DNA from: an uncultured Holophagales bacterium
Lineage (GTDB): Bacteria > Acidobacteriota > Thermoanaerobaculia > Multivoradales > UBA5704
NCBI GenBank assembly: GCA_963842525.1
Contig: CAWJGT010000009.1
Location: 1,248,001-1,312,000 of the forward strand
Direction: 5' to 3'
Length of the DNA stretch: 64,000 nt
The position numbers and the translations under genes were made by a program. Shown piece after piece: positions 1 to 64,000 of this stretch; positions within the stretch are counted from its first letter, which is position 1; the number at the start of each line of letters is the position of its first letter. The notes beneath the pieces are model-generated. The model was not told the origin of the DNA and did no database searches. It saw only the letters and a list, made by a program, of their open reading frames with translations.

Positions 1-1340
1 CGAGGAGATCGCGGGCCCACTCCGTGGAGAGGATCGCTCCCGGCTCACCGCCGGGCTCGGCCGGTTGCTTGACCACGCCAGCGAGGCGCTTCCTGCCGCC
101 GGCAGAGACCACCGCCCTGAAATCGGGCCGCAGCCACCGGCGCTTCCGGAAGAGGAAAACCAGGGCCAGGACCGTCTGGAACAGCAGGAACAGCCCCAGC
201 GCCATCAACAGGACGAGGAGGGCTGTAGTAGCCGTCCCGGCCTCGCGGCGCCAAAGAGCGGAGGCGACCGCGGGAAGGGCGGCGGTCCCCATCTCCAGCA
301 GATGGAGCTTTTCCTGGCGAATCAGCAGCAGCTCCGCCCGCTCCTGGGAAGAGCGCGGACGGTAACCGGCGGCGGCCAGAGCCTCGGCCGCGAGCCGGCG
401 GCCGGGACCGGATTGCTTGCTGCGCCGCAGCAGGGCCGGGAAGGCGGGGGCGCCGATCCGGACGAGCGCCTGGACGGCAGTCGCCGCAGCGGGCTTATCG
501 AGCTGCTGGATCAAAGCGCTGATGGCGTTGTCTCCCAGAGCGCGCAAGGCCTTTACAGCCTCGTCCTGCAGCTCGGTATCCTGCAGACGAAACCCCAGGC
601 CCACGGCGGCCTTGGGGCTGCGGGTCTGGCCCAGCGCTGCGATGGCATCGCGTCTCCCCTCCACCGGCAGCGATGCATCGGCGGCGACGGCGAGAAGGCC
701 GTCCACATCGCGCGTCTGCCTCAGCCGCTCAACCCGGTCCGACAGCTCCTGGAGGCTCCCGCTGCTTCCTCTGCTCTTCGAGCGCCGCCTCTTGCTGCTG
801 CCGGGCCCGGGCCGCCTCTTCCTCCAACATCCGCTGGAAGCGGGCCTCTGGAGTCTCCTCGCCGGCCTCGGCAATGGATAGCAGGTTGCGCTCGAGGAGC
901 CCCGTCGCAGACAGAGGATCTGTGAGGTCCTTCAGCCCCTGCGCCAGGAACTCGGCAAGGGATGCATCGGAAAAGATCCTGGTCTGCGCCGCGAAGGTCA
1001 GCCGCGCCTTCCCCTCGAACTGCTTGTAAAGCCTGTTCTCGCCCGGGTAGGCGCTATCGAAGGTCTGAGCGAGCACGGCGGCGGCAAAGAGGAGCAACTG
1101 GGCCTGTGTCCGGTCCTCCTCGCCGGAGGAGCGGTGGAGGAGCACGGAGGTTTCCCGCAGCAGGTCGAAGAAGATTGCAGTCATCTCCTCCGAATTGCCG
1201 AGCACCACCATCCGCATGGCATAGATGTCCTGGCGCGACAAGGCCTCCGCGAACTCCTCGAACGCCGTGGCGCGCGAGCTCTGCGGAACAGCGAGGGCGA
1301 GAAGAAGTATGGTTCCGATGATCGTACGGGTCTGGCTCAT
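1..1340 (-). CDS. Secreted/membrane protein with HEAT-like helical repeats (frameshift near 755; runs off the window start)
   Basis: ORF 729..1340 has a signal peptide. An alternate frame continues open to base 1 with HEAT-like segments (RRDAIAALGQ, AVKALRALG, AVQALVRIGAPA) and a hydrophobic helix. Confidence 0.55.
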
Positions 1341-1434
1341 GTTCCGCTATAGACCCCGCCGTTCGGAAAAGTGGGTAGAGCCGGACCGCTCGGGATTGCC
1401 CGGGGCCACCCCCGGTGATAGCCTCGCCAGCCGC

Positions 1435-3108
1435 TTGGCCATACCCTCTCGCTTCACCGCCTGGGCCCTCGGGCTTGCATCGATCCTCGCGCTCGGCTGC
1501 GGGAAACAGCCGGCCGGGCCGGATGCGCCCGCTGCGCCGGCCCGGGGCGCGGGCTCGTCCAAGGTGAGGCCCATCGATGCCGACTGGGTGACGATCTACG
1601 ATCCGAAGCTCGCCTGGAACGGCTATACGCTCACGCTGCACGAGATCCGCATTCCGGTCCTGCTCGACATGAATGGGCGGCCGGTGCACAGTTGGCCCGA
1701 GGCGCGTCTCAAGACGCGGGTGCGCCTGCTCCCCGACGGCTCCATCCTCGGGATCGGCATGGGCCGGCAGGTCGTCGAGTATGACTGGGAGGGCCGGCGG
1801 ACGTGGGAATTCCGCACCACCGGCGCGATCCCGCACCACGACGTCCTCCGTCTCGCCAACGGCAATACGCTGGTGCTGGTCCTGAAGGACGGAGAGGGCG
1901 CCGACACGCTGTTCGAGGTCGACCGCGCCGGGCAGGTGGTCTGGACCTGGCGAGCGGCCGAGCGTCTCGGCGCGCTGATCCCGCCGCGGCCGGCGCACCC
2001 GAACGACATCACCCACATCAACTCGCTCCAGGAGCTTCCGGAAAACCCCTGGTACACCGCCGGGGACGCACGCTTCCGGCCGGGCAACCTCCTGCTCTCG
2101 GCGCGCAACCTCAATACCATTTTCATTGTTGATCGTCCGAGCGGCGAGGTCGTCTGGAGCTTCAAAGACGGGCTCGACCGGCAGCACGAGGCGCTGATGA
2201 ACGGTCCGGATCTGCTTGCGCCGGGCATGATCCAGCTCTTCAACAACCGGCTGCGGAGCTTCGCGAGCGATCGCCAGAGCGAGCTGATTGAGCTCGATCC
2301 CCGCGACAATTCAGCGGTCTGGAAATACCGGTCGCCCGGCTTCTTCTCACCAACCGGAGGCGTGCAGCAGGCGCTGCCCAACGGCAACGTCCTGGTCACC
2401 TCGACCCGGGGTGGACGGGTTTTCGAGGTCACGCGAGAGGGCGAGATTGCCTGGGAGTGGGTGCCGCCGTACGAGCCGGTGCGCGCCGTCCGCGTGGCCC
2501 CGGACGCCTGCCCCCAACTCGCGAAACTCGCCGCTCCGATCCAAACGGCCGTTGTGCCTCCGCCCGGCTACCGGTACGTCGACCGCGAGTCCTACCGTTT
2601 CGCCCGCCGGGGCTCCCGGATGAAGGCCATCGTGAGCGGCGAGCCGCGCATGGTGCTCAAGCAGGAGACCGACTGCCGCGATCTGGTGCTGCCGGCCACA
2701 GCCAGGCTCAGGGTCGGTTACGGCATCGACCGCGGGCGGCTCCGCGGTACAGGCAGGGCGGACCGGCCTCCCCGGTTCGCGGTGCGCCTGCGTCCCACCG
2801 GCGCGTCTGCGGAGATCGATCTCCTGCAGGATGCCGTGGGGTTGGAAGGTCCCGCGTGGCGGCAGCGGACGATCCCTCTCGACGCCTACGGCCTTCAATC
2901 CGTGAGGCTGTGCGTCGCGATCGACGGAAGCGAGCCTGGCGAGCGCTTCGCCTACTGGGAGCAGCCCCTGATCGCCGCTGCCGGCGACGCCCGTGTGAGG
3001 ATGGGGGAGGACGAGGACGACGAAGCCGCGCCCGCCCAGCACGACCTGAGCCCCGAAGAGCTGGAGGTCCGCCGCCGGCACCTCAAGGCGCTGGGCTACG
3101 CCGGGTGA
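1435..3108 (+). CDS. Arylsulfotransferase (ASST)-like beta-propeller lipoprotein
   Basis: Lipobox-like LALGC; motifs HHDVLRLANGNTL, THINSL, RQHEA, LPNGNVLVT; C-terminal LKALGY. The TTG start is an estimate. Confidence 0.7.
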   Translation: MAIPSRFTAWALGLASILALGCGKQPAGPDAPAAPARGAGSSKVRPIDADWVTIYDPKLAWNGYTLTLHEIRIPVLLDMNGRPVHSWPEARLKTRVRLLPDGSILGIGMGRQVVEYDWEGRRTWEFRTTGAIPHHDVLRLANGNTLVLVLKDGEGADTLFEVDRAGQVVWTWRAAERLGALIPPRPAHPNDITHINSLQELPENPWYTAGDARFRPGNLLLSARNLNTIFIVDRPSGEVVWSFKDGLDRQHEALMNGPDLLAPGMIQLFNNRLRSFASDRQSELIELDPRDNSAVWKYRSPGFFSPTGGVQQALPNGNVLVTSTRGGRVFEVTREGEIAWEWVPPYEPVRAVRVAPDACPQLAKLAAPIQTAVVPPPGYRYVDRESYRFARRGSRMKAIVSGEPRMVLKQETDCRDLVLPATARLRVGYGIDRGRLRGTGRADRPPRFAVRLRPTGASAEIDLLQDAVGLEGPAWRQRTIPLDAYGLQSVRLCVAIDGSEPGERFAYWEQPLIAAAGDARVRMGEDEDDEAAPAQHDLSPEELEVRRRHLKALGYAG

Positions 3109-3296
3109 GACAGACCTCCTCCCAAGATCCTCACCTGTCCGCCCATTCCGACGATGAGGACCGGTATCTGACAGTGGGCCGCTCGGTTCAAAGGCGACTC
3201 CTGATCGTAGCCCATACGGAACGCGGCAACCGCATCCGTATCATTAGTGCCAGGGAACTGACACGCTCTGAGAGAGAAGCCTATGAAGAAGGATGA
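3105..3296 (+). pseudogene. brnT: BrnT-family toxin, 5'-truncated fragment
   Basis: HSDDEDRYLTVGRS...LLIVAHTERGNRIRIISARELTRSEREAYEE matches the BrnT C-terminal half; no N-terminal half is seen. Confidence 0.7.
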
Positions 3297-3516
3297 GGAA
3301 GACGACGATCTCGAGCCAGAGTACGATCTTCGGACACTCTTGAAGGGAAGCGTACGAGGCAAGTATGCCGAGCGCTTCCAGCAAGGGACCAACCTGGTTC
3401 TCCTCGACCCTGAGGTGGCCGCGGCGTTTCCGAATCACCAGGCGGTCAACGACGCTCTGCGGTTGGTGATCCAGCTTTCCCAGATCACAGGGATCAACAA
3501 AAAGATGGCCACCTGA
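3283..3516 (+). CDS. BrnA-like antitoxin
   Basis: DLEPEYD...VRGKYA...VLLDPEVAAAFPNHQAVNDALR; overlaps the end of the toxin fragment. Confidence 0.75.
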   Translation: MKKDEEDDDLEPEYDLRTLLKGSVRGKYAERFQQGTNLVLLDPEVAAAFPNHQAVNDALRLVIQLSQITGINKKMAT

Positions 3517-3534
3517 TCCGCAGCAGAGCCTGCA

Positions 3535-4320
3535 TCAGAGCCGACGCTCCACCGCAGGCTGCGTCTTCACGCCGAGGAACGTCCCGCGTTCGTGGGACCT
3601 GTACGGTCCCTCCAGCATCGACTCCGCGATCTTGGGAGCCATGCCGTCGTACTGCTCCAGCACCAGGTCGAAGCCGGCGTCGTGGAGCGCCTGGAGGAGG
3701 TGCTCCCGGCGGATCCAGAAGGAGCGCCGGTTGTCCCACGAGGCCCAGCGCTTCGCCTCCCGGTCCTGGAATTCGCGGTCGTCCGCGAACTCCGTGAACC
3801 AGCGCCCCTCGAGCCCTTCGTTGACGTCCAAATCGGAAAGACTCAGCGCAGGGTTGGGCCTCTCCGTCGAGAAATGAGTGTTGAGGAGAAGGGCCCGCTG
3901 CGTCACGCCGGACAGGATCTCCAGGAACCGCCGCGGCCGGTCGAGGTGGTAGAAGAGGCCGCAGCAGAACACGGCGTCGAAGGTGCCGTAGCGGGCGATG
4001 TTCCAGGCGTCGTCCTGCACGAACTCCAGATGCGGCATGTCGACGCGCTCCTTGACATAGCGGCATGCGGCGATGTTGCTGTCGCGGACTTCCAGCCCGA
4101 GGACGCGGAATCCCATCCGGGCGAGCTCGACGGCATACCCGCCTTCGAGGCATCCCAGGTCGGCGAGCCGGAAACGGCTCTTGTCGCCGGGGAAGAGGGC
4201 GCCCAGGGCCCGCCGCGCCGAGGCGAGCCAGGGGTAGTTCTCCATCGACTCGGCCATCTCGGGCTTGGTGAAGCTCCCGTCGTCCAGGCGGATGTTGTGG
4301 GCGGTGAACTCGACGGGCAT
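3535..4320 (-). CDS. Class I SAM-dependent methyltransferase
   Basis: Motif I LADLGCLEGG; FDAVFCCGLFYHL. Confidence 0.85.
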   Translation of the reverse strand: MPVEFTAHNIRLDDGSFTKPEMAESMENYPWLASARRALGALFPGDKSRFRLADLGCLEGGYAVELARMGFRVLGLEVRDSNIAACRYVKERVDMPHLEFVQDDAWNIARYGTFDAVFCCGLFYHLDRPRRFLEILSGVTQRALLLNTHFSTERPNPALSLSDLDVNEGLEGRWFTEFADDREFQDREAKRWASWDNRRSFWIRREHLLQALHDAGFDLVLEQYDGMAPKIAESMLEGPYRSHERGTFLGVKTQPAVERRL

Positions 4321-4404
4321 TGCCGCAGGATGCTATGGGAGCACTCGATGGGGGTCAACGCGGGGGACGGCGGTGCGCGTCGTCCCCCGGGAGGTCTCCT
4401 GCCG

Positions 4405-4878
4405 CTACGGCGACTCGATGAAGAAGCCCACGACGTCCACGATGAGGTGGACCGAGCCCGAGGCGACCACGAACGGACGGAGGTTGATCTTGCCGTCGTT
4501 CGACAGCTCCACGATGGCGTTGTTGGCGAGGGTCGCTCCGGCGACGAAGTTGAGTGTGCTGGTGGGCGGCGGTTGCGCGAGGTCCGCCGCATAGACGGTC
4601 AGATGGCCTTGGCTGGTCGGCTGGGTGACCGTCACGTTGAGCACCACCGCGGTGGCCAGAGGTGACACGCCGCAGCGCGTGATCCCAACGACGTCGAGCA
4701 GCCGCGAGGTGTTGGCGCTGGGCGTGACCGGTCCGCCCGTCCAGCTCACCACCGGGCTTGCCTGCGACACGGTGCCCGAGGCGGGGGAGGCGGCGCGTGT
4801 TTGCGCGGGGAGAAGAAGACCGAGAAGGATGGAGAAAACACAGGGGAACGGGAGGAGCCGATGCAGGGTTGTGGGCAT
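4405..4878 (-). CDS. Small secreted protein; signal peptide joined to a C-terminal beta domain (possibly internally deleted)
   Basis: Signal peptide, then CGV...AVVLNVTVT...GHLTVYA...STLNF...ANNAIV...HLIVDVVGFF, a domain usually found at the end of larger secreted proteins. Confidence 0.55.
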   Translation of the reverse strand: MPTTLHRLLPFPCVFSILLGLLLPAQTRAASPASGTVSQASPVVSWTGGPVTPSANTSRLLDVVGITRCGVSPLATAVVLNVTVTQPTSQGHLTVYAADLAQPPPTSTLNFVAGATLANNAIVELSNDGKINLRPFVVASGSVHLIVDVVGFFIESP

Positions 4879-5042
4879 GCCTCTGATCCCTCCAAGATAA
4901 AAACGACCGGCAATCCCCCTTTGCAAGAAATCTTCCCGACCCTTGGTCTCATGAGCATGGCTCTATCGAGAGGGGTTCTACCGGATGGACAAGCCGCCCT
5001 TTTTGGGGGTACTCTGCCGCTCCATCGAACGAGGAAACACCC

Positions 5043-5324
5043 ATGCCCATCATGCGTTGGCTCCAGAAACTGTTCAGCTCCCGGCCGGCTCCGGCCGGCG
5101 TCGACCGCGAGGCGCTCAGGCGCAACGATCCCTGCTGGTGCGGGAGCGGCAAGAAATACAAGAAGTGCCACCTGGCGAAGGACTCGGCGGAGCGGATCGA
5201 GGCTGCCTTTGCGGCCCGCACCGCGGCCCAGAGGAAGGGCGGGGACGGCCTGACCCGCGGTGCCGCCAAGCCCAAGGCCCGCCAGCCCGAGGAGGCGAGC
5301 CAGTGGAAGGGGGGCAAGCGCTAG
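5043..5324 (+). CDS. SEC-C motif protein
   Basis: RNDPCWCGSGKKYKKCH; AGGA-like RBS upstream. Confidence 0.85.
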   Translation: MPIMRWLQKLFSSRPAPAGVDREALRRNDPCWCGSGKKYKKCHLAKDSAERIEAAFAARTAAQRKGGDGLTRGAAKPKARQPEEASQWKGGKR

Positions 5325-5347
5325 ACCGAGCCGGGAGACGGGACGAG

Positions 5348-6448
5348 GTGGCCGAGCGCGATTCCATCGAGATCGGCGGTGCGCCGGTCGTCACCCTCGC
5401 CAGGCCGGAGCCGCTGGACGCGAGCAGGCCCGCCTTTCTGAGCGCCCAGATCCTGCCGGGGCGCGGGATGATGACCCTCCAGATCCGCGCCCGCCTGCCG
5501 CGGCTCGGCGACGTCGACCTGCTCGCGGCGCCTCCTCTCGACAAGGTCCGTGAGATCCTGGACGACGGGCGGGAAGACTTCCCGGGCAACGCGTCCTACA
5601 CCATGGGCGGGGCGCTCCTCATCCCCTACGCGAACCGCATCCGCGGGGAGCCTTCGCCGGACGGAAGGACCATCCGCGCGGAGGTGCTCGGCCGGCCGGT
5701 TCAACTGCCTGCCAATTGGGGAGGGCGGAAGCCGGGCGCCGAGAGGTACGCGATGCACGGCCTCTTCCTTGCCTCCCGCGTCGATGCGCTCGTCCGCGAG
5801 ACCACGGAGGAGGAGGACCGCCTGCGGGCGTCCTTCCAGGCCGGCGACTTCGACCACCGCTGGCTGTCGGCCACCGACCTGTCGTTCGAGGACGTCCTGC
5901 GCAGCGAGTCGTTCATCCTCACGATCACCGCCAGGAACGTGGGCGGCGAGCCTCTGCCCATGGGAATCGGCTGGCACCCGTATTTTGTGATTCCGAGCGG
6001 CCGGCGGCAGCAGGCGCGGATGCGAATTCCGGCCCGCCGACGCACCGTGGTGAATGATTACGACGAGGTGCTGCCCACCGGCGAGGTCGTGCCGGTCGCC
6101 GGCACTCCCTACGACTTTTCGCCGCCCGGCGGCAGGCCGCTCGGCGGTCTCTTCCTGGACGACTGCTTCGTGGACCTCGAACGGTCGGCGGAAGGTCATG
6201 TGGTCGCGGAGATCGTCGATCCGGAAGCGTCCTATGGCCTGCGCATCGTGGCCGCCGCGCCGCACGTCAAGGCCATCCAGGTCTATGCCCCGCCGGATGG
6301 ATCGTTCATTGCTCTCGAGCCGCAATTCAACTGGGCCGACCCGTTCGGACCACAATGGGGTCCGGACGTCGATACCGGGATGGCGATCCTCGCACCGGGC
6401 GCGTCCGCCGTCTACTCCGTGCGTCTGGAGCTGTTCGAGCCTTCATAA
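5348..6448 (+). CDS. Aldose 1-epimerase family protein
   Basis: LIPYANRI, AMHG, GIGWHPYF, LDDCF and IALEPQ motifs. Confidence 0.85.
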   Translation: MAERDSIEIGGAPVVTLARPEPLDASRPAFLSAQILPGRGMMTLQIRARLPRLGDVDLLAAPPLDKVREILDDGREDFPGNASYTMGGALLIPYANRIRGEPSPDGRTIRAEVLGRPVQLPANWGGRKPGAERYAMHGLFLASRVDALVRETTEEEDRLRASFQAGDFDHRWLSATDLSFEDVLRSESFILTITARNVGGEPLPMGIGWHPYFVIPSGRRQQARMRIPARRRTVVNDYDEVLPTGEVVPVAGTPYDFSPPGGRPLGGLFLDDCFVDLERSAEGHVVAEIVDPEASYGLRIVAAAPHVKAIQVYAPPDGSFIALEPQFNWADPFGPQWGPDVDTGMAILAPGASAVYSVRLELFEPS

Positions 6449-6453
6449 AGCGC

Positions 6454-7914
6454 ATGGGCGAAAACGTTGTCATCCTCGGCGCCGACGCGGTGGGGACCTG
6501 CGCCGCCCTCGTTCTCAAAAAGATGGGTTTTGCCGTCGAGCTCGTCGACGCGGCGCCGGACATCCTGTGGGGCAACGCGCACGCGGCCTTCGTCCACCAG
6601 GGCGATGGCATTGAATCCTACGCGCGGGCCGATCGATCCGTCGGAAGATTCTGCATCGACGCCTCGTTCGTCAAGGGATTGCTCTATCCGCTGAGCGTCC
6701 TCAGGACACGCGTCTGCGACGCAAGCAACCCGATCCGTTACCTGGCGGCGAACGCCTCGCTGCTCGGCGCTCTCTACCGCAACGAAGAGCACTTGCGAGC
6801 GCATTTCGAGCGCCGGTTCGAGGCCGTGCGGAGCGCGACCGGATGGAGCGAGGAGGTGGCCCGCGAGGTCTTCCTGCGGGACCCGCGCTCCTTCTCGCAC
6901 CGTCTCGCACCGGCGGAGCACGCGGATGTCGGCGGTGTCGCCGGCGTCGCTGGTGGATGCGCCGGGTCGAGCTTCGGCGTCAACATGCCGCATTACTACG
7001 CCTTCCTCAAGGCTGCCCTGGCCGAGGCCGGCGTCCCGTTCCACCCCAACTCGGATGTCGAGGTCGTCGAGAAGGTCGGCACCCGCTATGTGGTCCATGC
7101 AGGCGGGCTGAGCTTGCCGGCGGACTACGTGCTGGTGACAGGCCATCGGACTCCTGACCTGGCCGCGCGGTTCCGCGGCGCGTCACTCGACCCGGGCTTT
7201 TCTGGCGTCTGTCTCGTCAAGAGCATGGTGCTTTTCCGGCTGCCCGCCACCGGCGATCCGGCGCAGCGGGCCGCCCTGCGGCACATCGATTTCCTGTTCG
7301 AGGGCGAAACGGTCCTGACGTTCTTCTGTGTCGTGCCGCCCACTGCAACCGAGGACGGGCTTGCCGCGGCGTATCCCCCAAGTGAAAGCGCGCCGCGCAG
7401 GATTCGTTTCGATCTTGATAACCCTCCTCCCGCGGGCTGGGACGATGTGGAGACTGCAAGTGAAGACCTCCGGGCGGAGGAGGTTCTCCGCGACCTCTCC
7501 AGGTTCTATCCCGCCCTGGCGGATGATGCCGAGCCCGCCGGAGCCATCTGGCGGCCCGTGGTCCACTTCCGCCCTCCAAGCAACGGCGCTTCCCGGTTAT
7601 TCCTTTCCAGCGCGGACCGGCGCGTCAGCCTGTGGGTGTCCCCCAAGTGGACCAACGCCGAGCTCGTCGCGCTCCTGGCCGTGGACCAGGTGTGCCGGCG
7701 CTTGCGCGGCAAGGGACTGCCTAAACGGGGGACGACCCGCTTCGGTCCCACCGGCCTGGATGTGGCGGAGATCGCCCAGCAGATCCACTTCCGGGACGTC
7801 CGGATGCGGGCCGAGGACGCGCGGCGGGAGAGGGGGAACGTGCCGGATGAAAGGGATAGAATCGATCAATTCTTCCGTCTTTTCCCCTCTCCCGCTTCGC
7901 GGGGGAGGGGCTAG
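6454..7914 (+). CDS. FAD-dependent oxidoreductase-like protein (divergent)
   Basis: Degenerate N-terminal Rossmann motif VVILGADAVGTCAALVL...VELVD. Confidence 0.5.
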   Translation: MGENVVILGADAVGTCAALVLKKMGFAVELVDAAPDILWGNAHAAFVHQGDGIESYARADRSVGRFCIDASFVKGLLYPLSVLRTRVCDASNPIRYLAANASLLGALYRNEEHLRAHFERRFEAVRSATGWSEEVAREVFLRDPRSFSHRLAPAEHADVGGVAGVAGGCAGSSFGVNMPHYYAFLKAALAEAGVPFHPNSDVEVVEKVGTRYVVHAGGLSLPADYVLVTGHRTPDLAARFRGASLDPGFSGVCLVKSMVLFRLPATGDPAQRAALRHIDFLFEGETVLTFFCVVPPTATEDGLAAAYPPSESAPRRIRFDLDNPPPAGWDDVETASEDLRAEEVLRDLSRFYPALADDAEPAGAIWRPVVHFRPPSNGASRLFLSSADRRVSLWVSPKWTNAELVALLAVDQVCRRLRGKGLPKRGTTRFGPTGLDVAEIAQQIHFRDVRMRAEDARRERGNVPDERDRIDQFFRLFPSPASRGRG

Positions 7915-7925
7915 GGGAGGGGGCT

Positions 7926-8687
7926 ATGCGAGTCGTCATCGTCACCGGTGGCGCTGCCGGAATCGGCCGCGCCACCGCCCGCCGCTTCGCCCGGGACGGC
8001 GCCCGGGTGGCGGTCTGGGACGTCAAGGCGGAGGACCCGGAGGCGCTCTGCGCCGAGCTGCGCGAGGCCGGCGGGGGGGCCGTGTTCCAGCAGGTCGACG
8101 TGACGGACGCGGCGGCCGTCGAAGCCGCGGTGGCCGCCGTGGTCGAGCGCTGGGGGCGGATCGACGTGCTGGTCAACAACGCCGGGATCGTGCGCGACGG
8201 CCAGCTCGTCAAGTGGAAGGACGGGCAGAAGATTTCCGAGATGAGCGAGCGGGACTTCGACGCCGTGGTCTCGGTCAACCTCAAGGGGGTTTTCCTCTGC
8301 ACACGCGCCGTGGCGCCGCACATGATCGCCGGCGGCGGCGGTGTGATTTTGAATGCCTCGTCGGTGGTCGGGCTCTACGGCAACTTCGGCCAGACCAACT
8401 ACGCTGCGACCAAGGCGGGTGTCGTCAACATGACCCGCACCTGGGCGCGCGAGCTGGGCCGGTACAAGATCCGGGTGAACGCCGTGGCCCCGGGGTTCAT
8501 CGCCACGGAGATGGTCCGGGCCATGCCTGAAAAGATCCTGAGCAACATGGTGGAGCACACGCCGATCGGCCGCATGGGGGAGCCGGAGGACATCGCCGAG
8601 GCCTATTTCTGGCTTGCCTCGGATGCCGCCGGCTTTGTCCATGGTACGGTCCTCTCCGTGGACGGCGGCCTGGTGATCGGTACTTGA
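7926..8687 (+). CDS. fabG: SDR oxidoreductase, FabG/acetoacetyl-CoA reductase-like
   Basis: TGGAAGIG, NNAGI, GNFGQTNYAATK, VAPGFIATEM. Confidence 0.8.
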   Translation: MRVVIVTGGAAGIGRATARRFARDGARVAVWDVKAEDPEALCAELREAGGGAVFQQVDVTDAAAVEAAVAAVVERWGRIDVLVNNAGIVRDGQLVKWKDGQKISEMSERDFDAVVSVNLKGVFLCTRAVAPHMIAGGGGVILNASSVVGLYGNFGQTNYAATKAGVVNMTRTWARELGRYKIRVNAVAPGFIATEMVRAMPEKILSNMVEHTPIGRMGEPEDIAEAYFWLASDAAGFVHGTVLSVDGGLVIGT

Positions 8688-9502
8688 GAGCCTTCACTCC
8701 CCGTGCGCCGGGCCTTCTGACCCACCGCGTCACCGGCCAGGGGGAGCCGTTGCTGCTGCTCAACGGCGCGCTGATGAGCATCGCGGCGTGGCAGCCGGTG
8801 GTGCCCGCGCTCGAACCTCTCTTCAAGGTCGTGCGCTGCGACTTCCGCGGGCAGCTCTTCTCGCCGGGCGAGGCCCCGCCGGACTTCGGCGCGCATGTGG
8901 CGGACGTGCTCGCGGTGCTCGACCATCTCGGGCTCGACCGGGTGCACGTGGCCGGCGTCTCCTTCGGATCGCTCGTGGCGCTGCGGCTCGCGGCGGAGCA
9001 TCCCGGCCGGATCGCTTCCGTGGCCGCGATCACTTCGACCGAGCGCATCAAGGACGAGACCTGGCGCGACCTCGACGAGCTGCGGGACGCCTGCAGGGCG
9101 GCCGCCGCCGGCGGCGACCCCCGGCGCATCTTCGACCTCACCCTCCCGATGTACAGCGCCGGCTACAGGAGCACGCAAGGCGAGAGCCTGGCCCTGCAGC
9201 GGGATTGGATCCAAGCGCTGCCCGAGGTCTGGTTCCGGGGGATCGCGGCCCTTCTTGCCGCGGTCGAGGGGCTCGACATGCGGCCCGACCTGCCACGCAT
9301 CCAATGCCCGGTGCTGGTCGTGGCCGCGGAGGAGGACACCACGTTCCCCCTGGAGCACTCGCGGGCGCTGGCCGGGGCGATCTCCGGGGCTCGGCTCGTG
9401 GTGGTGCCCGGCGTGGGCCACGGGATGGTCATCGAAAAGCCGGACCGCCTCGGCGAGATCCTCGCGTCCTTCTTCGGCCCGCGCCGCAGGGTCCAGGTGT
9501 GA
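8684..9502 (+). CDS. Alpha/beta hydrolase
   Basis: GVSFG nucleophile elbow, DFRGQ, C-terminal GHG. Confidence 0.85.
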   Translation: MRAFTPRAPGLLTHRVTGQGEPLLLLNGALMSIAAWQPVVPALEPLFKVVRCDFRGQLFSPGEAPPDFGAHVADVLAVLDHLGLDRVHVAGVSFGSLVALRLAAEHPGRIASVAAITSTERIKDETWRDLDELRDACRAAAAGGDPRRIFDLTLPMYSAGYRSTQGESLALQRDWIQALPEVWFRGIAALLAAVEGLDMRPDLPRIQCPVLVVAAEEDTTFPLEHSRALAGAISGARLVVVPGVGHGMVIEKPDRLGEILASFFGPRRRVQV

Positions 9503-9616
9503 CGGCGGTCCCTCGTTGGATTATGATTCCGGTGACCGGAGCATCTACAACACTGCTGGAGGAGTGACGCGGTCGGGCACCCTCTGCAGCCGCTCCCGAC
9601 CTCCAAGGAGGCTGCG

Positions 9617-10163
9617 TGACGAGGTGGTTGAAGCGGGTCCGCGCTACCAACTGGTCATCCCGGACCTGCCCGGGCACGGCGAGAGCGCGCCGCGGGAAGG
9701 GCCTCTGACCCTCCGGGGCGAGCTCGACGGCCTCGACGCAGCCATCCGCAAGCTCGAGGAGGGCGAGCGCGTGATCCTGATCGGCAATGCCTTTGGCGGC
9801 TGGCTGTCGCTCATCTATGCTCGCGAGCATCCGGAGAGGGTCGAGCGCCTGGTCCTGGTGAACAGCGTCGGCCTCTCCTTCGACGCCGCAGGGCTCGATA
9901 CCCTGCCGGAAAACCGGGAGCAGGCGCAACGCATGGTGCAATCCCTCGGCGACCCGAACGCACGGCCGGCTCCGGGCTTCGTCCTCAAGCGCGAGGTGAC
10001 TCTGCGCCTGCTCAACGGCCTGCCCGGCGCGCGCCTGCACATCCTTCCGCGGTGCGGCCACCTGCCGCAGCAGCAATGCACGGACGCCTTTCTGAAGACC
10101 CTCCTGGAGATCCTCGGCTCTCCGCCGCCGCCCATCCCGGAGCCGTTCTCCCCGGTTCCTTGA
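9617..10163 (+). pseudogene. Alpha/beta hydrolase fragment, a paralogue of 10183..11124 with deletions
   Basis: Shares LTLRGELDGL, YAREHPERVERLVLVNSVGLSFD and LPRCGHLPQQ with the next gene, but lacks the N-terminus and an internal block. Confidence 0.65.
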
Positions 10164-10182
10164 GCCCCTGTCGGTAGACCAC

Positions 10183-11124
10183 GTGACAAGGCCGGCGAAG
10201 CGGGCTCTCTGGGCGTTGGCGATCCTGGCCGTGGGCGCAGCCGTGGCGCTCGCAGCGGTCTACTACACCCGCCCGCTCGACGTCCTCTCCTGGTACCACC
10301 GGAGGGCCCTCTCGCGGGCCGGCCTGAAGGAGGAGTGGGTTCCAGCCCCTGGCGGGCAGCTCGCGGTCTGGACCGGCGGCCGGGGGAAGACCCTCGTCCT
10401 CGTCCACACCTTGAGCGACCACGCCGGCACCTGGCACGCGGTCGTCCCCGAGCTGCTCCAGCACTATCGTCTGCTGCTCCTCGATCTCCCCGGGCACCGC
10501 GACAGCGCGCCGCGGCAGGGGGAGCTGACCCTCCGTGGCGAGCTCGACGGCCTCGCCGCTGCGGTCCGGGAGCGCGGCGGGCAGGATCCCGTCGTCCTGG
10601 TGGGCAACGGGGTCGGAGGGTGGCTGGCTCTCAGCTACGCCCGGGAGCATCCGGAGAGGGTCGAGCGCCTGGTGCTGGTCAACAGCGTCGGGCTCTCGTT
10701 CGACCTCGGGGAGATCGCCCTCGTGCCCAGGGACAGGGAGGAGGCGCGGCGCTTCGTGGACGCCCTGTACGGTCCGGACACGCCGCCGACACCGGACTTC
10801 ATCCTGGACGATGTGGTCCGGAAGAGCCGGAGGAACCCCTTCACGCGGCTGCTGGCCAATCTGCGCAGCACCGACATGCTGGACGACCGCCTGACCGAGA
10901 TCCGCGTCCCCGCCGACCTGATCTGGGGCGAGGCGGACGGGATCGTGACGCGCGACGTGACACGGCGCCTGCTCGACGGCCTGCCGGGTGCCCACCTGCA
11001 CACCCTCCCGCGGTGTGGCCATCTCCCGCAGCAGGAATGTCCGGAGGCCTTCCTGAAGACCCTCCGGGACCTCCTCGGCTCGCCGCCGCCGGCGCTGCCC
11101 GCGCCGTCCTCATCTTTTCCTTGA
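10183..11124 (+). CDS. Alpha/beta hydrolase-fold protein with N-terminal membrane anchor
   Basis: DLPGH, IWGEADG, CGHLP; the nucleophile elbow reads GNGVGG (no Ser). Confidence 0.8.
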   Translation: MTRPAKRALWALAILAVGAAVALAAVYYTRPLDVLSWYHRRALSRAGLKEEWVPAPGGQLAVWTGGRGKTLVLVHTLSDHAGTWHAVVPELLQHYRLLLLDLPGHRDSAPRQGELTLRGELDGLAAAVRERGGQDPVVLVGNGVGGWLALSYAREHPERVERLVLVNSVGLSFDLGEIALVPRDREEARRFVDALYGPDTPPTPDFILDDVVRKSRRNPFTRLLANLRSTDMLDDRLTEIRVPADLIWGEADGIVTRDVTRRLLDGLPGAHLHTLPRCGHLPQQECPEAFLKTLRDLLGSPPPALPAPSSSFP

Positions 11125-11181
11125 AGATCTGAAATAGATCGGCGGGCCGGATCACTCCTTTTAGAGAGGAGGGTTCCCACC

Positions 11182-11436
11182 GTGAGGCACTCGATCTCGA
11201 AAGACGTCCTCGACCGGTTCGCTCTCGGCCACGCCACTCCCCAGGAGAGGAAGGCCATTGCCGTCCACCTCCTCCACGGCTGTGACATCTGTGCCAAGAC
11301 GTTGCGGGCCGTGGCCTGGCCTGGGGCAGCGAAACGCGACCGGATCTCCGCCCGGGATGAACCCGAGAGCCCTCCGGGCCGTATGAAGAGAGGGAGCGGA
11401 CGAAATAGAACCTCGTCCGGCGTCACTCCAAGGTGA
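11182..11436 (+). CDS. Small protein with zf-HC2/ZAS-like HLxxGCxxC motif
   Basis: LDRFALGHATPQERKAIAVHLLHGCDIC; GGAGG RBS before the GTG. Confidence 0.6.
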   Translation: MRHSISKDVLDRFALGHATPQERKAIAVHLLHGCDICAKTLRAVAWPGAAKRDRISARDEPESPPGRMKRGSGRNRTSSGVTPR

Positions 11437-11484
11437 GGGGATGAGCGCGCCGTCCGCGTTCATCCTGGCAAGGAGGTAAGCACC

Positions 11485-11772
11485 GTGGCACAGCGAATTG
11501 CGGAACCCGGCCTGGATCGTTGGTCGGCAGGGTTTGCCCTGCGTGAGGAGAGCCCGATCATCGTCGCCCATCTCGCGGAGGGATGCCCATCCTGCACCGC
11601 GGGGCTCGAAGTGTTCCACCAGGTCGACGCGCCGGACCCGGCGCGCCAGGCCGTCCTCGAGCTCTTCGAGCGCGAGCTCCTCTCGACCCTCCAGGCGTCG
11701 GGCAGCTCCGTGCAGGCGCTCCACGCCGCCCTGGCGGGGATCGCGCTGAGCGGCGAAAAGCGCGCCGATTAG
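11485..11772 (+). CDS. Small protein with zf-HC2/ZAS-like HLxxGCxxC motif
   Basis: IIVAHLAEGCPSC; AAGGAGG RBS before the GTG. Confidence 0.6.
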   Translation: MAQRIAEPGLDRWSAGFALREESPIIVAHLAEGCPSCTAGLEVFHQVDAPDPARQAVLELFERELLSTLQASGSSVQALHAALAGIALSGEKRAD

Positions 11773-11877
11773 ACCTACCCTCCTGTCCCTCTCCCTGCCG
11801 CCTCGCGCGAGGCAGGGAGAGGGGCTTTGTCGGACATCCGCAGCAAAGTCAGCTCCTCTCGCTCCTCTCCCTTTGTG

Positions 11878-11906
11878 TTGACGCTACAGGTGTTTCCCTA
11901 TAGCAT
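11878..11906 (+). promoter_or_regulatory. Sigma70-like promoter upstream of the Cys/Thr repeat gene
   Basis: TTGACG-N17-TAGCAT. Confidence 0.55.
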
Positions 11907-12073
11907 CTGAACAACACTTGAATAACGTGTTCTGAGCCGGATATGCAAATACGAGCACAAGCGTACCCGAGCACTCAGCCCTCGGTCCGTTCGCCTCCAT
12001 GACGGCTTTCCTCTTGGTGCTCCGATCCCAGCCCTCGACGAGACCAACCACCATTTCTCATAGGGGATGAATC

Positions 12074-13612
12074 GTGAATCCATTTACCCGGTTTGTGCAG
12101 GGCCCGCTGACTCAGGACCTGTGTAGCGGGGGGGCCGTCACGGCCGGCGGCCCCACAGTCTGCGGCGGCATCCGGACTTGCGGCGGCTGTCCTGGCGGCG
12201 AGATCACCGCCGCATCGCTTTGTGACATCGTGACCTGCGGCGGCCCCACAGCCTGTGGCGGCATCCGCACCTGCGGCCAGCTCACCTGCGGCGGGCCCAC
12301 GGAGTGCGGCATCGACACCTGTGGCCGGACCTGCCTCATCACCTGTGGTGGTCCGACCTGGTGCGGCGGCATTCAGACCTGCGGCCAGACGTGCGCCCAG
12401 ACCTGTCAACAGATCACTTGCGGCGGGCAGACCAACTGCGGCGGTGTGCGCACCTGTGGCGAGACCTGCCACCACCTCACCTGCGGCGGGCAGACGAACT
12501 GCGGCGGTGTCCAGACCTGCGGCCAGACCTGCATCCTGATCACCTGCGGCGGCGGGCAGACCAACTGCGGCGGTGTGCGCACTTGCGGCGAGACCTGCCA
12601 GATCACCTGTGGTGTGCCGACGCAGTGCGGTGGTGTGCGCACCTGTGGCGAGACCTGCCAGATCACCTGCGGTGGGCAGACGCAGTGCGGTGGCATCCAG
12701 ACCTGTGGCGAGACCTGCCAGAAGATCACCTGCGGCGGACCGACCGAGTGCGGTGGCATCGAGACCTGCGGCCACACCTGCTCTCCGGCCATCACCTGCG
12801 GCGGCGCGACCGAATGCGGCGGCATCCGGACCTGCGGCGAGACCTGCCAGAAGATCACCTGCGGCGGCGCGACCGAATGCGGTGGCATCCGGACCTGCGG
12901 CCAGACCTGCTCCCCCGAGATCACCTGCGGCGGGCCGACGGAGTGCGGTGGCATCCGGACCTGCGGCCAGACCTGCAATCAGATCACCTGTGGCGGACCG
13001 ACCCAATGCGGCGGCATCCAGACCTGCGGCCATACCTGCTTGCCCGCCATCACCTGCGGCGGACCGACGGAGTGCGGCGGCATCCGGACCTGCGGCCAGA
13101 CCTGCCACCAGATCACCTGTGGCGGACCGACCCAGTGCGGCGGCGTCGAGACCTGCGGCCATACCTGCTCGCCCATGATCACCTGCGGCGGGAAAACCGA
13201 ATGCGGCGGCATCCAGACCTGCGGTCAGACTTGCCAGATGATCACCTGTGGCGGGAAGACGGAGTGCGGCGGCATCGAGACCTGCGGCCGGACCTGCTCT
13301 CCCGCCATTACCTGTGGCGGGAAGACCGAGTGCGGTGGCATCCAGACCTGCGGCGAGACCTGCCAACCGATCACCTGCGGAGGGAAAACGCAGTGTGGCG
13401 GCATTGAGACGTGCGGGCCGGCCTGCCCTCCGGGCACCTTCGGGCCCGAGCATACCTGCGGCATCATCTGCCTCCCCGAGGAGAAGTCCGAAAAGGCCGG
13501 AGGCCCCATCACACAGGGTCCCATGACCCAATGTGCTGGCGTCCAGACCTGCGGCTGCCCCGGAGGTGGCAAAGAGGGCGGCTCGGGCGGCAAGGGGGAG
13601 AAGGGCGCGTGA
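12074..13612 (+). CDS. Giant Cys/Thr/Gly tandem-repeat protein; putative RiPP (lanthipeptide-like) precursor
   Basis: 512-aa open frame; about 19 full and 2 degenerate ITCGGxTxCGG[IV]xTCGxTC units with synonymous codon variation; AGGGG RBS before the GTG; directly upstream of kinase, HopA1-like and LanC genes. Confidence 0.8.
   Translation: MNPFTRFVQGPLTQDLCSGGAVTAGGPTVCGGIRTCGGCPGGEITAASLCDIVTCGGPTACGGIRTCGQLTCGGPTECGIDTCGRTCLITCGGPTWCGGIQTCGQTCAQTCQQITCGGQTNCGGVRTCGETCHHLTCGGQTNCGGVQTCGQTCILITCGGGQTNCGGVRTCGETCQITCGVPTQCGGVRTCGETCQITCGGQTQCGGIQTCGETCQKITCGGPTECGGIETCGHTCSPAITCGGATECGGIRTCGETCQKITCGGATECGGIRTCGQTCSPEITCGGPTECGGIRTCGQTCNQITCGGPTQCGGIQTCGHTCLPAITCGGPTECGGIRTCGQTCHQITCGGPTQCGGVETCGHTCSPMITCGGKTECGGIQTCGQTCQMITCGGKTECGGIETCGRTCSPAITCGGKTECGGIQTCGETCQPITCGGKTQCGGIETCGPACPPGTFGPEHTCGIICLPEEKSEKAGGPITQGPMTQCAGVQTCGCPGGGKEGGSGGKGEKGA
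12230..13432 (+). repeat. Coding tandem repeat, mostly 60-66 bp units, with a 129-bp higher-order unit in the 3' half
   Basis: Recurrent atcacctgcggcgg...acctgcggc...acctgc; 21-aa and 22-aa units alternate from about 12662. Confidence 0.95.
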
Positions 13613-13630
13613 TGTAAGCTGACCTGCGAT

Positions 13631-13673
13631 GCGGAGGCCCGGTCCCGCACTCTCTGGCGGGGCCGGGCTCCGT
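13631..13673 (+). terminator. GC-rich stem-loop between the precursor and kinase genes (attenuator or mRNA stabiliser)
   Basis: gcggaggcccggtcccgc-actctctg-gcggggccgggctccgt; no strong U-tract. Confidence 0.55.
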
Positions 13674-13701
13674 CTCCGGGCCTTCGGACATCGAACGAGA
13701 C

Positions 13702-14800
13702 ATGCTGGTCCAACCCGAAAACGTCGTCCATTACCTGGCCGAGCGCCGGCTGCTGACCTTGCAGTCGGTGGTCGAAGGCGACTTCATGGTCTTCGATCAG
13801 TCGAGCCGGAACTACAACCTCAAGGTGCTGCGGCGGAAGTCCCCCGGCTTCTTCATCAAGCAGGTGCGCACCCGCACATCCGCCTACACCCTCACGCTGG
13901 AGCGGGAGGCGAAGTGTTACGAGATGGCGGCGCGCAACCCCCGCTTCGGCGCCATGGCCGCGCTCCTGCCCAGGTGCCACCACTGGGACGCGGCGAGGAC
14001 GATCCTCGTCCTCGAGATGCTTCCCGATGCCGAGAGCCTCTGGGAGCACCATCAGCGGCTGGGCCGGTTCCCGCGCGAGATCGCGGAGCCTCCAGGGAGA
14101 CAAGCTCGGCACCTACCACCGCCAGGCGGAGCTGTTCTTCCCCGCCCTGGAGGAGCTGCACCTGTTCGAGAAAAAGCTCCCCTGGATCCTCTCGATCCAC
14201 GAGACCCATCCGCAGTACCTGAGCCAGATGAGCCAGGGCAACGCCCAGCTCCTGCAGATCCTGCAGGACTATCCCGGGCTCACCCGCGCCCTCGACGCCC
14301 TCAAGCGCTCCTGGGTCTTCCGCGGGCTGATCCACGGCGACATCAAGTGGGAGAACCTCCTCCTGTACCGCGAGCGCCCGGAGGACCCGCCGGACATCCG
14401 GGTCATCGACTGGGAGATGGCCGACCTCGGCGACGAGTGCTGGGACACGGGGGCGATCTTCCAGGCCTACCTGAGCTTCTGGATCTTCATGCTGCCTCTC
14501 AGCCCCACCGTCAGCCTGGAGCAGGCATCGGAGATCTCGCCGTTCAAGGGCGAGGACATGCAGGTGGCCCTGGCCGCCTTCTGGACCCGCTATGCAGCGG
14601 CCCGCGGCTTCGGCCGCGCCACGTCGCGCCGCTACCTCGAACGGTGCATGGCCTGCGCCGCCGCGCGCATGGTCCAGACGGCCTACGAAGGGATCCAGCG
14701 GTCGCCCCAGATCACGCCCCAGGCGCTCTGCCAGCTCCAGATGAGCATGAACATCCTGCGCGATCCGGCCGCTGCCGTCGGCCAGATGGTGGGGCTGTGA
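13702..14800 (+). CDS. APH/phosphotransferase-family kinase (LanK-like), one frameshift at about 14090
   Basis: N-lobe SSRNYNLKV...FFIKQ joins C-lobe LIHGDIKWENLL...VIDWEMADLGD if one C is removed from gagcctccag (14086-14095). Confidence 0.85.
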
Positions 14801-14813
14801 GGAGGGCCGCACG

Positions 14814-15881
14814 TTGAGCACGATGGACTGGCAGGAGGCCCTCGACCAGGTCTTCGCGGCCATCCGCATCGAGTCGCCGCACGAGCTGACGTTCGCGGAG
14901 AGGAAATTCGCCGTACCGGCGGCGGCCGCCCCGGCCGGTAATGGCGCGGCGGGTGCGGCTGGTGCGGCGAAGGTGCCGCTGGTGGAGCTGCTCACCGACG
15001 TCCTCTACCGCTATGTCTACAGCCGGCCCTTCAAGCCGCCGCTTCCACCGCCTTCTCCGGACGGCCAGGAGCGCCAGGACTTCAGGCTCGACCCCGAGCT
15101 CAGCGCCGTCCTCTCCGCCGCCAACGCCTCGCGCGACCGCTGGGAGCACGGCTGGACCATCGGACAGATCCACTCCTCCGGCCAGATCACGGCGCAGCGC
15201 GGGAGCCGCTCGCGGTCGCTCTGGCCGGGCCAGTTCCTGAGCAAGGACGGTCCGGGTGCGCGCCCGCGGCCGGGGGCGCAGATCAGCATCTTCTATCCCC
15301 GCGAGTCCACGTCGCTCCAGCGCGGCTTCTACTACTGCTTCGGCGAGACCCCCGAGGACGAGAGCTTCACCCTCGGCCTGGTGCGGATCTACTGGCACGT
15401 CGGGCTCGCCGGGGCGCCGGAGCTGGTGCGGTCGCTCTCCGCGCGGCTCAACTTCTTCCAGGTGCCGTTCCGCATGAAGTGCTCGGTCATGCCCAGCCAG
15501 TACGACCGCACGGACGTGGCGGTCATCTACCTCGCCAAGCGCCTCTTCCCCTTCGTCGCCGACCTGCTCCAGGAGGTCTATCCCGCCGTGCGCCCGCACC
15601 TCGGGCCCGAGGTGCCGTTCTTCACCTGGCGCCTGGCCCCCGGGGTCGGCATCGCCGAGGACCCGGCCAACGGCGAGAGCTTCGGCCAGCACCGCTGCCG
15701 TCTCCTGGCGGAGTGCTGCTGGAGCTGCTTCCTGCGCGGCGATCAGGAAACGGCGTCGCGGCTGGCGGAGCTGCGCGTCGTGGCCGGCGCCCAGGGCACG
15801 GACCCGGAGCGCTTCCACCTCAACGCCGGCTCCCTGGACTGCTACGAGGCGTGCGCGACGGGGGAGGAATCATGGTCATGA
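14814..15881 (+). CDS. HopA1-like protein (LanY-type phospho-Ser/Thr lyase)
   Basis: LSAAN...GW, GFYYCFG, VRIYWHV, VPFRMK, YDRTDVAVIY, LAPGVGIAEDP, SFGQHRC; GGAGG RBS. Confidence 0.85.
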   Translation: MSTMDWQEALDQVFAAIRIESPHELTFAERKFAVPAAAAPAGNGAAGAAGAAKVPLVELLTDVLYRYVYSRPFKPPLPPPSPDGQERQDFRLDPELSAVLSAANASRDRWEHGWTIGQIHSSGQITAQRGSRSRSLWPGQFLSKDGPGARPRPGAQISIFYPRESTSLQRGFYYCFGETPEDESFTLGLVRIYWHVGLAGAPELVRSLSARLNFFQVPFRMKCSVMPSQYDRTDVAVIYLAKRLFPFVADLLQEVYPAVRPHLGPEVPFFTWRLAPGVGIAEDPANGESFGQHRCRLLAECCWSCFLRGDQETASRLAELRVVAGAQGTDPERFHLNAGSLDCYEACATGEESWS

Positions 15882-17200
15882 CCGAGACGCCCGCGATGCC
15901 TGGCGGCGCTGCCAGCCCGCAGCCGGCCGCGGAGCACCGGGCGCTCTTCCTGGAGACCGCGGCTTCGCTGGGCGCGCGGATCTGCCGCGACGCGCTGTGG
16001 GGCGACGGCGTCTGCAACTGGATCGGCTTCGCCATGGAGAGCCTGGGCGGGCGCTGGCGGCACGCCCACCGCGCCTATGGCGGCGAGCTCTATGGGGGGA
16101 CGAGCGGCATCGCCCTCTTCCTCGCCCGCCTGCACGCGGTGACCGGCGAGCGCATGTTCAAACGCACCGCACTGGGGGCGATCCGCCATGCCCTGGAGCA
16201 CGGCGCAAAAGAGATCGTGCCGACGGCGCGCATCGGCGCCTACAGCGGTTGCACCGGCCTCGCCGACGCAGCTCTCCAGATCGCCGTCCTCCTGGAGGAC
16301 GAGTCGCTGCGGGCGCCGGCCCTGGCTCTCCTGGAGGAAGCGGCGAGCGGCGAGACCGGCCGCAACTTCGACCTGCTGGCGGGCTCTGCCGGAGCGATCC
16401 CGCTGCTGCTGCGGGCCCACGCCGGGCACGAAGGTCAACCGGGGCCGGCTTCCCTGCAAGAGGCGGCGGTGCGCCTGGGCGACGACCTCCTGGCCGCCGC
16501 GGCGCGTGCCGACGACCGCTGGTCCTGGGGAGAATTCGGCATGCCGGGGGCGAAGCAGAAGGACAACCTCCTCGGCTTCTCCCACGGCGCCGGCGGCATC
16601 GGCTGGGCCCTGCTGGAGCTCCACCAGGCCACCGGCGAGGCGCGGTTCCGCGAGGCCGGCGAAGGGGCGTTCCGCCACGAGCGGCACTGGTTCGACCCAG
16701 AGCACGGCAACTGGCCGGACCTGCGGGACCCCGAGGTCTCGGGCGCGGCGGCAGCCTCGGACGTCCCGGCCTTCATGACCGCCTGGTGCCACGGCGCGGC
16801 GGGCCTCGGCTTGTCCCGCCTGCGCGCCTGGGAGCTGTCCGGCGACGAGGAGTGCCGGCGCGAGGCCGAGGTGGCCGTCGACACCACCCTGGAGAACCTC
16901 CGCGGCGGCACGGAGATGAGCCAGACCAACGACTCTCTGTGCCACGGCAGGGGAGGGAACTGCGAGACGCTGATCTACGGCTCCCAGGTCCTGGGCCGTC
17001 CCGAATGGCTGCAACGGGCCGAGGAGATCGGCCTCCGGGAGATCGAGACCTGCGCCGCGCAGCGCCTGCCCTGGCCCTGCGGCACCTACGGCAGCGTCGA
17101 AGTGCCCGGCCTCCTGCTGGGCCTCGCCGGCATCGGCTATTTCTATCTCCGCCTCGCCGACCCGGCCGGCACGCCGTCGGTCCTGATCCCGCTGCCGTAA
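15872..17200 (+). CDS. lanC: Stand-alone LanC-like lanthionine cyclase
   Basis: LYGGTSGIALFL, DLLAGSAG, GFSHGAGG, AWCHGAAG, SLCHGRGG, GLLLGLAGIG. The start (ATG 15872 or 15878) overlaps the end of the HopA1-like gene. Confidence 0.9.
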   Translation: MVMTETPAMPGGAASPQPAAEHRALFLETAASLGARICRDALWGDGVCNWIGFAMESLGGRWRHAHRAYGGELYGGTSGIALFLARLHAVTGERMFKRTALGAIRHALEHGAKEIVPTARIGAYSGCTGLADAALQIAVLLEDESLRAPALALLEEAASGETGRNFDLLAGSAGAIPLLLRAHAGHEGQPGPASLQEAAVRLGDDLLAAAARADDRWSWGEFGMPGAKQKDNLLGFSHGAGGIGWALLELHQATGEARFREAGEGAFRHERHWFDPEHGNWPDLRDPEVSGAAAASDVPAFMTAWCHGAAGLGLSRLRAWELSGDEECRREAEVAVDTTLENLRGGTEMSQTNDSLCHGRGGNCETLIYGSQVLGRPEWLQRAEEIGLREIETCAAQRLPWPCGTYGSVEVPGLLLGLAGIGYFYLRLADPAGTPSVLIPLP

Positions 17201-17210
17201 CCTTCTTCGT

Positions 17211-17560
17211 GCATTCCGTTCCAATCGTGCACAACGATTCGGAAGCCGGCGGCGACGATTCGCCCGCATCATCCTGAATCCCGTCTCCGTCTCGCCACTA
17301 TTCGGTCATTCTGAAGGAGCATTCGACCTGTGCTCCCTCACATCAGAGGTTGGCTGTAGGATTCAAGAGAATGTCTCCTGCACATAGGGATCTGAGTCTG
17401 CGCCATTCGCAAACATTCCTGCGCATTCGGGAGCTCCGATGGTGGCATTGGACCTGGGCTCGGCAGCATTGGGATCGGCCGGCGTGTCATTTGTGCCGTG
17501 GTCCCAATGATTGGGAGCTCCTGAAGAAAGATTCCGCTCCCAAAGCGTCGTGCACGGACG
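17211..17560. repeat. Degenerate 21-bp-period array
   Basis: ATT cores at 17237, 17258, 17300, 17321, 17405, 17447, 17468, 17489, 17510 and 17531; ATC/ATA variants at 17342 and 17384. Confidence 0.65.
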
Positions 17561-17692
17561 TGGCTCGGAATGTTTGGCCTTGCAGCCTGAATAACTACTC
17601 AGCTCGTCGGAAAAATCCGCTTTGCCAGACGAATGGCCGGGAATCCGAAACCGATGCTGCCAGGCACGAGACGAATGGTGCGTCAGGACGAG

Positions 17693-19411
17693 CTAACGCC
17701 TGCCCGCCGAGGTCCGGTTGCGGCTCGGCTTCGGCTTCTTCTTCCGGCGCCGCTTCGCCGCGAGCGCCGCGGTGGCTTCGTCACGGAGAGTCTGCGCCGG
17801 CTCGAAGTCCGGCGCTCCTTCGATCGCCTGCTCGGCGTGCGCCAGAGCGGCCTCAGTGTCTCCGAGATGAAAGAGGCAGAGCCCGACGTTGAACACGGTC
17901 GCCGGATTGGACCCGTAGAGAGCAACCGACTGGCGGAAGAAGGAGAGGGCGTCCTCGTAGCATTGGATTTCCGTGAGCAGCACGCCAAGGTGGAAGGGCA
18001 GGTCGAGCGACTCGCGGATCGGGAAATAGACCCTCCAGATCTCGTGGACCGCGTGGTAGACCTCGACACGGAGGAGGTCCGGTGCCGTGCCCACCTGCTT
18101 CATCAGCGCGGGGAAGCAGCCCAGGAGGATGTTCGAGTCCCAGCCCGACAGGCGCAGCCAAGTCAGGAGCTCTTCCAGAGGGAGCTCTTCGTACCCCCTC
18201 TCGACGCTCTTCTTGAGATCGAAAAAGTCGTCCGGCCCCAGGCGCTCGATCGCATCATCGAAGGCTAGACGGGTCTCCAACAGGCCGCCCGGGGGCGTGC
18301 CGAACAGGCCGGCGACGATGCTCAGGCTGGAGTACAGGTGCGTCGTGCTCAGGAAGTCGCCGCCCTGGTGGACGAACCACCGGCCGAAGGCGTGGTAATT
18401 GACCATCATCGAGAAGCTGCCATGGACCGCCAGGCCCGGCTCGCTACGGCCGGTCAGCAGCTCCTCGCGGCTGAAGCCCTTGTCGCCGGAGAGCAGCAGG
18501 AGCCGGTTGTCCGACAGCCGGGCGAGCTGGCGCGCGCCACGGATGGCAGCGCAGGGGAAGAGAAAGGTCGTGTCGTCCAGGCTCGCCACGTACTCCTGGA
18601 GGATTCGGTCGAGCTCCGGATCGCCATAATAGTCGGCCGGGGCGGGACACTCCTCCCAGGAGACCACGATCCGCCCGAGCATCCCGGAGTCTTCGAGATC
18701 GATCTCTCCCTCCGGCGCGGCGAGCGTCGCCAGGCATTCGAAAAACTTTCCATCGTGGACCGAGAAGACGTCCTGGGGGATGCCGTCGAAGACGTAGTTC
18801 GCCAGAACGATGAGCGGATTGCGCAGCGTTTGCGGCGAGAGGACTTCCCCCGAGCAGGTGAGGCGGATCTCGAAGTCCTCTCCGGCGTCGTAGCGCGCAA
18901 AGTCGAGCACTCCGGATTCGACGAACGACTGGAGGTCCGGATGATTGCGCAGGTGGTCGAGGTTGTTCTCCGTGAAGTCGGTCAGGACATAGCGGACCGG
19001 CACATGGCTCAGCGGCGACCGGCCGAGCAGGTCAAGGAAGCGGTTGAGGAACAGGTACCCGAAGCGGCCGGCCCCGCAGCCGAGCTCGACGATGTAGACC
19101 GGATGCCGGAGGTCGAGCGGCGCGAACGAGCCCCGCTGCGGAGACGTCGTCCCCGAGCAGTCACGCAGCCAGCCGAGGACCACCTTGGCGTAGGAGTCAG
19201 CGATCCAGCCGTTGCTGGTGATGTAGTGAGGGACCTGCCCCTCGGTCCAGGCCCGGACCCCCTGCACGTCGAAGAACTTCCGCTGGAGCTGCCAGAGGAG
19301 CGACTCGGACAGGCGCTTGCCGTGTTCGAGGACGTGACTGGCGACGACCGTCTCGGCGGGGCCGCTCTCCGGATCAGGCATGGGCTCAGCGTCTACGAAG
19401 TCTCGTCGCAA
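17693..19411 (-). CDS. SAM-dependent methyltransferase (MidA/NDUFAF7-like) with C-terminal TPR
   Basis: VYIVELGCGAGRFG, ANYVFDGIPQD; TPR-like helices at the C-terminus. The start may be ATG 19381. Confidence 0.8.
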   Translation of the reverse strand: MRRDFVDAEPMPDPESGPAETVVASHVLEHGKRLSESLLWQLQRKFFDVQGVRAWTEGQVPHYITSNGWIADSYAKVVLGWLRDCSGTTSPQRGSFAPLDLRHPVYIVELGCGAGRFGYLFLNRFLDLLGRSPLSHVPVRYVLTDFTENNLDHLRNHPDLQSFVESGVLDFARYDAGEDFEIRLTCSGEVLSPQTLRNPLIVLANYVFDGIPQDVFSVHDGKFFECLATLAAPEGEIDLEDSGMLGRIVVSWEECPAPADYYGDPELDRILQEYVASLDDTTFLFPCAAIRGARQLARLSDNRLLLLSGDKGFSREELLTGRSEPGLAVHGSFSMMVNYHAFGRWFVHQGGDFLSTTHLYSSLSIVAGLFGTPPGGLLETRLAFDDAIERLGPDDFFDLKKSVERGYEELPLEELLTWLRLSGWDSNILLGCFPALMKQVGTAPDLLRVEVYHAVHEIWRVYFPIRESLDLPFHLGVLLTEIQCYEDALSFFRQSVALYGSNPATVFNVGLCLFHLGDTEAALAHAEQAIEGAPDFEPAQTLRDEATAALAAKRRRKKKPKPSRNRTSAGRR

Positions 19412-19544
19412 TGCCTAGGATGGCTTGCAGCGTAGCACAGCTTGGGCACGCACTCGTCGCGTGAGCGGAGGAGCGGCTCCCCGGGGCCCCAGACCGGACC
19501 GCTCCTCATCAGCGCGTACATCGTCTGTCAAAGAACCACGACGG

Positions 19545-19790
19545 CGATCGCCAGAGGCATTCAGCCTCACCCGAGATCGATCTCAGGTCACCTCGGATCG
19601 ATCGAGAAAGCCCTGGATCGATCCACGGTCCTCCGACAAGCATCCAGATCCGCTGCGATACGCAAAGGTCCGCCTGGGTCGATCGGCGCTCGCCCCGCAG
19701 GGGCATCCCGGGCTCCCTGGATCGATCCAGCCTCACCCGATCAGCATCCAGCGTCACCCGATAGCCATTTGCCGGTCGAGCCTGATCAAA
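19545..19790. repeat. Degenerate ~21-bp-period array (GATCGATC/GCATCC cores)
   Basis: Cores near 19559, 19580, 19601, 19621, 19642, 19682, 19725, 19746 and 19767. Confidence 0.55.
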
Positions 19791-20502
19791 GCTGCTTGGG
19801 TTTCTTCTTCTTTTTCTTCTTCTTCGGCCCGTCCCCTGAACTAAAAATCAATCGGCAGAATTCTCCTCCGTTGCGATTGAGAAATAGATAATTGCCATCT
19901 GTGGTTGGTGTTGCGGATATCTCGCTTCCGCTGTCGAACTTGATCGTGTAGCTGGTCTGACCCTTGATGGTGATTTTATTGGGCCAATCGGCCACCGCGC
20001 TGTGAGCCAGGTCTATGTAGGGCGGATCGTTTTGGACGAACGATCCCCTGACCCACTTGGTGCCAATCTTGATCTCAGCACCGACTCCCTTGACCTCCTG
20101 TGCCATTTGGATGGTTTGCCGACCATCTGCTGAAGGTCCAGCGGCCTTCGCTTGGGCTATCCGCCCGACCACTGCCTTCACGTGCGGTGCCAGGACAGGT
20201 CCTCGGAAAGTGCCAGCCATTCCCTGGGTGCTTTTCGCTTGGACGGTCCGCGTCAGCGCGCTCTGCACATGCGGTGCAAGAGGTAACACCTCAGCAGGCG
20301 CCTTAAGTTGAGTGACTACGCTGGCGGTCCTGGGTGGGACCGGGACCGACTTTGGCGCCGTTGGAGTAGACCGGATGGTCGAAGGCGGCTCTGCCGGCAT
20401 CTTCGCTTGAGCCGCCCTCAGGACGACCGCCTGCACATGCGCTGCCGGAACCCGAGCCGGGACGGTGGAGGGCGGCGGCGGCAACGTCGGCTTCTGGGGC
20501 AT
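19786..20502 (-). CDS. Hypothetical protein with three AxHV[QK]...QAK repeats, a lower-GC C-terminal domain and a poly-Lys tail
   Basis: GAAGGAG RBS before ATG 20502; AAHVQAV..AQAK, APHVQSA..VQAK, APHVKAV..AQAK, then TIQM. Confidence 0.65.
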   Translation of the reverse strand: MPQKPTLPPPPSTVPARVPAAHVQAVVLRAAQAKMPAEPPSTIRSTPTAPKSVPVPPRTASVVTQLKAPAEVLPLAPHVQSALTRTVQAKSTQGMAGTFRGPVLAPHVKAVVGRIAQAKAAGPSADGRQTIQMAQEVKGVGAEIKIGTKWVRGSFVQNDPPYIDLAHSAVADWPNKITIKGQTSYTIKFDSGSEISATPTTDGNYLFLNRNGGEFCRLIFSSGDGPKKKKKKKKPKQL

Positions 20503-20986
20503 GGGCGCCTCCTTCAACCGTGGGCGAACTGCGGGCTTTCGGGCCTCTCGTCTCGCGGCCTTGTGGATTTCAGCGACTAGTGTAGCTCCAAATCCCCATG
20601 CCGGACAAGCTTTCCTCGGCAAAACACCCGGGCGCACCTATCCGGCGGAGCTTGCGGCGGAAACCCCGGGCGCCATTTCCGCGTACTCCTCGGCAAGGGG
20701 GAACAAGCCCATGACCATACAAAGCCATGTTCGCGCCGGCGGCAGCCCTTGGCTGGACTGAGCGTCCCGCTGCGAGGAGGTGAACGCCGATGAAGATGCA
20801 GAGCCATCTTCGTGCCGGTGCCATTCCCTGGGTCGATTGATCCGACGCGGGGCTTACGGCGACGGAGTCATCCGCCGTTTGCCGGGGTCACCGCCCAGAT
20901 CCTTCTCTGCGCTCAGGATGACACGACGGAACGGATGCCGGCCCCGGTTCATCCCGTTCCCTGGCAACGTTTCGAACACCCTGGAG

Positions 20987-23900
20987 CTACGCCGCCGGCC
21001 GCAGCTCCTCTTTCCGTTTCGGTGCCCGTTTCGGCAGCAGCCGCCGGAGCGCGTCCCTGATCCCCTCCACGCCGCGCAGGTCGTCGAAGATCGAATAAAA
21101 GACCGGCGTTGCCACCAGGGTCAGCAACAGCGAGAGGGTCTGGCCGCCGATCACGACCACGGCGATGGCGCGGCGCTCTTCGGCGCCCGGGCCGGTGCCG
21201 AGGGCGAGGGGCAGCATGCCGGCCACCAGTGCGAGGGTGGTCATCAGGATCGGCCGCAGGCGGTCGCGGTTGCCCTGGAGGATGGCCTGGCTGCGCTCCA
21301 TTCCCTGGGATCTGAGATTGTTCATGTGATCGATCTGCAGGATGGCGTTCTTCTTGACCACGCCGAAAAGGACCAGGATCCCCAAGGCTGAGTAGAGGTT
21401 CAGTGTGTTGCCGGTCGCCCAGAGGGAGACGAGGGCGAAGGGGATCGACAGCGGCAGCGAGAGAAGGATGGTCAGCGGGTGGATCAGGCTCTCGAACTGC
21501 GAGGCCAGGATCATGTACATGAAGGCGATCGAGAGCACCAGGGCCCAGACGCAGCTCACGGTAGGTCCGCGCGAGCTCCCGCCCGCGTCCGCCCACCGAG
21601 GTGGAATAGGCCGGGGGCAGGTTCATCCCGTCCACCGCCCTCTGGAGCGCAGCGAGCCGCTCGGCCAGGGCATAGCCGCGGTCCACGCCGCCGCGTACGC
21701 TCACCTGCCGCTGCCGGTCGAGCCGTTCGATCCGCGAGGCAATGGTGGACTCTTCGATCCGCACCAGGCTGTCGAGCCGGACGAGCCCGCCCCGTCCGCT
21801 CGGGACAGCGAGGCGCTGGATCGTCGCCGGGTCGTTGCGCGCTCCTTCAGCCAGCCGGATCGCGACGTCGTAGTCGTCGTTGACCCCGGCGTCGTAAAAC
21901 CGCGAGACGCGCGGGTCGCCGCCCACGAGGAGGCGGAGCGCCGTGGCGATGTCGGTCATCCGGACGTCCAGGTCCGCGGCGCGGGCACGGTCCACCTGAG
22001 CCCGCACCTCGGGCTTGTCGAGCTTGAGCGAGGTATCGATATCGACGAAACCTCCCATGTTGCGGGCGTTCTGGCGCAGCCGGTCGGCGTAGGCATAGAG
22101 CGTGTCGAGGTCGGGCCCGCGCAAGGCGAAATCCACTTCGAAGTTGCCGCCGCCGATGTCGAACCGCGTGGCGTTGCGCAGCACACAGCGCAGGTCCTTG
22201 TGCTTCGTGAGACGGCGCCGCACCTCGTCCATCACGTCGGCCTGCCTGTAGTTGCCGCGGAACGCCTCCAGGGGATCGAGCCGCAGCAGGCCGCGGGCGA
22301 GGCGCCCGAGCGAGAAGGTCCGCTCGCCGTGCGGGGTGAGCCGGACGAAGACGTTGCCCTGGTTGACCGCGCCGAGGAAAGAGGTGCCTGCGGTGGAGAG
22401 GACCATGCGCACGCCGCGGACCTGGCGCAGCTCGGCCTCGACCTCGCGCATGGCATCGTCCATGGAGGCGAGGCTCGTTCCCTCGGGCGCGTTGACGTTC
22501 ATTTCGAATTCGGATTCATCGACCTCGGCGGGCATGTACTCCACAGGGACGAGCCGGTAGAGCGGGACGGTGGCGGCCATCACGACCAGACAGGACACGG
22601 CCACGAGGCCCCGGTGGGCCACGGCCGCCGCCAGCAGCCGCTGGTAGGCGCTGTCGAGCCGGGCGTAGAAGCCGCGCCGGGAGCGCGCCTCTTCGCCGGG
22701 CGTCATGCGCAGCAGGCGCGCGCTCATCATCGGCGTCAGGGTGAAGGAGACGAGCAGGGAGATCAGCACTGCCGCCGCGGCCGTGATGCCGAACTGGAAG
22801 AGGAAGCGCCCGGCGACGCTCGACATGAAGGAGACGGGGATGAAGATCACCACCAGCGAGAAGGTCGTGGCCAGCACGGCGAAGCCGATCTCGGCCGTGG
22901 CCGCGCGCGCCGCCTCGAAGGTGGTCATCCGCTTTTCCTCGACGAAGCGGAAGACGTTTTCCAGCACCACGATGGCGTCGTCGATCACCACGCCGACCAT
23001 GAGCACCAGGGCCAGCATGGTGACGCTGTTGAGGGTGAAATCCAGGGCTTTCATGACGCCGAAGGTGGCGATGACCGAGGCCGGGATGGCCACGGCGGCG
23101 ATGACGGTCGAGCGCCAGCTCCGCATGAAGGCGAGCACCACCAGCGAGGCGAGGATGCTGCCCAGGATCAGGTGGAGGTCGATCTCGTGCAGGGCGGCAT
23201 AGATGTAGCGCGACTGGTCGCGGACGACCCGCAGCTCGATGTCCGCGGGGAGCTCGGTGCGGACCCGTTCCAGGGCCTCCTTGGCCCCCTCGATCACCTC
23301 GACCGTGTTCGCCCCCGACTGCCGCATCACTTCCAGGGTGACGGTCGGCACGCCGTCGAGCCGGACGACCGACCGCTGCTCCTTGGTGCCGTCCTCGGCG
23401 CGGCCGAGGTCGCGGATGCGGATCGGCTGGCCGCGGACCGTGCGGACCACAAGGTCGTCGAAGGCCCGCGGCTCGGTCAGCCGGCCCAGGGTGCGCACGG
23501 TCATTTCGCGCAGGGGGCCGGTGAGGTTGCCGCCGGGCACGCTGCTGTTCTGCCGCACGAGGGCGTCGCGCACCTCGGTGACGGGGATCTGGTAGGCCTC
23601 CAGACGGTCGGGCTCGAGCCAGACGTTGATCGCCCGCTCGAGGCCGCCGGCCAGGCGCACCTCGCCGACGCCCGACGCCCGCTCGACCTGTGGTTTTACG
23701 ACTTTGTCGGCGATCTCGGCGAGCTCCTCGATGGAGCGGGGGCCGGCGACCGCGACGATCAGGGCCGGCGTGACGTCGTTGTTGAACTTGGAGATCTCGG
23801 AAAGGAGAGCATTCTCGGGCAGGTCACCCGCCACGGAGGCCACCCGGTCGCGGACGTCCTCTGTCGCCGCGTCGATGTCGCGGTCGAGGCGGAAGGTGAT

Positions 23901-24179
23901 GAGCGTGAAGGAGACGCCCGCGGCGGAGATCGAGCGCAGCTCCTCGATCCCTGCGACGGTGTTGACCGCCTCCTCGATCTTCTGCGAGACCTCGGTCTCG
24001 ACCTCTTCAGGGGAGGCGCCCGGCAGGAAGATGCGGACGGTGACGGTGGGGAGGTCGACGGCGGGGAAGCGGTCGATGTCGAGCCCGGCATAGCTGGCCG
24101 CGCCGATCACCACCAGCCCAAGGATGAGCATGGCAGCGAAGACCGGCCGGCGGATGCAGATCTCGGCGAGCTTCTGCAC
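20987..24179 (-). CDS. RND efflux permease (AcrB/MdtBC family), paralogue 2; frameshift at about 21552
   Basis: [31 protein letters not shown]; the C-terminus is in ORF 20987..21559. Confidence 0.9.
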
Positions 24180-24320
24180 GGTCGTCCCCCCCTCGGCAGA
24201 GGGTGAGTGAAAAGTGAAACCTGTTTCATAAGTAAGGTGCTATAGGTCTATCAAAGCGAGCCGGGGGGACAGCGAAGCCCGGCTGCCTTCGTGCCTGCAC
24301 ATTTGTGCTATGCTGTTGTC

Positions 24321-24563
24321 ATGGCCAAGCAACTGACGATCCGTGGTGTGTCAGAGGAAGTCGGGCAGAGGCTGGAGAGCTTGAGCCGGGCCCGGGGTCA
24401 GAGCGTGAACGCGATGGTGCTCGAGATCATCGAGGCAGCCGTCGGGGTGCATGAGCGGCGACGTAGGCTGGCTCGCTACGCGACTTGGACTCCCGAAGAC
24501 CTGGCAGAATTCAACGAAGTGCTTGCGGCACAGCGGACGATCGATGATCCCCTCTGGCGCTGA
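24321..24563 (+). CDS. vapB: VapB/FitA-like RHH antitoxin
   Basis: MAKQLTIRGV...ARGQSVN; overlaps the PIN gene. Confidence 0.8.
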   Translation: MAKQLTIRGVSEEVGQRLESLSRARGQSVNAMVLEIIEAAVGVHERRRRLARYATWTPEDLAEFNEVLAAQRTIDDPLWR

Positions 24564-24981
24564 GTTCGCCGGCCGGTTGGTTCTCGATACATCTGCTTAT
24601 TCTCATTTCCGGGCGGCAGACGAGCGCGTTCTCGACCTCATTGCTGCTGCCGAGATCGTTTTTCTCCCAACCGTCGTCCTGGGTGAGCTGGAGGCCGGCT
24701 TCAACCTCGGTCGGCGAGAACGAGAGAACCGTACTCTCCTGGCCGAGTTCCTTGCCGAGCCCTTCGTCTCGATTCTGCCCGTAACACCTGCGGTCGCCCG
24801 CCGCTACGGCAGGCTGTTCGCCGATCTACGGCGAGCCGGCACTCCGATCCCGATCAACGATATCTGGATTGCAGCAACTACCCACGATTGCGGAGGGCAT
24901 CTCCTGACTTTTGACGGGGACTTTGACCACATCTCCTCGTTGGATTGTACGGTGCTGACGCCTCTTGATTCGGCTTCTTGA
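24544..24981 (+). CDS. vapC: VapC PIN-domain toxin
   Basis: LDTSAY, VLGEL, IPINDIWIAA, LTFDGDF. Confidence 0.9.
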   Translation: MIPSGAEFAGRLVLDTSAYSHFRAADERVLDLIAAAEIVFLPTVVLGELEAGFNLGRRERENRTLLAEFLAEPFVSILPVTPAVARRYGRLFADLRRAGTPIPINDIWIAATTHDCGGHLLTFDGDFDHISSLDCTVLTPLDSAS

Positions 24982-25006
24982 CACCGCATACGCTGCGTCG
25001 CGAGTC

Positions 25007-28000
25007 CTATTCGTCGCGCCGCTGAAGCTCTCGCGCTCCCCTGAAGTTGCTGAGGACCAGTGCGTCGACAATCGCGCGGTATGTGGGCTTTGACTCCAGT
25101 CCAAGAATGGGAGAGTCGCGAAGTTGAGCAAGCCAGCTCACGAGAAGGAATCCACTCGTCCGCGCGGTTCCATCTTCGTCGACCACCAAGCTACGGACCC
25201 ATTCAAGGCCAGGGGCTACTTGTTCTTGGACTGGCTGTGCCTGCAGGAAACCGACGAGCGCATCAACGCACGACATTTGACCGCAGGCCCGCTCAAGCCA
25301 TTCGTCCATGTGGCTCGATATCGCGATCAGCGGGAACCAGTTGGCGCGAGCCCTCGCCAAAACCGCATCCAGGTCGTCCGGGTACCCAAAGGCACTCGGA
25401 CTCGGTATGAGGTTCTGAAGCAGCTTCTCATCTGGGCGCAGGCGGCGGGTGGTTGGCGCAACGCGAAGGTTTGCCAAACCCAACTCCATCAACTGCGGCC
25501 ACACCTCCACCAGCGACGGTACGAAATGCGTCTCGTGGGTGGCCACGATGGTCAGAGCGTGTAGGTAATCAGCTTGGGCGTCAGGTGACGCACACAGTCG
25601 CTCCGCGAGCTCCACGACGACAGGCCGGTCCGTGGCTGCTGCCCAGCGCAACACCGCTGAGGCGAAACTGGCGTGCTGCTCATGACGCAAGTGATAGTTG
25701 TGTTCCTCGGCCCAATGACAGGCCGTGCGGGCGTAAGCATCGAGCAAGCCATCGCGCAGCCGCTCGGCGCGCGCCTTGATACAAGTTTCACCTTGAGCCG
25801 CGTCGAGCGTACAGATCGCAGCCGGAGCGATGTGCGTGAGCATCAAGTGTCGGACAGGTCTCTCCGCAAGTGCAACAAAGACGTCGCCGATGATCGGTTC
25901 CATCTGCCGGCGTAGATTTTCGAAGCGATCACCCAGAGCCACGCTTCTTGCGCCGGCTTCAATCGCCGGCCACAGCAACTCGTGCCAACAACGCCCCTCC
26001 GCCATCTGCCAGCAAGGCTGTCCAGAAATGACGCGCAAGCCTTCGGCGGCATTCTGCCGAACCTCAATGGAGGGGCTACTCGTACCCGCAGTCAGAGCCG
26101 CGGCGAGTACGGTGAGAGCCTCAGTCGCCTCGCGCGGCGGTTCTGCCGGATGCTGTTCATCGTCTGTATCCACAAATGCTAACGGGAGAGCGAGAGCGGC
26201 TTGCCGATCCGCACCATAAAAGTAAAGTTGTTCGCCGCCGAACTGATCTTTGTAGGGACCCGTGGCACAATAAATTAAGAGGCTGAAAGCCCATTCTAGG
26301 CTCAGATCAGGGACACTTAGCCCATTCGCGGCGTTTTGAAAAACAGCCGCAGCCACTCCAGCAAGAGCCTGCAGAATGTCGAGTGGTTCGTCGAGCGGTT
26401 CGCTCTCGAGGTTCCGCGCGGCGCGGAAGTCATCGGCCAACTCCGGGCTTTCCGGCGGTGTTGCAAGAGCGGCGCGATATGGGGTCACTAAGCGCGGTCG
26501 ATAGCGGTTCTGCAATCGATACATCTCTGTGACTTTCGCCGAGTGTGCCTGAGCTGGGGCCAAGGCCTGCACTACATCCTCTGGTACCTGCAACTCCAAG
26601 ATATGATGTCCTTCGTGCGCGCGTAGCGAGTAGGCATCCCAGTCAAGGTGTGCCGCCCACTGCCGCACGTGCGGCGGCGCAGTCTCACCTCCGGCTGCTT
26701 CGACCAAGCGGCGTCCGACAGCGCGCAGCCGCTCGACCGCCTTGTCGTCCCCACGCTGCGCGGCCGCAAGCACAAGCCGGGTAGCGACCTCGCGAGGAGT
26801 CCAACCCCGCCGGTCGTGGCCTGCCAGTTTCGGCGCGTCCGGACCCTGCACATGCAGGAAGCCTTCCGATGTGGCCCTGCCGAGCTCCAACTGCCAGATA
26901 TCTGGTGCGGCAAGGAACCCGTCGAGCTCGTCGACAACCTTCTCGATGTGCCGGACCAGGAAGCCATACACCAGGCCGGCCGTGGCGAGGGTGGTCGCGT
27001 CTCGCATCAGCCAGGTGGCGATGGCTCGCGGCGAGACATCCATCTGCACCTGTTCGTCCAGAAACATCTCGAGCGCAAAGAGTGCGCTCATACACGGGTA
27101 CGGGCCGAAGGAGGAGCCTCGGTACCAAGACCATACGTGAGAGTCGCCGACAAACACGCGACTTCCGGCCCCGAGCAGTTCTATCTGCAGCCCCTCGCCT
27201 TCCGCCTGCTGGGGTGCGGATTCGGTGAAACGAAAACCTACGTTGCGCAGTGCCTCGATGCGCCCGTGGGCGCCATGATCAAGCATCCGGTTGATCAGCG
27301 CTAGCCCGTGTGGGAGATCTCGGCGTAACAGCGGCAGAAACGGTCCCCGGTACCAAGCGGCCATCGGCGTGTTCGAACCCACCGCCTTCGTGACTTGGCC
27401 GCGCGAGGTAGTAAGCCTCGGCCAGGTCGGCCAACAGCGCCGGATCCTGCTTGGACATAAGCATCGCCACATCAGGGCTTTCTACGACCGGCGCCAGAAA
27501 GTCGGGCGCCAGCTGCGCGATAGTGCGCAGAGCGGCGGTGCTGGCTTCATTGTTCTCACTGCCCAGCAGCCCCAGCGATTCAAGCCTTTCCTTCTCACCA
27601 TGCTCGATCTCACGGCGCATGAGCACATCACGCACACGCGACCGTAGCGGACGGTACGACGTAACGTCCTGGCCGGCAACCTCGAGGTGCGCAACGCCTC
27701 GCAGCCAAGAGAGAACAAGCTCAAGGACAGGATCAACGCGATAGGATCTCGGCCGATCGAGCATCCCGGCTGTGTCCACCAACCACGACACCATAGGAGC
27801 ACCGATGACTGGATCGCAAGCACCGGCTTGCGAAAAGCGCAGCTTGAGAGTGCGTATGGCCTCGGTTCGCATCTCGGCGTTGTCGAGGAGCGCCGGGGTC
27901 AGCTCACTCAGCGCTCGATCTGCCCAACCCGCGGTCAGCAAGCCCTCCCACGGCAACTCGGCCCACCGCGCTCCATGCGTGGTTGACAGCTCAGAGAACT

Positions 28001-29948
28001 CTACTTGCAGTTGCGCCCACTGCGCGGCGATGCTGCCGCCACGCTCCGCAGCCTGAAGCCGTGCCTGCGCGAACAGGCGCGTTGCGCGAATCGCCCAACG
28101 AGGAGCTGGCGAGGCCACTACCACCTGCAGCCCATTATATTGCAGTAAACGGGCCGTCGCGAAGTCACGAAGGACGTCCGAGAAGAACCGATCCCCAGCT
28201 TCCCACATGGCCAAGCGGCCCTGCGACAGGAGAATGCCGTCGGAGCGCAATGACGCGAGGGCGGCGCCAGTCGTCACGTGGCTCGGCGTGCCGCTCAGAA
28301 GCTGACGAGCGACGTCGATAAGCGCGCTGTCGCGGTCATCGGGAGAGACGCTGCCAACTGTTTTTTCGTCCTGGCGGATCAGGCTTGACCATACCGTCGC
28401 GAAGATCTCAGCCTCTGATGAAAGCGTCTCCGGCAGGCCGCGACCGCCCTGTGCGGCTTTGAGTAGCAATTCGACCAAACCGATACGGCGCAACAACCAG
28501 ACTGCTCGCGGGTCGGATGCGAGCCGAGCAAATTCTGGGATGGCTTGGACGAGCGCGGCGATCTCGCCAGCGGACAGGGGAATGACGACGAACTCTAAAG
28601 TCTTGTCAACGCCTCGTATCTTCAGCAGCTCGAGGACCGCTCCGGCCGCGTCGTCGCGGACCACCAGAACAGTCGTCATCCCGACGGCCATGGCGGCACT
28701 CAGCAGTGCGCCCAACGCTCCGGATTCGCCCTCCTGGACCGCCTCGGCCCCATCAAGGACCAATACGCTCACAGGAGCGGAAGGAGCCGCGGCGAGCAGA
28801 TCGGTGGGGCCCAGGCCCAGGACGGCCTTCATGCTCACCGCTGGGCTGGGCAGATCTCGGAGGCTCATCGCTAGAGCAACGCCGCCGGAAGCTCTGATCG
28901 CGTCGATTGCCGCGAGTGTCAATGCCGACTTGCCGACATCCGGCTCGCCGCGGACTACCACCGCGCTACCGGCTGGCGCAGTCGAGATCAGCTCGACAAG
29001 CTCGTTCTGACGATGCGAGCGGTCAAGAGTGAAAGTTGTTGCACCTGCTACAGGCAGCGAGCGCTGTGTCCGGTGTTGAAGCTCGGATTCCAAAAGGCTG
29101 ATCTGTGGCCGCGCGCTAACGAAGTCCGGCGAGGCATCAAGCAAACCGAACGAGCGCAACTCTCGACGCACCATGGCCCGCGTGAGCCCACCGGCGCGGA
29201 TCGCAGCCTGGGAGGCGATCTCCACAAGGCGGAGACGTAGATCCTCGGCTCGCGAGACGTCACCTGTGAGAGCCCGCAGTCGCGCAACGACGTTCGTCCG
29301 CCCGGGCGCCACGTCACCTTCCAACTGCAAGTCGATAACGAAGAGACCGCGGAGGAGCTGCCAGCTGAGCTCAGTTGCGCTCTGCCTCGGCTCATTTTCC
29401 AAGCCCTGATGGCCCAGAGCCGCTTCCACGATCTCATCGACGTTCTTCAGCCGCGATCGCACCTTGCTGGAGTGAGCGCCGGCTGCATTGATGGCGGCTT
29501 GAAAGCTGGCTCTGCTGGGTTGCCGTCGAGCAACATCAGTAAGAGCTGCCAGCTCACTTGTAGCCCCGGACGCACGCGCAACCGCCAAGCCAAGTCGCAT
29601 TTGACCAGCGGCGATTGCCTCCCCCTCCTGAACTACAAATTGGAGGAAGTCGGCGAACAACCTAACGGTGGAGTCCTTACTCTTGCCGATTGTGGGCCGA
29701 CGCCTGCATGCTACTCGCAGCATGCGCTCGGCGCCGGGCGAGATCCCATGGATGATCACGTCGTCTCTCTGGGAGTGAGCCTCTTGCTGCATGGCCACCT
29801 GCGTGGGCGTGAAGTCATCGCCAAGGCCCTCCACCGGCTGCCCCAAGAGCAGGCTTGCCAGCGCCGAGCCTGCGTACTCCTGCTCCAGGTGCACGCCGCC
29901 GCCACCGGTCGCATATGGGCTGCTGCCTGCTTTACCAGACTGAGGCAC
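25007..29948 (-). CDS. Large (~1650 aa) STAND/NACHT-like ATPase with putative N-terminal effector domain; frameshift near 27380
   Basis: ORFs 27279..29948 and 25007..27472 overlap in different frames; Walker A GEPDVGKS, Walker B VLVLDGAE; N-terminal SPYATGGGGVHLE; codon usage differs from the flanks. Confidence 0.7.
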
Positions 29949-30183
29949 CGTGGCTCCTATCGTTGATGCGCCTGCCTCCAGGGCACGAAACGAGACAATT
30001 GTCTCATCCGGGACCTCTGCAGGCTAGATCCACAAGGAAGCACAACGTAGGTGAGCCCCCGATCGCAAGGCGTTTCTGATCGCTGGGGTGCGTCGATAAC
30101 CTTGATCCACAACCTGGCCACATAGACTTCCAGGTCATGTTTGACGAAGATCTGCCCACCGCTCGGCTCTTGTTTCGGTTCGC

Positions 30184-31227
30184 TCAAGGCTTGGGGCGCT
30201 TGAGTTTTTTCTTCTCTGGCAGTTTTTTCGCCTCATCTTCGAGCTGCTTGAAGGTGTCGGCCTCCGCCTCGGCTTCGAGTTGGGCACGGCGACGAGCAGC
30301 GAAGCGGTCATACTCCTGCTCTGCGATGGCGTCAGCCTGTTCGCGACTGACTTTGCCGGCGTCGGGCAGGATGGCGCGCTCGTTCAAGCGCAGGAAATCC
30401 TCGAGCCGGGTCTGCCAGGTGTGCAGGAAGATCTGCTTGCGCCGCCGGGCCTGGTCCTCGGCGAAATCGAGAAACATGACGACGATACGGTTCAGCTCGT
30501 TGATCTCGTCCTCGCGCAGGTAGTTCTTGGCCACGGTCACATCGGCCTTGCGGACCACGCCGCTCTTCCACGTTGTCAGCCCCATGTTGGGCTGGGCAGA
30601 GTCGGCCCGCTCGGCGATCAGCTCGGGCGCGGTCTTGCCGGTGGCGGCGAAGTGCAGCTTGTTCTGCACCGTTTGGAAGAAGACCTGCGTCTCCGGCTCG
30701 GAGGGCGAATAGTCGGCTGCCAGCGCAAGGATCTCCCGAACGCGCAGATACACCCGGCGCTCGCTGGCCCGGATGTCGCGGATGCGCTCCTGCAACTCGT
30801 CGAAGTAATCCGTATGTCCCTTGCCCGGCGGATTCTTGAGCCGCTCGTCGTCCAGCGTGAACCCCTTGACGAGATACTCGTTCAAGCGCGCCGTCGCCCA
30901 TTGGCGGAACTGGGTGCCGCGCGGAGACTTCACGCGGTAGCCCACGCCGATGACCACCTCCAGGTTGTAGTGTTGCGTCTCGTAGCTCTTGCCGTCTGCC
31001 GCAGTTATCCGGAATTTCCGGATAACTGCGGCCTCGGACAGCTCACCCTCCGCGAAGATGTTCTGAATGTGCTCGTTGATGGTGCGGACGTCTTTCCTGA
31101 ATAGCTCCGCCATCAGCTTTTGCGTGAGCCAGATGGTGTCATCTTCGAACCGGCACTGGATGCGCGTGCGGCCGTCTTCGGTCTGGTAGAGGATGATGCT
31201 GGTTTGCGGCGCTTCGTTGTCTGGCAT
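30184..31227 (-). CDS. rhuM: RhuM-family protein
   Basis: IWLTQKLMAELF, GYRVKSPRGTQFRQWAT, RIRDIRASE, VQNKLHFA, AKNYL. Confidence 0.92.
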   Translation of the reverse strand: MPDNEAPQTSIILYQTEDGRTRIQCRFEDDTIWLTQKLMAELFRKDVRTINEHIQNIFAEGELSEAAVIRKFRITAADGKSYETQHYNLEVVIGVGYRVKSPRGTQFRQWATARLNEYLVKGFTLDDERLKNPPGKGHTDYFDELQERIRDIRASERRVYLRVREILALAADYSPSEPETQVFFQTVQNKLHFAATGKTAPELIAERADSAQPNMGLTTWKSGVVRKADVTVAKNYLREDEINELNRIVVMFLDFAEDQARRRKQIFLHTWQTRLEDFLRLNERAILPDAGKVSREQADAIAEQEYDRFAARRRAQLEAEAEADTFKQLEDEAKKLPEKKKLKRPKP

Positions 31228-31335
31228 GGTCAAAGAATCCCCTGAATCTGGCCCGCCATGCGTTCCTTATAGGGGAGCTTTGTCCCGGCGTCAAGATATT
31301 TGGGAGGGTGTTGCCGGGTGGGGTGGGATCGGGGA

Positions 31336-34300
31336 CTACGCCGCCGGCCGCAGCTCTTCCTTCTTCGGCGCCAGCCGGCGGAAGGCGTCCTTGAGGCCCG
31401 CCACCCCGCGCAGGTCTTCGAAGATCGAATAGAAGACCGGGGTGGCGACCAGGGTCAGCAGCAGCGAGAGGGTCTGGCCGCCGATGACCACCACGGCGAT
31501 GGCGCGGCGCTCCTCGGCGCCCGGGCCGGTGCCGAGGGCGAGCGGCATCATGCCGGCCACCAGCGCGAGGGTGGTCATCAGGATCGGCCGCAGCCGGTCC
31601 CGGTTGGCCTGGAGGATGGCGGCGCCGCGCTCCATCCCTTTCGACCGCAGGCCGTTCATGTGGTCGATCTGCAGGATGGCGTTCTTCTTGACCACGCCGA
31701 AGAGGACCAGGACGCCCAAAGCGGAATAGAGGTTCAGCGTGTTGCCGGTCACCCACAACGAGAAGAAGGCGAAGGGGACGGACAGGGGCAGCGAGATGAG
31801 GATGGTCAGCGGGTGGACCAGGCTCTCGAACTGCGAGGCCAGGATCATGTACATGAAGGCGATCGACAGGGTCAGGGCGAAGAGGAACTCGCGGTAGGTC
31901 CGCGCCAGCTCCCGGCCGCGCCCACCCACGGATGTGGAATAACCCGGCGGCAGGTCCATCTCGGTCACTGCCTGCTGGAGGGCCTCCAGCCGGTCGGCCA
32001 GCGCGTAGCCGGGGCCGACGCCGGCGCGCAGGCTCACCTGCCGCTGCCGGTCGAGCCGGTCCACGCGCGAGGCGGTCGTCACCTCCCGCAGGGTCACCAG
32101 GCTGTCGAGGCGGACGAGCTTGCCGCTGGCGCTCGGCACGTAGAGGCGGCTGATCGCCCCGGGGTCGTTACGCTGTCCCTCGGCCAGCCGGAGCTCCACG
32201 TCGTAGTCGTCGTTGACGTCGGGATCGTGGAAGCGTGAGACCTCCGCGTCGCCGCCGACCATGAGACGCAGGGCGGTGGCGATGTCGGTCATCTGCACAC
32301 CCTGGTCGGCGGCGCGCGCGCGGTCGACCTGGACCTGGAGCTCCGGCTTGTCGAGCTTCAAGGTGGTGTCGGCGTCGACGATGCCGCCCAGCTCCTGGGA
32401 TTTCTCGCGGAGCTGGTTGGCGTAGGCATTGAGCCTCTGGAGGTCGGGGCCGCGCAGGGCGAAGTCGATGTCGTAGTTGCCGCCGCCGATGTTGAACGAC
32501 TGGACGTTGCGCACCGAGCTGCGGAGGTCCTCGAACTTGCGGAGGCGTCCCCGCACCTCGTTCATCACATCGGCCTGCGAGTAGTTGCCGCGGAAGGCGG
32601 ACAGAGGATCGAGGCGCAGCAGGCTGCGCACGATGCGGCCCGCCGAAAGCTTCCTCTCCTCGTGCGGCGCGATCTGGACGTAGGCGTTCCCCTGGTTGAC
32701 TCCGCCGAGGAACGAGCTGCCCGCTGTGGACAGCACGGTACGCACGCCGCGCACCTGCCGCAGCTCGGTCTCGACGGCCCGGATGGCCTCGTCCATCGCC
32801 GCCAGGCTGGTCCCCTCGGGGGCGTTGACGTTGACCTCGAACTCCGACTCGTCGACGCCGCTCGGCATGTATTCCATGCGCACGACGCGGTAGAGCGGAA
32901 CCGAGACGACGATCACCACCAGGCAGAGGAGAGCCACCCAGCGCCGGCGGACCAGGGCCGTGCGCAGCAGCCGCTCATAGAACCGGTCGAGCCGGGCGTA
33001 GAAGCCGGCGCGCGACTTCGGCGCCGGGCCGTGCTGGAGGGCGTCCGCGGAGCGCAGCAGGCGCGCGCTCATCATCGGCGTCAGGGTGAAGGAGACCAGC
33101 AGAGACACCAGCACCGCCGCCGCCGCCGTGATGCCGAACTGGAAGAGGAAGCGCCCCGAGATGCTCGACATGAACGACACCGGGACGAAGATCACCACCA
33201 GCGAGAACGTGGTCGCCAGCACCGCCATGCCGATCTCGGCGGTGGCCGCCCGCGCCGCCTCGAAGGTGGTCATCCGCTTCTCCTCGACGAAGCGGAAGAT
33301 GTTCTCCAGCACCACGATGGCGTCGTCGATCACCACGCCCACCATGAGCACCAGGGCCAGCATGGTGACGCTGTTCAAGGTGAAGTCCAGCGCCTTCATG
33401 ACGCCGAAGGTGGCGATCACCGAGGAGGGGATGGCCACGGCGGCGATGATCGTCGAGCGCCAGCTCCGCATGAAGGCGAACACCACGAGCGAGGCAAAGA
33501 TGCTGCCCAGGATCAGATGGATGTTGATCTCGTGGAGGGCCGCGTAGATGTAGCGCGACTGGTCGCGGATCACCTGAAGCTCCAGGTCGGCTGGGAGCTC
33601 GCCGCCGATCCGTCCCATGGCCTCCTTGGCCCCTTCGATCACCTCGACCGTATTCGCCCCCGACTGCCGGCGCACCTCCAGGGTGACCGTGGGCACGCCG
33701 TTCAGGCGGGCGAGCGAGCGCTGCTCCTTGGTGCCGTCCTCGGCCTGGCCGAGGTCGCGGATGCGTACCGGCTGGCCGTTGACCGTGCGCACCACGAGCT
33801 CGTTGAAGTCGCGGGCCTCGGCCACGCGGCCGAGGGTGCGCAGCGGCATCTCGCGCACCGCGCCGGTGACATTGCCGCCCGGCACGTCGCTGTTCTGGCG
33901 CACCAGGGCGTCGCGCACCGCGGTGATCGGGATCTGGTAGGCCTCCAGCCGGTCCGGATCGATCCAGACGTTGATCGCCCGCTCCAGACCGCCGACGAGC
34001 CGGACCTCGCCCACCCCGGGCGAGCGCTCGAGCTGCACCTTGACCACCTTGTCGGCGACCTCGGTCAGCTCCTTGAGCGACCGGTTGCCGGACAGGGCCA
34101 CGGTGAGCACCGGCGTGCTGTCGTTGTCGAACTTGGCCACGACCGGCGGCAGCGTGTCCTCCGGCAGGTCGCGGATCACGGTGGCGACGCGGTCGCGGAT
34201 GTCCTGCGCGGCAGAGTCGATGTCGCGATCGAGGTCGAAGGTGACGATCACGAAGGAGGTGCCGGCACCGGAGACGGAGCGCAGCTCCTGGATGCCTTCC

Positions 34301-34524
34301 ACCGTATTGACCGCCTCCTCGATCCGCTGCGAGACCTCGGTCTCGACCTCTTCAATCGAGGCGCCGGGCAGGGCGGTGCGGATCGAGACGGTGGGCAGGT
34401 CGACCGACGGGAAGCGGTCGACTCCCAGGCCGAAGTAGCTGGCCGAGCCGATCACGACCAGGGCCAGGATGATCATGGCCGCGAAGATGGGCCGGCGGAT
34501 ACAGATTTCGGCGAGCTTCTGCAT
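31336..34524 (-). CDS. RND efflux permease (AcrB/MdtBC family), paralogue 1
   Basis: Intact 1062-aa ORF with [13 protein letters not shown] and RLRPILMTT. Confidence 0.95.
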   Translation of the reverse strand: MQKLAEICIRRPIFAAMIILALVVIGSASYFGLGVDRFPSVDLPTVSIRTALPGASIEEVETEVSQRIEEAVNTVEGIQELRSVSGAGTSFVIVTFDLDRDIDSAAQDIRDRVATVIRDLPEDTLPPVVAKFDNDSTPVLTVALSGNRSLKELTEVADKVVKVQLERSPGVGEVRLVGGLERAINVWIDPDRLEAYQIPITAVRDALVRQNSDVPGGNVTGAVREMPLRTLGRVAEARDFNELVVRTVNGQPVRIRDLGQAEDGTKEQRSLARLNGVPTVTLEVRRQSGANTVEVIEGAKEAMGRIGGELPADLELQVIRDQSRYIYAALHEINIHLILGSIFASLVVFAFMRSWRSTIIAAVAIPSSVIATFGVMKALDFTLNSVTMLALVLMVGVVIDDAIVVLENIFRFVEEKRMTTFEAARAATAEIGMAVLATTFSLVVIFVPVSFMSSISGRFLFQFGITAAAAVLVSLLVSFTLTPMMSARLLRSADALQHGPAPKSRAGFYARLDRFYERLLRTALVRRRWVALLCLVVIVVSVPLYRVVRMEYMPSGVDESEFEVNVNAPEGTSLAAMDEAIRAVETELRQVRGVRTVLSTAGSSFLGGVNQGNAYVQIAPHEERKLSAGRIVRSLLRLDPLSAFRGNYSQADVMNEVRGRLRKFEDLRSSVRNVQSFNIGGGNYDIDFALRGPDLQRLNAYANQLREKSQELGGIVDADTTLKLDKPELQVQVDRARAADQGVQMTDIATALRLMVGGDAEVSRFHDPDVNDDYDVELRLAEGQRNDPGAISRLYVPSASGKLVRLDSLVTLREVTTASRVDRLDRQRQVSLRAGVGPGYALADRLEALQQAVTEMDLPPGYSTSVGGRGRELARTYREFLFALTLSIAFMYMILASQFESLVHPLTILISLPLSVPFAFFSLWVTGNTLNLYSALGVLVLFGVVKKNAILQIDHMNGLRSKGMERGAAILQANRDRLRPILMTTLALVAGMMPLALGTGPGAEERRAIAVVVIGGQTLSLLLTLVATPVFYSIFEDLRGVAGLKDAFRRLAPKKEELRPAA

Positions 34525-34539
34525 ACTCGACTCCTGAGC

Positions 34540-35754
34540 TTACGCCGCGATCCGGACCGACTGGCCGCCCACGAGGTTGCCGGGCTCGAGGACCACCCGG
34601 TCGCCGGCCGCGACCCCTTCGAGGATCTCGACCCGGTCGCCGGACCGCCGCCCGGTCCGCACCCTCTTCTCGACGACTTTCCCTGCCTCGACCGACATCA
34701 CCTTTTCAGTGCCGGCGAAGGTGATCACCGCGGCGGTGGGCACCAGCAGGGCCGGCTCGCCGGACTGCGTCACGATCTCGGCGCGGGCAAAGGCGCCGGG
34801 CCGCAGCCGGCCGTCCCGGTTCGGGACCTCGGCTTCCACCATGAGGGTGCGGTTGTCCTCGCTGATCGACGGGCTGATGCGGGCCACGCGGCCCTGGTGG
34901 GTTGCGGGATCGCCTTCGACATTCAGGCGGACCGTCTGCCCGGTCCGCACCGTGGCGGCCTCGCGCTCCGGCACCGCCAGGCGGAGGCGCAGAGGATGGA
35001 CCCGCACCAGCACCACAACCGGCTGGCCCGCGGCCACGTAGTCGCCGACGCCCGCCTGGCGCTCCCGGATCATGCCGTCGAAGGGAGCGACGAGCCGCGA
35101 GTCCGCCAGCCTTTGGCGGGCGATCTCCAGCTCCGAGGTGCGCTGGGCGAGGAGGTACTGGCGGCCGCGGGCGTCCTCGACCGCCTCCTGGTAGCGCGCG
35201 TCGGCCACCTGGAGGGCCGCCTCGGCGGCGTCCAGGTCGGAGCGGGGCACCAGCTCCTGGGAGAAGAGCGAGCCGACACGGTCGCGGGTGACCTGCGCCT
35301 GCTTGAGGTTGGCCGCGGCCTGCTTCACCACGGCGGTCTGCTCGGGAGCGAGGACCGTCTTGGGGTCGCCGGCCGCCAACCCGAGGCGGGCGCGCGCCTG
35401 GTCCAGGGCCGTCTGGGCCTGGACGATCTGCAGCTCGTAGTCGGTGGGCATCAGGCGGGCGAGGATCTGGCCGCGGTGCACGCGGTCCCCGAGGTCGACC
35501 AGCACGGCCTGGATCCGCCCCGGCACCTTCAGGCCCAGTTGGGCTTCCTCGTCGGCCGCCAGGGCGCCCGACACAACGACGGTGCGTGAGAGCTGGCCCG
35601 TCTCCGCCTGGGCCACCCGCACCTCGCGGGCTTCCTGCTCGCCGCCGCGCGCCTTGGCCTTGTCGGAGGCCGAGGCCTCCCGATCGTTGCCACACCCGGC
35701 CAGCAGGGCAGCGCCGCCGCAGGTCAGCAGCAGGACGACAAAAAACTTCCGCAG
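34540..35754 (-). CDS. RND periplasmic adaptor (MFP) lipoprotein
   Basis: LAGC lipobox, VDLGDRV, APFDGMI, LRPGAFAR. Confidence 0.9.
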   Translation of the reverse strand: MRKFFVVLLLTCGGAALLAGCGNDREASASDKAKARGGEQEAREVRVAQAETGQLSRTVVVSGALAADEEAQLGLKVPGRIQAVLVDLGDRVHRGQILARLMPTDYELQIVQAQTALDQARARLGLAAGDPKTVLAPEQTAVVKQAAANLKQAQVTRDRVGSLFSQELVPRSDLDAAEAALQVADARYQEAVEDARGRQYLLAQRTSELEIARQRLADSRLVAPFDGMIRERQAGVGDYVAAGQPVVVLVRVHPLRLRLAVPEREAATVRTGQTVRLNVEGDPATHQGRVARISPSISEDNRTLMVEAEVPNRDGRLRPGAFARAEIVTQSGEPALLVPTAAVITFAGTEKVMSVEAGKVVEKRVRTGRRSGDRVEILEGVAAGDRVVLEPGNLVGGQSVRIAA

Positions 35755-35834
35755 CATCCTATCCCCCTCGAAAGGTCCCCCCGGAAGGGACACGAAAAAT
35801 CTCCAGCTTCAAACGGACGCAGGCGGGAAGAGCT

Positions 35835-36587
35835 TCACCGCCCCTGTGCCTGCTTTGCCACCGCCTCCGCCGCCTTCCGCGCCGCCTCGGGATCCCCGAG
35901 GTAGCTGCTGCGGACCGGCTTCAGATCCTCGTCGAGCTCGTAGACCAGCGGGATGCCGGTCGGGATGTTCAGCTCCACGATCTCCTCCTCCGAGACGCCG
36001 TCCAGGTGCTTGACCAGCGCCCGCAGGCTGTTGCCGTGAGCGGCGATCAGGACCCGCTTGCCCGCCCGCAGGTCGGGGACGATCGTCCCGTGCCAGTAGG
36101 GGAGGAAGCGGGCCACGGTATCCGCGAGAGACTCGGCGAGCGGCAGCTCCGAGGGCGGCAGGTCTGCGTAGCGCCGGTCCCAGCCCGGCCAGCGCTGGTC
36201 GTCGGGCGTCAGGGGCGGGGGAGGGGTCGCATAGCTGCGCCGCCACACCTTGACCTGCTCGTCGCCGTACCGTGCCGCCGTCTCCGCCTTGTCGAGCCCC
36301 TGGAGCGCGCCGTAGTGGCGCTCGTTGAGCCGCCAACTCCGGATCACCGGGAGCCACATCAGATCCATGTCATCCATTACGAGCCAGAGTGTCCGGATGG
36401 CGCGCTTGAGGAGCGACGTATAGGCCACGTCGAACGTATAGCCCCCCTCGGTCAGCAGGCGTGCCGCCTCGTGAGCCTCCTCGATCCCCTGGGGCGAGAG
36501 GTCCACATCGGTCCAACCGGTGAATCGGTTCTCCAAATTCCAGGTGCTCTGGCCGTGCCGCAGCAGGACAAGCTTGATCGTCTCCAT
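35835..36587 (-). CDS. gpmA: 2,3-BPG-dependent phosphoglycerate mutase
   Basis: [30 protein letters not shown]. Confidence 0.97.
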
Positions 36588-36684
36588 GAAGCGCCAACCT
36601 CCCTTTCGGTTCCGGGGGGAGGATACAACGGGCGGCGTGCGCGGCTATCATGCGCGGGAACGACGCAACGGGAGGGTCGACGCA

Positions 36685-37311
36685 ATGAAGATCGCAGTGA
36701 TGGGAACCGGAAGCGTGGGGAGCGCCCTGGGGCGCGCCTTCACGAAGGCAGGCCACGAGGTGATGTTCGGAGTGCGGGACGCGGGCAAGCCGGAGGTCCG
36801 GAAGCTCGTCCAGGAGACCGGCGCGAAGGCGGGGCCGGTCAAGGAGGCGGCGGATTTCGGCGAGGCGGTGGCTCTCGCGGTCCCCTGGGGTGCGGTCCGC
36901 GGGCTGATCCAGGAGACGAACGCCCTCGACGGCAAGATCGTCCTCGACTGCATCAACCCGCTCAACGCCAGCTTCTCGGGGCTGGACACCGGCGACGCCA
37001 CCTCGGCGGCCGAGCAGATCGCGGCCTGGGCTCCCACTGCCCGGGTGGTCAAGATCTTCAACAACACCGGCGCCGGCAACATGGCGAGCCCGGGGTACCC
37101 CGAGGGCGCCGCGGCCATGTTCTACTGCGGCGATGATGCGGGAGCGAAGGATGCGGCGGCACAGCTCGCCAAGGACATCGGCTTCGACGCGGTCGACGCC
37201 GGACCGCTGAGCAACGCCTACCTGCTGGAGCACCTCGCCATGCTCTGGATCACCCTCGCCTACAAGGTCGGGATGGGGAAGGACTTCGCCCTGCGGCTGA
37301 TGCGGCGCTGA
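36685..37311 (+). CDS. NADPH-dependent F420 reductase-like NADP oxidoreductase
   Basis: GTGSVG, LAVPW, DCINP, VVKIFN, DAGPL. Confidence 0.88.
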   Translation: MKIAVMGTGSVGSALGRAFTKAGHEVMFGVRDAGKPEVRKLVQETGAKAGPVKEAADFGEAVALAVPWGAVRGLIQETNALDGKIVLDCINPLNASFSGLDTGDATSAAEQIAAWAPTARVVKIFNNTGAGNMASPGYPEGAAAMFYCGDDAGAKDAAAQLAKDIGFDAVDAGPLSNAYLLEHLAMLWITLAYKVGMGKDFALRLMRR

Positions 37312-37321
37312 GGGAGGACGC

Positions 37322-38506
37322 ATGACGACGCGGGCCGCATCCGTAGTTTTGCCCCTTGCCGTCCTTGTTGTCCTTTTTGTCCTTGCCGCCACCGCCGCCC
37401 CCACCGTGCCAACCGGCCGGATCGACCTCTCGTTCCCCGGCCGCGACCCGGGCCTGGCCTGGGACGGCGAGGGCCGCCTCCATGGCGTCTGGGTGGAGGA
37501 GGCCGGCGGGTCCAACAGGGTGGTCTACCGGCGCCTGGACACGCCGGCGTCCCGGCCGGTGGCCGTCTCGCCTCCCGGCGCGACGGTGAGCGCCCATGGC
37601 GAGGTCCCGCCCCTGGTGGCGGCCCTGCCGGACGGCGCGCTGGTGGTGGCCTACACCGTCTCGCTCCCCGGCAAGTGGCAGAACGAGATCCGGCTCCAGC
37701 GCTCCACGGACGGCGGGGCTACCTGGAGCGCGCCGGCGCCGCTGCGGGCCGGCGGCGACACCGGCTCCCACAGCGAGCTTGCCGGCGCCGTCACCTCCGA
37801 CGGCAGCCTCGTGCTGGCCTGGCTCGATGGGCGTGAGGGGAGCCGGGGGCTGCGGACCGCCCGCAGCCGCGACGGCGTGCGCTTCGAGACGGGCCGGACG
37901 CTGGACGGGAAGACGTGCGAGTGCTGCGGCAACGCCGTCCTCGCGGGCGCCGGCGGCGACGTCTGGGTGGTCTGGCGCGACGCCTCTCCGCAGGGGGACC
38001 GCGACTTCGCCGTGGCGCGCAGCCGCGACAAGGGGGTCACTTTTGGGGCGCCGCGCCCGCTTTCGGCCGACGGCTGGCGGATCGAAGCCTGCCCGCACAC
38101 CGGCGCCCGGCTGGCCCTCGGAAAGGACGGCAGCCTCTGGGCGACCTGGTTCACCGGCGCCGACCCAGGCATCTATGCCGCGAGGTCCACGGACGGCGGA
38201 GCCACCTTCGGACCGCGGCAGCGGATCGCCGCGCCGGCCGCGGGCATCCCGAGTGTGGCCCATCCCGAGATCGGGGTCCTGCCGGACGGACGGATCGCCG
38301 TGCTCTACGAGGCCCTCAGCGCCAACGGTGACCGCAACCTAAAGGCGCGGCTGCGCGCGCCAAACGGCGCCTGGGGGCCTCCGGCCGTCGTCGCCACCTC
38401 CGCCGTCTACCCGCGCCTCGCCGTGCGGGACGGCCGGTCCGCCGTCGCCTTCACCCGCAGGAAAGGCAATGGCACGGAGGTGGTGGTGAAACATTTCCCG
38501 CCCTGA
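37322..38506 (+). CDS. Secreted BNR/Asp-box (sialidase-like) protein
   Basis: Signal peptide; STDGGATW, SRDKGVTF and STDGGATF Asp-boxes; CECC and ACPH motifs. Confidence 0.8.
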   Translation: MTTRAASVVLPLAVLVVLFVLAATAAPTVPTGRIDLSFPGRDPGLAWDGEGRLHGVWVEEAGGSNRVVYRRLDTPASRPVAVSPPGATVSAHGEVPPLVAALPDGALVVAYTVSLPGKWQNEIRLQRSTDGGATWSAPAPLRAGGDTGSHSELAGAVTSDGSLVLAWLDGREGSRGLRTARSRDGVRFETGRTLDGKTCECCGNAVLAGAGGDVWVVWRDASPQGDRDFAVARSRDKGVTFGAPRPLSADGWRIEACPHTGARLALGKDGSLWATWFTGADPGIYAARSTDGGATFGPRQRIAAPAAGIPSVAHPEIGVLPDGRIAVLYEALSANGDRNLKARLRAPNGAWGPPAVVATSAVYPRLAVRDGRSAVAFTRRKGNGTEVVVKHFPP

Positions 38507-38591
38507 TGCCATTGCGGGGAGGGAGGCCTCTGACCATTCCGAAGATTCCGGCGAGCCGACGCCGTGGACGGAGCTGCTCGCCGCGGCGCGG

Positions 38592-41500
38592 CTACGCCGT
38601 CCGCCGCTCTTCGGGCTGGACGTCTTCCATCTCGACGGAGACGAGCTTCGAGACGCCCTTCTCTTCCATGGTCACGCCGTAGAGCGTGCCGGCCACCTCC
38701 ATCGTCAGCTTGTTGTGGGTGATGACGATGAACTGTGTCTGGTGGGCCATCTCGGCCAGCAGGTCCACGAAGCGGGTGGTGTTGATGTCGTCGAGCGGCG
38801 CGTCCACCTCGTCGAGGATGCAGAAGGGGGACGGCTTGCTGCGGAACAGTGCGAAGAGCAGGGCGATCGCCGTCAGCGCCTTCTCGCCGCCGGACATCAG
38901 CATCAGGTTCTGCAGCCGCTTGCCCGGCGGGCGGGCGAGGATCTCGATGCCGCTTTCGAGCGGGTCCTCGTCGTCGAGCAGGCGCATCTCGGCCTCGCCG
39001 CCGCGGAACAGGCGGGCGAAGGTCTCGCCGAAAGCCACGTTGACCTCCTGGAAGGTGGCGGCGAAGCGCTCGGCCGAGGCCTCGTTGATCTCGCGGATGG
39101 TCTTACGCAGGCTCTCGACCGAGGTGGCCACGTCGGTGCGCTGCTCGGTCAGGAACGTGAAGCGGGTCTCCTGCTCGTCGTGCTCCTGGACGGCCAGGAC
39201 GTTGACCGGGCCGAGGCGCTCCAGAGCGGCCTTGCAGCGGGCGAGCTCCGCTTCGTGCTCGGCCAGGTCCGTCTGCGCCTCGCCCGGCATCTCCGGCAGC
39301 GGACGCTGGAAGTCCTCCTGGAAGGTGAGGGAGAGGTGCTCGGCGTCCTGCCGCAGGCCGGCGTGGGCGACGCGCAGCTCTTCGATCTCGCTGCGCACGC
39401 CCTCGCGGCGGTCGCGGGTGGCCGCGATGCGCTCTTCCAGCCCGCGAATCTCCTGGCGGTGCATGTCGAGCCGCTCCTGCTCGTCGAGAACTCCCTCCTC
39501 GGCGGCGGCCCGCTGCTCCAGCGCGCGCTGCAGGTCGGCCTCGGCCTGCTCGATGGCGGCCTCCAACTCGCGGCGCCGCACGGCCAGCTTGTCGGCGTCC
39601 TCGCGCCAGATGGAGACCTGCCGCTGGCCGCGCTCGATCTCACCGCGCACCCTGCGCCTCTTCGCGGTCGTGCGACTCCAGCCGCTCTTCGAGCAGCTCC
39701 AACCGGCCGCGCCGTCCGGCGCTCTCGGTGCGCAGGGCCTCTCGGTGGCTCTTCGCGGCTTCGAGCTCGGCCTGGGCGCGATCGAACGCCTCCTGCAGGG
39801 CCGCATTGCGCTCTTCGGCGGCGGTCAGCTCCTCCTGGATCTGCAGGCGCCTTTCGTCGACCCGTGCGAGCTCGCGGGCCAGGGCCTCCTGCTCGCCGGT
39901 CAGGGTCTCCTGCTCGGCGGTGAGGCGGCGGTGGCGGGTCGACAGATCCTCGTGCCGGGCGCGGCCGACCGCCAGCTCCTGGCGAAGCTGTGAAATTTCG
40001 CCCTGGAGACGGTTCGACTCCCGGGCCAGGGCGGCGCGCTCGCCGACCAAGCGCTCGAGCTCGGTGCCGACCTCGCGGAGCTGCCTTTCGACCTCGGGGA
40101 TCGACTTCGCCAGCGCGGCCAGCTCGCTCTCGCGCTCCAGCACGCCCGGGGTCGCTACCTCGCCTTCGACGTGGAAGGTGCCGGCCTGCACCCAGACCCC
40201 TTCGCGGCTCAGGAAGGCGAAGCCGGGATGGAGCCCGGCGAGCCGCTCGGCATCGCGCGCGGAGCGGACCAGGAAGGCCGGCGGCAGGGCGGCGGCCAGA
40301 TCCTCGGACAGGCCGAGGGCCTCGCCCAGGGAGAGGACCACCGCCGGATCGTCCACCATGGGAACGGCGCCCTCGTCCGCAGCCATCGGCCGGCGCTCGA
40401 TCAGCGTCGCGGCCGAGCGGCCGGCAAGGGCCTGGGCAAGGCCAAGGGCGCTGGCGCCGGTGTCCAGGAGGACGGCGTCGGCGAGGCTCCCGAGATAGAC
40501 GTCGAGAGCGCGCTCCCACCCTTCGAGGGCGTGCGCCTGGCCGGCCAGGTAGACCGGCGTGGACAGGCCGGCCGCGGCCAGGGCCTTTTCCAGAGCCGCC
40601 CGACGCTGGGCATGGGCGCGCGAAAGCTCCTCCAGGATGCGCTGGCGCTGCCGGGCGCCGGAGAGGTGGTTCTCCAGACCGCGCTTGCGCTCGGTGGCCT
40701 CGGCCTCGCGGCGCATCGTTGTTTCGAGGGACTCGGCGACCCGCTCCTGCTCGTCGGTCTTCGTCTCCAGGGCGCTTTCTGTCGAACGCACCCGGGACTG
40801 CGACATCTCCAGCGCCTCGGCCGCCTGCTTCAGCTCGTGCGCGTGCTGCGCCAGCTCGCGGTCCAGGTGATGGCGGCGGAAGTTGCCGCGCTCCAGCTCG
40901 AGCTGGGCCTGCTGGGTGCGCTGGCGGAAGGTGTTGATCTCGTCGGCGGCGCCGAGGAGCTGGCCGCGCGTGGTCTCGACCCGCGCTGCCACCTGTTTCA
41001 GGTCCCGCTCGGCCGCGGCGATCTGCTGCTCGTCCTGGTCGACTGCGAACGCTGCCTGCTCGCGCTCGGCGGCCAGCTCGCGCCGCCGCTCCTCCAGGGA
41101 GGTGAGCACCTGCACGAAGGTCTCGATCTCCTGCTCCCGGCGGTCGGCCAGCGTCCGTCCCTCGGTCGCCCGTTCGGCGATCTCCTGGACTGTCTGGCGG
41201 TTGGCCTTGAGGAACTCCTGCCGGCCCTCGATGGTGGCGGCGAATTCAGACATCCGCTGGTGGCGCTCGGCCATGTGGCGCGCCAGCTCGTCGAGCCGCT
41301 CGCGGCCGGCCACCAGGGCCGCCTCGTCGCGGTGCAGGTCGGCCGCGAGCCCCGCCTCGCGGGTTCCCGCCTCCTCGATCCGCGCCCGCAGCTCGGCAAG
41401 GCGGGCGGAGAGCGAGCTCCAGCGGCCGAGGAGGACCTGCTCCAGGAGCTGCCGGTACTCGACCTCCTTCTCCTGGTAGCGCCGGGCCGCGCTCGCCTGG

Positions 41501-42123
41501 CGCTTGAGCGACCGGAGGGCGCGCTCGACCTCGGAGATCACGTCGTCGAGCCGGAGCAGGTTGGCCGTGGCCTCCTGGAGCTTGACCTCGGCGATGCTCT
41601 TGCGCGCCTTGTAGCGCGTGATCCCGGCGGCCTCCTCGATCAGCTTGCGGCGCTCCTGGGGCTTGCCGGAGAGGATCATTCCGATCTTGCCCTGCTCGAT
41701 GACCGAATAGGCCCGGATGCCCAGGCCGGTGTCCATCAGCAGGTCCTTGATCTCCTTCAGGCGGACCAGCTTGCCGTTGATGCGGTACTGGCCCTCGCCG
41801 CCACGGTAGACCCGCCGGCTGATGGAGATCAGGCCCTCGTCGGAGCGGGGGAACGACGGATCGGTCCGCAGCACCAGGCAGCACTCGGCCATGCCCAACG
41901 GCTTGCGCTGCTCGGAGCCGTTGAAGATGACGTCCTCCATCGTGCCGCCGCGCAGGCTCTTGGCGCTCTGCTCGCCGAGCACCCAGGTGATGGCCTCGGA
42001 GAGGTTGCTCTTGCCGCAGCCGTTGGGGCCGACGATGGCGGTGGTACCGCCCGCGAAGTGGACGGTGACGGGATCAACGAAGGACTTGAATCCGGAGATC
42101 TCTAGGCGTTCGAGCTTGAGCAT
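38592..42123 (-). CDS. smc: Chromosome segregation protein SMC; frameshift at about 39650
   Basis: GFKSF, GPNGCGKSN, coiled coils, MSGGEKAL, ILDEVDAPLD, ITHN. Confidence 0.95.
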
Positions 42124-42193
42124 CGTGGAAGACCTCTCGTCCGTGGGGAAGAGAGTAACCCAGGCACCGCAGATGGGGGAAGTCTAGGAAACA

Positions 42194-42209
42194 GCCACTA
42201 GATGTGGTA
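42194..42209. promoter_or_regulatory. NrdR-box-like site upstream of smc
   Basis: gccactagatgtggta resembles the consensus acaCwAtATaTwGtg; single copy only. Confidence 0.3.
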
Positions 42210-42216
42210 GGGCTTT

Positions 42217-42274
42217 CCTCACCCCCTGGCCCCCCTCTCCCATCTCCCTTCCCAACCTCCGCCGGGAGAGGGGG
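42217..42274. repeat. REP-like palindrome, family A (CCTCACCCCCTGGCCCCCTCTCCC...GGGAGAGGGG)
   Basis: Near-identical copy at 48406..48461; related copies near 7884, 11778, 42599 and 49130. Confidence 0.75.
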
Positions 42275-42309
42275 AACCGCTGCTGGCAGAAGCGGATACG
42301 CTCTCGTCC

Positions 42310-44231
42310 ATGGTCCTGTCGCCCTGGCTTCCGCCGTCCGGTTCCCTCGCCTTCTGGGGGGCCCACCTGCTGGCGCTGCTGCTCCTGGCGGCCACCGTCT
42401 GGGTGGCCGGCCGGGCGGCGACGCGGCGTCTGGAGATCGGAAACGGATGGGAAGGCTTCGCGATTCCGGCGGCGCTCGGGTTGGTGGTTCTTGCTCATGT
42501 CCTACTGCTGCTCGGATTCGTGGGGCTTCTCTCGCGGGGGGCGGTGATTCTGGTGGTGGCGGGGGTGTATCTGATTGGGCTGTATGCGCGAGCCCGGAAC
42601 CCTCACCCCCGGCCCCTCTCCCAGCCTCACTCCCGACCACCGGGAGAGGGGAGCCCCCACCCAAAAACTCACTGGCAGCGCCTTTTGCCCCCTCTCCCGG
42701 GCGGTAGGGAGTGCGGATGGGAGAGGGGGGCCAGGGGGGTGAGGGTCTCCGCTGGGCCTGCTGCTCGTGGCCATCCCTCTCTTCGTCCTCGCCCTCTATC
42801 CGCCGATCGAGTTCGACGAGACCCTCTACCACCTCCCGTATGCCCGGGCCTTCGCCAGCACGGGCGGCGTGCCCTTCCTGCCGGAGCTGCGTTTCCCGGT
42901 CTTCCCGCAGCTCGTCGAGGTCCTCTTCACTGCCATGCTGCTCGTGACGGGCGACGTCGCTCCCCATCTGATCAATCGCTGCTGGCGGTGCTGGCGACCG
43001 CGGCGCTCCTCGTTGGCTGGGGACGGCGGCTGGGCTCGCCGGCGGTGGGCTGGCTGGCTGGCGGCCTCTGGCTGGGCAACCCCATCGTGGCCCACCTCGC
43101 GGGGACCGGCTATGTCGATCCAGTCCTTGCGCTGCTCGCCATCTCGGCGGTGTGGGCGGTGGACCGGTGGAAGGGAGCCGGCGAAAGGGCCTGGCTCGTC
43201 CTCGCGGGAGTCTTCGCCGGCGCTGCTGCCGGCACCAAATACCTCGGCCTCTTCTTTGTCGGGGCGGTTTTCCTCGCCATTGCCTTCGCCGCTCCGCGGG
43301 AGCGCCGGATACGCGATCTCCTCCTCTACAGCCTGGTCGCGCTGGCGGTCGTCGCACCCTGGTATGGCCGCATCTTCTTTCATACGGGCAATCCGCTCTT
43401 CCCCTTCTTCTCCGGACTCCTTCCCGTGACGCCGACCCCCTGGGACCCCGAGGGCTGGCCGGTGTCCTCCCAGCCGCTCGGGGTGCGCCTGAGGGACGTT
43501 GGCGACCCTGCCCTGGGATGTGGTGTTCGAGCGTGGGAAGACAGGGTCCCAGCCGCCACACTCCCCGGCCTATCTGCTCGGCGTGCCGCTGCTGATCTTG
43601 GCCCTGTTCCGCGATGCGCGGGTGCGCTGGATGCTGGTGTTCTTCCTCGGGTACATGCTGCATCTTCCTGGTCCTGCACCCGGATGCGCGCTATCTCGCC
43701 GTCGCGCTGCCCCTGGCGAGCCTGGCCCTGGGCCTTTCCCTGGCACGGCGGGTCCCGCCCCGTCCGGCCGCCGTGCTGGCCGTGCTCCTCTTCCTGCCTG
43801 GGTGGGCCTATGCCGTCTATCGGATCGCGATCCAGGGTCCGCCGCCGGCCACGGCCGAAGCGCGGGACCGGTACCTGGCCGCGCGCCTGCCGGTCTATCC
43901 CGCCGTCCGCTTCCTGAACCACACGCGGGGGAGCGGCTACACCGTCTACGCCCTGCACGCCGAGAACATGGTCTACCACGCCGAGGGAGTGCTCCTCGGC
44001 GACTTGAACGGCCCGGCGAGCTTTGCGCGTATCGTTCCGCTGCTCCAGGACCCTGCGGCCCTCCACCACGAGCTGCGGCGCCTCGGGGCCGGCTATCTCC
44101 TGGTGGTCGACGGCACCGGCGTCCACCTGCCGGTTGACGATCCCGTCTTCCGCAAGCTCTTCCGCAGGGTCTACTCGGACGGGGCGAGCGAGGTCTTCGA
44201 GCTGCTGAGCCCGGGCATGTTCCGCAGATAG
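42310..44231 (+). CDS. GT-C (ArnT/PMT-like) membrane glycosyltransferase, several frameshifts
   Basis: Multiple TM segments across frames; FDETLYHLPYA, GYVD, GTKYLG, TGNPLFPF. Confidence 0.7.
42599..42746. repeat. Inverted REP family A pair inside the glycosyltransferase gene
   Basis: accctcacccccggcccctctccc ... gggagaggggggccaggggggtgagggt. Confidence 0.8.
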
Positions 44232-44794
44232 AACACTGCCCAGAGAAGGAAGGGGAGGGCCAGCTTGAACGGCAGGTTGAGGAGGTGCCTGCCGAGGCCA
44301 TAGAAGTTGCGGGCGAAGGCGCCGTAGTTGGCCACGCTCCAGGGGCCGAGCGCGGTCGCATAGAACGCCTTGACGATGAAGAAGACGACCAGGAGGTCGA
44401 AGAAGATCGTGATCAGAAGGGCCTGTCCCAGATTGGCCAGACGGTCGCGCCAGGAGATCCCGGGCACGGCCAGGAACAGCGCGCCGAGCAGCACCAGGTG
44501 GAAGTGGACATCGGTCATCCGGAACTGGTGGACGAGGCGCCGGGCCGGCGGGAAGTCACGGCGCGACACATAGGCCATGTGCTCGTTTTCCGGATGGGCG
44601 AGGACGTCGGTCCTGTCCGGCCTCTCCGTGAGGCGCACGAGGTTCCCCGACGCGGCCATGAGGAAGCGGTTGTAGCCCGGAGTCAACAGCGTCCAGAGTG
44701 CCCAGACCGGGATGAGCCAGAGCACGACGTTGCGGATGAACCGGACGGCCCAGCTCCGGGGATCCGAAGAAGGCGCCGGACGGGGCGACGTCAT
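44171..44794 (-). CDS. Exosortase H-associated membrane protein
   Basis: ATGA overlap with the exosortase stop; hydrophobic helices. Confidence 0.65.
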   Translation of the reverse strand: MTSPRPAPSSDPRSWAVRFIRNVVLWLIPVWALWTLLTPGYNRFLMAASGNLVRLTERPDRTDVLAHPENEHMAYVSRRDFPPARRLVHQFRMTDVHFHLVLLGALFLAVPGISWRDRLANLGQALLITIFFDLLVVFFIVKAFYATALGPWSVANYGAFARNFYGLGRHLLNLPFKLALPFLLWAVFYLRNMPGLSSSKTSLAPSE

Positions 44795-45354
44795 GAGGCC
44801 GCCGGCCGGGCCGGCGCGGCGAAGCGGTTCGCCCAGAAGACCCAAAGCAGCACGCCGGTCAGGATCACCAGGGTCTGCCAGATCACCGTGTGCGAGGTGT
44901 CGAAGAAGCGGGGCAGATAGGCGCCGGTCAGGAAGAGCGCCACCACGCGGATCAGGTTCACAATCTGGATGATCACGATACCGAGCCCCAGGCCGATCAG
45001 GCGCGACTTCCAGGAGGCGGGGAAGGCGAGCACCGCGGCCAGGAAGATCAGCATGGCCTCGACCCCGTTGCAGCCGTTGCGGATGTTGACCGCGAAACGG
45101 GGGCTGCGGATCACCGTGCCGTTCATGGTGACGTCCTGGCCGATCAGGTCGAGCGTCGCGCCGCTCACCCGCGCAATGCCGGCGGTGAGAGGCTCGATCA
45201 CGTTGTCGTTGACCCAGTTGAGGGAGATCAGGCTGAAGCTCAGGCCGAGCAGCAGGGCGAACACCACCAGGAAGGTGAGCTCGCGCCGGTTGCGCTGCCA
45301 GAAGGGGCCGGTCGGCCGGTCGGGGGCGGGTACAGTTTCTCTCTTGCGGGACAT
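44791..45354 (-). CDS. xrtH: Exosortase H
   Basis: IRNGCNGVEA (catalytic Cys), NLIRV (Arg), HTVIWQ (His). Confidence 0.85.
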   Translation of the reverse strand: MSRKRETVPAPDRPTGPFWQRNRRELTFLVVFALLLGLSFSLISLNWVNDNVIEPLTAGIARVSGATLDLIGQDVTMNGTVIRSPRFAVNIRNGCNGVEAMLIFLAAVLAFPASWKSRLIGLGLGIVIIQIVNLIRVVALFLTGAYLPRFFDTSHTVIWQTLVILTGVLLWVFWANRFAAPARPAAS

Positions 45355-45431
45355 CTGGGACCTCGAAGCTCTGAAAAAGCAGCCGGGATCTTACCACGGG
45401 CGCTACAATCTTCGTGTTCCCGGAACACTCC

Positions 45432-48394
45432 ATGAGCGGCCCGACGGTCTTCATCAGCTACAGCCATTACGACGAGGCCTGGAAGAACCAGCTCGTCAGC
45501 CAGTTACGTGTCCTGGAGATCGAGGGCGTCCTCTCCGTCTGGGATGACCGGAAGATCGCTGCCGGCGACGGCTGGCGCACCGAAATTGAGACGGCTATGG
45601 AGCACGCCCGTGCCGCCGTGCTGCTGATCTCGGCCGACTTCCTGATCTCGGAATTCATTCGTGGCACCGAGGTTCCCCGCCTCCTCCAGCGTCGCGCGCA
45701 GGATGGGCTGCGGATCATCCCGCTGATCGTCCGCCCCTGCCCATGGCGCCGGGTCCCGTGGCTGGCGGAGATCCAAGGCCGGCCCAGCGACGGCCGGCCT
45801 CTTGCCAGGGCAGCCCGGCCAGGTCGAGGAGGACCTCTCCGCGCTCGCCGGAGAGGGATTGCTGGGATGTGCTCGAGGCCGGGAGGGTGGGGGACCCTGG
45901 GACCGCGGGCGTCCCGCCCGCCCAGATTCCCATCGACCGTGGCGCTGCCGCCAGCTCAACGTCGGCCCGAGTCCGTGGAGGGCGGGCGGGACGCCCGCGG
46001 TCCCAGGGAGAAGCCACTCCCACTCTCGACATCGGCCGCCTGCCCATCCCCGGCCCGCAGTTCGTCGGCCGGGACGCGGAGATCGCGTGGCTGGATGCGG
46101 CCTGGGAGGACCCGGCCATTCACGTCCTCACCCTGGTGGCCTTCGGCGGCGTCGGCAAGTCGGCGCTTGTCGCCCGCTGGTTGGACCGCATGGCAGCTGA
46201 CGGTTGGCGCGGCGCCGTGCGGGTGCTCGACTGGTCGTTTTACAGCCAAGGGAGTAAAGACCAAAATACTTCCGCCGAGCCGTTCATCGACTACGCCCTC
46301 CGCTTCTTCGGCGATCCCGACCCCAAGGCCGGCTCCCTATACGACCGCGGCGCCCGCCTCGCCTCTCTGATCAGGCTGCAGCGCGGCCCTGCTCATCCTC
46401 GACGGCATCGAGCCGCTGCAGTACCCGCCGGGCCGGCCGGAGATCGAGGGCCGCCTCAAGGACCCCGGCCTCGTCGCCTTGCTCAAGGGCTTGGCCGCAG
46501 GTAACCCGGGCGTCTGTGTGGTCACCACTCGGGAACGGATCGCCGATCTCGCCGGTTATCCGAGCACGGCACCGCAGATCCCTCTGGAGGAACTGGAGCT
46601 GGACGCGGCGGTGGCCTTGCTCCGCCAGCTTGGCGTGGACGGCCGGGAGAGCGCGCTACGCGCTGCGGCCAAGGACGTCCAGCGGCACGCCCTCACCCTG
46701 ACCCTCCTCGGCAACTTCCTGCGCAGAGCCCACGGCGGCGATGTCCGTAAGCGGCGAGAGATCGACCTTCACCACGCCGACGAAAAGCAGGGCGGCCATG
46801 CCTTCCGCGTGATCGCCGCCTACGCCCGCTGGCTGGGAGAGGGACCGGAGCTGGCGATCCTGCGCCTCCTCGGCCTCTTCGACCGACCGGCGGAGGCCGG
46901 CCCCCTGAAGGCCCTGCGCGCCGCGCCGCCGATCCCGGGCCTCACGGAGCCCCTGGTGGACCTCTCGGGCGAAGATTGGCGGCTCGCCGTCACCACCCTG
47001 CGAGAGCACAGCCTGCTGACGGCGGCCGATCCGCGAGAGCCGGAGACTCTCGATGCCCATCCCCTGGTGCGCGCCTGCTTCGCGGAAGAGCTGGAGAGCC
47101 ACCGCCCCGAAGCTTGGCAGGAAGGTAACCGGCGTCTCTACGAGCACCTGCGCCAAGCAGCGCCGGACTTCCCCGACACCTTGGAAGCGATGCAACCCCT
47201 CTACGCCGCCGTCGTCCACGGCTGCCGGGCGGGACGGCAGGAGGAGGCAATGGACGAGGTTTTCTGGCGGCGGATCCGGCGGGGTGAACAGGCGTTCAGC
47301 TGGAGAAAGCTTGGGGCCTTTGGCTCGGAGCTGACGGCGCTGGCGGGCTTCTTCGATCGTCCTTGGTCCCAGCCCTCCGCTCGCCTCACCTCAGGATGGA
47401 CAGGCGTTCGTCCTGCACGAGGCCGCCTTCTACCTGCGAGCCCTGGGGCGCTTGGCGGAGGCGATTGAACCGATGCAGGCGGGGCTGGAGGCACGCATCG
47501 CCCAAGAGAACTGGAAGAACGCGGCGATCAGCGCAAGCAACCTCGGCGAGCTGACCCTGACCCTGGGAGACGTGTCGCGCGCCGTGGCATTCGGCGGACA
47601 GAGCGTCGAGCTGGCCGACCGCAGCGGCGATGCCTTCTTTCGGATGGTAGTGCGTGCGAGATGGGCCAACTCCCTGCACCAGGCGGGCCGGTGGGAGGAG
47701 AGCGGGGCAGCCTTCCGCGAGGCTGAAGCGATGCAGGCGGAGCGGCAGACGAAATACCCCCGGCTTTACTCGCTCCAGGGCTTTCAGTACTGCGATCTGC
47801 TGCTGAGCCGGGCGGAGCCTGGGGCCGGTTCCGGGCTGGACGGGCTCGCCGGGCTGGGCTCGTCGGAAGAGGCGGAGCGGTTCAAGCAGGCCTGCCTGGA
47901 GGTGCTGGAGCGGGGGAAGCAGACGCTGGATTGGGTCACAAGCGATTTACTAGTGTTACAGGTCCTCTCGATTTCGCCTTCGAACACCTCACCCTGGGCC
48001 GCGCCCACCTCGGCTTAGCCCTGGCCGGAGGCCCGATACCTCCGGGCTCACCCAAGTCCCTCGGTCACTGGATCAGGCCGTGGACGGCCTGCGGCAGGCC
48101 GGTCAGGAACTCTATTTGCCCCTTGGCCTCTTGGCCCGCGCCGCTCTCCGTCGCTTCCATTCCGACTTTGCCGGCGCCGCCGCAGACCTCACCGAGACTC
48201 TGGAGATCGCTGAGCGAGGCCCGATGCGGCTTCACGAGTGTGACGCGCACCTGGAGTGGGCACGCTTGTGCCGGGATCAGGGGGATCTCGCCGCGGCGCG
48301 GCGGCATTTGGCGCAGGCGCGGGAGCTGGTGAACGAGACCGGGTATGGGCGGCGGGAGCGGGAGGTGAGGTGGTTGGAGAGGGAGGTGGGGTAG
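45432..48394 (+). CDS. TIR-STAND ATPase-TPR protein, multiple frameshifts (possibly a pseudogene)
   Basis: TIR VFISYSH...LISADFLISEFIRGTEV; Walker A GGVGKS; Walker B LILDGIE; HPLVR; TPR-like C-terminus ending GYGRREREV. Confidence 0.75.
45895..46008. repeat. Inverted REP family B pair in the TIR-STAND linker
   Basis: ccctgggaccgcgggcgtcccgcccgc ... gcgggcgggacgcccgcggtcccaggg; the same REP occurs around the RAYT gene. Confidence 0.85.
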
Positions 48395-48487
48395 GGGGCG
48401 GGAGTCCTCACCCCCTGGCCCCCTCTCCCATCTCCCTTCCACCGCCGCCGGGAGAGGGGGGACGCATCCGGAGACGTGCGGGGAGCT

Positions 48488-48800
48488 TCCCCTCGTTGGA
48501 GGAGTCAACCTCCATGCGACGGGTAGTGACCCCCTGGTGAGGGGGGCCAGGCCCCTCGCGACAGGCACAGCCCCCCTGAGTAGGGGAGCCAGCCCCCTGG
48601 CCGGGGGGAATGCCCCTGGCGCCCCAGGGGTGGTCCCCCCGGCCGGGGGACATCACCCTCTGTCCGGGGGAGTCAGCCCCCTGGCGAGGGGAGTTGCCCC
48701 TGTCGCAACGGGCCTTGGCCCCCTGAGGAGGGAGAGTGCTCCCCTGCCCAGGGGGAAAGCTCCGATCCTCGGGGGACTTTCCCCGCTCCTCAGGGGATCC
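48488..48800. repeat. Degenerate 21-bp-period array of CCCC-n-GGGG units
   Basis: C-runs near 48530, 48552, 48571, 48593, 48613, 48635, 48656, 48677, 48697, 48719, 48741, 48762 and 48781. Confidence 0.75.
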
Positions 48801-48842
48801 GCCGCTGTCCACTGATTCCGCAGCACCCAACGGCAGGGCGGG

Positions 48843-49107
48843 GTAGAGACGCCCCAGTCCGTGACCACGAACCTGCCGGGTGTACACAGACGGGGCGTCT
48901 CAAGGCCTCGCCGGCGAAACGGGTTCGTGCTCGCGCAGGGAATACCGCCTGGGACGCTGTACGCAGGGACGGCCATCCCGTCACCATTCGCATACGGGAG
49001 GCCCAGCGTCCACGGCGTGCTGCCGGCGTTGGTGGTTGTTGGGGCCTTGAGACGCCCCGACTGTGTGCACCCGGTCGGTTCGTGGTCACGGACTGGGGAG
49101 TCTCTAC
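48843..49107. mobile_element. REPIN/MITE-like element with ~65-bp terminal inverted repeats and GTAG ends
   Basis: gtagagacgccccagtccgtgaccacgaac...ggggcgtctcaaggcc, with its reverse complement ending ...ggggagtctctac. Confidence 0.75.
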
Positions 49108-49171
49108 TCAGGATGAAACCGCAACGTTCCCCCCTCTCCCGGGCGGCAGGGGAATGCGGATGGGTTCTTCA

Positions 49172-49201
49172 TTGACAACCCCCGGCCCACAGCCATACGA
49201 T
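49172..49201 (+). promoter_or_regulatory. Sigma70 promoter of the pyrRBC operon
   Basis: TTGACA-N18-TACGAT. Confidence 0.65.
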
Positions 49202-49234
49202 GCCGCGGGCTCGTTCGGAGCCCCACCCCAATAC

Positions 49235-49795
49235 ATGGCCAAGAATCTGACGCCGAAGAACACGATCCTCGACGCCAAACAGATGGCGCGGATCATCCGG
49301 CGGATGGCTGGCGAGATCGTCGAGCGCAACCAGGACCTCTCGCAGCTCCTCCTCGCCGGGATCCGCACCCGTGGCGTTCCCCTTGCCGAGAAGATCGCTG
49401 CCGAGATCGAGCGCATGGAGGGGGTCAAGGTGCCGGTGGGCATCCTCGACATCACCCTCTATCGCGACGACCTGTCGACCATCGCCGCCCAGCCGCAGGT
49501 CAAGGGTACCCACCTTCCGCGGTCGATCGACGACTGCGTGGTGGTGCTCTGCGACGACGTCCTCTACACCGGACGCACCGTGCGCGCCGCCCTCGACGAG
49601 CTCGTCGACTTCGGCCGTCCGCGGGCCGTGCGGCTCGCCGTGCTGATCGACCGCGGCCATCGCGAGCTGCCGATCCAGGCGGACGTGGTCGGCAAGAAGG
49701 TCCCCACCTCGCAGGACGAGGTCATCGAGGTCTCCTTCGAGGACACAGACGGCACCGAGCAGGTCCGCATCCTGGAGCGTAAACCGCCCCGATGA
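49235..49795 (+). CDS. pyrR: PyrR regulator/uracil phosphoribosyltransferase
   Basis: [33 protein letters not shown]. Confidence 0.95.
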
Positions 49796-50737
49796 CCACC
49801 GAGCCTCTCCGCTGGACCCGGAAGGACCTGTTGGGGATCTCCGATCTGTCCCCGGCGGAAATCGAGCTGATCCTGGACACCGCCGAGTCGTTCCGCGAGG
49901 TCGGCGAGCGCCCCATCAAAAAAGTCCCGACGCTGCGCGGCAAGACGGTTCTCAACCTCTTCTTCGAGGCCTCGACGCGCACCCGGTCGAGCTTCGAGAT
50001 CGCCGAGAAGCGCCTGTCGGCCGACAACCTCAATTTCTCGACCTCGGGCTCGGCCCTGGAGAAGGGCGAGAGCCTGATCGACACCGCCATGAACCTGCAG
50101 GCCATGGCCCCCGACCTGGTGGTCATCCGACACGGCGCTCCCGGCGTGCCGCACATGCTGGCGCGCCGCCTGGAGGCAGGGGTCATCAACGCCGGCGACG
50201 GCGCCCACGAGCATCCGACCCAGGCGCTGCTCGATGCCTTCACGATCCGCCGGCACAAGGGGCGGCTCGCCGGCCTCAAGGTGGCGATCGTCGGCGACAT
50301 CGAGCACAGCCGGGTCGTGCGCTCGAACATCCACCTGCTGACCAAGATGGGCGCCCGCGTGGTGGTTGCCGGCCCGCGCACCCTGATGCCGGTCGCGGTG
50401 GAGACGATGGGGGTCGAGGTCGCCTACTCGCTGGAGGACTCGATCCGCGACGCGGACGTAGTCATGATGCTCCGCATCCAGCTCGAGCGGCAGGGCCGGA
50501 TGGCCTTCCCCTCGATCAAGGAGTACTTCCAGCTCTTCGGCCTCACCGCCGAACGCCTGAAGGCGGCCAAGGAGGACGTGATCATCATGCACCCGGGGCC
50601 GATGAACCGGGGCGTCGAGATCGCGAGCGACGGTGGCGGACGGCCCCTACTCGGTCATCCTGGAGCAGGTCGCCCACGGCGTGTCGGTGCGGATGGCCGT
50701 CCTCTACCTGCTCTCCGGCGTGCGCGAGGAGCCCTGA
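49792..50737 (+). CDS. pyrB: Aspartate carbamoyltransferase; frameshift at about 50632
   Basis: [29 protein letters not shown]; the C-terminus [18 protein letters not shown] lies in the shifted frame. Confidence 0.95.
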
Positions 50738-50738
50738 G

Positions 50739-52034
50739 ATGCCCAGCCTGCTGATCCACGGCGGCCGGCTCGTCGATCCGAGCCAGGACCTCGACGGGCG
50801 GTTCGACCTCCTGCTCGAAGACGGCGCCGTCGCCAGGATCGACGGCAGGATCGCGAAGCCCAAGGGGGCCGAGACGATCGATGCCACCGGTCTGGTCGTG
50901 ACCCCTGGGCTGATCGACATGCACGTCCACCTGCGCGAGCCCGGGCAGGAATACAAGGAGACGGTGCGCACCGGCACCATGGCGGCCGCCGCGGGCGGCT
51001 TCACCGCCGTGGCCTGCATGGCCAACACCATCCCGGCGAACGACAACCGGTCGATCACCGAGCACATCCTCCTGGAGGCCCGCCGCCACGGCTTTGCGCG
51101 GGTCCACCCGATCGGCGCCATCAGCAAGGGGCTCGACGGCCAGGAGCTGGCCGAGATCGGCGAGATGGTCGCCGCCGGCGCCGTGGCGGTCTCGGACGAC
51201 GGCAAGCCGGTGATGAACGCCGAGCTGATGCGGCGGGTGTTGCTCTACGCCCAGCACTACGGCATTCCGGTCATTCAGCACGCCGAAGACCTGAACCTCA
51301 CCGGCAAGGGCGTGATGCACGAGGGGGAGTGGTCGACGAAGCTGGGCCTCGCGGGCATCCCCGGATCGGCCGAGGACGTCATGGTGGCCCGCGATCTGAT
51401 CCTCGCCGAGGACGCCGGCGGCCGGTACCACGTCGCCCACCTCTCGACCGCGCGCAGCCTGGACCTGGTGCGCCGCGGAAAGTCTCAGGGCACCCCAGCG
51501 CTGCGGGTCACCTGCGAAGTGACGCCCCACCACGTGCTGCTGACCGACGAGGAGGTGGCGAAGACCGGTTTTTCGACCTGCTGCAAGATGAAGCCGCCGC
51601 TGCGCTCCCAGCGCGACGTCGAGGCCCTGATTCAGGGGCTCGCCGACGGCTCCGTGGACTGCATCGCCAGCGACCATGCCCCGCACCATGTGGACGAGAA
51701 GGACGTCGAGTTCGACCGCGCCCCGTTCGGCATCCTGGGCCTGGAGACGACACTGAGCCTCTGCCTCGACCGGCTGGTCCACCCAGGCATCCTGAGCCTC
51801 TCCCGCCTGGTCGAGCTCCTCGCGACCGGCCCGGCGCGCGTCCTCGGCCTCCCGAGCGGCACCCTGAAGGAGGGGAGCCCGGCCGATGTTTCCCTTTTTC
51901 ACCTGGACGAGGAGATCACGGTGATCGCTTCCGCCTTCCGCAGCAAGTCCCGCAACACCCCCTTCGACGGCTGGAAGCTCAAGGGCCGGCCGAGGGGGAC
52001 GGTGGTTGGGGGGCGGCGGGTGGAGCTGCCGTAG
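50739..52034 (+). CDS. pyrC: Dihydroorotase
   Basis: [25 protein letters not shown]. Confidence 0.95.
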
Positions 52035-52175
52035 GCCCCTCCCCCGCAGGGCGAGGGGAGCGCGGTGTATGATTTTCTTCATGTCCGTTACGCCACCACG
52101 TCCCACTTTCGCCGCTTCGCCGCACCCTTGAGGGCAGAGATCCTCGGACCGCATTGGACCCCAAATAGATTGCAT

Positions 52176-52832
52176 ATGCAAAACATCCGCACCCTCGACG
52201 TCGACTCATCCCCGTTCCTGGGCCAGGGACTCTGCCGGGTGGTCGCCGACCTCGCCTCCCAGGGGTGGTGCCAGGGCACCGGAGGGAACTTCAGCGTCAC
52301 CCTCGGCCGCAAGCCGCTGCGGCTCCTGATCACCCGCTCCGGGGTGCACAAGCGCGAGCTGACGCCCGAGGAGCTGATGGTCGTCGGGCCCGGCGGGAGC
52401 GTCGTGGACGAGGAGGCCGGGACTCCTTCGGCCGAAGCTGCCCTGCACGCCGCCATCGTCGAGCGGACCGCCGCCGCCTCGGTGCTGCACGTCCATTCCG
52501 TGCCCAACACCCTGCTGAGCGAGCACTTCGCCGCGCGCGGCGGTCTCACCCTCGGAGGCTACGAGATGCTCAAGGGGCTGGACGGGATCACCAGCCATGA
52601 GGTGGAGGTCTTCGTCCCGGTGCTGCGCAACTCGCAGGACATGCCGGCCCTCGCGCAGGAGGTGTCCCATTTGCTCAGCCAGGAGCGGCGGATCTACGGC
52701 TTCCTCCTCGCCGGGCATGGCCTGTATACGTGGGGAAGCTCGCTCGACGACGCCCATCGGCACGTCGAGATCTTTGAATTTCTTTTTGAATGTGTCGCCC
52801 GGAGGATTGCTTTCGAACCATTCCTTGGATAA
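52176..52832 (+). CDS. mtnB: Methylthioribulose-1-phosphate dehydratase
   Basis: GTGGNFS, PSAEAALH, HVHS, GHGLYTWG. Confidence 0.92.
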   Translation: MQNIRTLDVDSSPFLGQGLCRVVADLASQGWCQGTGGNFSVTLGRKPLRLLITRSGVHKRELTPEELMVVGPGGSVVDEEAGTPSAEAALHAAIVERTAAASVLHVHSVPNTLLSEHFAARGGLTLGGYEMLKGLDGITSHEVEVFVPVLRNSQDMPALAQEVSHLLSQERRIYGFLLAGHGLYTWGSSLDDAHRHVEIFEFLFECVARRIAFEPFLG

Positions 52833-52850
52833 ATCCAGGAGGTAACCGTT

Positions 52851-53411
52851 ATGGCCACCGTCACGCTGCGGGATGAGAACCGGGCTCTCACCGAGCCGGC
52901 CGAGATCTCCGCCTTCCTCGCTCCCTTCGGGATCTGGTACCGCCGCTTCGAGGGCACGGACCAGCTCCCCGAGAGCCCCACGGACCAGGAGATCCTGGAC
53001 GCCTACAAAGAGCCCATCGACCGGCTCAAGGCCGAGGGCGGCTACGTCACCGCCGACGTCATCAACGTCCGGCCGGAGACCCCTGGGATCGAGGTGATGC
53101 TCGCCAAGTTCAACAAGGAGCACTGGCACGACGAGGACGAGGTCCGCTTCATCGTCCACGGCCGCGGCCTGTTTCACATCCATCCCCAGGAGGGGCCGGT
53201 CTTCAGCATCGAGGTCACCAAGGGCGACATGATCCGGGTGCCCCAGGGGACGCACCACTGGTTCGACCTCTGTTCCGACCGGACGATCCGGGCCGTGCGC
53301 CTGTTCCAGGACTCCTCCGGTTGGACGCCGCACTACACCGGCGTGGGCACGGAGACCGGCTACCAGCCCCTCTGCTTCGGACCGGTCTACATGCCGGCCC
53401 TGTTCCCCTGA
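52851..53411 (+). CDS. mtnD: Acireductone dioxygenase
   Basis: EHWHDEDEVRF, HWFD, RLFQDSSGW. Confidence 0.95.
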   Translation: MATVTLRDENRALTEPAEISAFLAPFGIWYRRFEGTDQLPESPTDQEILDAYKEPIDRLKAEGGYVTADVINVRPETPGIEVMLAKFNKEHWHDEDEVRFIVHGRGLFHIHPQEGPVFSIEVTKGDMIRVPQGTHHWFDLCSDRTIRAVRLFQDSSGWTPHYTGVGTETGYQPLCFGPVYMPALFP

Positions 53412-53419
53412 GAGGAACG

Positions 53420-54133
53420 GTGCATCTCCCGCCCGGCGTGCGCGCGGTCCTGACGGACATCGAAGGGACCACGACACCGCTCTCCTTCGTGCATGACGTC
53501 CTCTTCCCGTACGCCAGGCGGCGCCTCGACGCCGCCTGCGTCTCGGGAGAGCCGCGCTTCGCCGAGTCCCTCCGTCTCCTGCGGGAGGAATACGAGGCGG
53601 AGAAGCAGGCTGGTGCCGATCTACCGGCTTTCGGCGACGATGGGGACATCGCCCCCTATGCCCACTGGCTGATGGACCAGGACCGCAAGTCGACCGGCCT
53701 CAAGATGCTCCAGGGCATCCTCTGGCAGGACGGCTACCGCGCGGGCGAGCTGCAAGGTCAGGTTTGGCCCGACGTGGCCGAGGCCCTGCGCGCATGGAAG
53801 GAGCGGGGGATCCGCGCCCGGGTCTTCTCCTCCGGCAGCGTCCTCGCCCAGAAGCTCCTCTTCGGCCACAGCGACCAGGGAGACCTCCTCCCGTTTTTCG
53901 AAGGCTTTCACGACACCACCACCGGTCCCAAGCAGAAGCCCGCCGCCTACGCCGCCATCGCCGAGTCCTTCGGCCTCCCGCCCGGCGAGATCCTCTTCCT
54001 GAGCGACATCGTCGCCGAGCTCGACGCCGCCCGTGACGCCGGCATGCAGACCGGCTTCTTCACCCGTCCCGGCAACCGGCCGGCGGAGGCGGGGGAGCAT
54101 GCGGTTTATGGGAGCTTCAGGGAGCTGGTGTAG
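53420..54133 (+). CDS. mtnC: Enolase-phosphatase E1
   Basis: TDIEGTT, DVLFPYA, DRKSTGLKMLQG, FLSD. Confidence 0.93.
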   Translation: MHLPPGVRAVLTDIEGTTTPLSFVHDVLFPYARRRLDAACVSGEPRFAESLRLLREEYEAEKQAGADLPAFGDDGDIAPYAHWLMDQDRKSTGLKMLQGILWQDGYRAGELQGQVWPDVAEALRAWKERGIRARVFSSGSVLAQKLLFGHSDQGDLLPFFEGFHDTTTGPKQKPAAYAAIAESFGLPPGEILFLSDIVAELDAARDAGMQTGFFTRPGNRPAEAGEHAVYGSFRELV

Positions 54134-54491
54134 GACGGCCTACCACCGCCAGCCCCTCGCCCGCGGCGAAGGCGGCCGGCAGCTCCGGGAGCGCGGCCAC
54201 GATGCAACGGAGATCATGTCCGGGAACAAAGATGAGGGCAACAGCCGCGATCCAGAGAGCCTCTTCGAGCTCTGTGAAGAAGAGGGTATAGGGGAAGCGA
54301 CGAACGAGAGCTTTTCGAGTGGCCCGCCGATCGTACAGAGGGAACTCCCGCGGATTCCGTTGCATCCGCAGAACCGTGGTCTCTACCTCGATCCGGAGCT
54401 CGCGGCCGAGCCCCGGCCTCTCGGCTTCGTAGTGCGCGACAGCTTCTTGGAGCTCGGCTTCAGCTTCCGAATGGAAGATGACGGGCTTCAC
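54117..54491 (-). pseudogene. RelE/ParE-family toxin with an aberrant C-terminus
   Basis: FHSEAEAELQEAVAHYE...GLG...RRFPY...IAAVA; the usual HxxRxPGYW ending is absent. Confidence 0.65.
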
Positions 54492-54715
54492 GGATAGCGT
54501 TCGCGAAGCTCGGCGAAGACCTGTTCCGCTGGCCTGCCGGATGCTCGCCCGCCCTGGATCTCGTCCACACGCTTGGCGACCTCCGCATCCCACGCAGCAG
54601 CCGCCTCGATATCCTCGGGTTCCAGGGACTGGAGGAGGATGTAGGCGAGCTCAGCCCGCTCTGCTTGAGAAAGCTGCTCGGCTTGAGATTTGATCCTCTT
54701 GAAGACCTCGGTCAT
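54488..54715 (-). CDS. Addiction-module antitoxin
   Basis: LSQAERAELA..LLQSL...AWDAEVAKR; GTGA overlap with the toxin. Confidence 0.85.
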   Translation of the reverse strand: MTEVFKRIKSQAEQLSQAERAELAYILLQSLEPEDIEAAAAWDAEVAKRVDEIQGGRASGRPAEQVFAELRERYP

Positions 54716-54879
54716 GGTGTCTCTCCATCTTCCTATTCTCTCACAATCTTCCCCGAAAAGACGACTGCTGCAACCCTCTGAACATTCCGCCCGCCCCGGG
54801 GTCTAGGGACCCTTCAGAACCGCACCCGTCGCGAGGACCTGCTCAGGCCGGCGAGCCGAGGTGCGGAAGGAGGGTTTCC

Positions 54880-55449
54880 ATGCGCAAGAATTTCGTCATC
54901 CTCGTCCTTTGTCTTCTGGTCTGTGCCGGCTGTTCGGTTAACCTCGGCCACAACCCGCTGCAGCCGGTCTCCCAGGGCCGGACCGGCGAGGTCCTGGTCA
55001 AGCAGAGTGCCGACGGCATGTCCAACCGGATCGGATGGGGGACCTTTACCGCCTTTGCCATCCCGGTGGCGCGGGTGACCGTGGACGGCAAGGCGGACGA
55101 AGGCCTCATGCTTCAGATCAAGTCGGGGCTGGAGCACATGGGCTACTCGGTGCGGGTGGTGCCCGACGAGTCCCAGGCCGCCGGCCTGCCGGTCGTCACC
55201 TGCCGCGTCAACAAGTTCAAGTTCCGCAACTACACCTGGTTCTTCCCCCTGGTCTTCAACTGGGGAAAGATCGACGTCGACATGACCCTCGCTTCAGGCG
55301 ACGGTCCGGTCTGGCAGAAGAACATCGTCGGCAAGGCGAGCGGCTTCTACAGCTTCGAGAAGACCGTCAACAAGGCGCTGACCCGGGTCCTCGACCAGAT
55401 GGTCCAGGAGATGAGCGCGGCGCCAGTGAAGACCGCGGCCGGCTCCTGA
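54880..55449 (+). CDS. Hypothetical lipoprotein
   Basis: CAGC lipobox; GC3-rich codons. Confidence 0.75.
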   Translation: MRKNFVILVLCLLVCAGCSVNLGHNPLQPVSQGRTGEVLVKQSADGMSNRIGWGTFTAFAIPVARVTVDGKADEGLMLQIKSGLEHMGYSVRVVPDESQAAGLPVVTCRVNKFKFRNYTWFFPLVFNWGKIDVDMTLASGDGPVWQKNIVGKASGFYSFEKTVNKALTRVLDQMVQEMSAAPVKTAAGS

Positions 55450-55543
55450 GGCTTGCACCGCCTCGGCGTGAGAGCCTCGCGCCGAGGCGGCCCCCCGCCT
55501 GAGCCTCCCCGCCGCGAATCTTCCTCGCCTCCGACACAGGGGC

Positions 55544-55589
55544 TTGACAGCCACCTGCGACATCTGTAGCATGCTACATATGTCGCAGG
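55544..55589 (+). promoter_or_regulatory. Promoter overlapped by a 36-bp palindromic BlaI-type operator
   Basis: TTGACA-N17-TAGCAT; palindrome cctgcgacatctgtagcatgctacatatgtcgcagg (55554-55589) contains two ACA-N2-TGT boxes. Confidence 0.85.
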
Positions 55590-55599
55590 GAGCTACGGA

Positions 55600-55995
55600 A
55601 TGGCACGATTGACCGGACAGGAGCTGAGCCGCCGCGAGCGGCAGATCCTGGACGCGCTCTTCGAGCTTGGAGAGGCGTCGGCGGAGGAGGTGCGGCAGCG
55701 GTTGCCGGACCCGCCGAGCTATTCGGCGGTGCGGGTGATGCTGACGCGGCTGGAGAAGAAGGGCGCCGTGCGCCACCGCGAGGAGGGGCTGCGCTACATC
55801 TATGCCCCGGCGGTCTCCAAGGCCCGGGAGCGCCGCTCCGCCCTCTCCCGGCTGGTCCGCACGTTCTTCGGCGGCTCGACCGCCGAAGCCATCACGGCCC
55901 TCCTCGACACCGCGGAGGACCTCTCGGACGAAGAGCTCGACCGGCTGGTCGCCGCCATCGAAGACACCAAAGAGAAGCGGAAGGAGGATGCATGA
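55600..55995 (+). CDS. BlaI/MecI/CopY-family repressor
   Basis: LSRRERQILDAL, PSYSAVR, RLEKKG, TFFGGS. Confidence 0.93.
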   Translation: MARLTGQELSRRERQILDALFELGEASAEEVRQRLPDPPSYSAVRVMLTRLEKKGAVRHREEGLRYIYAPAVSKARERRSALSRLVRTFFGGSTAEAITALLDTAEDLSDEELDRLVAAIEDTKEKRKEDA

Positions 55996-57711
55996 GCCCC
56001 CAGACGTTCGCACTGGAAATCCCGTCGATGGCCCTTGAAGTCGCGGTGAAGGGAGCCTTGATCGCCCTTGCCGCTCTGGCTGCGGTCGTCGTCCTGCGCC
56101 GCGCGTCGGCCGCCAGCCGGCACCTGGTGCTCGCACTGACCACGGCCGCCCTGCTGCTGCTGCCGTTGCTGGCGGCAGTTGTTCCGTCCCGCGAGATCGC
56201 GGTCCTGCCGGAAGTCTCGAATGAGCCGGCGGCCGTGACCGTCGTGGGCCCGGTCAAGGAGGCTCCCGAGCCCGTCCCTGGAGGCCGTGGCCCCACCTGT
56301 CGTAGCCACCCCGGCGAGGCAGAGCCTCCCTGCCAACCTTCCGGCCGCGGTCGTCCTCGCCCTTCTGGCGCTGGCGGTCTCGGGGCTGCTCCTGGCGCGC
56401 CTGCTCCTGGCGATGCGACGGCTCGCCGGGCTCGCGGCCGACTCTGTCCCCGCGTCCCCTGAGTGGCTGCGGCTCCTCGACGAGCAGCGGCAGCGGTTTG
56501 GGATCGCGCAAGCGGTGCGCCTCGGCATCTCCGCGGCGGTCGCCGTGCCGGTCACGTTTGGCTGGCGGCGTCCCGTGGTGCTGATGCCGGAGGCAGCCCG
56601 CGGCTGGGGTGACGAGCAGCTCCGCGAGGTCCTGGTCCACGAGCTCGCCCATGTGCGGCGGCGCGACTGGCTGCTGCAATTGGCCGCCCGTTTCGCTTGT
56701 GCCCTCCACTGGTTCAATCCCCTGGTCTGGCTGCTCTCGCGGCGGCTGCGGCTGGAGGCCGAGCTCGCGTGCGACGACCAGGTGCTGCGGGCCGGCGCGG
56801 GCGCCACGGGGTATGCGGAACGACTGGTGGTCCTCGCCCGGCAGGTCCGGAACGCGGCGCGCCATCCCTCGATGGCCACGGCCATCGCCCGCCCGTCCGG
56901 CCTGGCGAGCCGGGTCACGGCCCTCCTCGACCCTGAGCGCCGCCGTGGCGGGCCCGGCCGCCTCACCATCGCCGGGGCTGTGGCAGCAGCCTTGTTGCTG
57001 CTGGCGTTGGTCGTCCCCGCGCACCTGGTGCGGGCGGAGACCAAGTACGAGCGGGACGTACGGCTGGGCGCGCAGAGAGGGGTCGCGGACGGCGTGCGGG
57101 GTGGCGTCGAGGGCGGTGTTCGGGGAGGCGTCGAAGGTGGCGTGCAAGGAGGCGTCGAGGGAGGCGTGCAGGGCGGCGTTCTCGACGGGATCGAGCAAGG
57201 GAAGCAGGAGGCCCTGATCGAGGCCGCGGAGCACGGAGATCTCGAGTCCGTCCGCTTTCTCCTGGAGAAGGGCGCCGATCCTAACGGGGCTGTCCTGGGC
57301 GACGGCTCGCCCCTCATCGCCGCCGCTGGGAAGGGGAGCCAGGACATCGTCGAGCTGCTGCTGGAGAAGGGCGCCCGCCTTGATCTCGCCGTACCCGGGG
57401 ATGGCAGCCCTCTCATCGCGGCAGCAGCAGCAGGGCGGGTCGCCGTCGTCCAGCAGCTCCTCGCCGCCGGCGCCACCGTGGACCTCGTGGTCCCGGGCGA
57501 CGAAAACCCGCTGATCCAGGCCTCGGCCAACGGCCGGCTGGAGGTGGTGCGTATACTGCTCGATGCCGGTGCTGATCCCAATATGCGGGTGGTGGAAGAC
57601 CGTTCCCCTGCCCATCCAAAAGGCGACCTGCGCACGCCGTTGCGCATGGCGCGCCGCGGGGGCCATGAGGCCGTGGTGCGGCTCCTCCAGGAGCGCGGAG
57701 CCAGGGAATAG
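55992..57711 (+). CDS. M56 (BlaR1-like) metallopeptidase with GGVxGGV linker and ankyrin repeats; frameshift at about 56285
   Basis: HELAHVRRRD, HWFNPLVW, ELACDD; ankyrin GDGSPLIAAA repeats. Confidence 0.88.
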
Positions 57712-57718
57712 AGGAACC

Positions 57719-59980
57719 ATGACAGCATATCGAATCCGGAGGGCGCCGGCCGCCCTCCTCGCCTTCACTCTGTCTCTTGGAGGCGCCGTTGCCGGCCGCG
57801 CCCAGACGCCCTTGCCGAGCCCCGAGGCTCCTCCGGCACGCCTTCAGGTCTCCCGGGCCACCTCGCCGGTCCATGTCGACGGCACCCTGGAGGAGCCGGC
57901 CTGGCAGGGGGCCACGGCCATCCCACTCCCGTACGAGTGGTACCCCGGCGACAACGTCCCGGCGCCGGTGACCACGACCGCCTTCGTCACCTATGACGAC
58001 GAGCATTTCTACGTGGCCTTCCGGGCCACCGACCCGGAGCCCTCGAAGATCCGCGCCCGCTTTGCCGACCGGGACGGCGCCGGCGTCGACGACACGGTCG
58101 GATTCATGATCGATCCGTTCCACGACGGCCGCCGGGCCTTCCAGTTCAGGGTCAACCCCGCGGGTGTGCAGATGGACGCCGTCAACTCCGACGTCGAGGG
58201 GACCGAGGACTTCTCCTGGGATGCCATCTGGGAGTCCGCTGCCCGCATCACCGCCGAGGGCTACGAGGTGGAGATCGCGATCCCCTTCCGCCAGCTCCGC
58301 TTCCCGGCCTCCGGGCTCCCCCAGACCTGGGGCTTCATGGCGATGCGGGATTGGCCCCGCTCGTTGCGCCACCGCCTGCGCTCCATCTTGACCGACCAGG
58401 ACCGCAACTGCCTGGTCTGCCAGCTCCAGGAGCTCGCCGGGTTCGAGCGGATGGAGACCGGCCGCAACCTGGAGATCGCTCCCACCATCACCGGCAGCCG
58501 GTCCGAGGAGAGGGCCGGAGAGACGCTGGGTTCTTTCGAGACCGGCGACGAGCAGTTGGAGCCAGGCGTCTCTGCCCGCTGGGGCATCACTCCCAACGTC
58601 TCCCTGAACGCCACCATCAACCCCGATTTCTCGCAGGTCGAAGCCGACGCGGCCCAGCTCGACGTCAACGAGCGCTTCGCCCTCTTCTTCCCGGAAAAGC
58701 GTCCGTTCTTTCTGGAAGGGGCGGACTTCTTCGAGACCCAATTCCCCCTGGTCTTCACCCGCACCGTGGCCGATCCGGTCGCCGGGATCAAGATCACGGG
58801 CAAACAGGATGCTCACGCCTTCGGCGGCTTCTTCGCCCAGGACCGGATCAACAACCTGATCCTTCCCGGGGCGCAGTCCTCGCGCCTCACCTCTCTCGAC
58901 CAGGACGTCACCAGCGGGGTGCTGCGCTACCGGCGCGACCTGGGGAAGACCTCGACCCTGGGAGCATTGTGGACCGGGCGGGAAGCCGAGGACTACCGCA
59001 ACCACGTAGGTGGGCTCGACGGCGTCTACCGTTTCACCGACAGCGACGTCCTGCGCTACCAGCTCGCCGGCTCCACCACCCGCTATCCGGACGCCTTGGC
59101 CAGCCAGACCGGAGAGCCCGCAGGGAGCTTCGAGGGGCACGCCCTCTCCATGACCTACCGGCATGGGGATCGAAACTGGAGCTGGTCCGGCAGCTATCAG
59201 GAGCTCGCCCCCGAATTCCGGGGAGACAGCGGCTTCGTCAACCGCGTGGGGGTGCGGAGCGGCAGCGCCTGGGCGGAACGGCGCATCCGGGGCGGGGAGA
59301 AGAGCTGGTTCTCGAACCTCTATCTCTTCGCCGGCGTCGACGGCACCCGCGAGTACGACGGCGCCTTCAACGAATGGGGCTCGGACTTCGTGCTCACCTA
59401 CAACGGGCCGCGGCAGAGCGCCGCCAACCTCGGCGTCGCGCCGAACCAGGAGCACTTCCAGGGCGTCACCTATCACAATACCCGCTACAGCGCCTCGGCG
59501 CAGATCCAGCCCACGGGCGACTCGGAGCTGAGCCTGTCCGTGCGCTGGGGAGAGGCCATCGATTTCGCCAACAACCGGCAGGCGGACTTCGTCACCATCA
59601 CCCCGAGCCTGAGCCTCAAGCTGGGCCGCCGCCTCCAGGGCACGCTCGATTGGACCCGCCAGACCTTCGACGTCGCGGGCGGGCGCCTCTTCACCGTCGA
59701 CCTCACGCAGACCCGCCTCTTCTATCACTTCAACAACCGGAGCTTCCTGCGCGCGATCCTGCAATACGAGCAGTTGGACCGCGACCCGGCCCTCTACACC
59801 GTGCCCGTGGACCGCACACGGGACGAGCTGCTGTCCCAACTCCTCTTCTCCTACCGCCTGAACGCCCAGACCGTCCTCCTGGTGGGCTATTCGGACAACC
59901 ACCTGGGTCTCGACACGGTCGATCTCACGCAGACCGACCGCACGGTCTTCCTGAAGCTCGGCTACGCGTTCCTGCTGTAG
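57719..59980 (+). CDS. CBM9-like/DUF5916 outer-membrane protein
   Basis: Signal peptide, VDGTLEEPAW, NPDFSQVEAD, PEKRPFFLEG, terminal FLKLGYAF. Confidence 0.85.
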   Translation: MTAYRIRRAPAALLAFTLSLGGAVAGRAQTPLPSPEAPPARLQVSRATSPVHVDGTLEEPAWQGATAIPLPYEWYPGDNVPAPVTTTAFVTYDDEHFYVAFRATDPEPSKIRARFADRDGAGVDDTVGFMIDPFHDGRRAFQFRVNPAGVQMDAVNSDVEGTEDFSWDAIWESAARITAEGYEVEIAIPFRQLRFPASGLPQTWGFMAMRDWPRSLRHRLRSILTDQDRNCLVCQLQELAGFERMETGRNLEIAPTITGSRSEERAGETLGSFETGDEQLEPGVSARWGITPNVSLNATINPDFSQVEADAAQLDVNERFALFFPEKRPFFLEGADFFETQFPLVFTRTVADPVAGIKITGKQDAHAFGGFFAQDRINNLILPGAQSSRLTSLDQDVTSGVLRYRRDLGKTSTLGALWTGREAEDYRNHVGGLDGVYRFTDSDVLRYQLAGSTTRYPDALASQTGEPAGSFEGHALSMTYRHGDRNWSWSGSYQELAPEFRGDSGFVNRVGVRSGSAWAERRIRGGEKSWFSNLYLFAGVDGTREYDGAFNEWGSDFVLTYNGPRQSAANLGVAPNQEHFQGVTYHNTRYSASAQIQPTGDSELSLSVRWGEAIDFANNRQADFVTITPSLSLKLGRRLQGTLDWTRQTFDVAGGRLFTVDLTQTRLFYHFNNRSFLRAILQYEQLDRDPALYTVPVDRTRDELLSQLLFSYRLNAQTVLLVGYSDNHLGLDTVDLTQTDRTVFLKLGYAFLL

Positions 59981-60032
59981 GACATGGGATCGGAATAAGC
60001 GGCGCGCGGCCGGCCCCGGGCCGCCGACGACA

Positions 60033-60270
60033 TCACATTCCATCTGCCGGCGCGGCGGCCGGGAAGTCAGGGCAGGTACTGCGGTAGCTCTCGTTGCCGA
60101 GATTCTGGTTCCACTCGTCGCGCGTGAGGTTGCGGCCGGCCATGCGGCAGGCAAGGTCGCGCAGCTCGTCGAGGTGCAGGCGCCAGCGGCGGACGGTGCC
60201 GTCGGCGCTGCCGGTGAAGAGGAAGCGGCTCTCCGGATCGAAGGCCAGAGTCTGGACGGCGCCGGAGCGA
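60033..60270 (-). pseudogene. C-terminal fragment of a WD40-repeat protein
   Basis: LFTGSADGTVRRW followed by ACRMAGRNLTRDEW...YRSTCP; no upstream body. Confidence 0.7.
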
Positions 60271-60274
60271 TCGG

Positions 60275-61981
60275 AAGATCGGGCAGTAAGCCCGGTGGTT
60301 CCCGGCCGGCCGGCAGCTTTCCAGGTAGTGATTGGAAGAGGGGGCGGCCTAAGGGTGGACCTGGCAGTCCTGACACTGGAATTCAACAAAAAAGTCCTTC
60401 CGCTCGACGGCTTCGAGCAGGACGGCACTGCCTTCACCAAAACCCTTGACATCGCGGCGCGCGAGGAGAGACTTCCGATCGCCGTCACCATCGACCCTGG
60501 AGAACGAGGCCAGCTTGAGGTCACCGCTTCGATCGAAGCGCCGGCCGGGTTCGTAGATCCGCAGCTCGAAAACAACAGCGTGACGCTGGACGCTGGCTCT
60601 CTCACACCCGTGGTGAACTTCGAGGTCACGGTCAGCTCTGGCCCAACCTGGGTGCCGGGGACGCGAGTCACCTACACGGTAACGGTCCATTCTAAGGGCC
60701 CAAGCTCCCTGCGCAACGTCACCCTGACGAACACCTTCGATCCGCCGCGGAATGCCAGGATCGTTGAAAGCCTGCCTGGGAGCATTGCGGAAATCCGGCC
60801 TAGGAGCACTGACCAATTCAAGGTGGTTGCGGCGATTGTGCAGACCGCAGTTGGAAACCTGAGCTACACGGCGAAAGCCAGCTCGGAGGGACGGTCAAGC
60901 TCGGCGACCTCCACGAAGCTTCTCAAGCCGAAGGTCGACGTCGCAGCCAACTTCATAAAAACTCCATCGATGCGATACCAGGCAATCTCCTCCCGGTGAC
61001 CTACGAGCTTCGAGTGACGAACAAGAACGGCCCGAGCGCCGCGCTCGGTGCCAAGGTTGAAGTCCTTTTCCCTCCCATGCTTACTACCGTTCACTGGACC
61101 TGCATGGCCAAGCAGCAGGCATCTTGCATCAGCGACCAATCCCTCGGCACGGGAAGCTCAGGGAGATGGCAACATTGCTTCAACAGTGGATCTCTTGCGG
61201 GGCGACCAAGGAGAGCTGCGCTACACAATCCAGGGCCGGATTCCAGCGGACGTGGTCAAGGACTTCTCCTTCGGTGCTTCCGTAAGCTTTCTCGGGAGCG
61301 TCACCACCACTCCCGAGAAGATGACGACCACGGTTCATCCTACGGCGGATCTCTCTGTTGCGATGAGTGACCTGAACGTCATCCCAGGCAGTCCCCTACC
61401 CGCGACCTTTACGATTCAGGTTGCCAACGCTGGACCGAGCGATGCGCGGAGAGTGAAAGTCACCACCGACGCTCCCCCGCGCAGCCTTACCGCAGTGACC
61501 TGGACCTGCGCGGCCCTCAACGGCTCGTGCACGCCGAGCGGAACTGTAAGAATCGACGACGATATCAATCTCCGCGCGGGCGGCTCTGCGACCTACACTC
61601 TCCGCGTCGTCGCCGACCCCGGCGCCCGTGGGAAATCGAAATTACAAGGCGATGGTCGAGACACCCGAGCCCCTCAACGGGGAGGCCAGGCTGACAGACC
61701 CCAGGCCCGACAACAACAAACGCACGACGGTGATCCGCTTCACTCCCGTGGCAGACCTGGCCATCACAGTGACCGACGGCCAGACGACCGCCGTCCCCGG
61801 CAATCCACTTCCGCTCGTCTACACGATCCGTGTCACCAATGGCGGGCCGAGCGACGTGCATGGCGCAACAGTGGTTGACACATTCCCATCCCAACTCACC
61901 CGGGTCTCCTGGACCTGCGAAGCCCTCCGCGGTTCCTGCGCGCCTTCCGGCCAGGGAAACATCAACGACTCGATCAGTTAG
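60275..61981 (+). pseudogene. DUF11-repeat surface protein fragment, frameshifted
   Basis: Repeated YTIRVTNGGPSD, VANAGPSDA, VTWTC and ADLAI motifs across frames; no clear start; abrupt stop. Confidence 0.7.
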
Positions 61982-62014
61982 ACGGCAGTAGAAGTACCAC
62001 CGTGAGCAACTGGG

Positions 62015-62296
62015 TGGTGTGGGGGAGGTCGTTGCGAAAAGCCGCGGTAGTGGTAACGGCGAGAGTGTTGCGGGCGAGACGCCCGCGGTCCCAGGGGGTG
62101 GCGATGTCAGCAGGGTGAAGGCCGGCGGGCTTTTCCCTGGGACCGCGGGCGTCTCGCCCGCTCTCCTCTCACCAACCTTCACGTTACCGTCCCCTGTCTC
62201 CACTCCGGCCAAGCCAGGTTTGGTGGCGTGGGGGAGGTCGTTGCGAAAGCCCAGCGGTAGTGGGAACGGTGAGTGTGTTGCGGGCGGGACGCCCGC
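62015..62296. repeat. REP family B cluster downstream of the RAYT gene
   Basis: gcgggcgagacgcccgcggtcccaggg at 62070, inverted copy at 62135-62161, third copy at 62280; ~75-bp direct repeat (62015 vs 62222). Confidence 0.85.
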
Positions 62297-62303
62297 CTTC
62301 TTC

Positions 62304-62960
62304 CTACCGTTCCCGTTCCCCTGCACTGCTCCATCGCCACTCCTCCGGCGTCGCAACCAGCCCCGCCTTGACCGGATTGTCTTCAACATAGGCAATCACA
62401 CGGGCCAGGTGGTCATCGTCGCGGACGAACCGATCGTAGTAATCCTCCATCCAAAACACGCCGGAACGGCCGAGCACATCGTTGGCCGCTTTCGCGGTGT
62501 AGGATTTCCAGGAGTGGACGATTGTATCGAGTGGATAGCCTTCCACGCATTCGCAGACGACGTGGGCGTGATTGGGCATGATGCACCAGGCCAGCAGCCG
62601 ATAGCGTTCCCCATCGAAGTGGAGGAGAGCGTCTTCGACGAGCCTGGCGATCCTGGCCCGGCGGAGCCAGCACTGGCCGTGGCCGGCGTCTTCATAACGG
62701 TCCAGCCGGCGGCGGAGTGCGATGGCGGCGCGATCGGTTGCGGGAAGCCCTTCGCGCCAGCCAAGCTCTTTCCTCCAGCGTTCGATCAGGTCGGAGGGCA
62801 CGGAATCGTGCAGGCGAATGGTGATGCTCTGGAACAAGCCGGGCTGATCGACGTGGGGGAGGTAGCCGCGAGAATGCCAGCCCTTGTGGGGATGGGAAGG
62901 ATGTTGCGGGCGAGACGCCCGCGGTCCCAGGGGTGGTTCCGGGGGAGGCTTCTCGAGCAC
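62304..62960 (-). mobile_element. REP-associated tyrosine transposase (RAYT, Y1 HUH family)
   Basis: WHSRGYLPH, ITIRL, WCIMPNHAH (HUH), WKSYTA, FWMEDYYDRFVR, YVEDNPVKAGL, WRWSSA. The start is uncertain. Confidence 0.9.
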
Positions 62961-62962
62961 GC

Positions 62963-63634
62963 TCAGTTCTTCGACACCACAAAGCGGGTGGCGTCGCCGC
63001 GGTCGTGGGTCGTGGGATCGTCGGTCACGGCGTCGGCGTCGTTGGTGCCATCGGCGTTGCTGTCGTAGCGGAGCGTCCCCTGGCTCGCCAGGATCGCCTC
63101 GAAAGGCTCCACGCCGAGGCCGCCGACGGTCTGGCGCAGGTAGACGGTGCGCGCACCGCCGGGGCTGCGGCTTTCGCTCTGGATCTCCAGGTGCTCGACC
63201 TGGTCCGGGGCGAGGCCGTAGACGGCGCCGTGGGTGCGGAGGAAGCCGAGGACGATGGCTGCGCCGTCGCGGTCGGGCGCCGCCGGGGTGAGCGGGGTGC
63301 CGGCGGCGGAGACGACTTCGATGCCGCCGCCGATGGGGGAGGGCTCGATGCGGACGCCTGGGGCTGCGGTCTCCAGGCGGGCGGCGCCCTTCCGCATGCT
63401 CTGGCCCAGGGTTTGCGCGGAGGCGGTGATACGACGCACGGGGGCGCCGTAGGCTTCGGCGATCCGGGCGAGGTCGGTCTTGCCGAGGACCCGAACGTCG
63501 TAATGGCCGAGGAAGGCGTCGGCGGGAGCATTGCCCGGCAACGGTCCGGTCGCCGTTTTGGCGGCCGGCGCGAGGGCGAAGAGGGACAACGCGAGCAGAA
63601 GGGGGACGACGATTCGAAAGGACGTCTGGCGCAT
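62963..63634 (-). pseudogene. Secreted-protein fragment: peptidase-propeptide-like N-terminus joined to an unrelated surface-protein segment
   Basis: Signal peptide, FLRTHGAVYGL...VYLRQTVGGLGV, then an abrupt switch to SQGTLRYDSNADGTND...TDDP. Confidence 0.45.
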
Positions 63635-63779
63635 GGTCTGGCCTCCCGAGGCCCACCTGGCAGAATTTCTCAGTGTATGATGAAAGTGTACTGCACGAAG
63701 GAGGCCGCGTCAACGGCCCTCGCCGCGGGATGGGCGAGGGCTCGTGCGCGTTGAGGGCGGAGCTGAGGCCGAGCCGGCT

Positions 63780-63968
63780 TCAGAGCCCGTCGAGGAGCGA
63801 GCCCAGGATCAGCAGGGCCCCGGCCACGACGAGCGACCAGAAGCCGAGGTTGCTCGGGGGATGGATCATGCCCAATCCCGCCAGGAGGCCGATGATCCAC
63901 AGGATGATCGCGATGATGAGGGTCACTTCCTTCGGGGCCTGCGTCCTGAATCCTCCACGCCTTGCCAT
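63780..63968 (-). CDS. Small two-TM membrane protein
   Basis: GGAGGA RBS; two hydrophobic helices ending LLILGSLLDGL. Confidence 0.7.
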   Translation of the reverse strand: MARRGGFRTQAPKEVTLIIAIILWIIGLLAGLGMIHPPSNLGFWSLVVAGALLILGSLLDGL

Positions 63969-64000
63969 GGGGCTTCCTCCTCCCTGAATTCGGTCCGCGC

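Follow-up and report, generated by a model that had tools for sequence, protein, structure and literature searches.

Pei et al. (J Am Chem Soc, 2022; doi 10.1021/jacs.2c06808) have reportedly described the peptide SmoA together with LanK, LanY and LanC. In passages of two sources (PMC11186320, PMC12328550), these three enzymes constitute the 'class Vb' lanthipeptide synthetase, which was characterised on the short peptide SmoA and forms overlapping (methyl)lanthionine rings, the cyclase being needed for the overlap. Like the locus reported here, the SmoA system as presented there has a separate APH-type kinase, a HopA1-type lyase and a LanC in the same gene order, and a precursor whose core carries Cys and Ser/Thr. 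Passages of a survey by Eyles et al. (Chem Sci, 2021; PMC8153245) propose a new lanthionine synthetase and state that LanC-like cyclases are neighbours or fusion partners of 20% of HopA1-like proteins; Families 11/20 and 22 of that survey resemble our locus in combining a HopA1-like protein and a phosphotransferase with a nearby or fused LanC-like protein. That survey sought short peptides with RiPPER, and its text passages do not mention precursors of hundreds of residues. In class Va (lexapeptide, cacaoidin, pristinin; LanK/LanY with LanD/LanX), dehydration is likewise by a kinase and a HopA1-type lyase, but the clusters, as far as the source passages describe them, have no LanC and make a C-terminal AviMeCys, whereas our locus has a LanC.

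The locus lies in a window of 64,000 nucleotides (the whole stretch of DNA that was analysed) and consists of the genes A, K, Y and C. The initial annotation had not recognised its architecture from characterised clusters; given the class Vb sources above, that claim is not supported and the enzyme architecture K-Y-C is not new. The giant repeat substrate A looks new, as no report of giant repeat precursors for class Vb enzymes was found in the literature searched. We consider, with a probability of roughly 70%, that this is a class Vb-type lanthipeptide operon with a protein-sized precursor, in which the Thr residues of A would be dehydrated and many methyllanthionines would cross-link the protein.

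Genes, enzymes and the kinase frame

The features are as follows.
11878..11906, + strand: sigma-70-like promoter match TTGACG-17-TAGCAT, 168 nt upstream of the A start (consensus match only)
12074..13612, + strand: A, 512-aa Cys/Thr/Gly repeat protein, putative class Vb precursor (ORF, composition, orthologs)
12074..12124, + strand: leader-like N-terminus of A, residues 1-17, MNPFTRFVQGPLTQDLC (conservation, complex model)
12233..13438, + strand: repeat region, about 20 units of about 21 aa, TCGGxTxCGG[IV]xTCGxTCxx[IL] (Tandem Repeats Finder, unit list, column counts)
13610..13693, + strand: A-K intergenic hairpin, attenuator-like, core GC stem 13638-13667 (folding against shuffles)
13702..14088, + strand: K N-terminal part, APH-type LanK kinase, 129 codons (identity to an intact ortholog, G003; weak LxmK match)
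14089..14089, + strand: extra C shifting the K frame (G003 alignment; base missing from two contigs)
14090..14800, + strand: K C-terminal part, 236 codons and stop, with HGDIKWEN and IDWE (PF01636, G003 identity)
14814..15881, + strand: Y, HopA1-type phospho-Thr lyase, LanY (PF17914, PDB 9dk1_B, conserved motif)
15878..17200, + strand: C, stand-alone LanC-type cyclase, LanM-C-terminal-like (PF05147, TIGR03897, LicM2 6st5)

The four closely spaced, co-oriented genes of the initial annotation are borne out: all lie on the + strand within 11878-17200, with gaps of 89 nt (A-K) and 13 nt (K-Y) and a 4-nt overlap in which the ATG of C overlaps the stop of Y (ATGA). The single promoter-like element is also there, as the sole sigma-70-like match in 11400-17700 (9 of 12 positions; mean of 0.3 in shuffles), although such a match is weak evidence on its own. 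The A-K hairpin has a minimum free energy of -53.7 kcal/mol (z -3.88), and none of 200 shuffles folds as well. A long GC-rich hairpin of differing sequence occupies the equivalent position in most of 19 orthologous loci; a hairpin between a lanthipeptide structural gene and its enzyme genes is usual.

Profile searches with PF01636, PF17914 and PF05147 all gave matches above the Pfam cut-offs. K matches PF01636 (APH) at 1.7e-7 and 31.7 bits (cut-off 23.2) and contains both kinase motifs read earlier, HGDIKWEN and IDWE, and its residues H211, D213, N218, D236 and E238 are invariant in 27 homologs. On the class Va LxmK equivalog model, K scores 33.5 bits, far under the cut-off of 315. Y matches PF17914 (HopA1) at 2.3e-32 and 112.6 bits and PDB 9dk1_B ('Lyase') at 2.8e-10; the GIAEDP...SFGQHRC motif by which it had been called HopA1-like is present, and AEDPxxGESFGxxR is conserved. 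C matches PF05147 (LANC_like) at 3.8e-54, TIGR03897 over model positions 540-932 at 2.9e-82, and LicM2 (6st5) over residues 641-972 at 2.2e-16, where its GFSHG, WCHG and CHG align, so that the GxxHG, WCHG and CHG motifs noted before are confirmed. Across the enzymes, the motifs for catalysis and for the Zn ligands are in place. By the last two matches, C resembles the C-terminal domain of class II LanM more than it does class I LanC, although it stands alone with 440 aa and without the LanM dehydratase domain, dehydration being assigned to K and Y. The earlier reading of a split kinase/lyase and a Zn-type LanC beside a protein-sized Thr/Cys substrate is supported, but its class I-type cyclase is not.

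K is interrupted. Its two parts match residues 1-129 and 130-365 of the intact G003 ortholog at 88% identity each, and alignment with G003 shows the extra C at 14089 to be the sole lesion. A genuine frameshift would leave the system dead in this strain, and the locus could then be a decaying remnant in which A is unmodified or not made; a homolog in another locus (L042) likewise has an internal stop. However, the base is missing in both metagenome contigs that cover it (X1 record 3 and X2 record 9, one about 99% and the other about 92% identical to the window), which makes an assembly error the probable cause. Apart from it, the K parts are intact, and other genes of the same assembly are also fragmented (one LanB-type gene into five pieces, and each of three LanC-like genes into two), which fits expected indel errors. 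Decay is therefore decidedly unlikely.

The repeat protein A

The 512-aa Thr/Cys repeat protein described earlier was confirmed: A contains 86 Cys, 86 Thr and 122 Gly. It starts with GTG preceded by AGGGGA, a start context common to orthologs in 18 loci. No Pfam or NCBIfam family was matched in profile searches, and a signal peptide is absent. Tandem Repeats Finder reports a period of 63 nt (16.4 copies, 78% matches), and 19 units begin with TCG[GV], with degenerate ones besides. Each 21-residue repeat holds four Thr and four Cys, and three of the four Thr immediately precede a Cys.

The repeat is open in other frames and on the other strand too (e.g., 518 aa on the minus strand at 11975-13531), so that the ORF might be merely an open frame in GC-rich repetitive DNA. 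This we find hardly credible. The invariant columns vary synonymously (Thr ACC/ACT/ACG, Cys TGC/TGT, Gly GGC/GGT/GGG/GGA) and the protein is conserved in 18 other genomes, which argues that A is read in the frame given. In 18 orthologs, reaching down to 46% Y identity, its N-terminus, start codon and Shine-Dalgarno-like AGGGGA/GGGAGG are retained, and A is constantly at the operon head. No RNA run was found to contain the stretch.

Association of A with the enzymes

Among 80 loci found with a Y motif, 77 show the order K-Y-C; two of the others are cut by a contig end (L088, L097) and one is without C (L090). Y and C share one frame in 18 of 79 loci. The synteny is strict across phyla with unrelated flanks, and only A, K, Y and C constitute the conserved module. 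A search for the triad with upstream Thr/Cys repeats, as the initial annotation had suggested, recovered the A-K-Y-C layout in 19 related Acidobacteriota loci. Of the 22 loci in which Y has at least 46% identity, 19 have a window-type repeat protein directly before K, and the remaining three (L024, L028, L029) end inside K. In the reverse direction, an A profile matched four of 401 genomes sampled from the class, and A adjoins K-Y-C in all four. In 38 more distant K-Y-C loci, the ORF ahead of K encodes a member of another, Cys/Thr/Pro-rich precursor family, most of whose proteins are giants (300-1269 aa, with as many as 137 Cys). This family shares F-[LF]-[EQ]-G-P-I-x-Q just ahead of the Cys-rich part. 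The homologs include actinobacterial loci (L092, L099-L101); compared with the precursors of the actinobacterial loci (97-194 aa, 4-8 Cys), A is far larger (512 aa, about 20 repeats, 86 Cys) and is without the N-terminal leader domain of about 115 aa seen in Streptomyces (L100) and Actinomadura (L099), and Y is just 29-33% identical to its actinobacterial homologs.

For the cores of 51 putative precursors, the median Thr/Cys ratio is 1.00 (IQR 0.92-1.06; r 0.975), and the partial correlation with Cys given length is 0.85 for Thr and -0.37 for Ser. Across 141 neighbouring repeat units, the presence of Thr17 goes with that of Cys2 in the following unit, and so does their absence (80/3/31/27, odds ratio 23). 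The p-values of both tests overstate, because the precursors and repeat units counted are related.

We also considered that A might hold many cores: K, Y and C would modify it, and an unlinked protease would then release about 20 small lanthipeptides, with one or a few from each repeat. RiPP precursors of this multi-core kind are known, the units are near-identical at about 21 aa, and Gly-rich linkers part them in some orthologs (L032, L037). However, the units of A abut directly with no conserved cleavage motif between them, the surroundings of the 80 loci have no protease or exporter in common, and the Thr17/Cys2 co-variation suggests bridges across unit borders. We therefore regard such cutting as unlikely.

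The N-terminus of A has G10, P11, T13 and Q14 invariant in 19 orthologs, and its motif F-x-[EQ]-G-P-[LI]-x-Q is also found ahead of the Cys-rich part in distant precursors. In a complex model of K, Y and residues 1-60 of A, built for the G003 set from our own alignments, this conserved 17-residue N-terminus binds K, with contacts between A residues 1-13 and 16-18 and K residues 186, 257-287 and 339-362. The ipSAE was 0.77 against 0.00 for the best of three controls; of solved complexes, 58 of 80 reach this mark, as do two of 110 mismatched pairs, and our own alignments fall outside this calibration. At least 26% of contacts agree between runs, and the partner has a pLDDT of 40-42, its own fold being uncertain. 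According to passages of a review (PMC12328550), CaoK binds its leader peptide. In P0005, A-type repeats follow a different leader of classical appearance, which speaks for A as a lanthipeptide precursor. The comparative evidence linking A to K-Y-C thus comprises the recurring layout, the A-profile test, the Thr:Cys ratio of about 1:1 and the modelled leader-kinase contact.

Predicted fold and maturation

AlphaFold2 predicts a beta-solenoid with three short strands per unit for the repeats (pLDDT 70-85); overall, the model is only middling (mean pLDDT 68.2, pTM 0.60, alignment of 19 rows), and structure predictors tend to render repeats as solenoids. A Foldseek search with the model gave nothing at E <= 0.001. 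The model can be superposed on curli CsgA (8c50_A; Z 25.4, rmsd 9.0, 321 aligned), the TPS adhesins 8vba_A (Z 21.7, rmsd 3.9, 415 aligned) and 2odl_A (Z 19.5, rmsd 3.2, 266 aligned) and a beta-helical antifreeze protein (3p4g_A; Z 18.9, rmsd 3.4, 274 aligned), but sequence identities are 7-10% and the likeness is one of predicted fold only. To our knowledge, none of these proteins bears thioether bridges.

The resemblance to 3p4g_A raises the question of whether A is instead a Cys-rich structural or metal-binding solenoid held by disulfides or metal ions, with K, Y and C acting elsewhere. Its Cys content of 17% recalls metallothioneins and Cys-rich antifreeze beta-helices. Moreover, the repeat TCGGxTxCGG[IV]QTC occurs in two tandem proteins with signal-peptide-like N-termini on a metagenome contig of 51% GC, where K, Y and C are absent within 8 kb, so that the repeat may fold without thioethers. 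However, cytoplasmic disulfides are unlikely because A has no signal peptide, and this explanation gives no reason for the 1:1 Thr:Cys ratio or for the strict K-Y-C synteny across phyla amid unrelated flanks. The leader-kinase model, which passes its controls, also speaks against it. We judge it highly improbable.

We therefore return to A as a substrate of K, Y and C. Its 17-residue N-terminus would dock on the C-terminal lobe of K, which would phosphorylate Thr residues of the repeats; Y would eliminate the phosphate to leave dehydrobutyrine, and the Zn-dependent C would add Cys thiols to the dehydrobutyrines to form methyllanthionine bridges. With 86 Thr and 86 Cys, four each per repeat, up to about 80 bridges are possible; no LanC is known to process about 80 sites. 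Since no ring can close between an adjacent Thr and Cys, the rings must be long-range or overlapping, and the pairing may be Thr1 to Cys8, Thr6 to Cys14, Thr13 to Cys18, and Thr17 to Cys2 of the next unit. Such overlapping rings would link unit to unit in a single rod laced with thioethers, modelled as a beta-solenoid in which each repeat forms one coil. The gene content and its conservation, the motifs, the stoichiometry of Thr and Cys, the hairpin and the computational models are what the analysis shows; this chemistry, ring pattern, fold and full-length product are what we infer for A. Our guess for the product is a highly stable protein of structural or surface function, not a small antibiotic. 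Given that A adjoins three enzymes that normally bridge small peptides, such stitching may extend to whole proteins. If this is true, then a whole protein of a soil bacterium would be sewn together by dozens of sulfur bridges.

Operon layout and enzyme assignment

The locus at 11878-17200 is a real, conserved operon of the class Vb type with an extraordinary precursor. A promoter-like match and four genes all lie on the + strand. These genes are A (a Cys/Thr/Gly repeat protein, the putative precursor), K (an APH-type kinase, LanK), Y (a HopA1-type lyase, LanY) and C (a stand-alone LanC-type cyclase).

Features of the locus (window coordinates)
11878-11906, + strand: promoter-like match, the sole one found
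12074-13612, + strand: A, GTG start behind AGGGGA; 512 residues with 86 Cys, 86 Thr and 122 Gly
13702-14088 and 14090-14800 (two frames), + strand: K, APH match in Pfam, 1.7e-7
14814-15881, + strand: Y, HopA1 PF17914, 2.3e-32; 112.6 bits, cut-off 22.7
15878-17200, + strand: C, LANC_like PF05147, 3.8e-54; 184 bits, cut-off 23.2

The initial annotation had assigned the three enzymes to the APH, HopA1 and LANC_like families, and our HMM searches bore this out, with every match above its cut-off. K scored 31.7 bits against PF01636 (cut-off 23.2) and carries HGDIKWEN and IDWE, which correspond to the catalytic HxDxxxxN motif and the metal-binding Asp, in columns that are invariant in 27 homologs. 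Against the LxmK equivalog of the class Va kinases (NCBIfam NF038156), its two parts reached 22.8 and 33.5 bits, far below the cut-off of 315, which is a point against the reading given below. Y also matched the PDB entry 9dk1_B, named 'Lyase' (2.8e-10). The ATG start of C overlaps the stop codon of Y, and C is closest to the C-terminal cyclase domain of class II LanM (TIGR03897 positions 540-932, 2.9e-82). In the alignment of C with LicM2 (6st5; 2.2e-16), the GFSHG, WCHG and CHG motifs, with their Cys-Cys-His zinc ligands, align.

By sequence, the enzymes therefore agree with class V(b): a kinase with the APH fold and the LanK motifs, a member of the LanY family and a LanC with zinc ligands. 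A LanC-type cyclase is what separates class Vb from Va. A likewise has the features of a precursor of this class, namely a position at the operon head, a leader and a core of Cys and Ser/Thr, but its 512 residues exceed the short precursors (tens to ~200 residues) of class V(b). Class II LanM differs in combining dehydratase and cyclase in one protein of ~900-1100 aa, whereas C has 440 aa and only the cyclase part, and its 276.9 bits against TIGR03897 fall under the cut-off of 304. In class I (LanB + LanC), a PF04738 dehydratase is expected beside LanC, and none lies beside this locus; the PF04738 matches of the genome (C3:1392860-1394854 and C9:1526001-1527944) are both >260 kb from the locus at C9:1260074-1265200.

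K is split in this assembly. In G003, a genome of the same genus, the kinase is intact, and the two parts of K correspond to its residues 1-129 and 130-365 with 88% identity each; the alignment with G003 places the sole lesion at one extra C at 14089. We compared contigs of four soil or rhizosphere runs over 13650-14850, drawing on the covered parts only. Two contigs, both from runs other than our assembly, cover 14089, and both leave out the extra base: record 3 of run X1 is identical to the window over 152 bases save for one letter, and record 9 of run X2 is ~92% identical over 1149 bases. In addition, the assembly carries a LanB-type gene in five pieces (C3:1392860-1394854) and three LanC-like genes in two pieces each (C3:1348527-1349649, C25:89264-90363 and C3:245553-246591), which suggests frequent indel errors. 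The frameshift may be a private mutation of this strain. Because the covering contigs omit the base and other genes are fragmented, we regard an assembly error as its likely cause.

Elsewhere in the window, a 1076-aa ORF for an RND-type efflux pump (20949-24179, - strand) loses its pump-like sequence near the C-terminal end. This sequence continues in another frame in an overlapping 190-aa ORF (20987-21559, - strand), and therefore the pump ORF is probably frameshifted too. In a Pyrinomonadaceae locus (L042:6389-7480), the kinase homolog has one internal stop codon.

Conservation of the operon

The genome (9.95 Mb in 34 contigs) has one copy each of A and Y, as well as about eleven LANC_like loci when split genes are counted once, including a LanM-sized frame at C9:1008988-1010067. 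Its close relatives are metagenome-assembled genomes of Thermoanaerobaculia (Acidobacteriota). Among the sequencing runs, the best shared 0.23 of the stretch's sampled words, and none was RNA.

We scanned genomes for the Y motif, taking one genome per species, and obtained 80 loci. The order K, Y, C was found in 77 of them; two others are cut by a contig end, and L090 lacks C. The expectation that the APH-HopA1-LanC triad would recur next to Thr/Cys-rich ORFs was upheld: of the 22 loci whose Y is at least 46% identical, 19 have a repeat protein of the window type immediately before K, and the remaining three end inside K. When 401 genomes sampled from the class (134 genera) were searched with the A profile, four genomes in two genera matched, and in each of them A stands beside K-Y-C. 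A single open frame holds both Y and C in 18 of 79 loci (L028, L029, L031, L032, L034-L039, L043, L072, L085, L089, L098-L100 and L102), which include close relatives of the window and a Streptomyces.

The 80 loci contain no counterpart of any of the window's seven flanking proteins, and precursors are the only flank families widely common to them. Since the flanks do not recur and only the precursors do, the unit of inheritance is A-K-Y-C, without a linked protease or exporter. For the same reason, the alpha/beta hydrolases, two small Cys-motif ORFs, a TPR protein and the RND pump are not counted as components of the system. The two small ORFs (11182-11436 and 11485-11772, + strand) lie just upstream of the promoter-like site, gave no match in Pfam or NCBIfam and do not recur next to related loci; their HxxxCxxC-like motifs (HLLHGCDICAKTL, AHLAEGCPSCTAGL) resemble anti-sigma zinc fingers.

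The initial annotation had also presented the enzyme architecture as putatively new. This view fails, because LanK/LanY/LanC systems are known and characterised: Ding et al. 2024 (PMC11186320), citing Pei et al. 2022, name them 'class Vb' with mSmoA as sole member, and a 2025 review (PMC12328550) agrees. Eyles et al. [quoted passage not shown] The peptides that they sought with RiPPER were short.

Evidence for the repeat protein as the probable substrate

A consists of a 53-residue head, ~20 units of ~21 residues with the pattern TCGGxTxCGG[IV]xTCGxTCxx[IL], and a tail rich in Gly, Lys and Glu. The N-terminus is conserved over 17 residues, and the core holds 86 Cys and 85 Thr. At the DNA level, Tandem Repeats Finder gave a period of 63 nt with 16.4 copies. 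In nine clean units, the codons of the Thr, Cys and Gly columns vary synonymously although the residues do not change. The reading frame is therefore real, and the long ORFs in other frames arise as by-products of the repetition. The window's A matched no Pfam or NCBIfam family. Tails of its orthologs (L023, L025, L027, L035, L037 and L039) carry charged short repeats, e.g. GDKPGDKPGDKP, KKPRRKRAAKK and EKEKEKEEDKGKK.

We then examined the core composition of 51 putative precursors, comprising 19 of the window type and 32 of a distant type described below (5 matches were left out). The Thr/Cys ratio had a median of 1.00 (IQR 0.92-1.06; r 0.975), and the partial correlation with Cys given length was 0.85 for Thr and -0.37 for Ser, statistics that overstate the case because the sequences are related. 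The 1:1 rule is nevertheless common to two quite different repeat types. Within the window type (19 proteins with 231 anchored units), Thr17 of one unit is kept or lost jointly with Cys2 of the following one (80/3/31/27 in 141 neighbouring pairs; odds ratio 23). In units of the form 'TAGG...GxGC', this Thr17/Cys2 pair is gone, and three Thr and three Cys remain.

We also modelled a complex of the G003 versions of K, Y and residues 1-60 of A, giving each chain a separate alignment. The model scored 0.77, and the best of three controls scored 0.00; the mark applied is reached by 58 of 80 solved complexes and by 2 of 110 mismatched pairs. At least 26% of contacts agree between the runs, and the partner pLDDT is at least 40. 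Predicted contacts join residues 1-13 and 16-18 of A to residues 186, 257-287 and 339-362 of K. The PDB holds no sequence relative of K, which makes it less likely that the model reproduces a solved complex. As a prediction, it supports binding of the A leader to K. Between A and K lies a predicted hairpin (-53.7 kcal/mol, z -3.88), and a long GC-rich hairpin of quite different sequence occupies the same place in most of the 19 orthologous loci, which fits partial termination after a structural gene. We consider it probable, at roughly 0.7, that A is the substrate of K, Y and C and becomes multiply bridged by methyllanthionine.

By homology, K would phosphorylate Thr residues of A, Y would eliminate the phosphate to give dehydrobutyrine, and C would add Cys thiols to form methyllanthionine. 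Three of the four Thr per unit directly precede a Cys, which bars pairing between neighbours. If every residue is to be used and each Thr is to lie N-terminal of its Cys, the simplest scheme would be Thr1 to Cys8, Thr6 to Cys14, Thr13 to Cys18 and Thr17 to Cys2 of the next unit. We infer this ring map from the repeat, and it agrees with the co-variation and with the units of three Thr and three Cys. Such pairing would produce overlapping rings, and according to PMC11186320 rings of this kind require the class Vb cyclase. Thiazole formation at Thr-Cys pairs, described in PMC13083261 for a Thermoanaerobaculia cluster with a GMC oxidoreductase, was set aside for A, as the four conserved genes include no such enzyme.

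The AlphaFold2 model of A (19-row alignment) had a mean pLDDT of 68.2 and a pTM of 0.60, with three short strands per unit. Foldseek gave no match to the PDB at E <= 0.001, and in an all-against-representatives structural search, beta-solenoids came top. We take a beta-solenoid as at most a plausible predicted fold for the repeats.

Structure representatives matched by the A model
CsgA, 8c50_A: Z 25.4, rmsd 9.0, 321 aligned
EtpA, 8vba_A: Z 21.7, rmsd 3.9, 415 aligned
HMW1, 2odl_A: Z 19.5, rmsd 3.2, 266 aligned
Antifreeze protein, 3p4g_A: Z 18.9, rmsd 3.4, 274 aligned

Related repeats, a second putative precursor family and implications

A word-based protein search found four relatives of A, and phmmer against 1.84 billion representatives gave 50 matches at E <= 0.001, with 11 at <= 1e-10. 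Among the weaker phmmer matches, P0006, P0009, P0010 and P0017 turned out on reading to be unrelated repeat proteins. A precomputed PF27846 tag on the database protein P0002 was not reproduced in a Pfam search of its sequence, and the ESM Atlas gave no usable match for the homolog P0004.

A point against A as the substrate of K, Y and C is that the repeat also occurs outside K-Y-C loci. Two tandem proteins on a metagenome contig of 51% GC (L103:5967-7532 and 7968-9302), with signal-peptide-like N-termini and a globular C-terminal part, carry TCGGxTxCGG[IV]QTC repeats; similar proteins are found in L104 and L105 (51-53% GC for the three contigs), and in none of them is a kinase, lyase or LanC present within 8 kb. 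The TCGGxTxCGG repeat may accordingly be a self-standing Cys-rich module. On the other side, the 178-aa protein P0005, a match among the database representatives, has the window's repeats (TCGGPTQCGGIHTCGYSCQP) behind a different leader (MKKLKLDLDALEVDSF...) that looks like that of a classical lanthipeptide. To judge from its sequence, P0005 speaks for the repeat as a lanthipeptide core, but one served by other enzymes.

A second family of putative precursors supplies the ORF before K in 38 loci. Its members have a conserved N-terminal domain of ~115 residues, the motif F-[LF]-[EQ]-G-P-I-x-Q-[DE]-F and a stretch rich in Cys, Thr and Pro with CPT/CPP/CPS-type repeats; in most, all three parts are in one protein, and the proteins have 300-1269 residues with up to 137 Cys. 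Examples are L046, L047, L051, L053, L055, L059, L066, L068, L069, L073, L074 and L076, among others, from Acidobacteriota, Dormiibacterota, Udaeobacter, Ktedonobacteraceae, Chitinophagaceae, Longimicrobium and Proteobacteria. For comparison with the 512 aa of A, its relatives have 246-604 aa, and the distant type reaches 1269 aa. The N-terminus of the window's A, RFVQGPLTQDL, is the motif of the second family without the N-terminal domain. In L030:6455-6844 and L033:5739-6110, the domain is a separate ORF of 124-130 aa directly before an A of the window type, an arrangement in which the long leader is split. In Streptomyces L100 and Actinomadura L099 the domain stands before a short Cys core (184-194 aa), and Nonomuraea L092 and L101 have precursors of 97-119 aa with FLQG or FLRG.

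No Pfam or NCBIfam model matched ten distant precursors and four database homologs. The N-terminal domain was modelled as a small beta structure (AlphaFold2 mean pLDDT 67.7), and we assigned no fold to it because the structural matches were weak (best Z 3.5). A search for the domain in the window's genome (96% complete) gave 0 matches, an empty result that does not show absence.

Lanthipeptides are viewed as small peptides whose cores span tens of residues and hold a handful of rings. In the literature searched, we found no report of precursors of hundreds of residues for K-Y-C enzymes; long ones might be mentioned in Pei et al. 2022 or in the supplements and figures of PMC8153245, outside that literature. 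Giant precursors escape tools built for short peptides. Because Eyles et al. sought short peptides with RiPPER, a sizeable part of the HopA1-LanC clusters may carry a wrongly assigned substrate.

We give somewhat less than even odds to a broader reading, in which full-length A would form one thioether-laced beta-solenoid with several dozen, and up to ~80, methyllanthionine rungs, a covalently stapled material from the reducing cytoplasm. It would then be one branch of a broad and so far overlooked family of giant class Vb 'lanthioproteins' of 300-1269 aa with up to 137 Cys, spread over soil Acidobacteriota, Verrucomicrobiota, Chloroflexota, Gemmatimonadota and Proteobacteria. A single 21-residue unit, with four predicted rings, offers a minimal test piece for enzymology and for the engineering of stapled scaffolds. 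A substrate with 86 Thr and 86 Cys would place one RiPP enzyme set at the scale of proteins. It would introduce the questions of how a 17-residue leader lets kinase, lyase and cyclase keep order over ~80 sites, whether thioethers can take the part of disulfides in stapling a repeat fold within the cell, and what purpose such an indestructible rod would serve.

Follow-up and report, generated by a model that had tools for sequence, protein, structure and literature searches.

The known carriers of lanthionine rings are short peptides. The combination of a LanK, a LanY and a LanC enzyme corresponds to lanthipeptide subgroup Vb in the class V passages of PMC11186320 and PMC12328550, both of which point to the Vb system of Pei et al. 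(2022), in which SmoA is accompanied by LanK/LanY and the cyclase SmoC. The passage in PMC11186320 gives mSmoA as the sole Vb member as of 2024, and that in PMC12328550 describes class V as found only in actinobacteria. The genome mining for class V outlined in PMC9486802 took ORFs of <110 residues.

The locus analyzed here lies in a 64,000-nucleotide stretch of DNA (the window) from an uncultured Holophagales bacterium. As in class Vb in these accounts, separate genes for an APH-type kinase, a HopA1-type lyase and a LanC-type cyclase stand beside the probable substrate gene, and the expected chemistry would likewise be dehydration of Ser/Thr via phosphorylation, followed by Cys addition. Unlike the probable substrates here, which have 246-604 aa and a conserved N-terminus of ~17 residues, the Vb substrates known from these accounts are short peptides with a leader; in addition, the hosts here are Acidobacteriota, and the kinase falls far under the LxmK equivalog cut-off. 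Class IV LanL enzymes (NF038150) share the kinase, OspF/HopA1-like lyase and zinc LanC domain activities, but LanL is one polypeptide whereas three genes are present here; the LanC protein of the window matched the LanL model at 9.4e-30 with 103.6 bits, far under the cut-off of 650, and its best cyclase matches are LanM-type. Validated enzymatic thioether crosslinks on large proteins are few, according to PMC13692751. The CrpA/CrpC system of Methanococcus voltae described there, and compared here by that description, also joins a Cys-rich protein, an adjoining gene for a RiPP-type enzyme and thioether crosslinks, but its ranthionines are made by a radical SAM/SPASM enzyme and not by dehydration and Michael addition (PMC13692751). 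No description of a repeat protein such as the one below was found in the full-text literature, subscription journals lying mostly outside its coverage, and none of protein-sized thioether crosslinking by lanthionine enzymes in the literature searched.

Organization of the locus

The features of the locus are collected in Table 1. Because GC3 is 0.85 and the protein, including its N-terminus, is conserved in 19 further acidobacterial genomes, we judge the + frame of 12074-13612 to be the real coding frame.

Table 1. Features of the repeat gene and the enzyme genes that follow it (window positions).
Feature	Position	Strand	Remarks
Promoter-like site TTGACG-17-TAGCAT	11878..11906	+	~170 nt upstream of repeat gene; consensus match only
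Repeat-protein gene (probable LanA-like giant precursor)	12074..13612	+	512 aa; GTG start after GGGGA
Conserved N-terminal 17 residues (MNPFTRFVQGPLTQDLC)	12074..12124	+	Candidate recognition or leader element; not a signal peptide
Array of ~19 units ITCGGxTxCGG[IV]xTCGxTCxx	12230..13432	+	Residues 53-453
One degenerate module (GPMTQCAGVQTCGC) plus a Gly/Lys/Glu-rich tail, at the C-terminus	13433..13609	+	
G+C-rich hairpin within the 89 nt that separate repeat gene and kinase gene	13610..13694	+	Without T tail
LanK-type kinase gene (APH family)	13702..14800	+	Split by extra C at 14089; N-part in frame 13702, C-part in frame 14027-14800
LanY-type phospho-Ser/Thr lyase gene (HopA1 family)	14814..15881	+	355 aa; PF17914
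LanC-type cyclase gene	15872..17200	+	442 aa; ATG after GGGGGAGG; overlaps lyase stop

The computed composition of the repeat protein was 86 Thr, 86 Cys, 8 Ser and 122 Gly, identical for Thr, Cys and Ser to the approximate hand count in the earlier note. When the protein was cut at [ILV]TCG[GV], 19 units were obtained, of which 16 had exactly four Thr and four Cys, the numbers that had been read into each full unit; one of the other three had 3+3, one had 5+5, and the last merges with the C-terminal tail. Cys stood at +1 of Thr 59 times and at +2 of Thr 21 times. Tandem Repeats Finder reported a period of 63 nt with 16.4 copies and 78% matches at 12385-13427. The positions previously described as variable were so in 20 modules of the protein, with P9/Q4/K4/A2 at x6, E8/Q6/N3 at x8 and R9/Q7/E4 at x13. 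The codons at module position 7 differed (ACC in 11, ACG in 7 and ACA in 2 modules) and always encoded Thr, while the flanking codons switched residue, which argues that Thr is kept by selection in this protein, beyond recent duplication alone. No family was found for the repeat protein in Pfam and NCBIfam, metallothionein and other named Cys-rich families included, and a search of the ESM Atlas gave no usable match.

Alignment of the N-termini of 14 proteins showed M1, G10, P11, L12, T13 and Q14 to be invariant and F4, L16 and C17 to be conserved in at least 90%. The C-terminal tails of relatives are comparable, being Gly/Ser/Thr- and Lys/Asp/Glu-rich. Upstream of the gene, the promoter-like site (1 found versus 0.4 expected in shuffles) falls inside a 300-nt intergenic stretch of lower GC (11773-12073). 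The hairpin in the downstream spacer, with an MFE of -54.7 kcal/mol and a weak z-score of -2.13 (7 of 200 shuffles folded equally well), may act in attenuation or in stabilising the mRNA. Just upstream of the repeat gene, the window has three alpha/beta-hydrolase genes.

Enzyme genes downstream of the repeat gene

The repeat gene and the genes for the kinase (PF01636), the lyase (PF17914) and LanC (PF05147) follow one another on one strand, with junctions of 89 nt, 13 nt and an overlap. The APH domain of the kinase gene matched PF01636 at 1.7e-7; its two halves, each in its own frame, scored 22.8 and 33.5 bits against the LxmK equivalog NF038156, far under the curated cut-off of 315. The lyase, which was assigned by family match, reached 2.3e-32 and 112.6 bits against PF17914 (cut-off 22.7), and in the PDB it matched 9dk1_B, entitled 'Lyase', at 2.8e-10. 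The cyclase matched PF05147 at 8.9e-54, and its best cyclase matches were the LanM C-terminal model TIGR03897 (6.9e-82) and the LicM2 cyclase domain 6st5_A (2.3e-16). The motifs SHG, WCHG and CHG, which we take to be the zinc and acid/base sites of LanC, were found in 19/19 loci and align with the LicM2 cyclase domain. A lyase-LanC fusion was considered and rejected; its sole basis was that stop-to-stop frames run long in this GC-rich sequence, and the coordinates put the two genes in different frames. Pfam scans of 34 window ORFs revealed no YcaO or radical SAM families.

Because the repeat gene directly precedes three lanthionine enzyme genes, ORF 12074-13612 probably encodes a giant LanA-type substrate of the three-protein lanthionine synthetase encoded directly downstream.

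Conservation of the four-gene order

The order repeat gene-kinase-lyase-LanC was found in all 19 acidobacterial relatives with usable flanks. It was present in 14 of the 15 loci of the window's own family, the contig of the fifteenth stopping inside the repeat gene, and in 5/5 loci from Blastocatellia, Pyrinomonadaceae and other Acidobacteriota. The family hits G087 (E 5.9e-5, 19% identity, with none of the genes at its locus L036) and G011 (E 4.6e-4) were left out, and so were the loci L029 and L025, which contig ends cut short. Across the 20 neighbourhoods compared, no other gene family was shared and no conserved transporter or protease gene stood beside the operon; the upstream alpha/beta-hydrolases of the window were not found in the other loci.

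The probable acidobacterial substrates of 246-604 aa contain 32-91 Thr and 33-88 Cys. Judged by eye, none of 19 full-length acidobacterial N-termini resembled a signal peptide; therefore, a chain with 86 Cys is made in the cytoplasm, where the kinase, lyase and LanC act.

Balance of Thr and Cys across homologues

Summed over 20 homologues, Thr and Cys numbered 1117 and 1114 (r = 0.97), counts which, like all those of Thr and Cys given here, overstate independence because repeats and homologues share ancestry. The case that would have spoken against the earlier note, namely homologues in which Cys stays but Thr drifts freely, was looked for and not encountered. Ser did not track Cys across the same homologues (r = 0.20). 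The metagenome relative P0001 had 43 Thr and 43 Cys.

Thr equalled Cys in 176/223 linkers between the invariant cores of the homologues. The linker architectures included TCTC (92), TC (20), C...T across Gly-rich linkers (30) and C...S (16). Three differing unit architectures each retain Thr = Cys, so the balance extends to units in which Thr and Cys are set apart. The extra Thr18/Cys3 pair occurred mainly where units abut and was mostly absent from isolated modules, a pattern that would fit a ring spanning the unit boundary.

It had also been claimed that Thr is conserved as strictly as Cys, and this stood in part. Among the modules of the homologues, Thr was replaced by Ser at position 2 (T210/S22 of 250), position 7 (T231/S10 of 250) and position 14 (T236/S11 of 260), and across 250 modules the Thr positions were Thr or Ser in 93-96%. 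With an anchor that demanded neither Thr nor Cys (250 sites), however, Cys was kept in 89-90% and Thr/Ser in 78-83%, which makes Thr somewhat less conserved than Cys. In these alignments, the main substitute for Thr is Ser, rather than Val, Ile or Ala; Ser is the sole other dehydratable residue besides Thr.

Small and secreted relatives

In small relatives (74-178 aa; P0007, for example, has 111 aa), a typical RiPP leader (MKKLxLxLDALEVDSF...) precedes 2-5 repeat-type modules, and in three of the five Longimicrobium genomes encoding such relatives the kinase-lyase-LanC triad was present elsewhere in the genome. The 95-aa Longimicrobium relatives matched the heterocycloanthracin/sonorensin model TIGR03601 below its cut-off of 35 (one at 6.4e-5 with 23.5 bits, the other with 17.2 bits) and the pinensin leader model NF038180 at 0.03-0.08, under the curated cut-off of 24 bits. 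These weak matches fit a RiPP precursor composed of a leader and Cys/Gly repeats, whereas the repeat protein of the window matches neither model and no YcaO family was seen among the 34 window ORFs.

Two further relatives, P0002 and P0003, carry signal peptides and a C-terminal domain. They keep the [ST]-C pattern, with T or S before 41/45 and 39/44 Cys, respectively. Within 8 kb of two P0002/P0003-type loci with flanks, there was no kinase or lyase match; nor was there a LanC match within the same distance, in a search whose LanC query was one base out of frame. P0001-P0004 matched no family of Pfam and NCBIfam, and a metagenome scan with P0003 yielded no confirmed locus.

The kinase frameshift

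In the assembly, the kinase gene reads frameshifted, and the pathway may thus be inactive in this strain unless the frameshift is a sequencing error. The extra C at 14089 is absent from 4/4 relatives, which have intact APH kinase ORFs of 365 aa. If the frameshift were real, the locus would be recently dead in this genome, and the protein, if made, would stay unmodified here. We consider this possible but doubtful. Apart from the contrast with the four relatives, it is favored by the contigs of run X2 over 14089 (depth 3.6), and by part of the depth of X5, which do not show the deletion. Against it, a 151-nt contig of run X1 (with one other difference) and contigs of X3 and X5 were without the extra base. 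The public sequencing runs each matched <=0.22 of the sampled words (RNA runs, <=0.13), so none supplied the genome's own reads. Moreover, the repeat, lyase and LanC genes are all intact, and an SMC-type gene of the window is split by a second apparent frameshift, which would fit assembly indel errors.

Over the repeat array, contig cover showed gaps, and there were joints in X5, which may reflect repeat collapse.

Proposed modification and product

If the repeat protein is the substrate of the downstream enzymes, the family functions of these enzymes in lanthipeptides of classes III-V predict three steps. The APH-type kinase would phosphorylate the Thr side chains of the repeat protein; the HopA1-type lyase would eliminate the phosphate to give dehydrobutyrine; and the zinc LanC cyclase would add Cys thiolates to the dehydrobutyrines to give methyllanthionine rings. 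The equal numbers of Thr and Cys per unit and the near lack of Ser suggest that nearly all dehydrobutyrines would be consumed, giving as many as 4 rings in each 21 residues, or ~80 per chain. Thr and Cys mostly stand side by side (59 TC), and such neighbours cannot be the usual ring partners, so a special ring topology would be required. The small leader-bearing relatives, whose modules are of the identical type, count in favor of the substrate reading.

The earlier note preferred crosslinking of dehydrobutyrine to Cys over a metallothionein or disulfide protein. This preference was strengthened by the kinase, lyase and LanC genes directly downstream, here and in 19/19 relatives, and was qualified by the beta-solenoid that AlphaFold predicts for the unmodified chain and by the frameshift in the kinase gene of this genome. 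That Thr would be present for dehydration and joining to Cys gains strong support from the gene context, and neither the enzyme linkage nor the missing signal peptide is accounted for by a metallothionein-like or purely disulfide protein. We infer the occurrence of the modification, its exhaustiveness, the pairing of Thr with Cys and a product that is one polymer.

As to the product, we tentatively envisage an uncut protein of ~50 kDa with a continuous ladder of ~80 methyllanthionine rings, some of which would bridge units, serving soil Acidobacteriota for structure or protection, as a material resistant to proteases and redox change, and not as a diffusible antibiotic. Such a ring ladder would be a genetically encoded, thioether-stapled polymer, perhaps in the form of a stapled solenoid rod. 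It is rather unlikely that the chain is instead a multi-core precursor, which the enzymes would modify and which would then be cut into ~19 small four-ring lanthipeptides. The units differ at the x positions, so the product in that case would be a cis-encoded library; the small leader-bearing relatives (74-178 aa, 2-5 modules) resemble ordinary RiPP precursors, and the Gly-rich linkers between modules in several homologues could be cut. In the protein of the window, however, the units abut, with neither a spacer nor a recognisable cleavage motif, and the Thr18/Cys3 pair, which may mark a boundary-spanning ring, is found mainly at such abutting units. The three alpha/beta-hydrolase genes just upstream could favor cutting, but they do not recur in the other loci, and the 20 neighbourhoods share no conserved protease or transporter gene.

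Predicted fold of the unmodified chain

AlphaFold2, in a model that ignores any modification, predicted a three-sided beta-solenoid for the repeat chain, with a mean pLDDT of 64.6, a pTM of 0.60 and pLDDT values of 70-83 over most of residues 120-400. VIA-align superposed this model on 8vba_A (Z 22.4, rmsd 4.1, 391 aligned) and on the antifreeze beta-helix 3p4g_A (Z 19.7, rmsd 3.5, 276 aligned, 7% identity), and a Foldseek search against the PDB gave nothing at E <= 0.001. The Tenebrio antifreeze repeat, TCTxSxxCxxAx, is Cys- and Thr-rich. The antifreeze beta-solenoids resemble the repeat protein in their short Thr-rich tandem repeats and in the beta-helix predicted for the unmodified chain here. 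They differ in being secreted and unmodified, whereas the repeat protein, which lacks a signal peptide, is linked with lanthionine enzymes, and in having no sequence match to it; 3p4g, for its part, is Ca-dependent and is not Cys-rich.

An unmodified structural protein, that is, a Cys/Thr-rich beta-solenoid with disulfides or metal (antifreeze- or metallothionein-like) and not a Lan substrate, is very unlikely: the moderately confident solenoid model and its Z of 19.7-22.4 against solved beta-helices are weak evidence because such models are generic for ~21-residue repeats with Gly turns, and the secreted P0002 and P0003, which keep [ST]-C with no kinase or lyase match within 8 kb (the LanC query being out of frame), are set against the four-gene linkage in 19/19 acidobacterial loci, the 89-nt spacer to the kinase gene with no alternative Cys- and Thr-rich ORF as substrate, the replacement of Thr by Ser and not by Val, Ile or Ala, the lack of a Pfam or NCBIfam family and of a Foldseek match at that threshold, and the cytoplasmic location expected where no signal peptide is seen, which makes disulfides unlikely.

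Significance

With its compact four-gene operon, 32-91 Thr/Cys pairs and size variants down to 74-111 residues, the family is a testable case, and for the repeat protein the lanthionine substrate reading makes a stoichiometric prediction, namely a mass loss reaching at most 86 x 18 Da and zero free thiols. Confirmation of this reading would carry class V-type synthetases beyond Actinobacteria, into Acidobacteriota and Gemmatimonadota, and show how lanthionine enzymes process dozens of sites per chain. It would also provide a template from nature for genetically encoded polymers with many staples, and, if the reading as a ladder of rings is true, lanthionine chemistry would be a protein-scale crosslinking system.

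Repeat protein and neighbouring enzyme genes

The repeat gene has a GTG start six bases past GGGGA and encodes 512 residues. A script count gave 86 Thr, 86 Cys, 8 Ser and 122 Gly, the first three identical to the approximate hand counts of the earlier note. Cutting the protein at [ILV]TCG[GV] yielded 19 units, the last of which runs into the tail; 16 of them contained four Thr and four Cys, as had been claimed for each full unit, and single units contained 3+3 and 5+5. Tandem Repeats Finder returned a period of 63 nt with 16.4 copies and 78% matches. With the units numbered I1 T2 C3 G4 G5 x6 T7 x8 C9 G10 G11 [IV]12 x13 T14 C15 G16 x17 T18 C19 x x, the Thr codons at position 7 were ACC (11), ACG (7) and ACA (2). 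The Thr codons thus drift synonymously while x6, x8 and x13 change residue, the variation beside constant Thr that had been described, and Thr is therefore held by selection. The Thr/Cys observation is correct and non-random. Contigs of related strains in metagenome run X5 showed skips and back-steps of 63-739 nt within the array (12180-13110), which could reflect repeat-number variation or assembly collapse.

Features of the locus and its surroundings in the window
Feature	Position	Strand	Remarks
SDR, then three tandem alpha/beta-hydrolase genes	7926-11124	+	just upstream of repeat locus
Small ORF, 84 aa	11182-11436	+	tandem with next
Small ORF, 95 aa	11485-11772	+	
Repeat gene	12074-13612	+	
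Kinase, APH family	13702 onward and 14027-14800	+	two frames; weak similarity to class V kinase LxmK
Lyase, HopA1 family	14814-15881	+	PF17914, 2.3e-32
LanC-type cyclase	15872-17200	+	PF05147, 8.9e-54
Methyltransferase-like/TPR gene	17693-19411	-	572 aa; weak methyltransferase-like N-part, C-terminal TPR repeats; convergent with LanC gene
RND efflux pump	20949-24179		
Low-G+C stretch	24000-31300		G+C 0.61-0.64 vs ~0.68-0.72 around
RhuM-family gene	30184-31233		PF13310, 8.9e-110
RND efflux pump	31336-34524		
SMC_N head, C-terminal half	38592-39806	-	profile 135-220
SMC_N head, N-terminal half	39640-42123	-	profile 2-136

The three enzyme genes lie on the same strand as the repeat gene and begin after an 89-nt spacer containing a G+C-rich hairpin (z -2.1, weak). 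The closest solved chain to the lyase was 9dk1_B 'Lyase' (2.8e-10). The cyclase matched the LanM C-terminal model (6.9e-82) and the LicM2 cyclase domain 6st5_A (2.3e-16), with SHG, WCHG and CHG aligned. No YcaO or radical SAM families were returned by Pfam scans of 34 window ORFs. One extra C at 14089, compared with all four aligned relatives, splits the kinase, both halves of which form one intact 365-aa APH ORF in relatives. The extra C was absent from a 151-nt contig of soil metagenome X1 (with one other difference) and from soil metagenome contigs of X3 and X5; X2 metagenome contigs across the site did not show its deletion. Elsewhere in the window, a second apparent frameshift seems to have broken one SMC-type gene into the overlapping ORFs that carry the two SMC_N halves, which may point to assembly indel errors.

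The 5' neighbours of the repeat gene are the SDR, the three hydrolases and the two small ORFs, each of the latter with an H-x3-C-x2-C motif (HGCDIC, EGCPSC) that we take to resemble anti-sigma zinc fingers; neither small ORF had a Pfam or NCBIfam match. None of these genes, nor the methyltransferase-like/TPR gene, recurred in related loci, and the small ORFs were not conserved in relatives. The low-G+C stretch, which has the RhuM-family gene at its end and an RND pump on either side, may be acquired DNA.

Conservation of the operon and of the Thr/Cys balance

The repeat gene is single-copy in its host genome, and matches were found in 17 of 91 other genomes of the same GTDB family. Two were weak, one of them spurious and the other (G011) left out, and flanks were compared for 15 loci. 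The order repeat gene-kinase-lyase-LanC was present in 14 of these; the contig of the 15th stops within the repeat gene. A pattern scan over 185,579 species, each represented by one genome, gave 26 loci: the 15 family loci, six in Longimicrobium (Gemmatimonadota) and five in Blastocatellia, Pyrinomonadaceae and other Acidobacteriota, the four genes keeping that order in all of these last five. Their records label the loci as MAGs from soil, assigned to Thermoanaerobaculia and to the remaining groups. Comparing every neighbourhood with every other revealed no further gene family in common, and therefore no conserved transporter or protease. The family is rare: searching a profile against 1.84 billion representatives yielded just 36 proteins at E <= 0.001.

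Homologues that vary Thr freely while keeping Cys, named in the earlier note as a finding that would refute crosslinking, were not seen: across 20 homologues (246-604 aa) Thr summed to 1117 and Cys to 1114 (r = 0.97), whereas Ser (198) did not track Cys (r = 0.20). One metagenome relative had 43 of each. In 250 modules, position 2 was T210/S22 and position 7 T231/S10; position 14, with a relaxed anchor, was T236/S11/other 13 (n=260), and Ser was the commonest substitute where Thr changed. The claim that Thr is as strict as Cys was nearly, but not quite, borne out: with an anchor requiring neither residue, Cys occurred at 226 and 222 of 250 positions and Thr/Ser at 196-207. The stretches between invariant cores fell into several architectures, each of them balanced: TCTC (92), TC (20), Cys-Gly-rich linker-Thr (30) and Cys-Gly-rich linker-Ser (16). 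Overall, Thr equalled Cys in 176 of 223. Among 227 anchor-defined segments, 173 were balanced, compared with 36 ± 5 in random draws from each protein's composition, figures that are descriptive rather than probabilities because repeats and kin are not independent. The balance persists at large Thr-Cys separation and is therefore more than a copied TC dipeptide.

Proposed lanthionine crosslinks and the disulfide-solenoid rival

An AlphaFold2 model of the repeat protein (14 homologues) had three short strands per unit, with mean pLDDT 64.6, pTM 0.60 and pLDDT 70-83 across most of residues 120-400. VIA-align placed it among parallel beta-helices (8vba_A, Z 22.4, rmsd 4.1, 391 aligned; 3p4g_A, Z 19.7, rmsd 3.5, 276 aligned); Foldseek gave no significant match. 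Two secreted relatives, P0002 and P0003, carry a signal peptide as well as a C-terminal domain and retain [ST]-C, and their source DNA is 51-53% G+C. No kinase or lyase match lay within 8 kb of loci of this type; LanC was likewise unmatched there, in a search with an out-of-frame query. On this evidence, a disulfide-bonded beta-solenoid is a fair rival for P0002 and P0003. It leaves unexplained both the invariant operon of the acidobacterial proteins and their apparent lack of a signal peptide. The P0002-type metagenome loci L069 and L071 carry Ser-rich ITCGGATSCGG[IV]QTC-type repeats and a conserved C-terminal domain of ~130 aa; one P0002-type locus adjoins ABC-transporter-like genes, identified from ORF beginnings only.

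For the acidobacterial proteins, dehydration of Thr and its joining to Cys, as the earlier note proposed, are well supported by gene context and by the homologues; exhaustive crosslinking and an uncut polymeric product are hypotheses. By analogy with class III-V lanthipeptides, the APH kinase would phosphorylate Thr, the HopA1 lyase would form dehydrobutyrine by eliminating the phosphate, and Cys would then be added by the zinc LanC cyclase. That Thr and Cys are equal in number and Ser is nearly absent suggests consumption of all dehydrobutyrines. Adjacent T-C residues cannot be ordinary ring partners; a ring joining neighbouring residues does occur in mersacidin. The unit sequence would fit either of two regular schemes: Thr to the next-but-one Cys downstream (2->9, 7->15, 14->19, 18->3'), giving overlapping rings, or Cys to the next downstream Thr (3->7, 9->14, 15->18, 19->2'). 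Cys3 and Thr18 co-occur mainly in abutting units and are mostly missing from isolated modules, a pattern that would fit an inter-unit ring. Thr dehydration by phosphorylation and elimination, followed by Cys addition, is described for class III-V lanthipeptides (PMC9486802, PMC11186320, PMC12328550), and PMC11186320 assigns the kinase, lyase and LanC set to subgroup Vb, with mSmoA as its sole member as of 2024.

Small relatives and standing of the system

Longimicrobium peptides of 95 aa have a leader (MKKLRLxLDALEVDSF...GTVHG...) followed by three VSGGGATQCGGVQTCGxGC modules, every one of which contains three Cys and as many hydroxyl residues. Such leader-bearing precursors of ~95 aa with three TQCGGVQTCGxGC modules (loci L056-L058 and L060-L062 of Longimicrobium, and L066-L068) lie away from synthetase genes. 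LanC domains were found in all five Longimicrobium genomes, and the kinase-lyase-LanC triad on another contig in three. Metagenome proteins of 74-178 aa combine a Longimicrobium-type leader with modules of the window's type, and one of 111 aa begins like the acidobacterial proteins and has three modules plus a basic tail. The small leaders matched pinensin leader and heterocycloanthracin models below cut-off only.

Full-text literature searches returned no mention of such a repeat protein with lanthionine enzymes, and according to PMC12328550 class V is not reported from the phyla of these loci. We rate the system as putative class V-type lanthionine machinery whose repeat substrate is protein-sized and balanced in its Thr:Cys stoichiometry, and the small relatives suggest that the giant repeat proteins are expansions of a RiPP precursor family.
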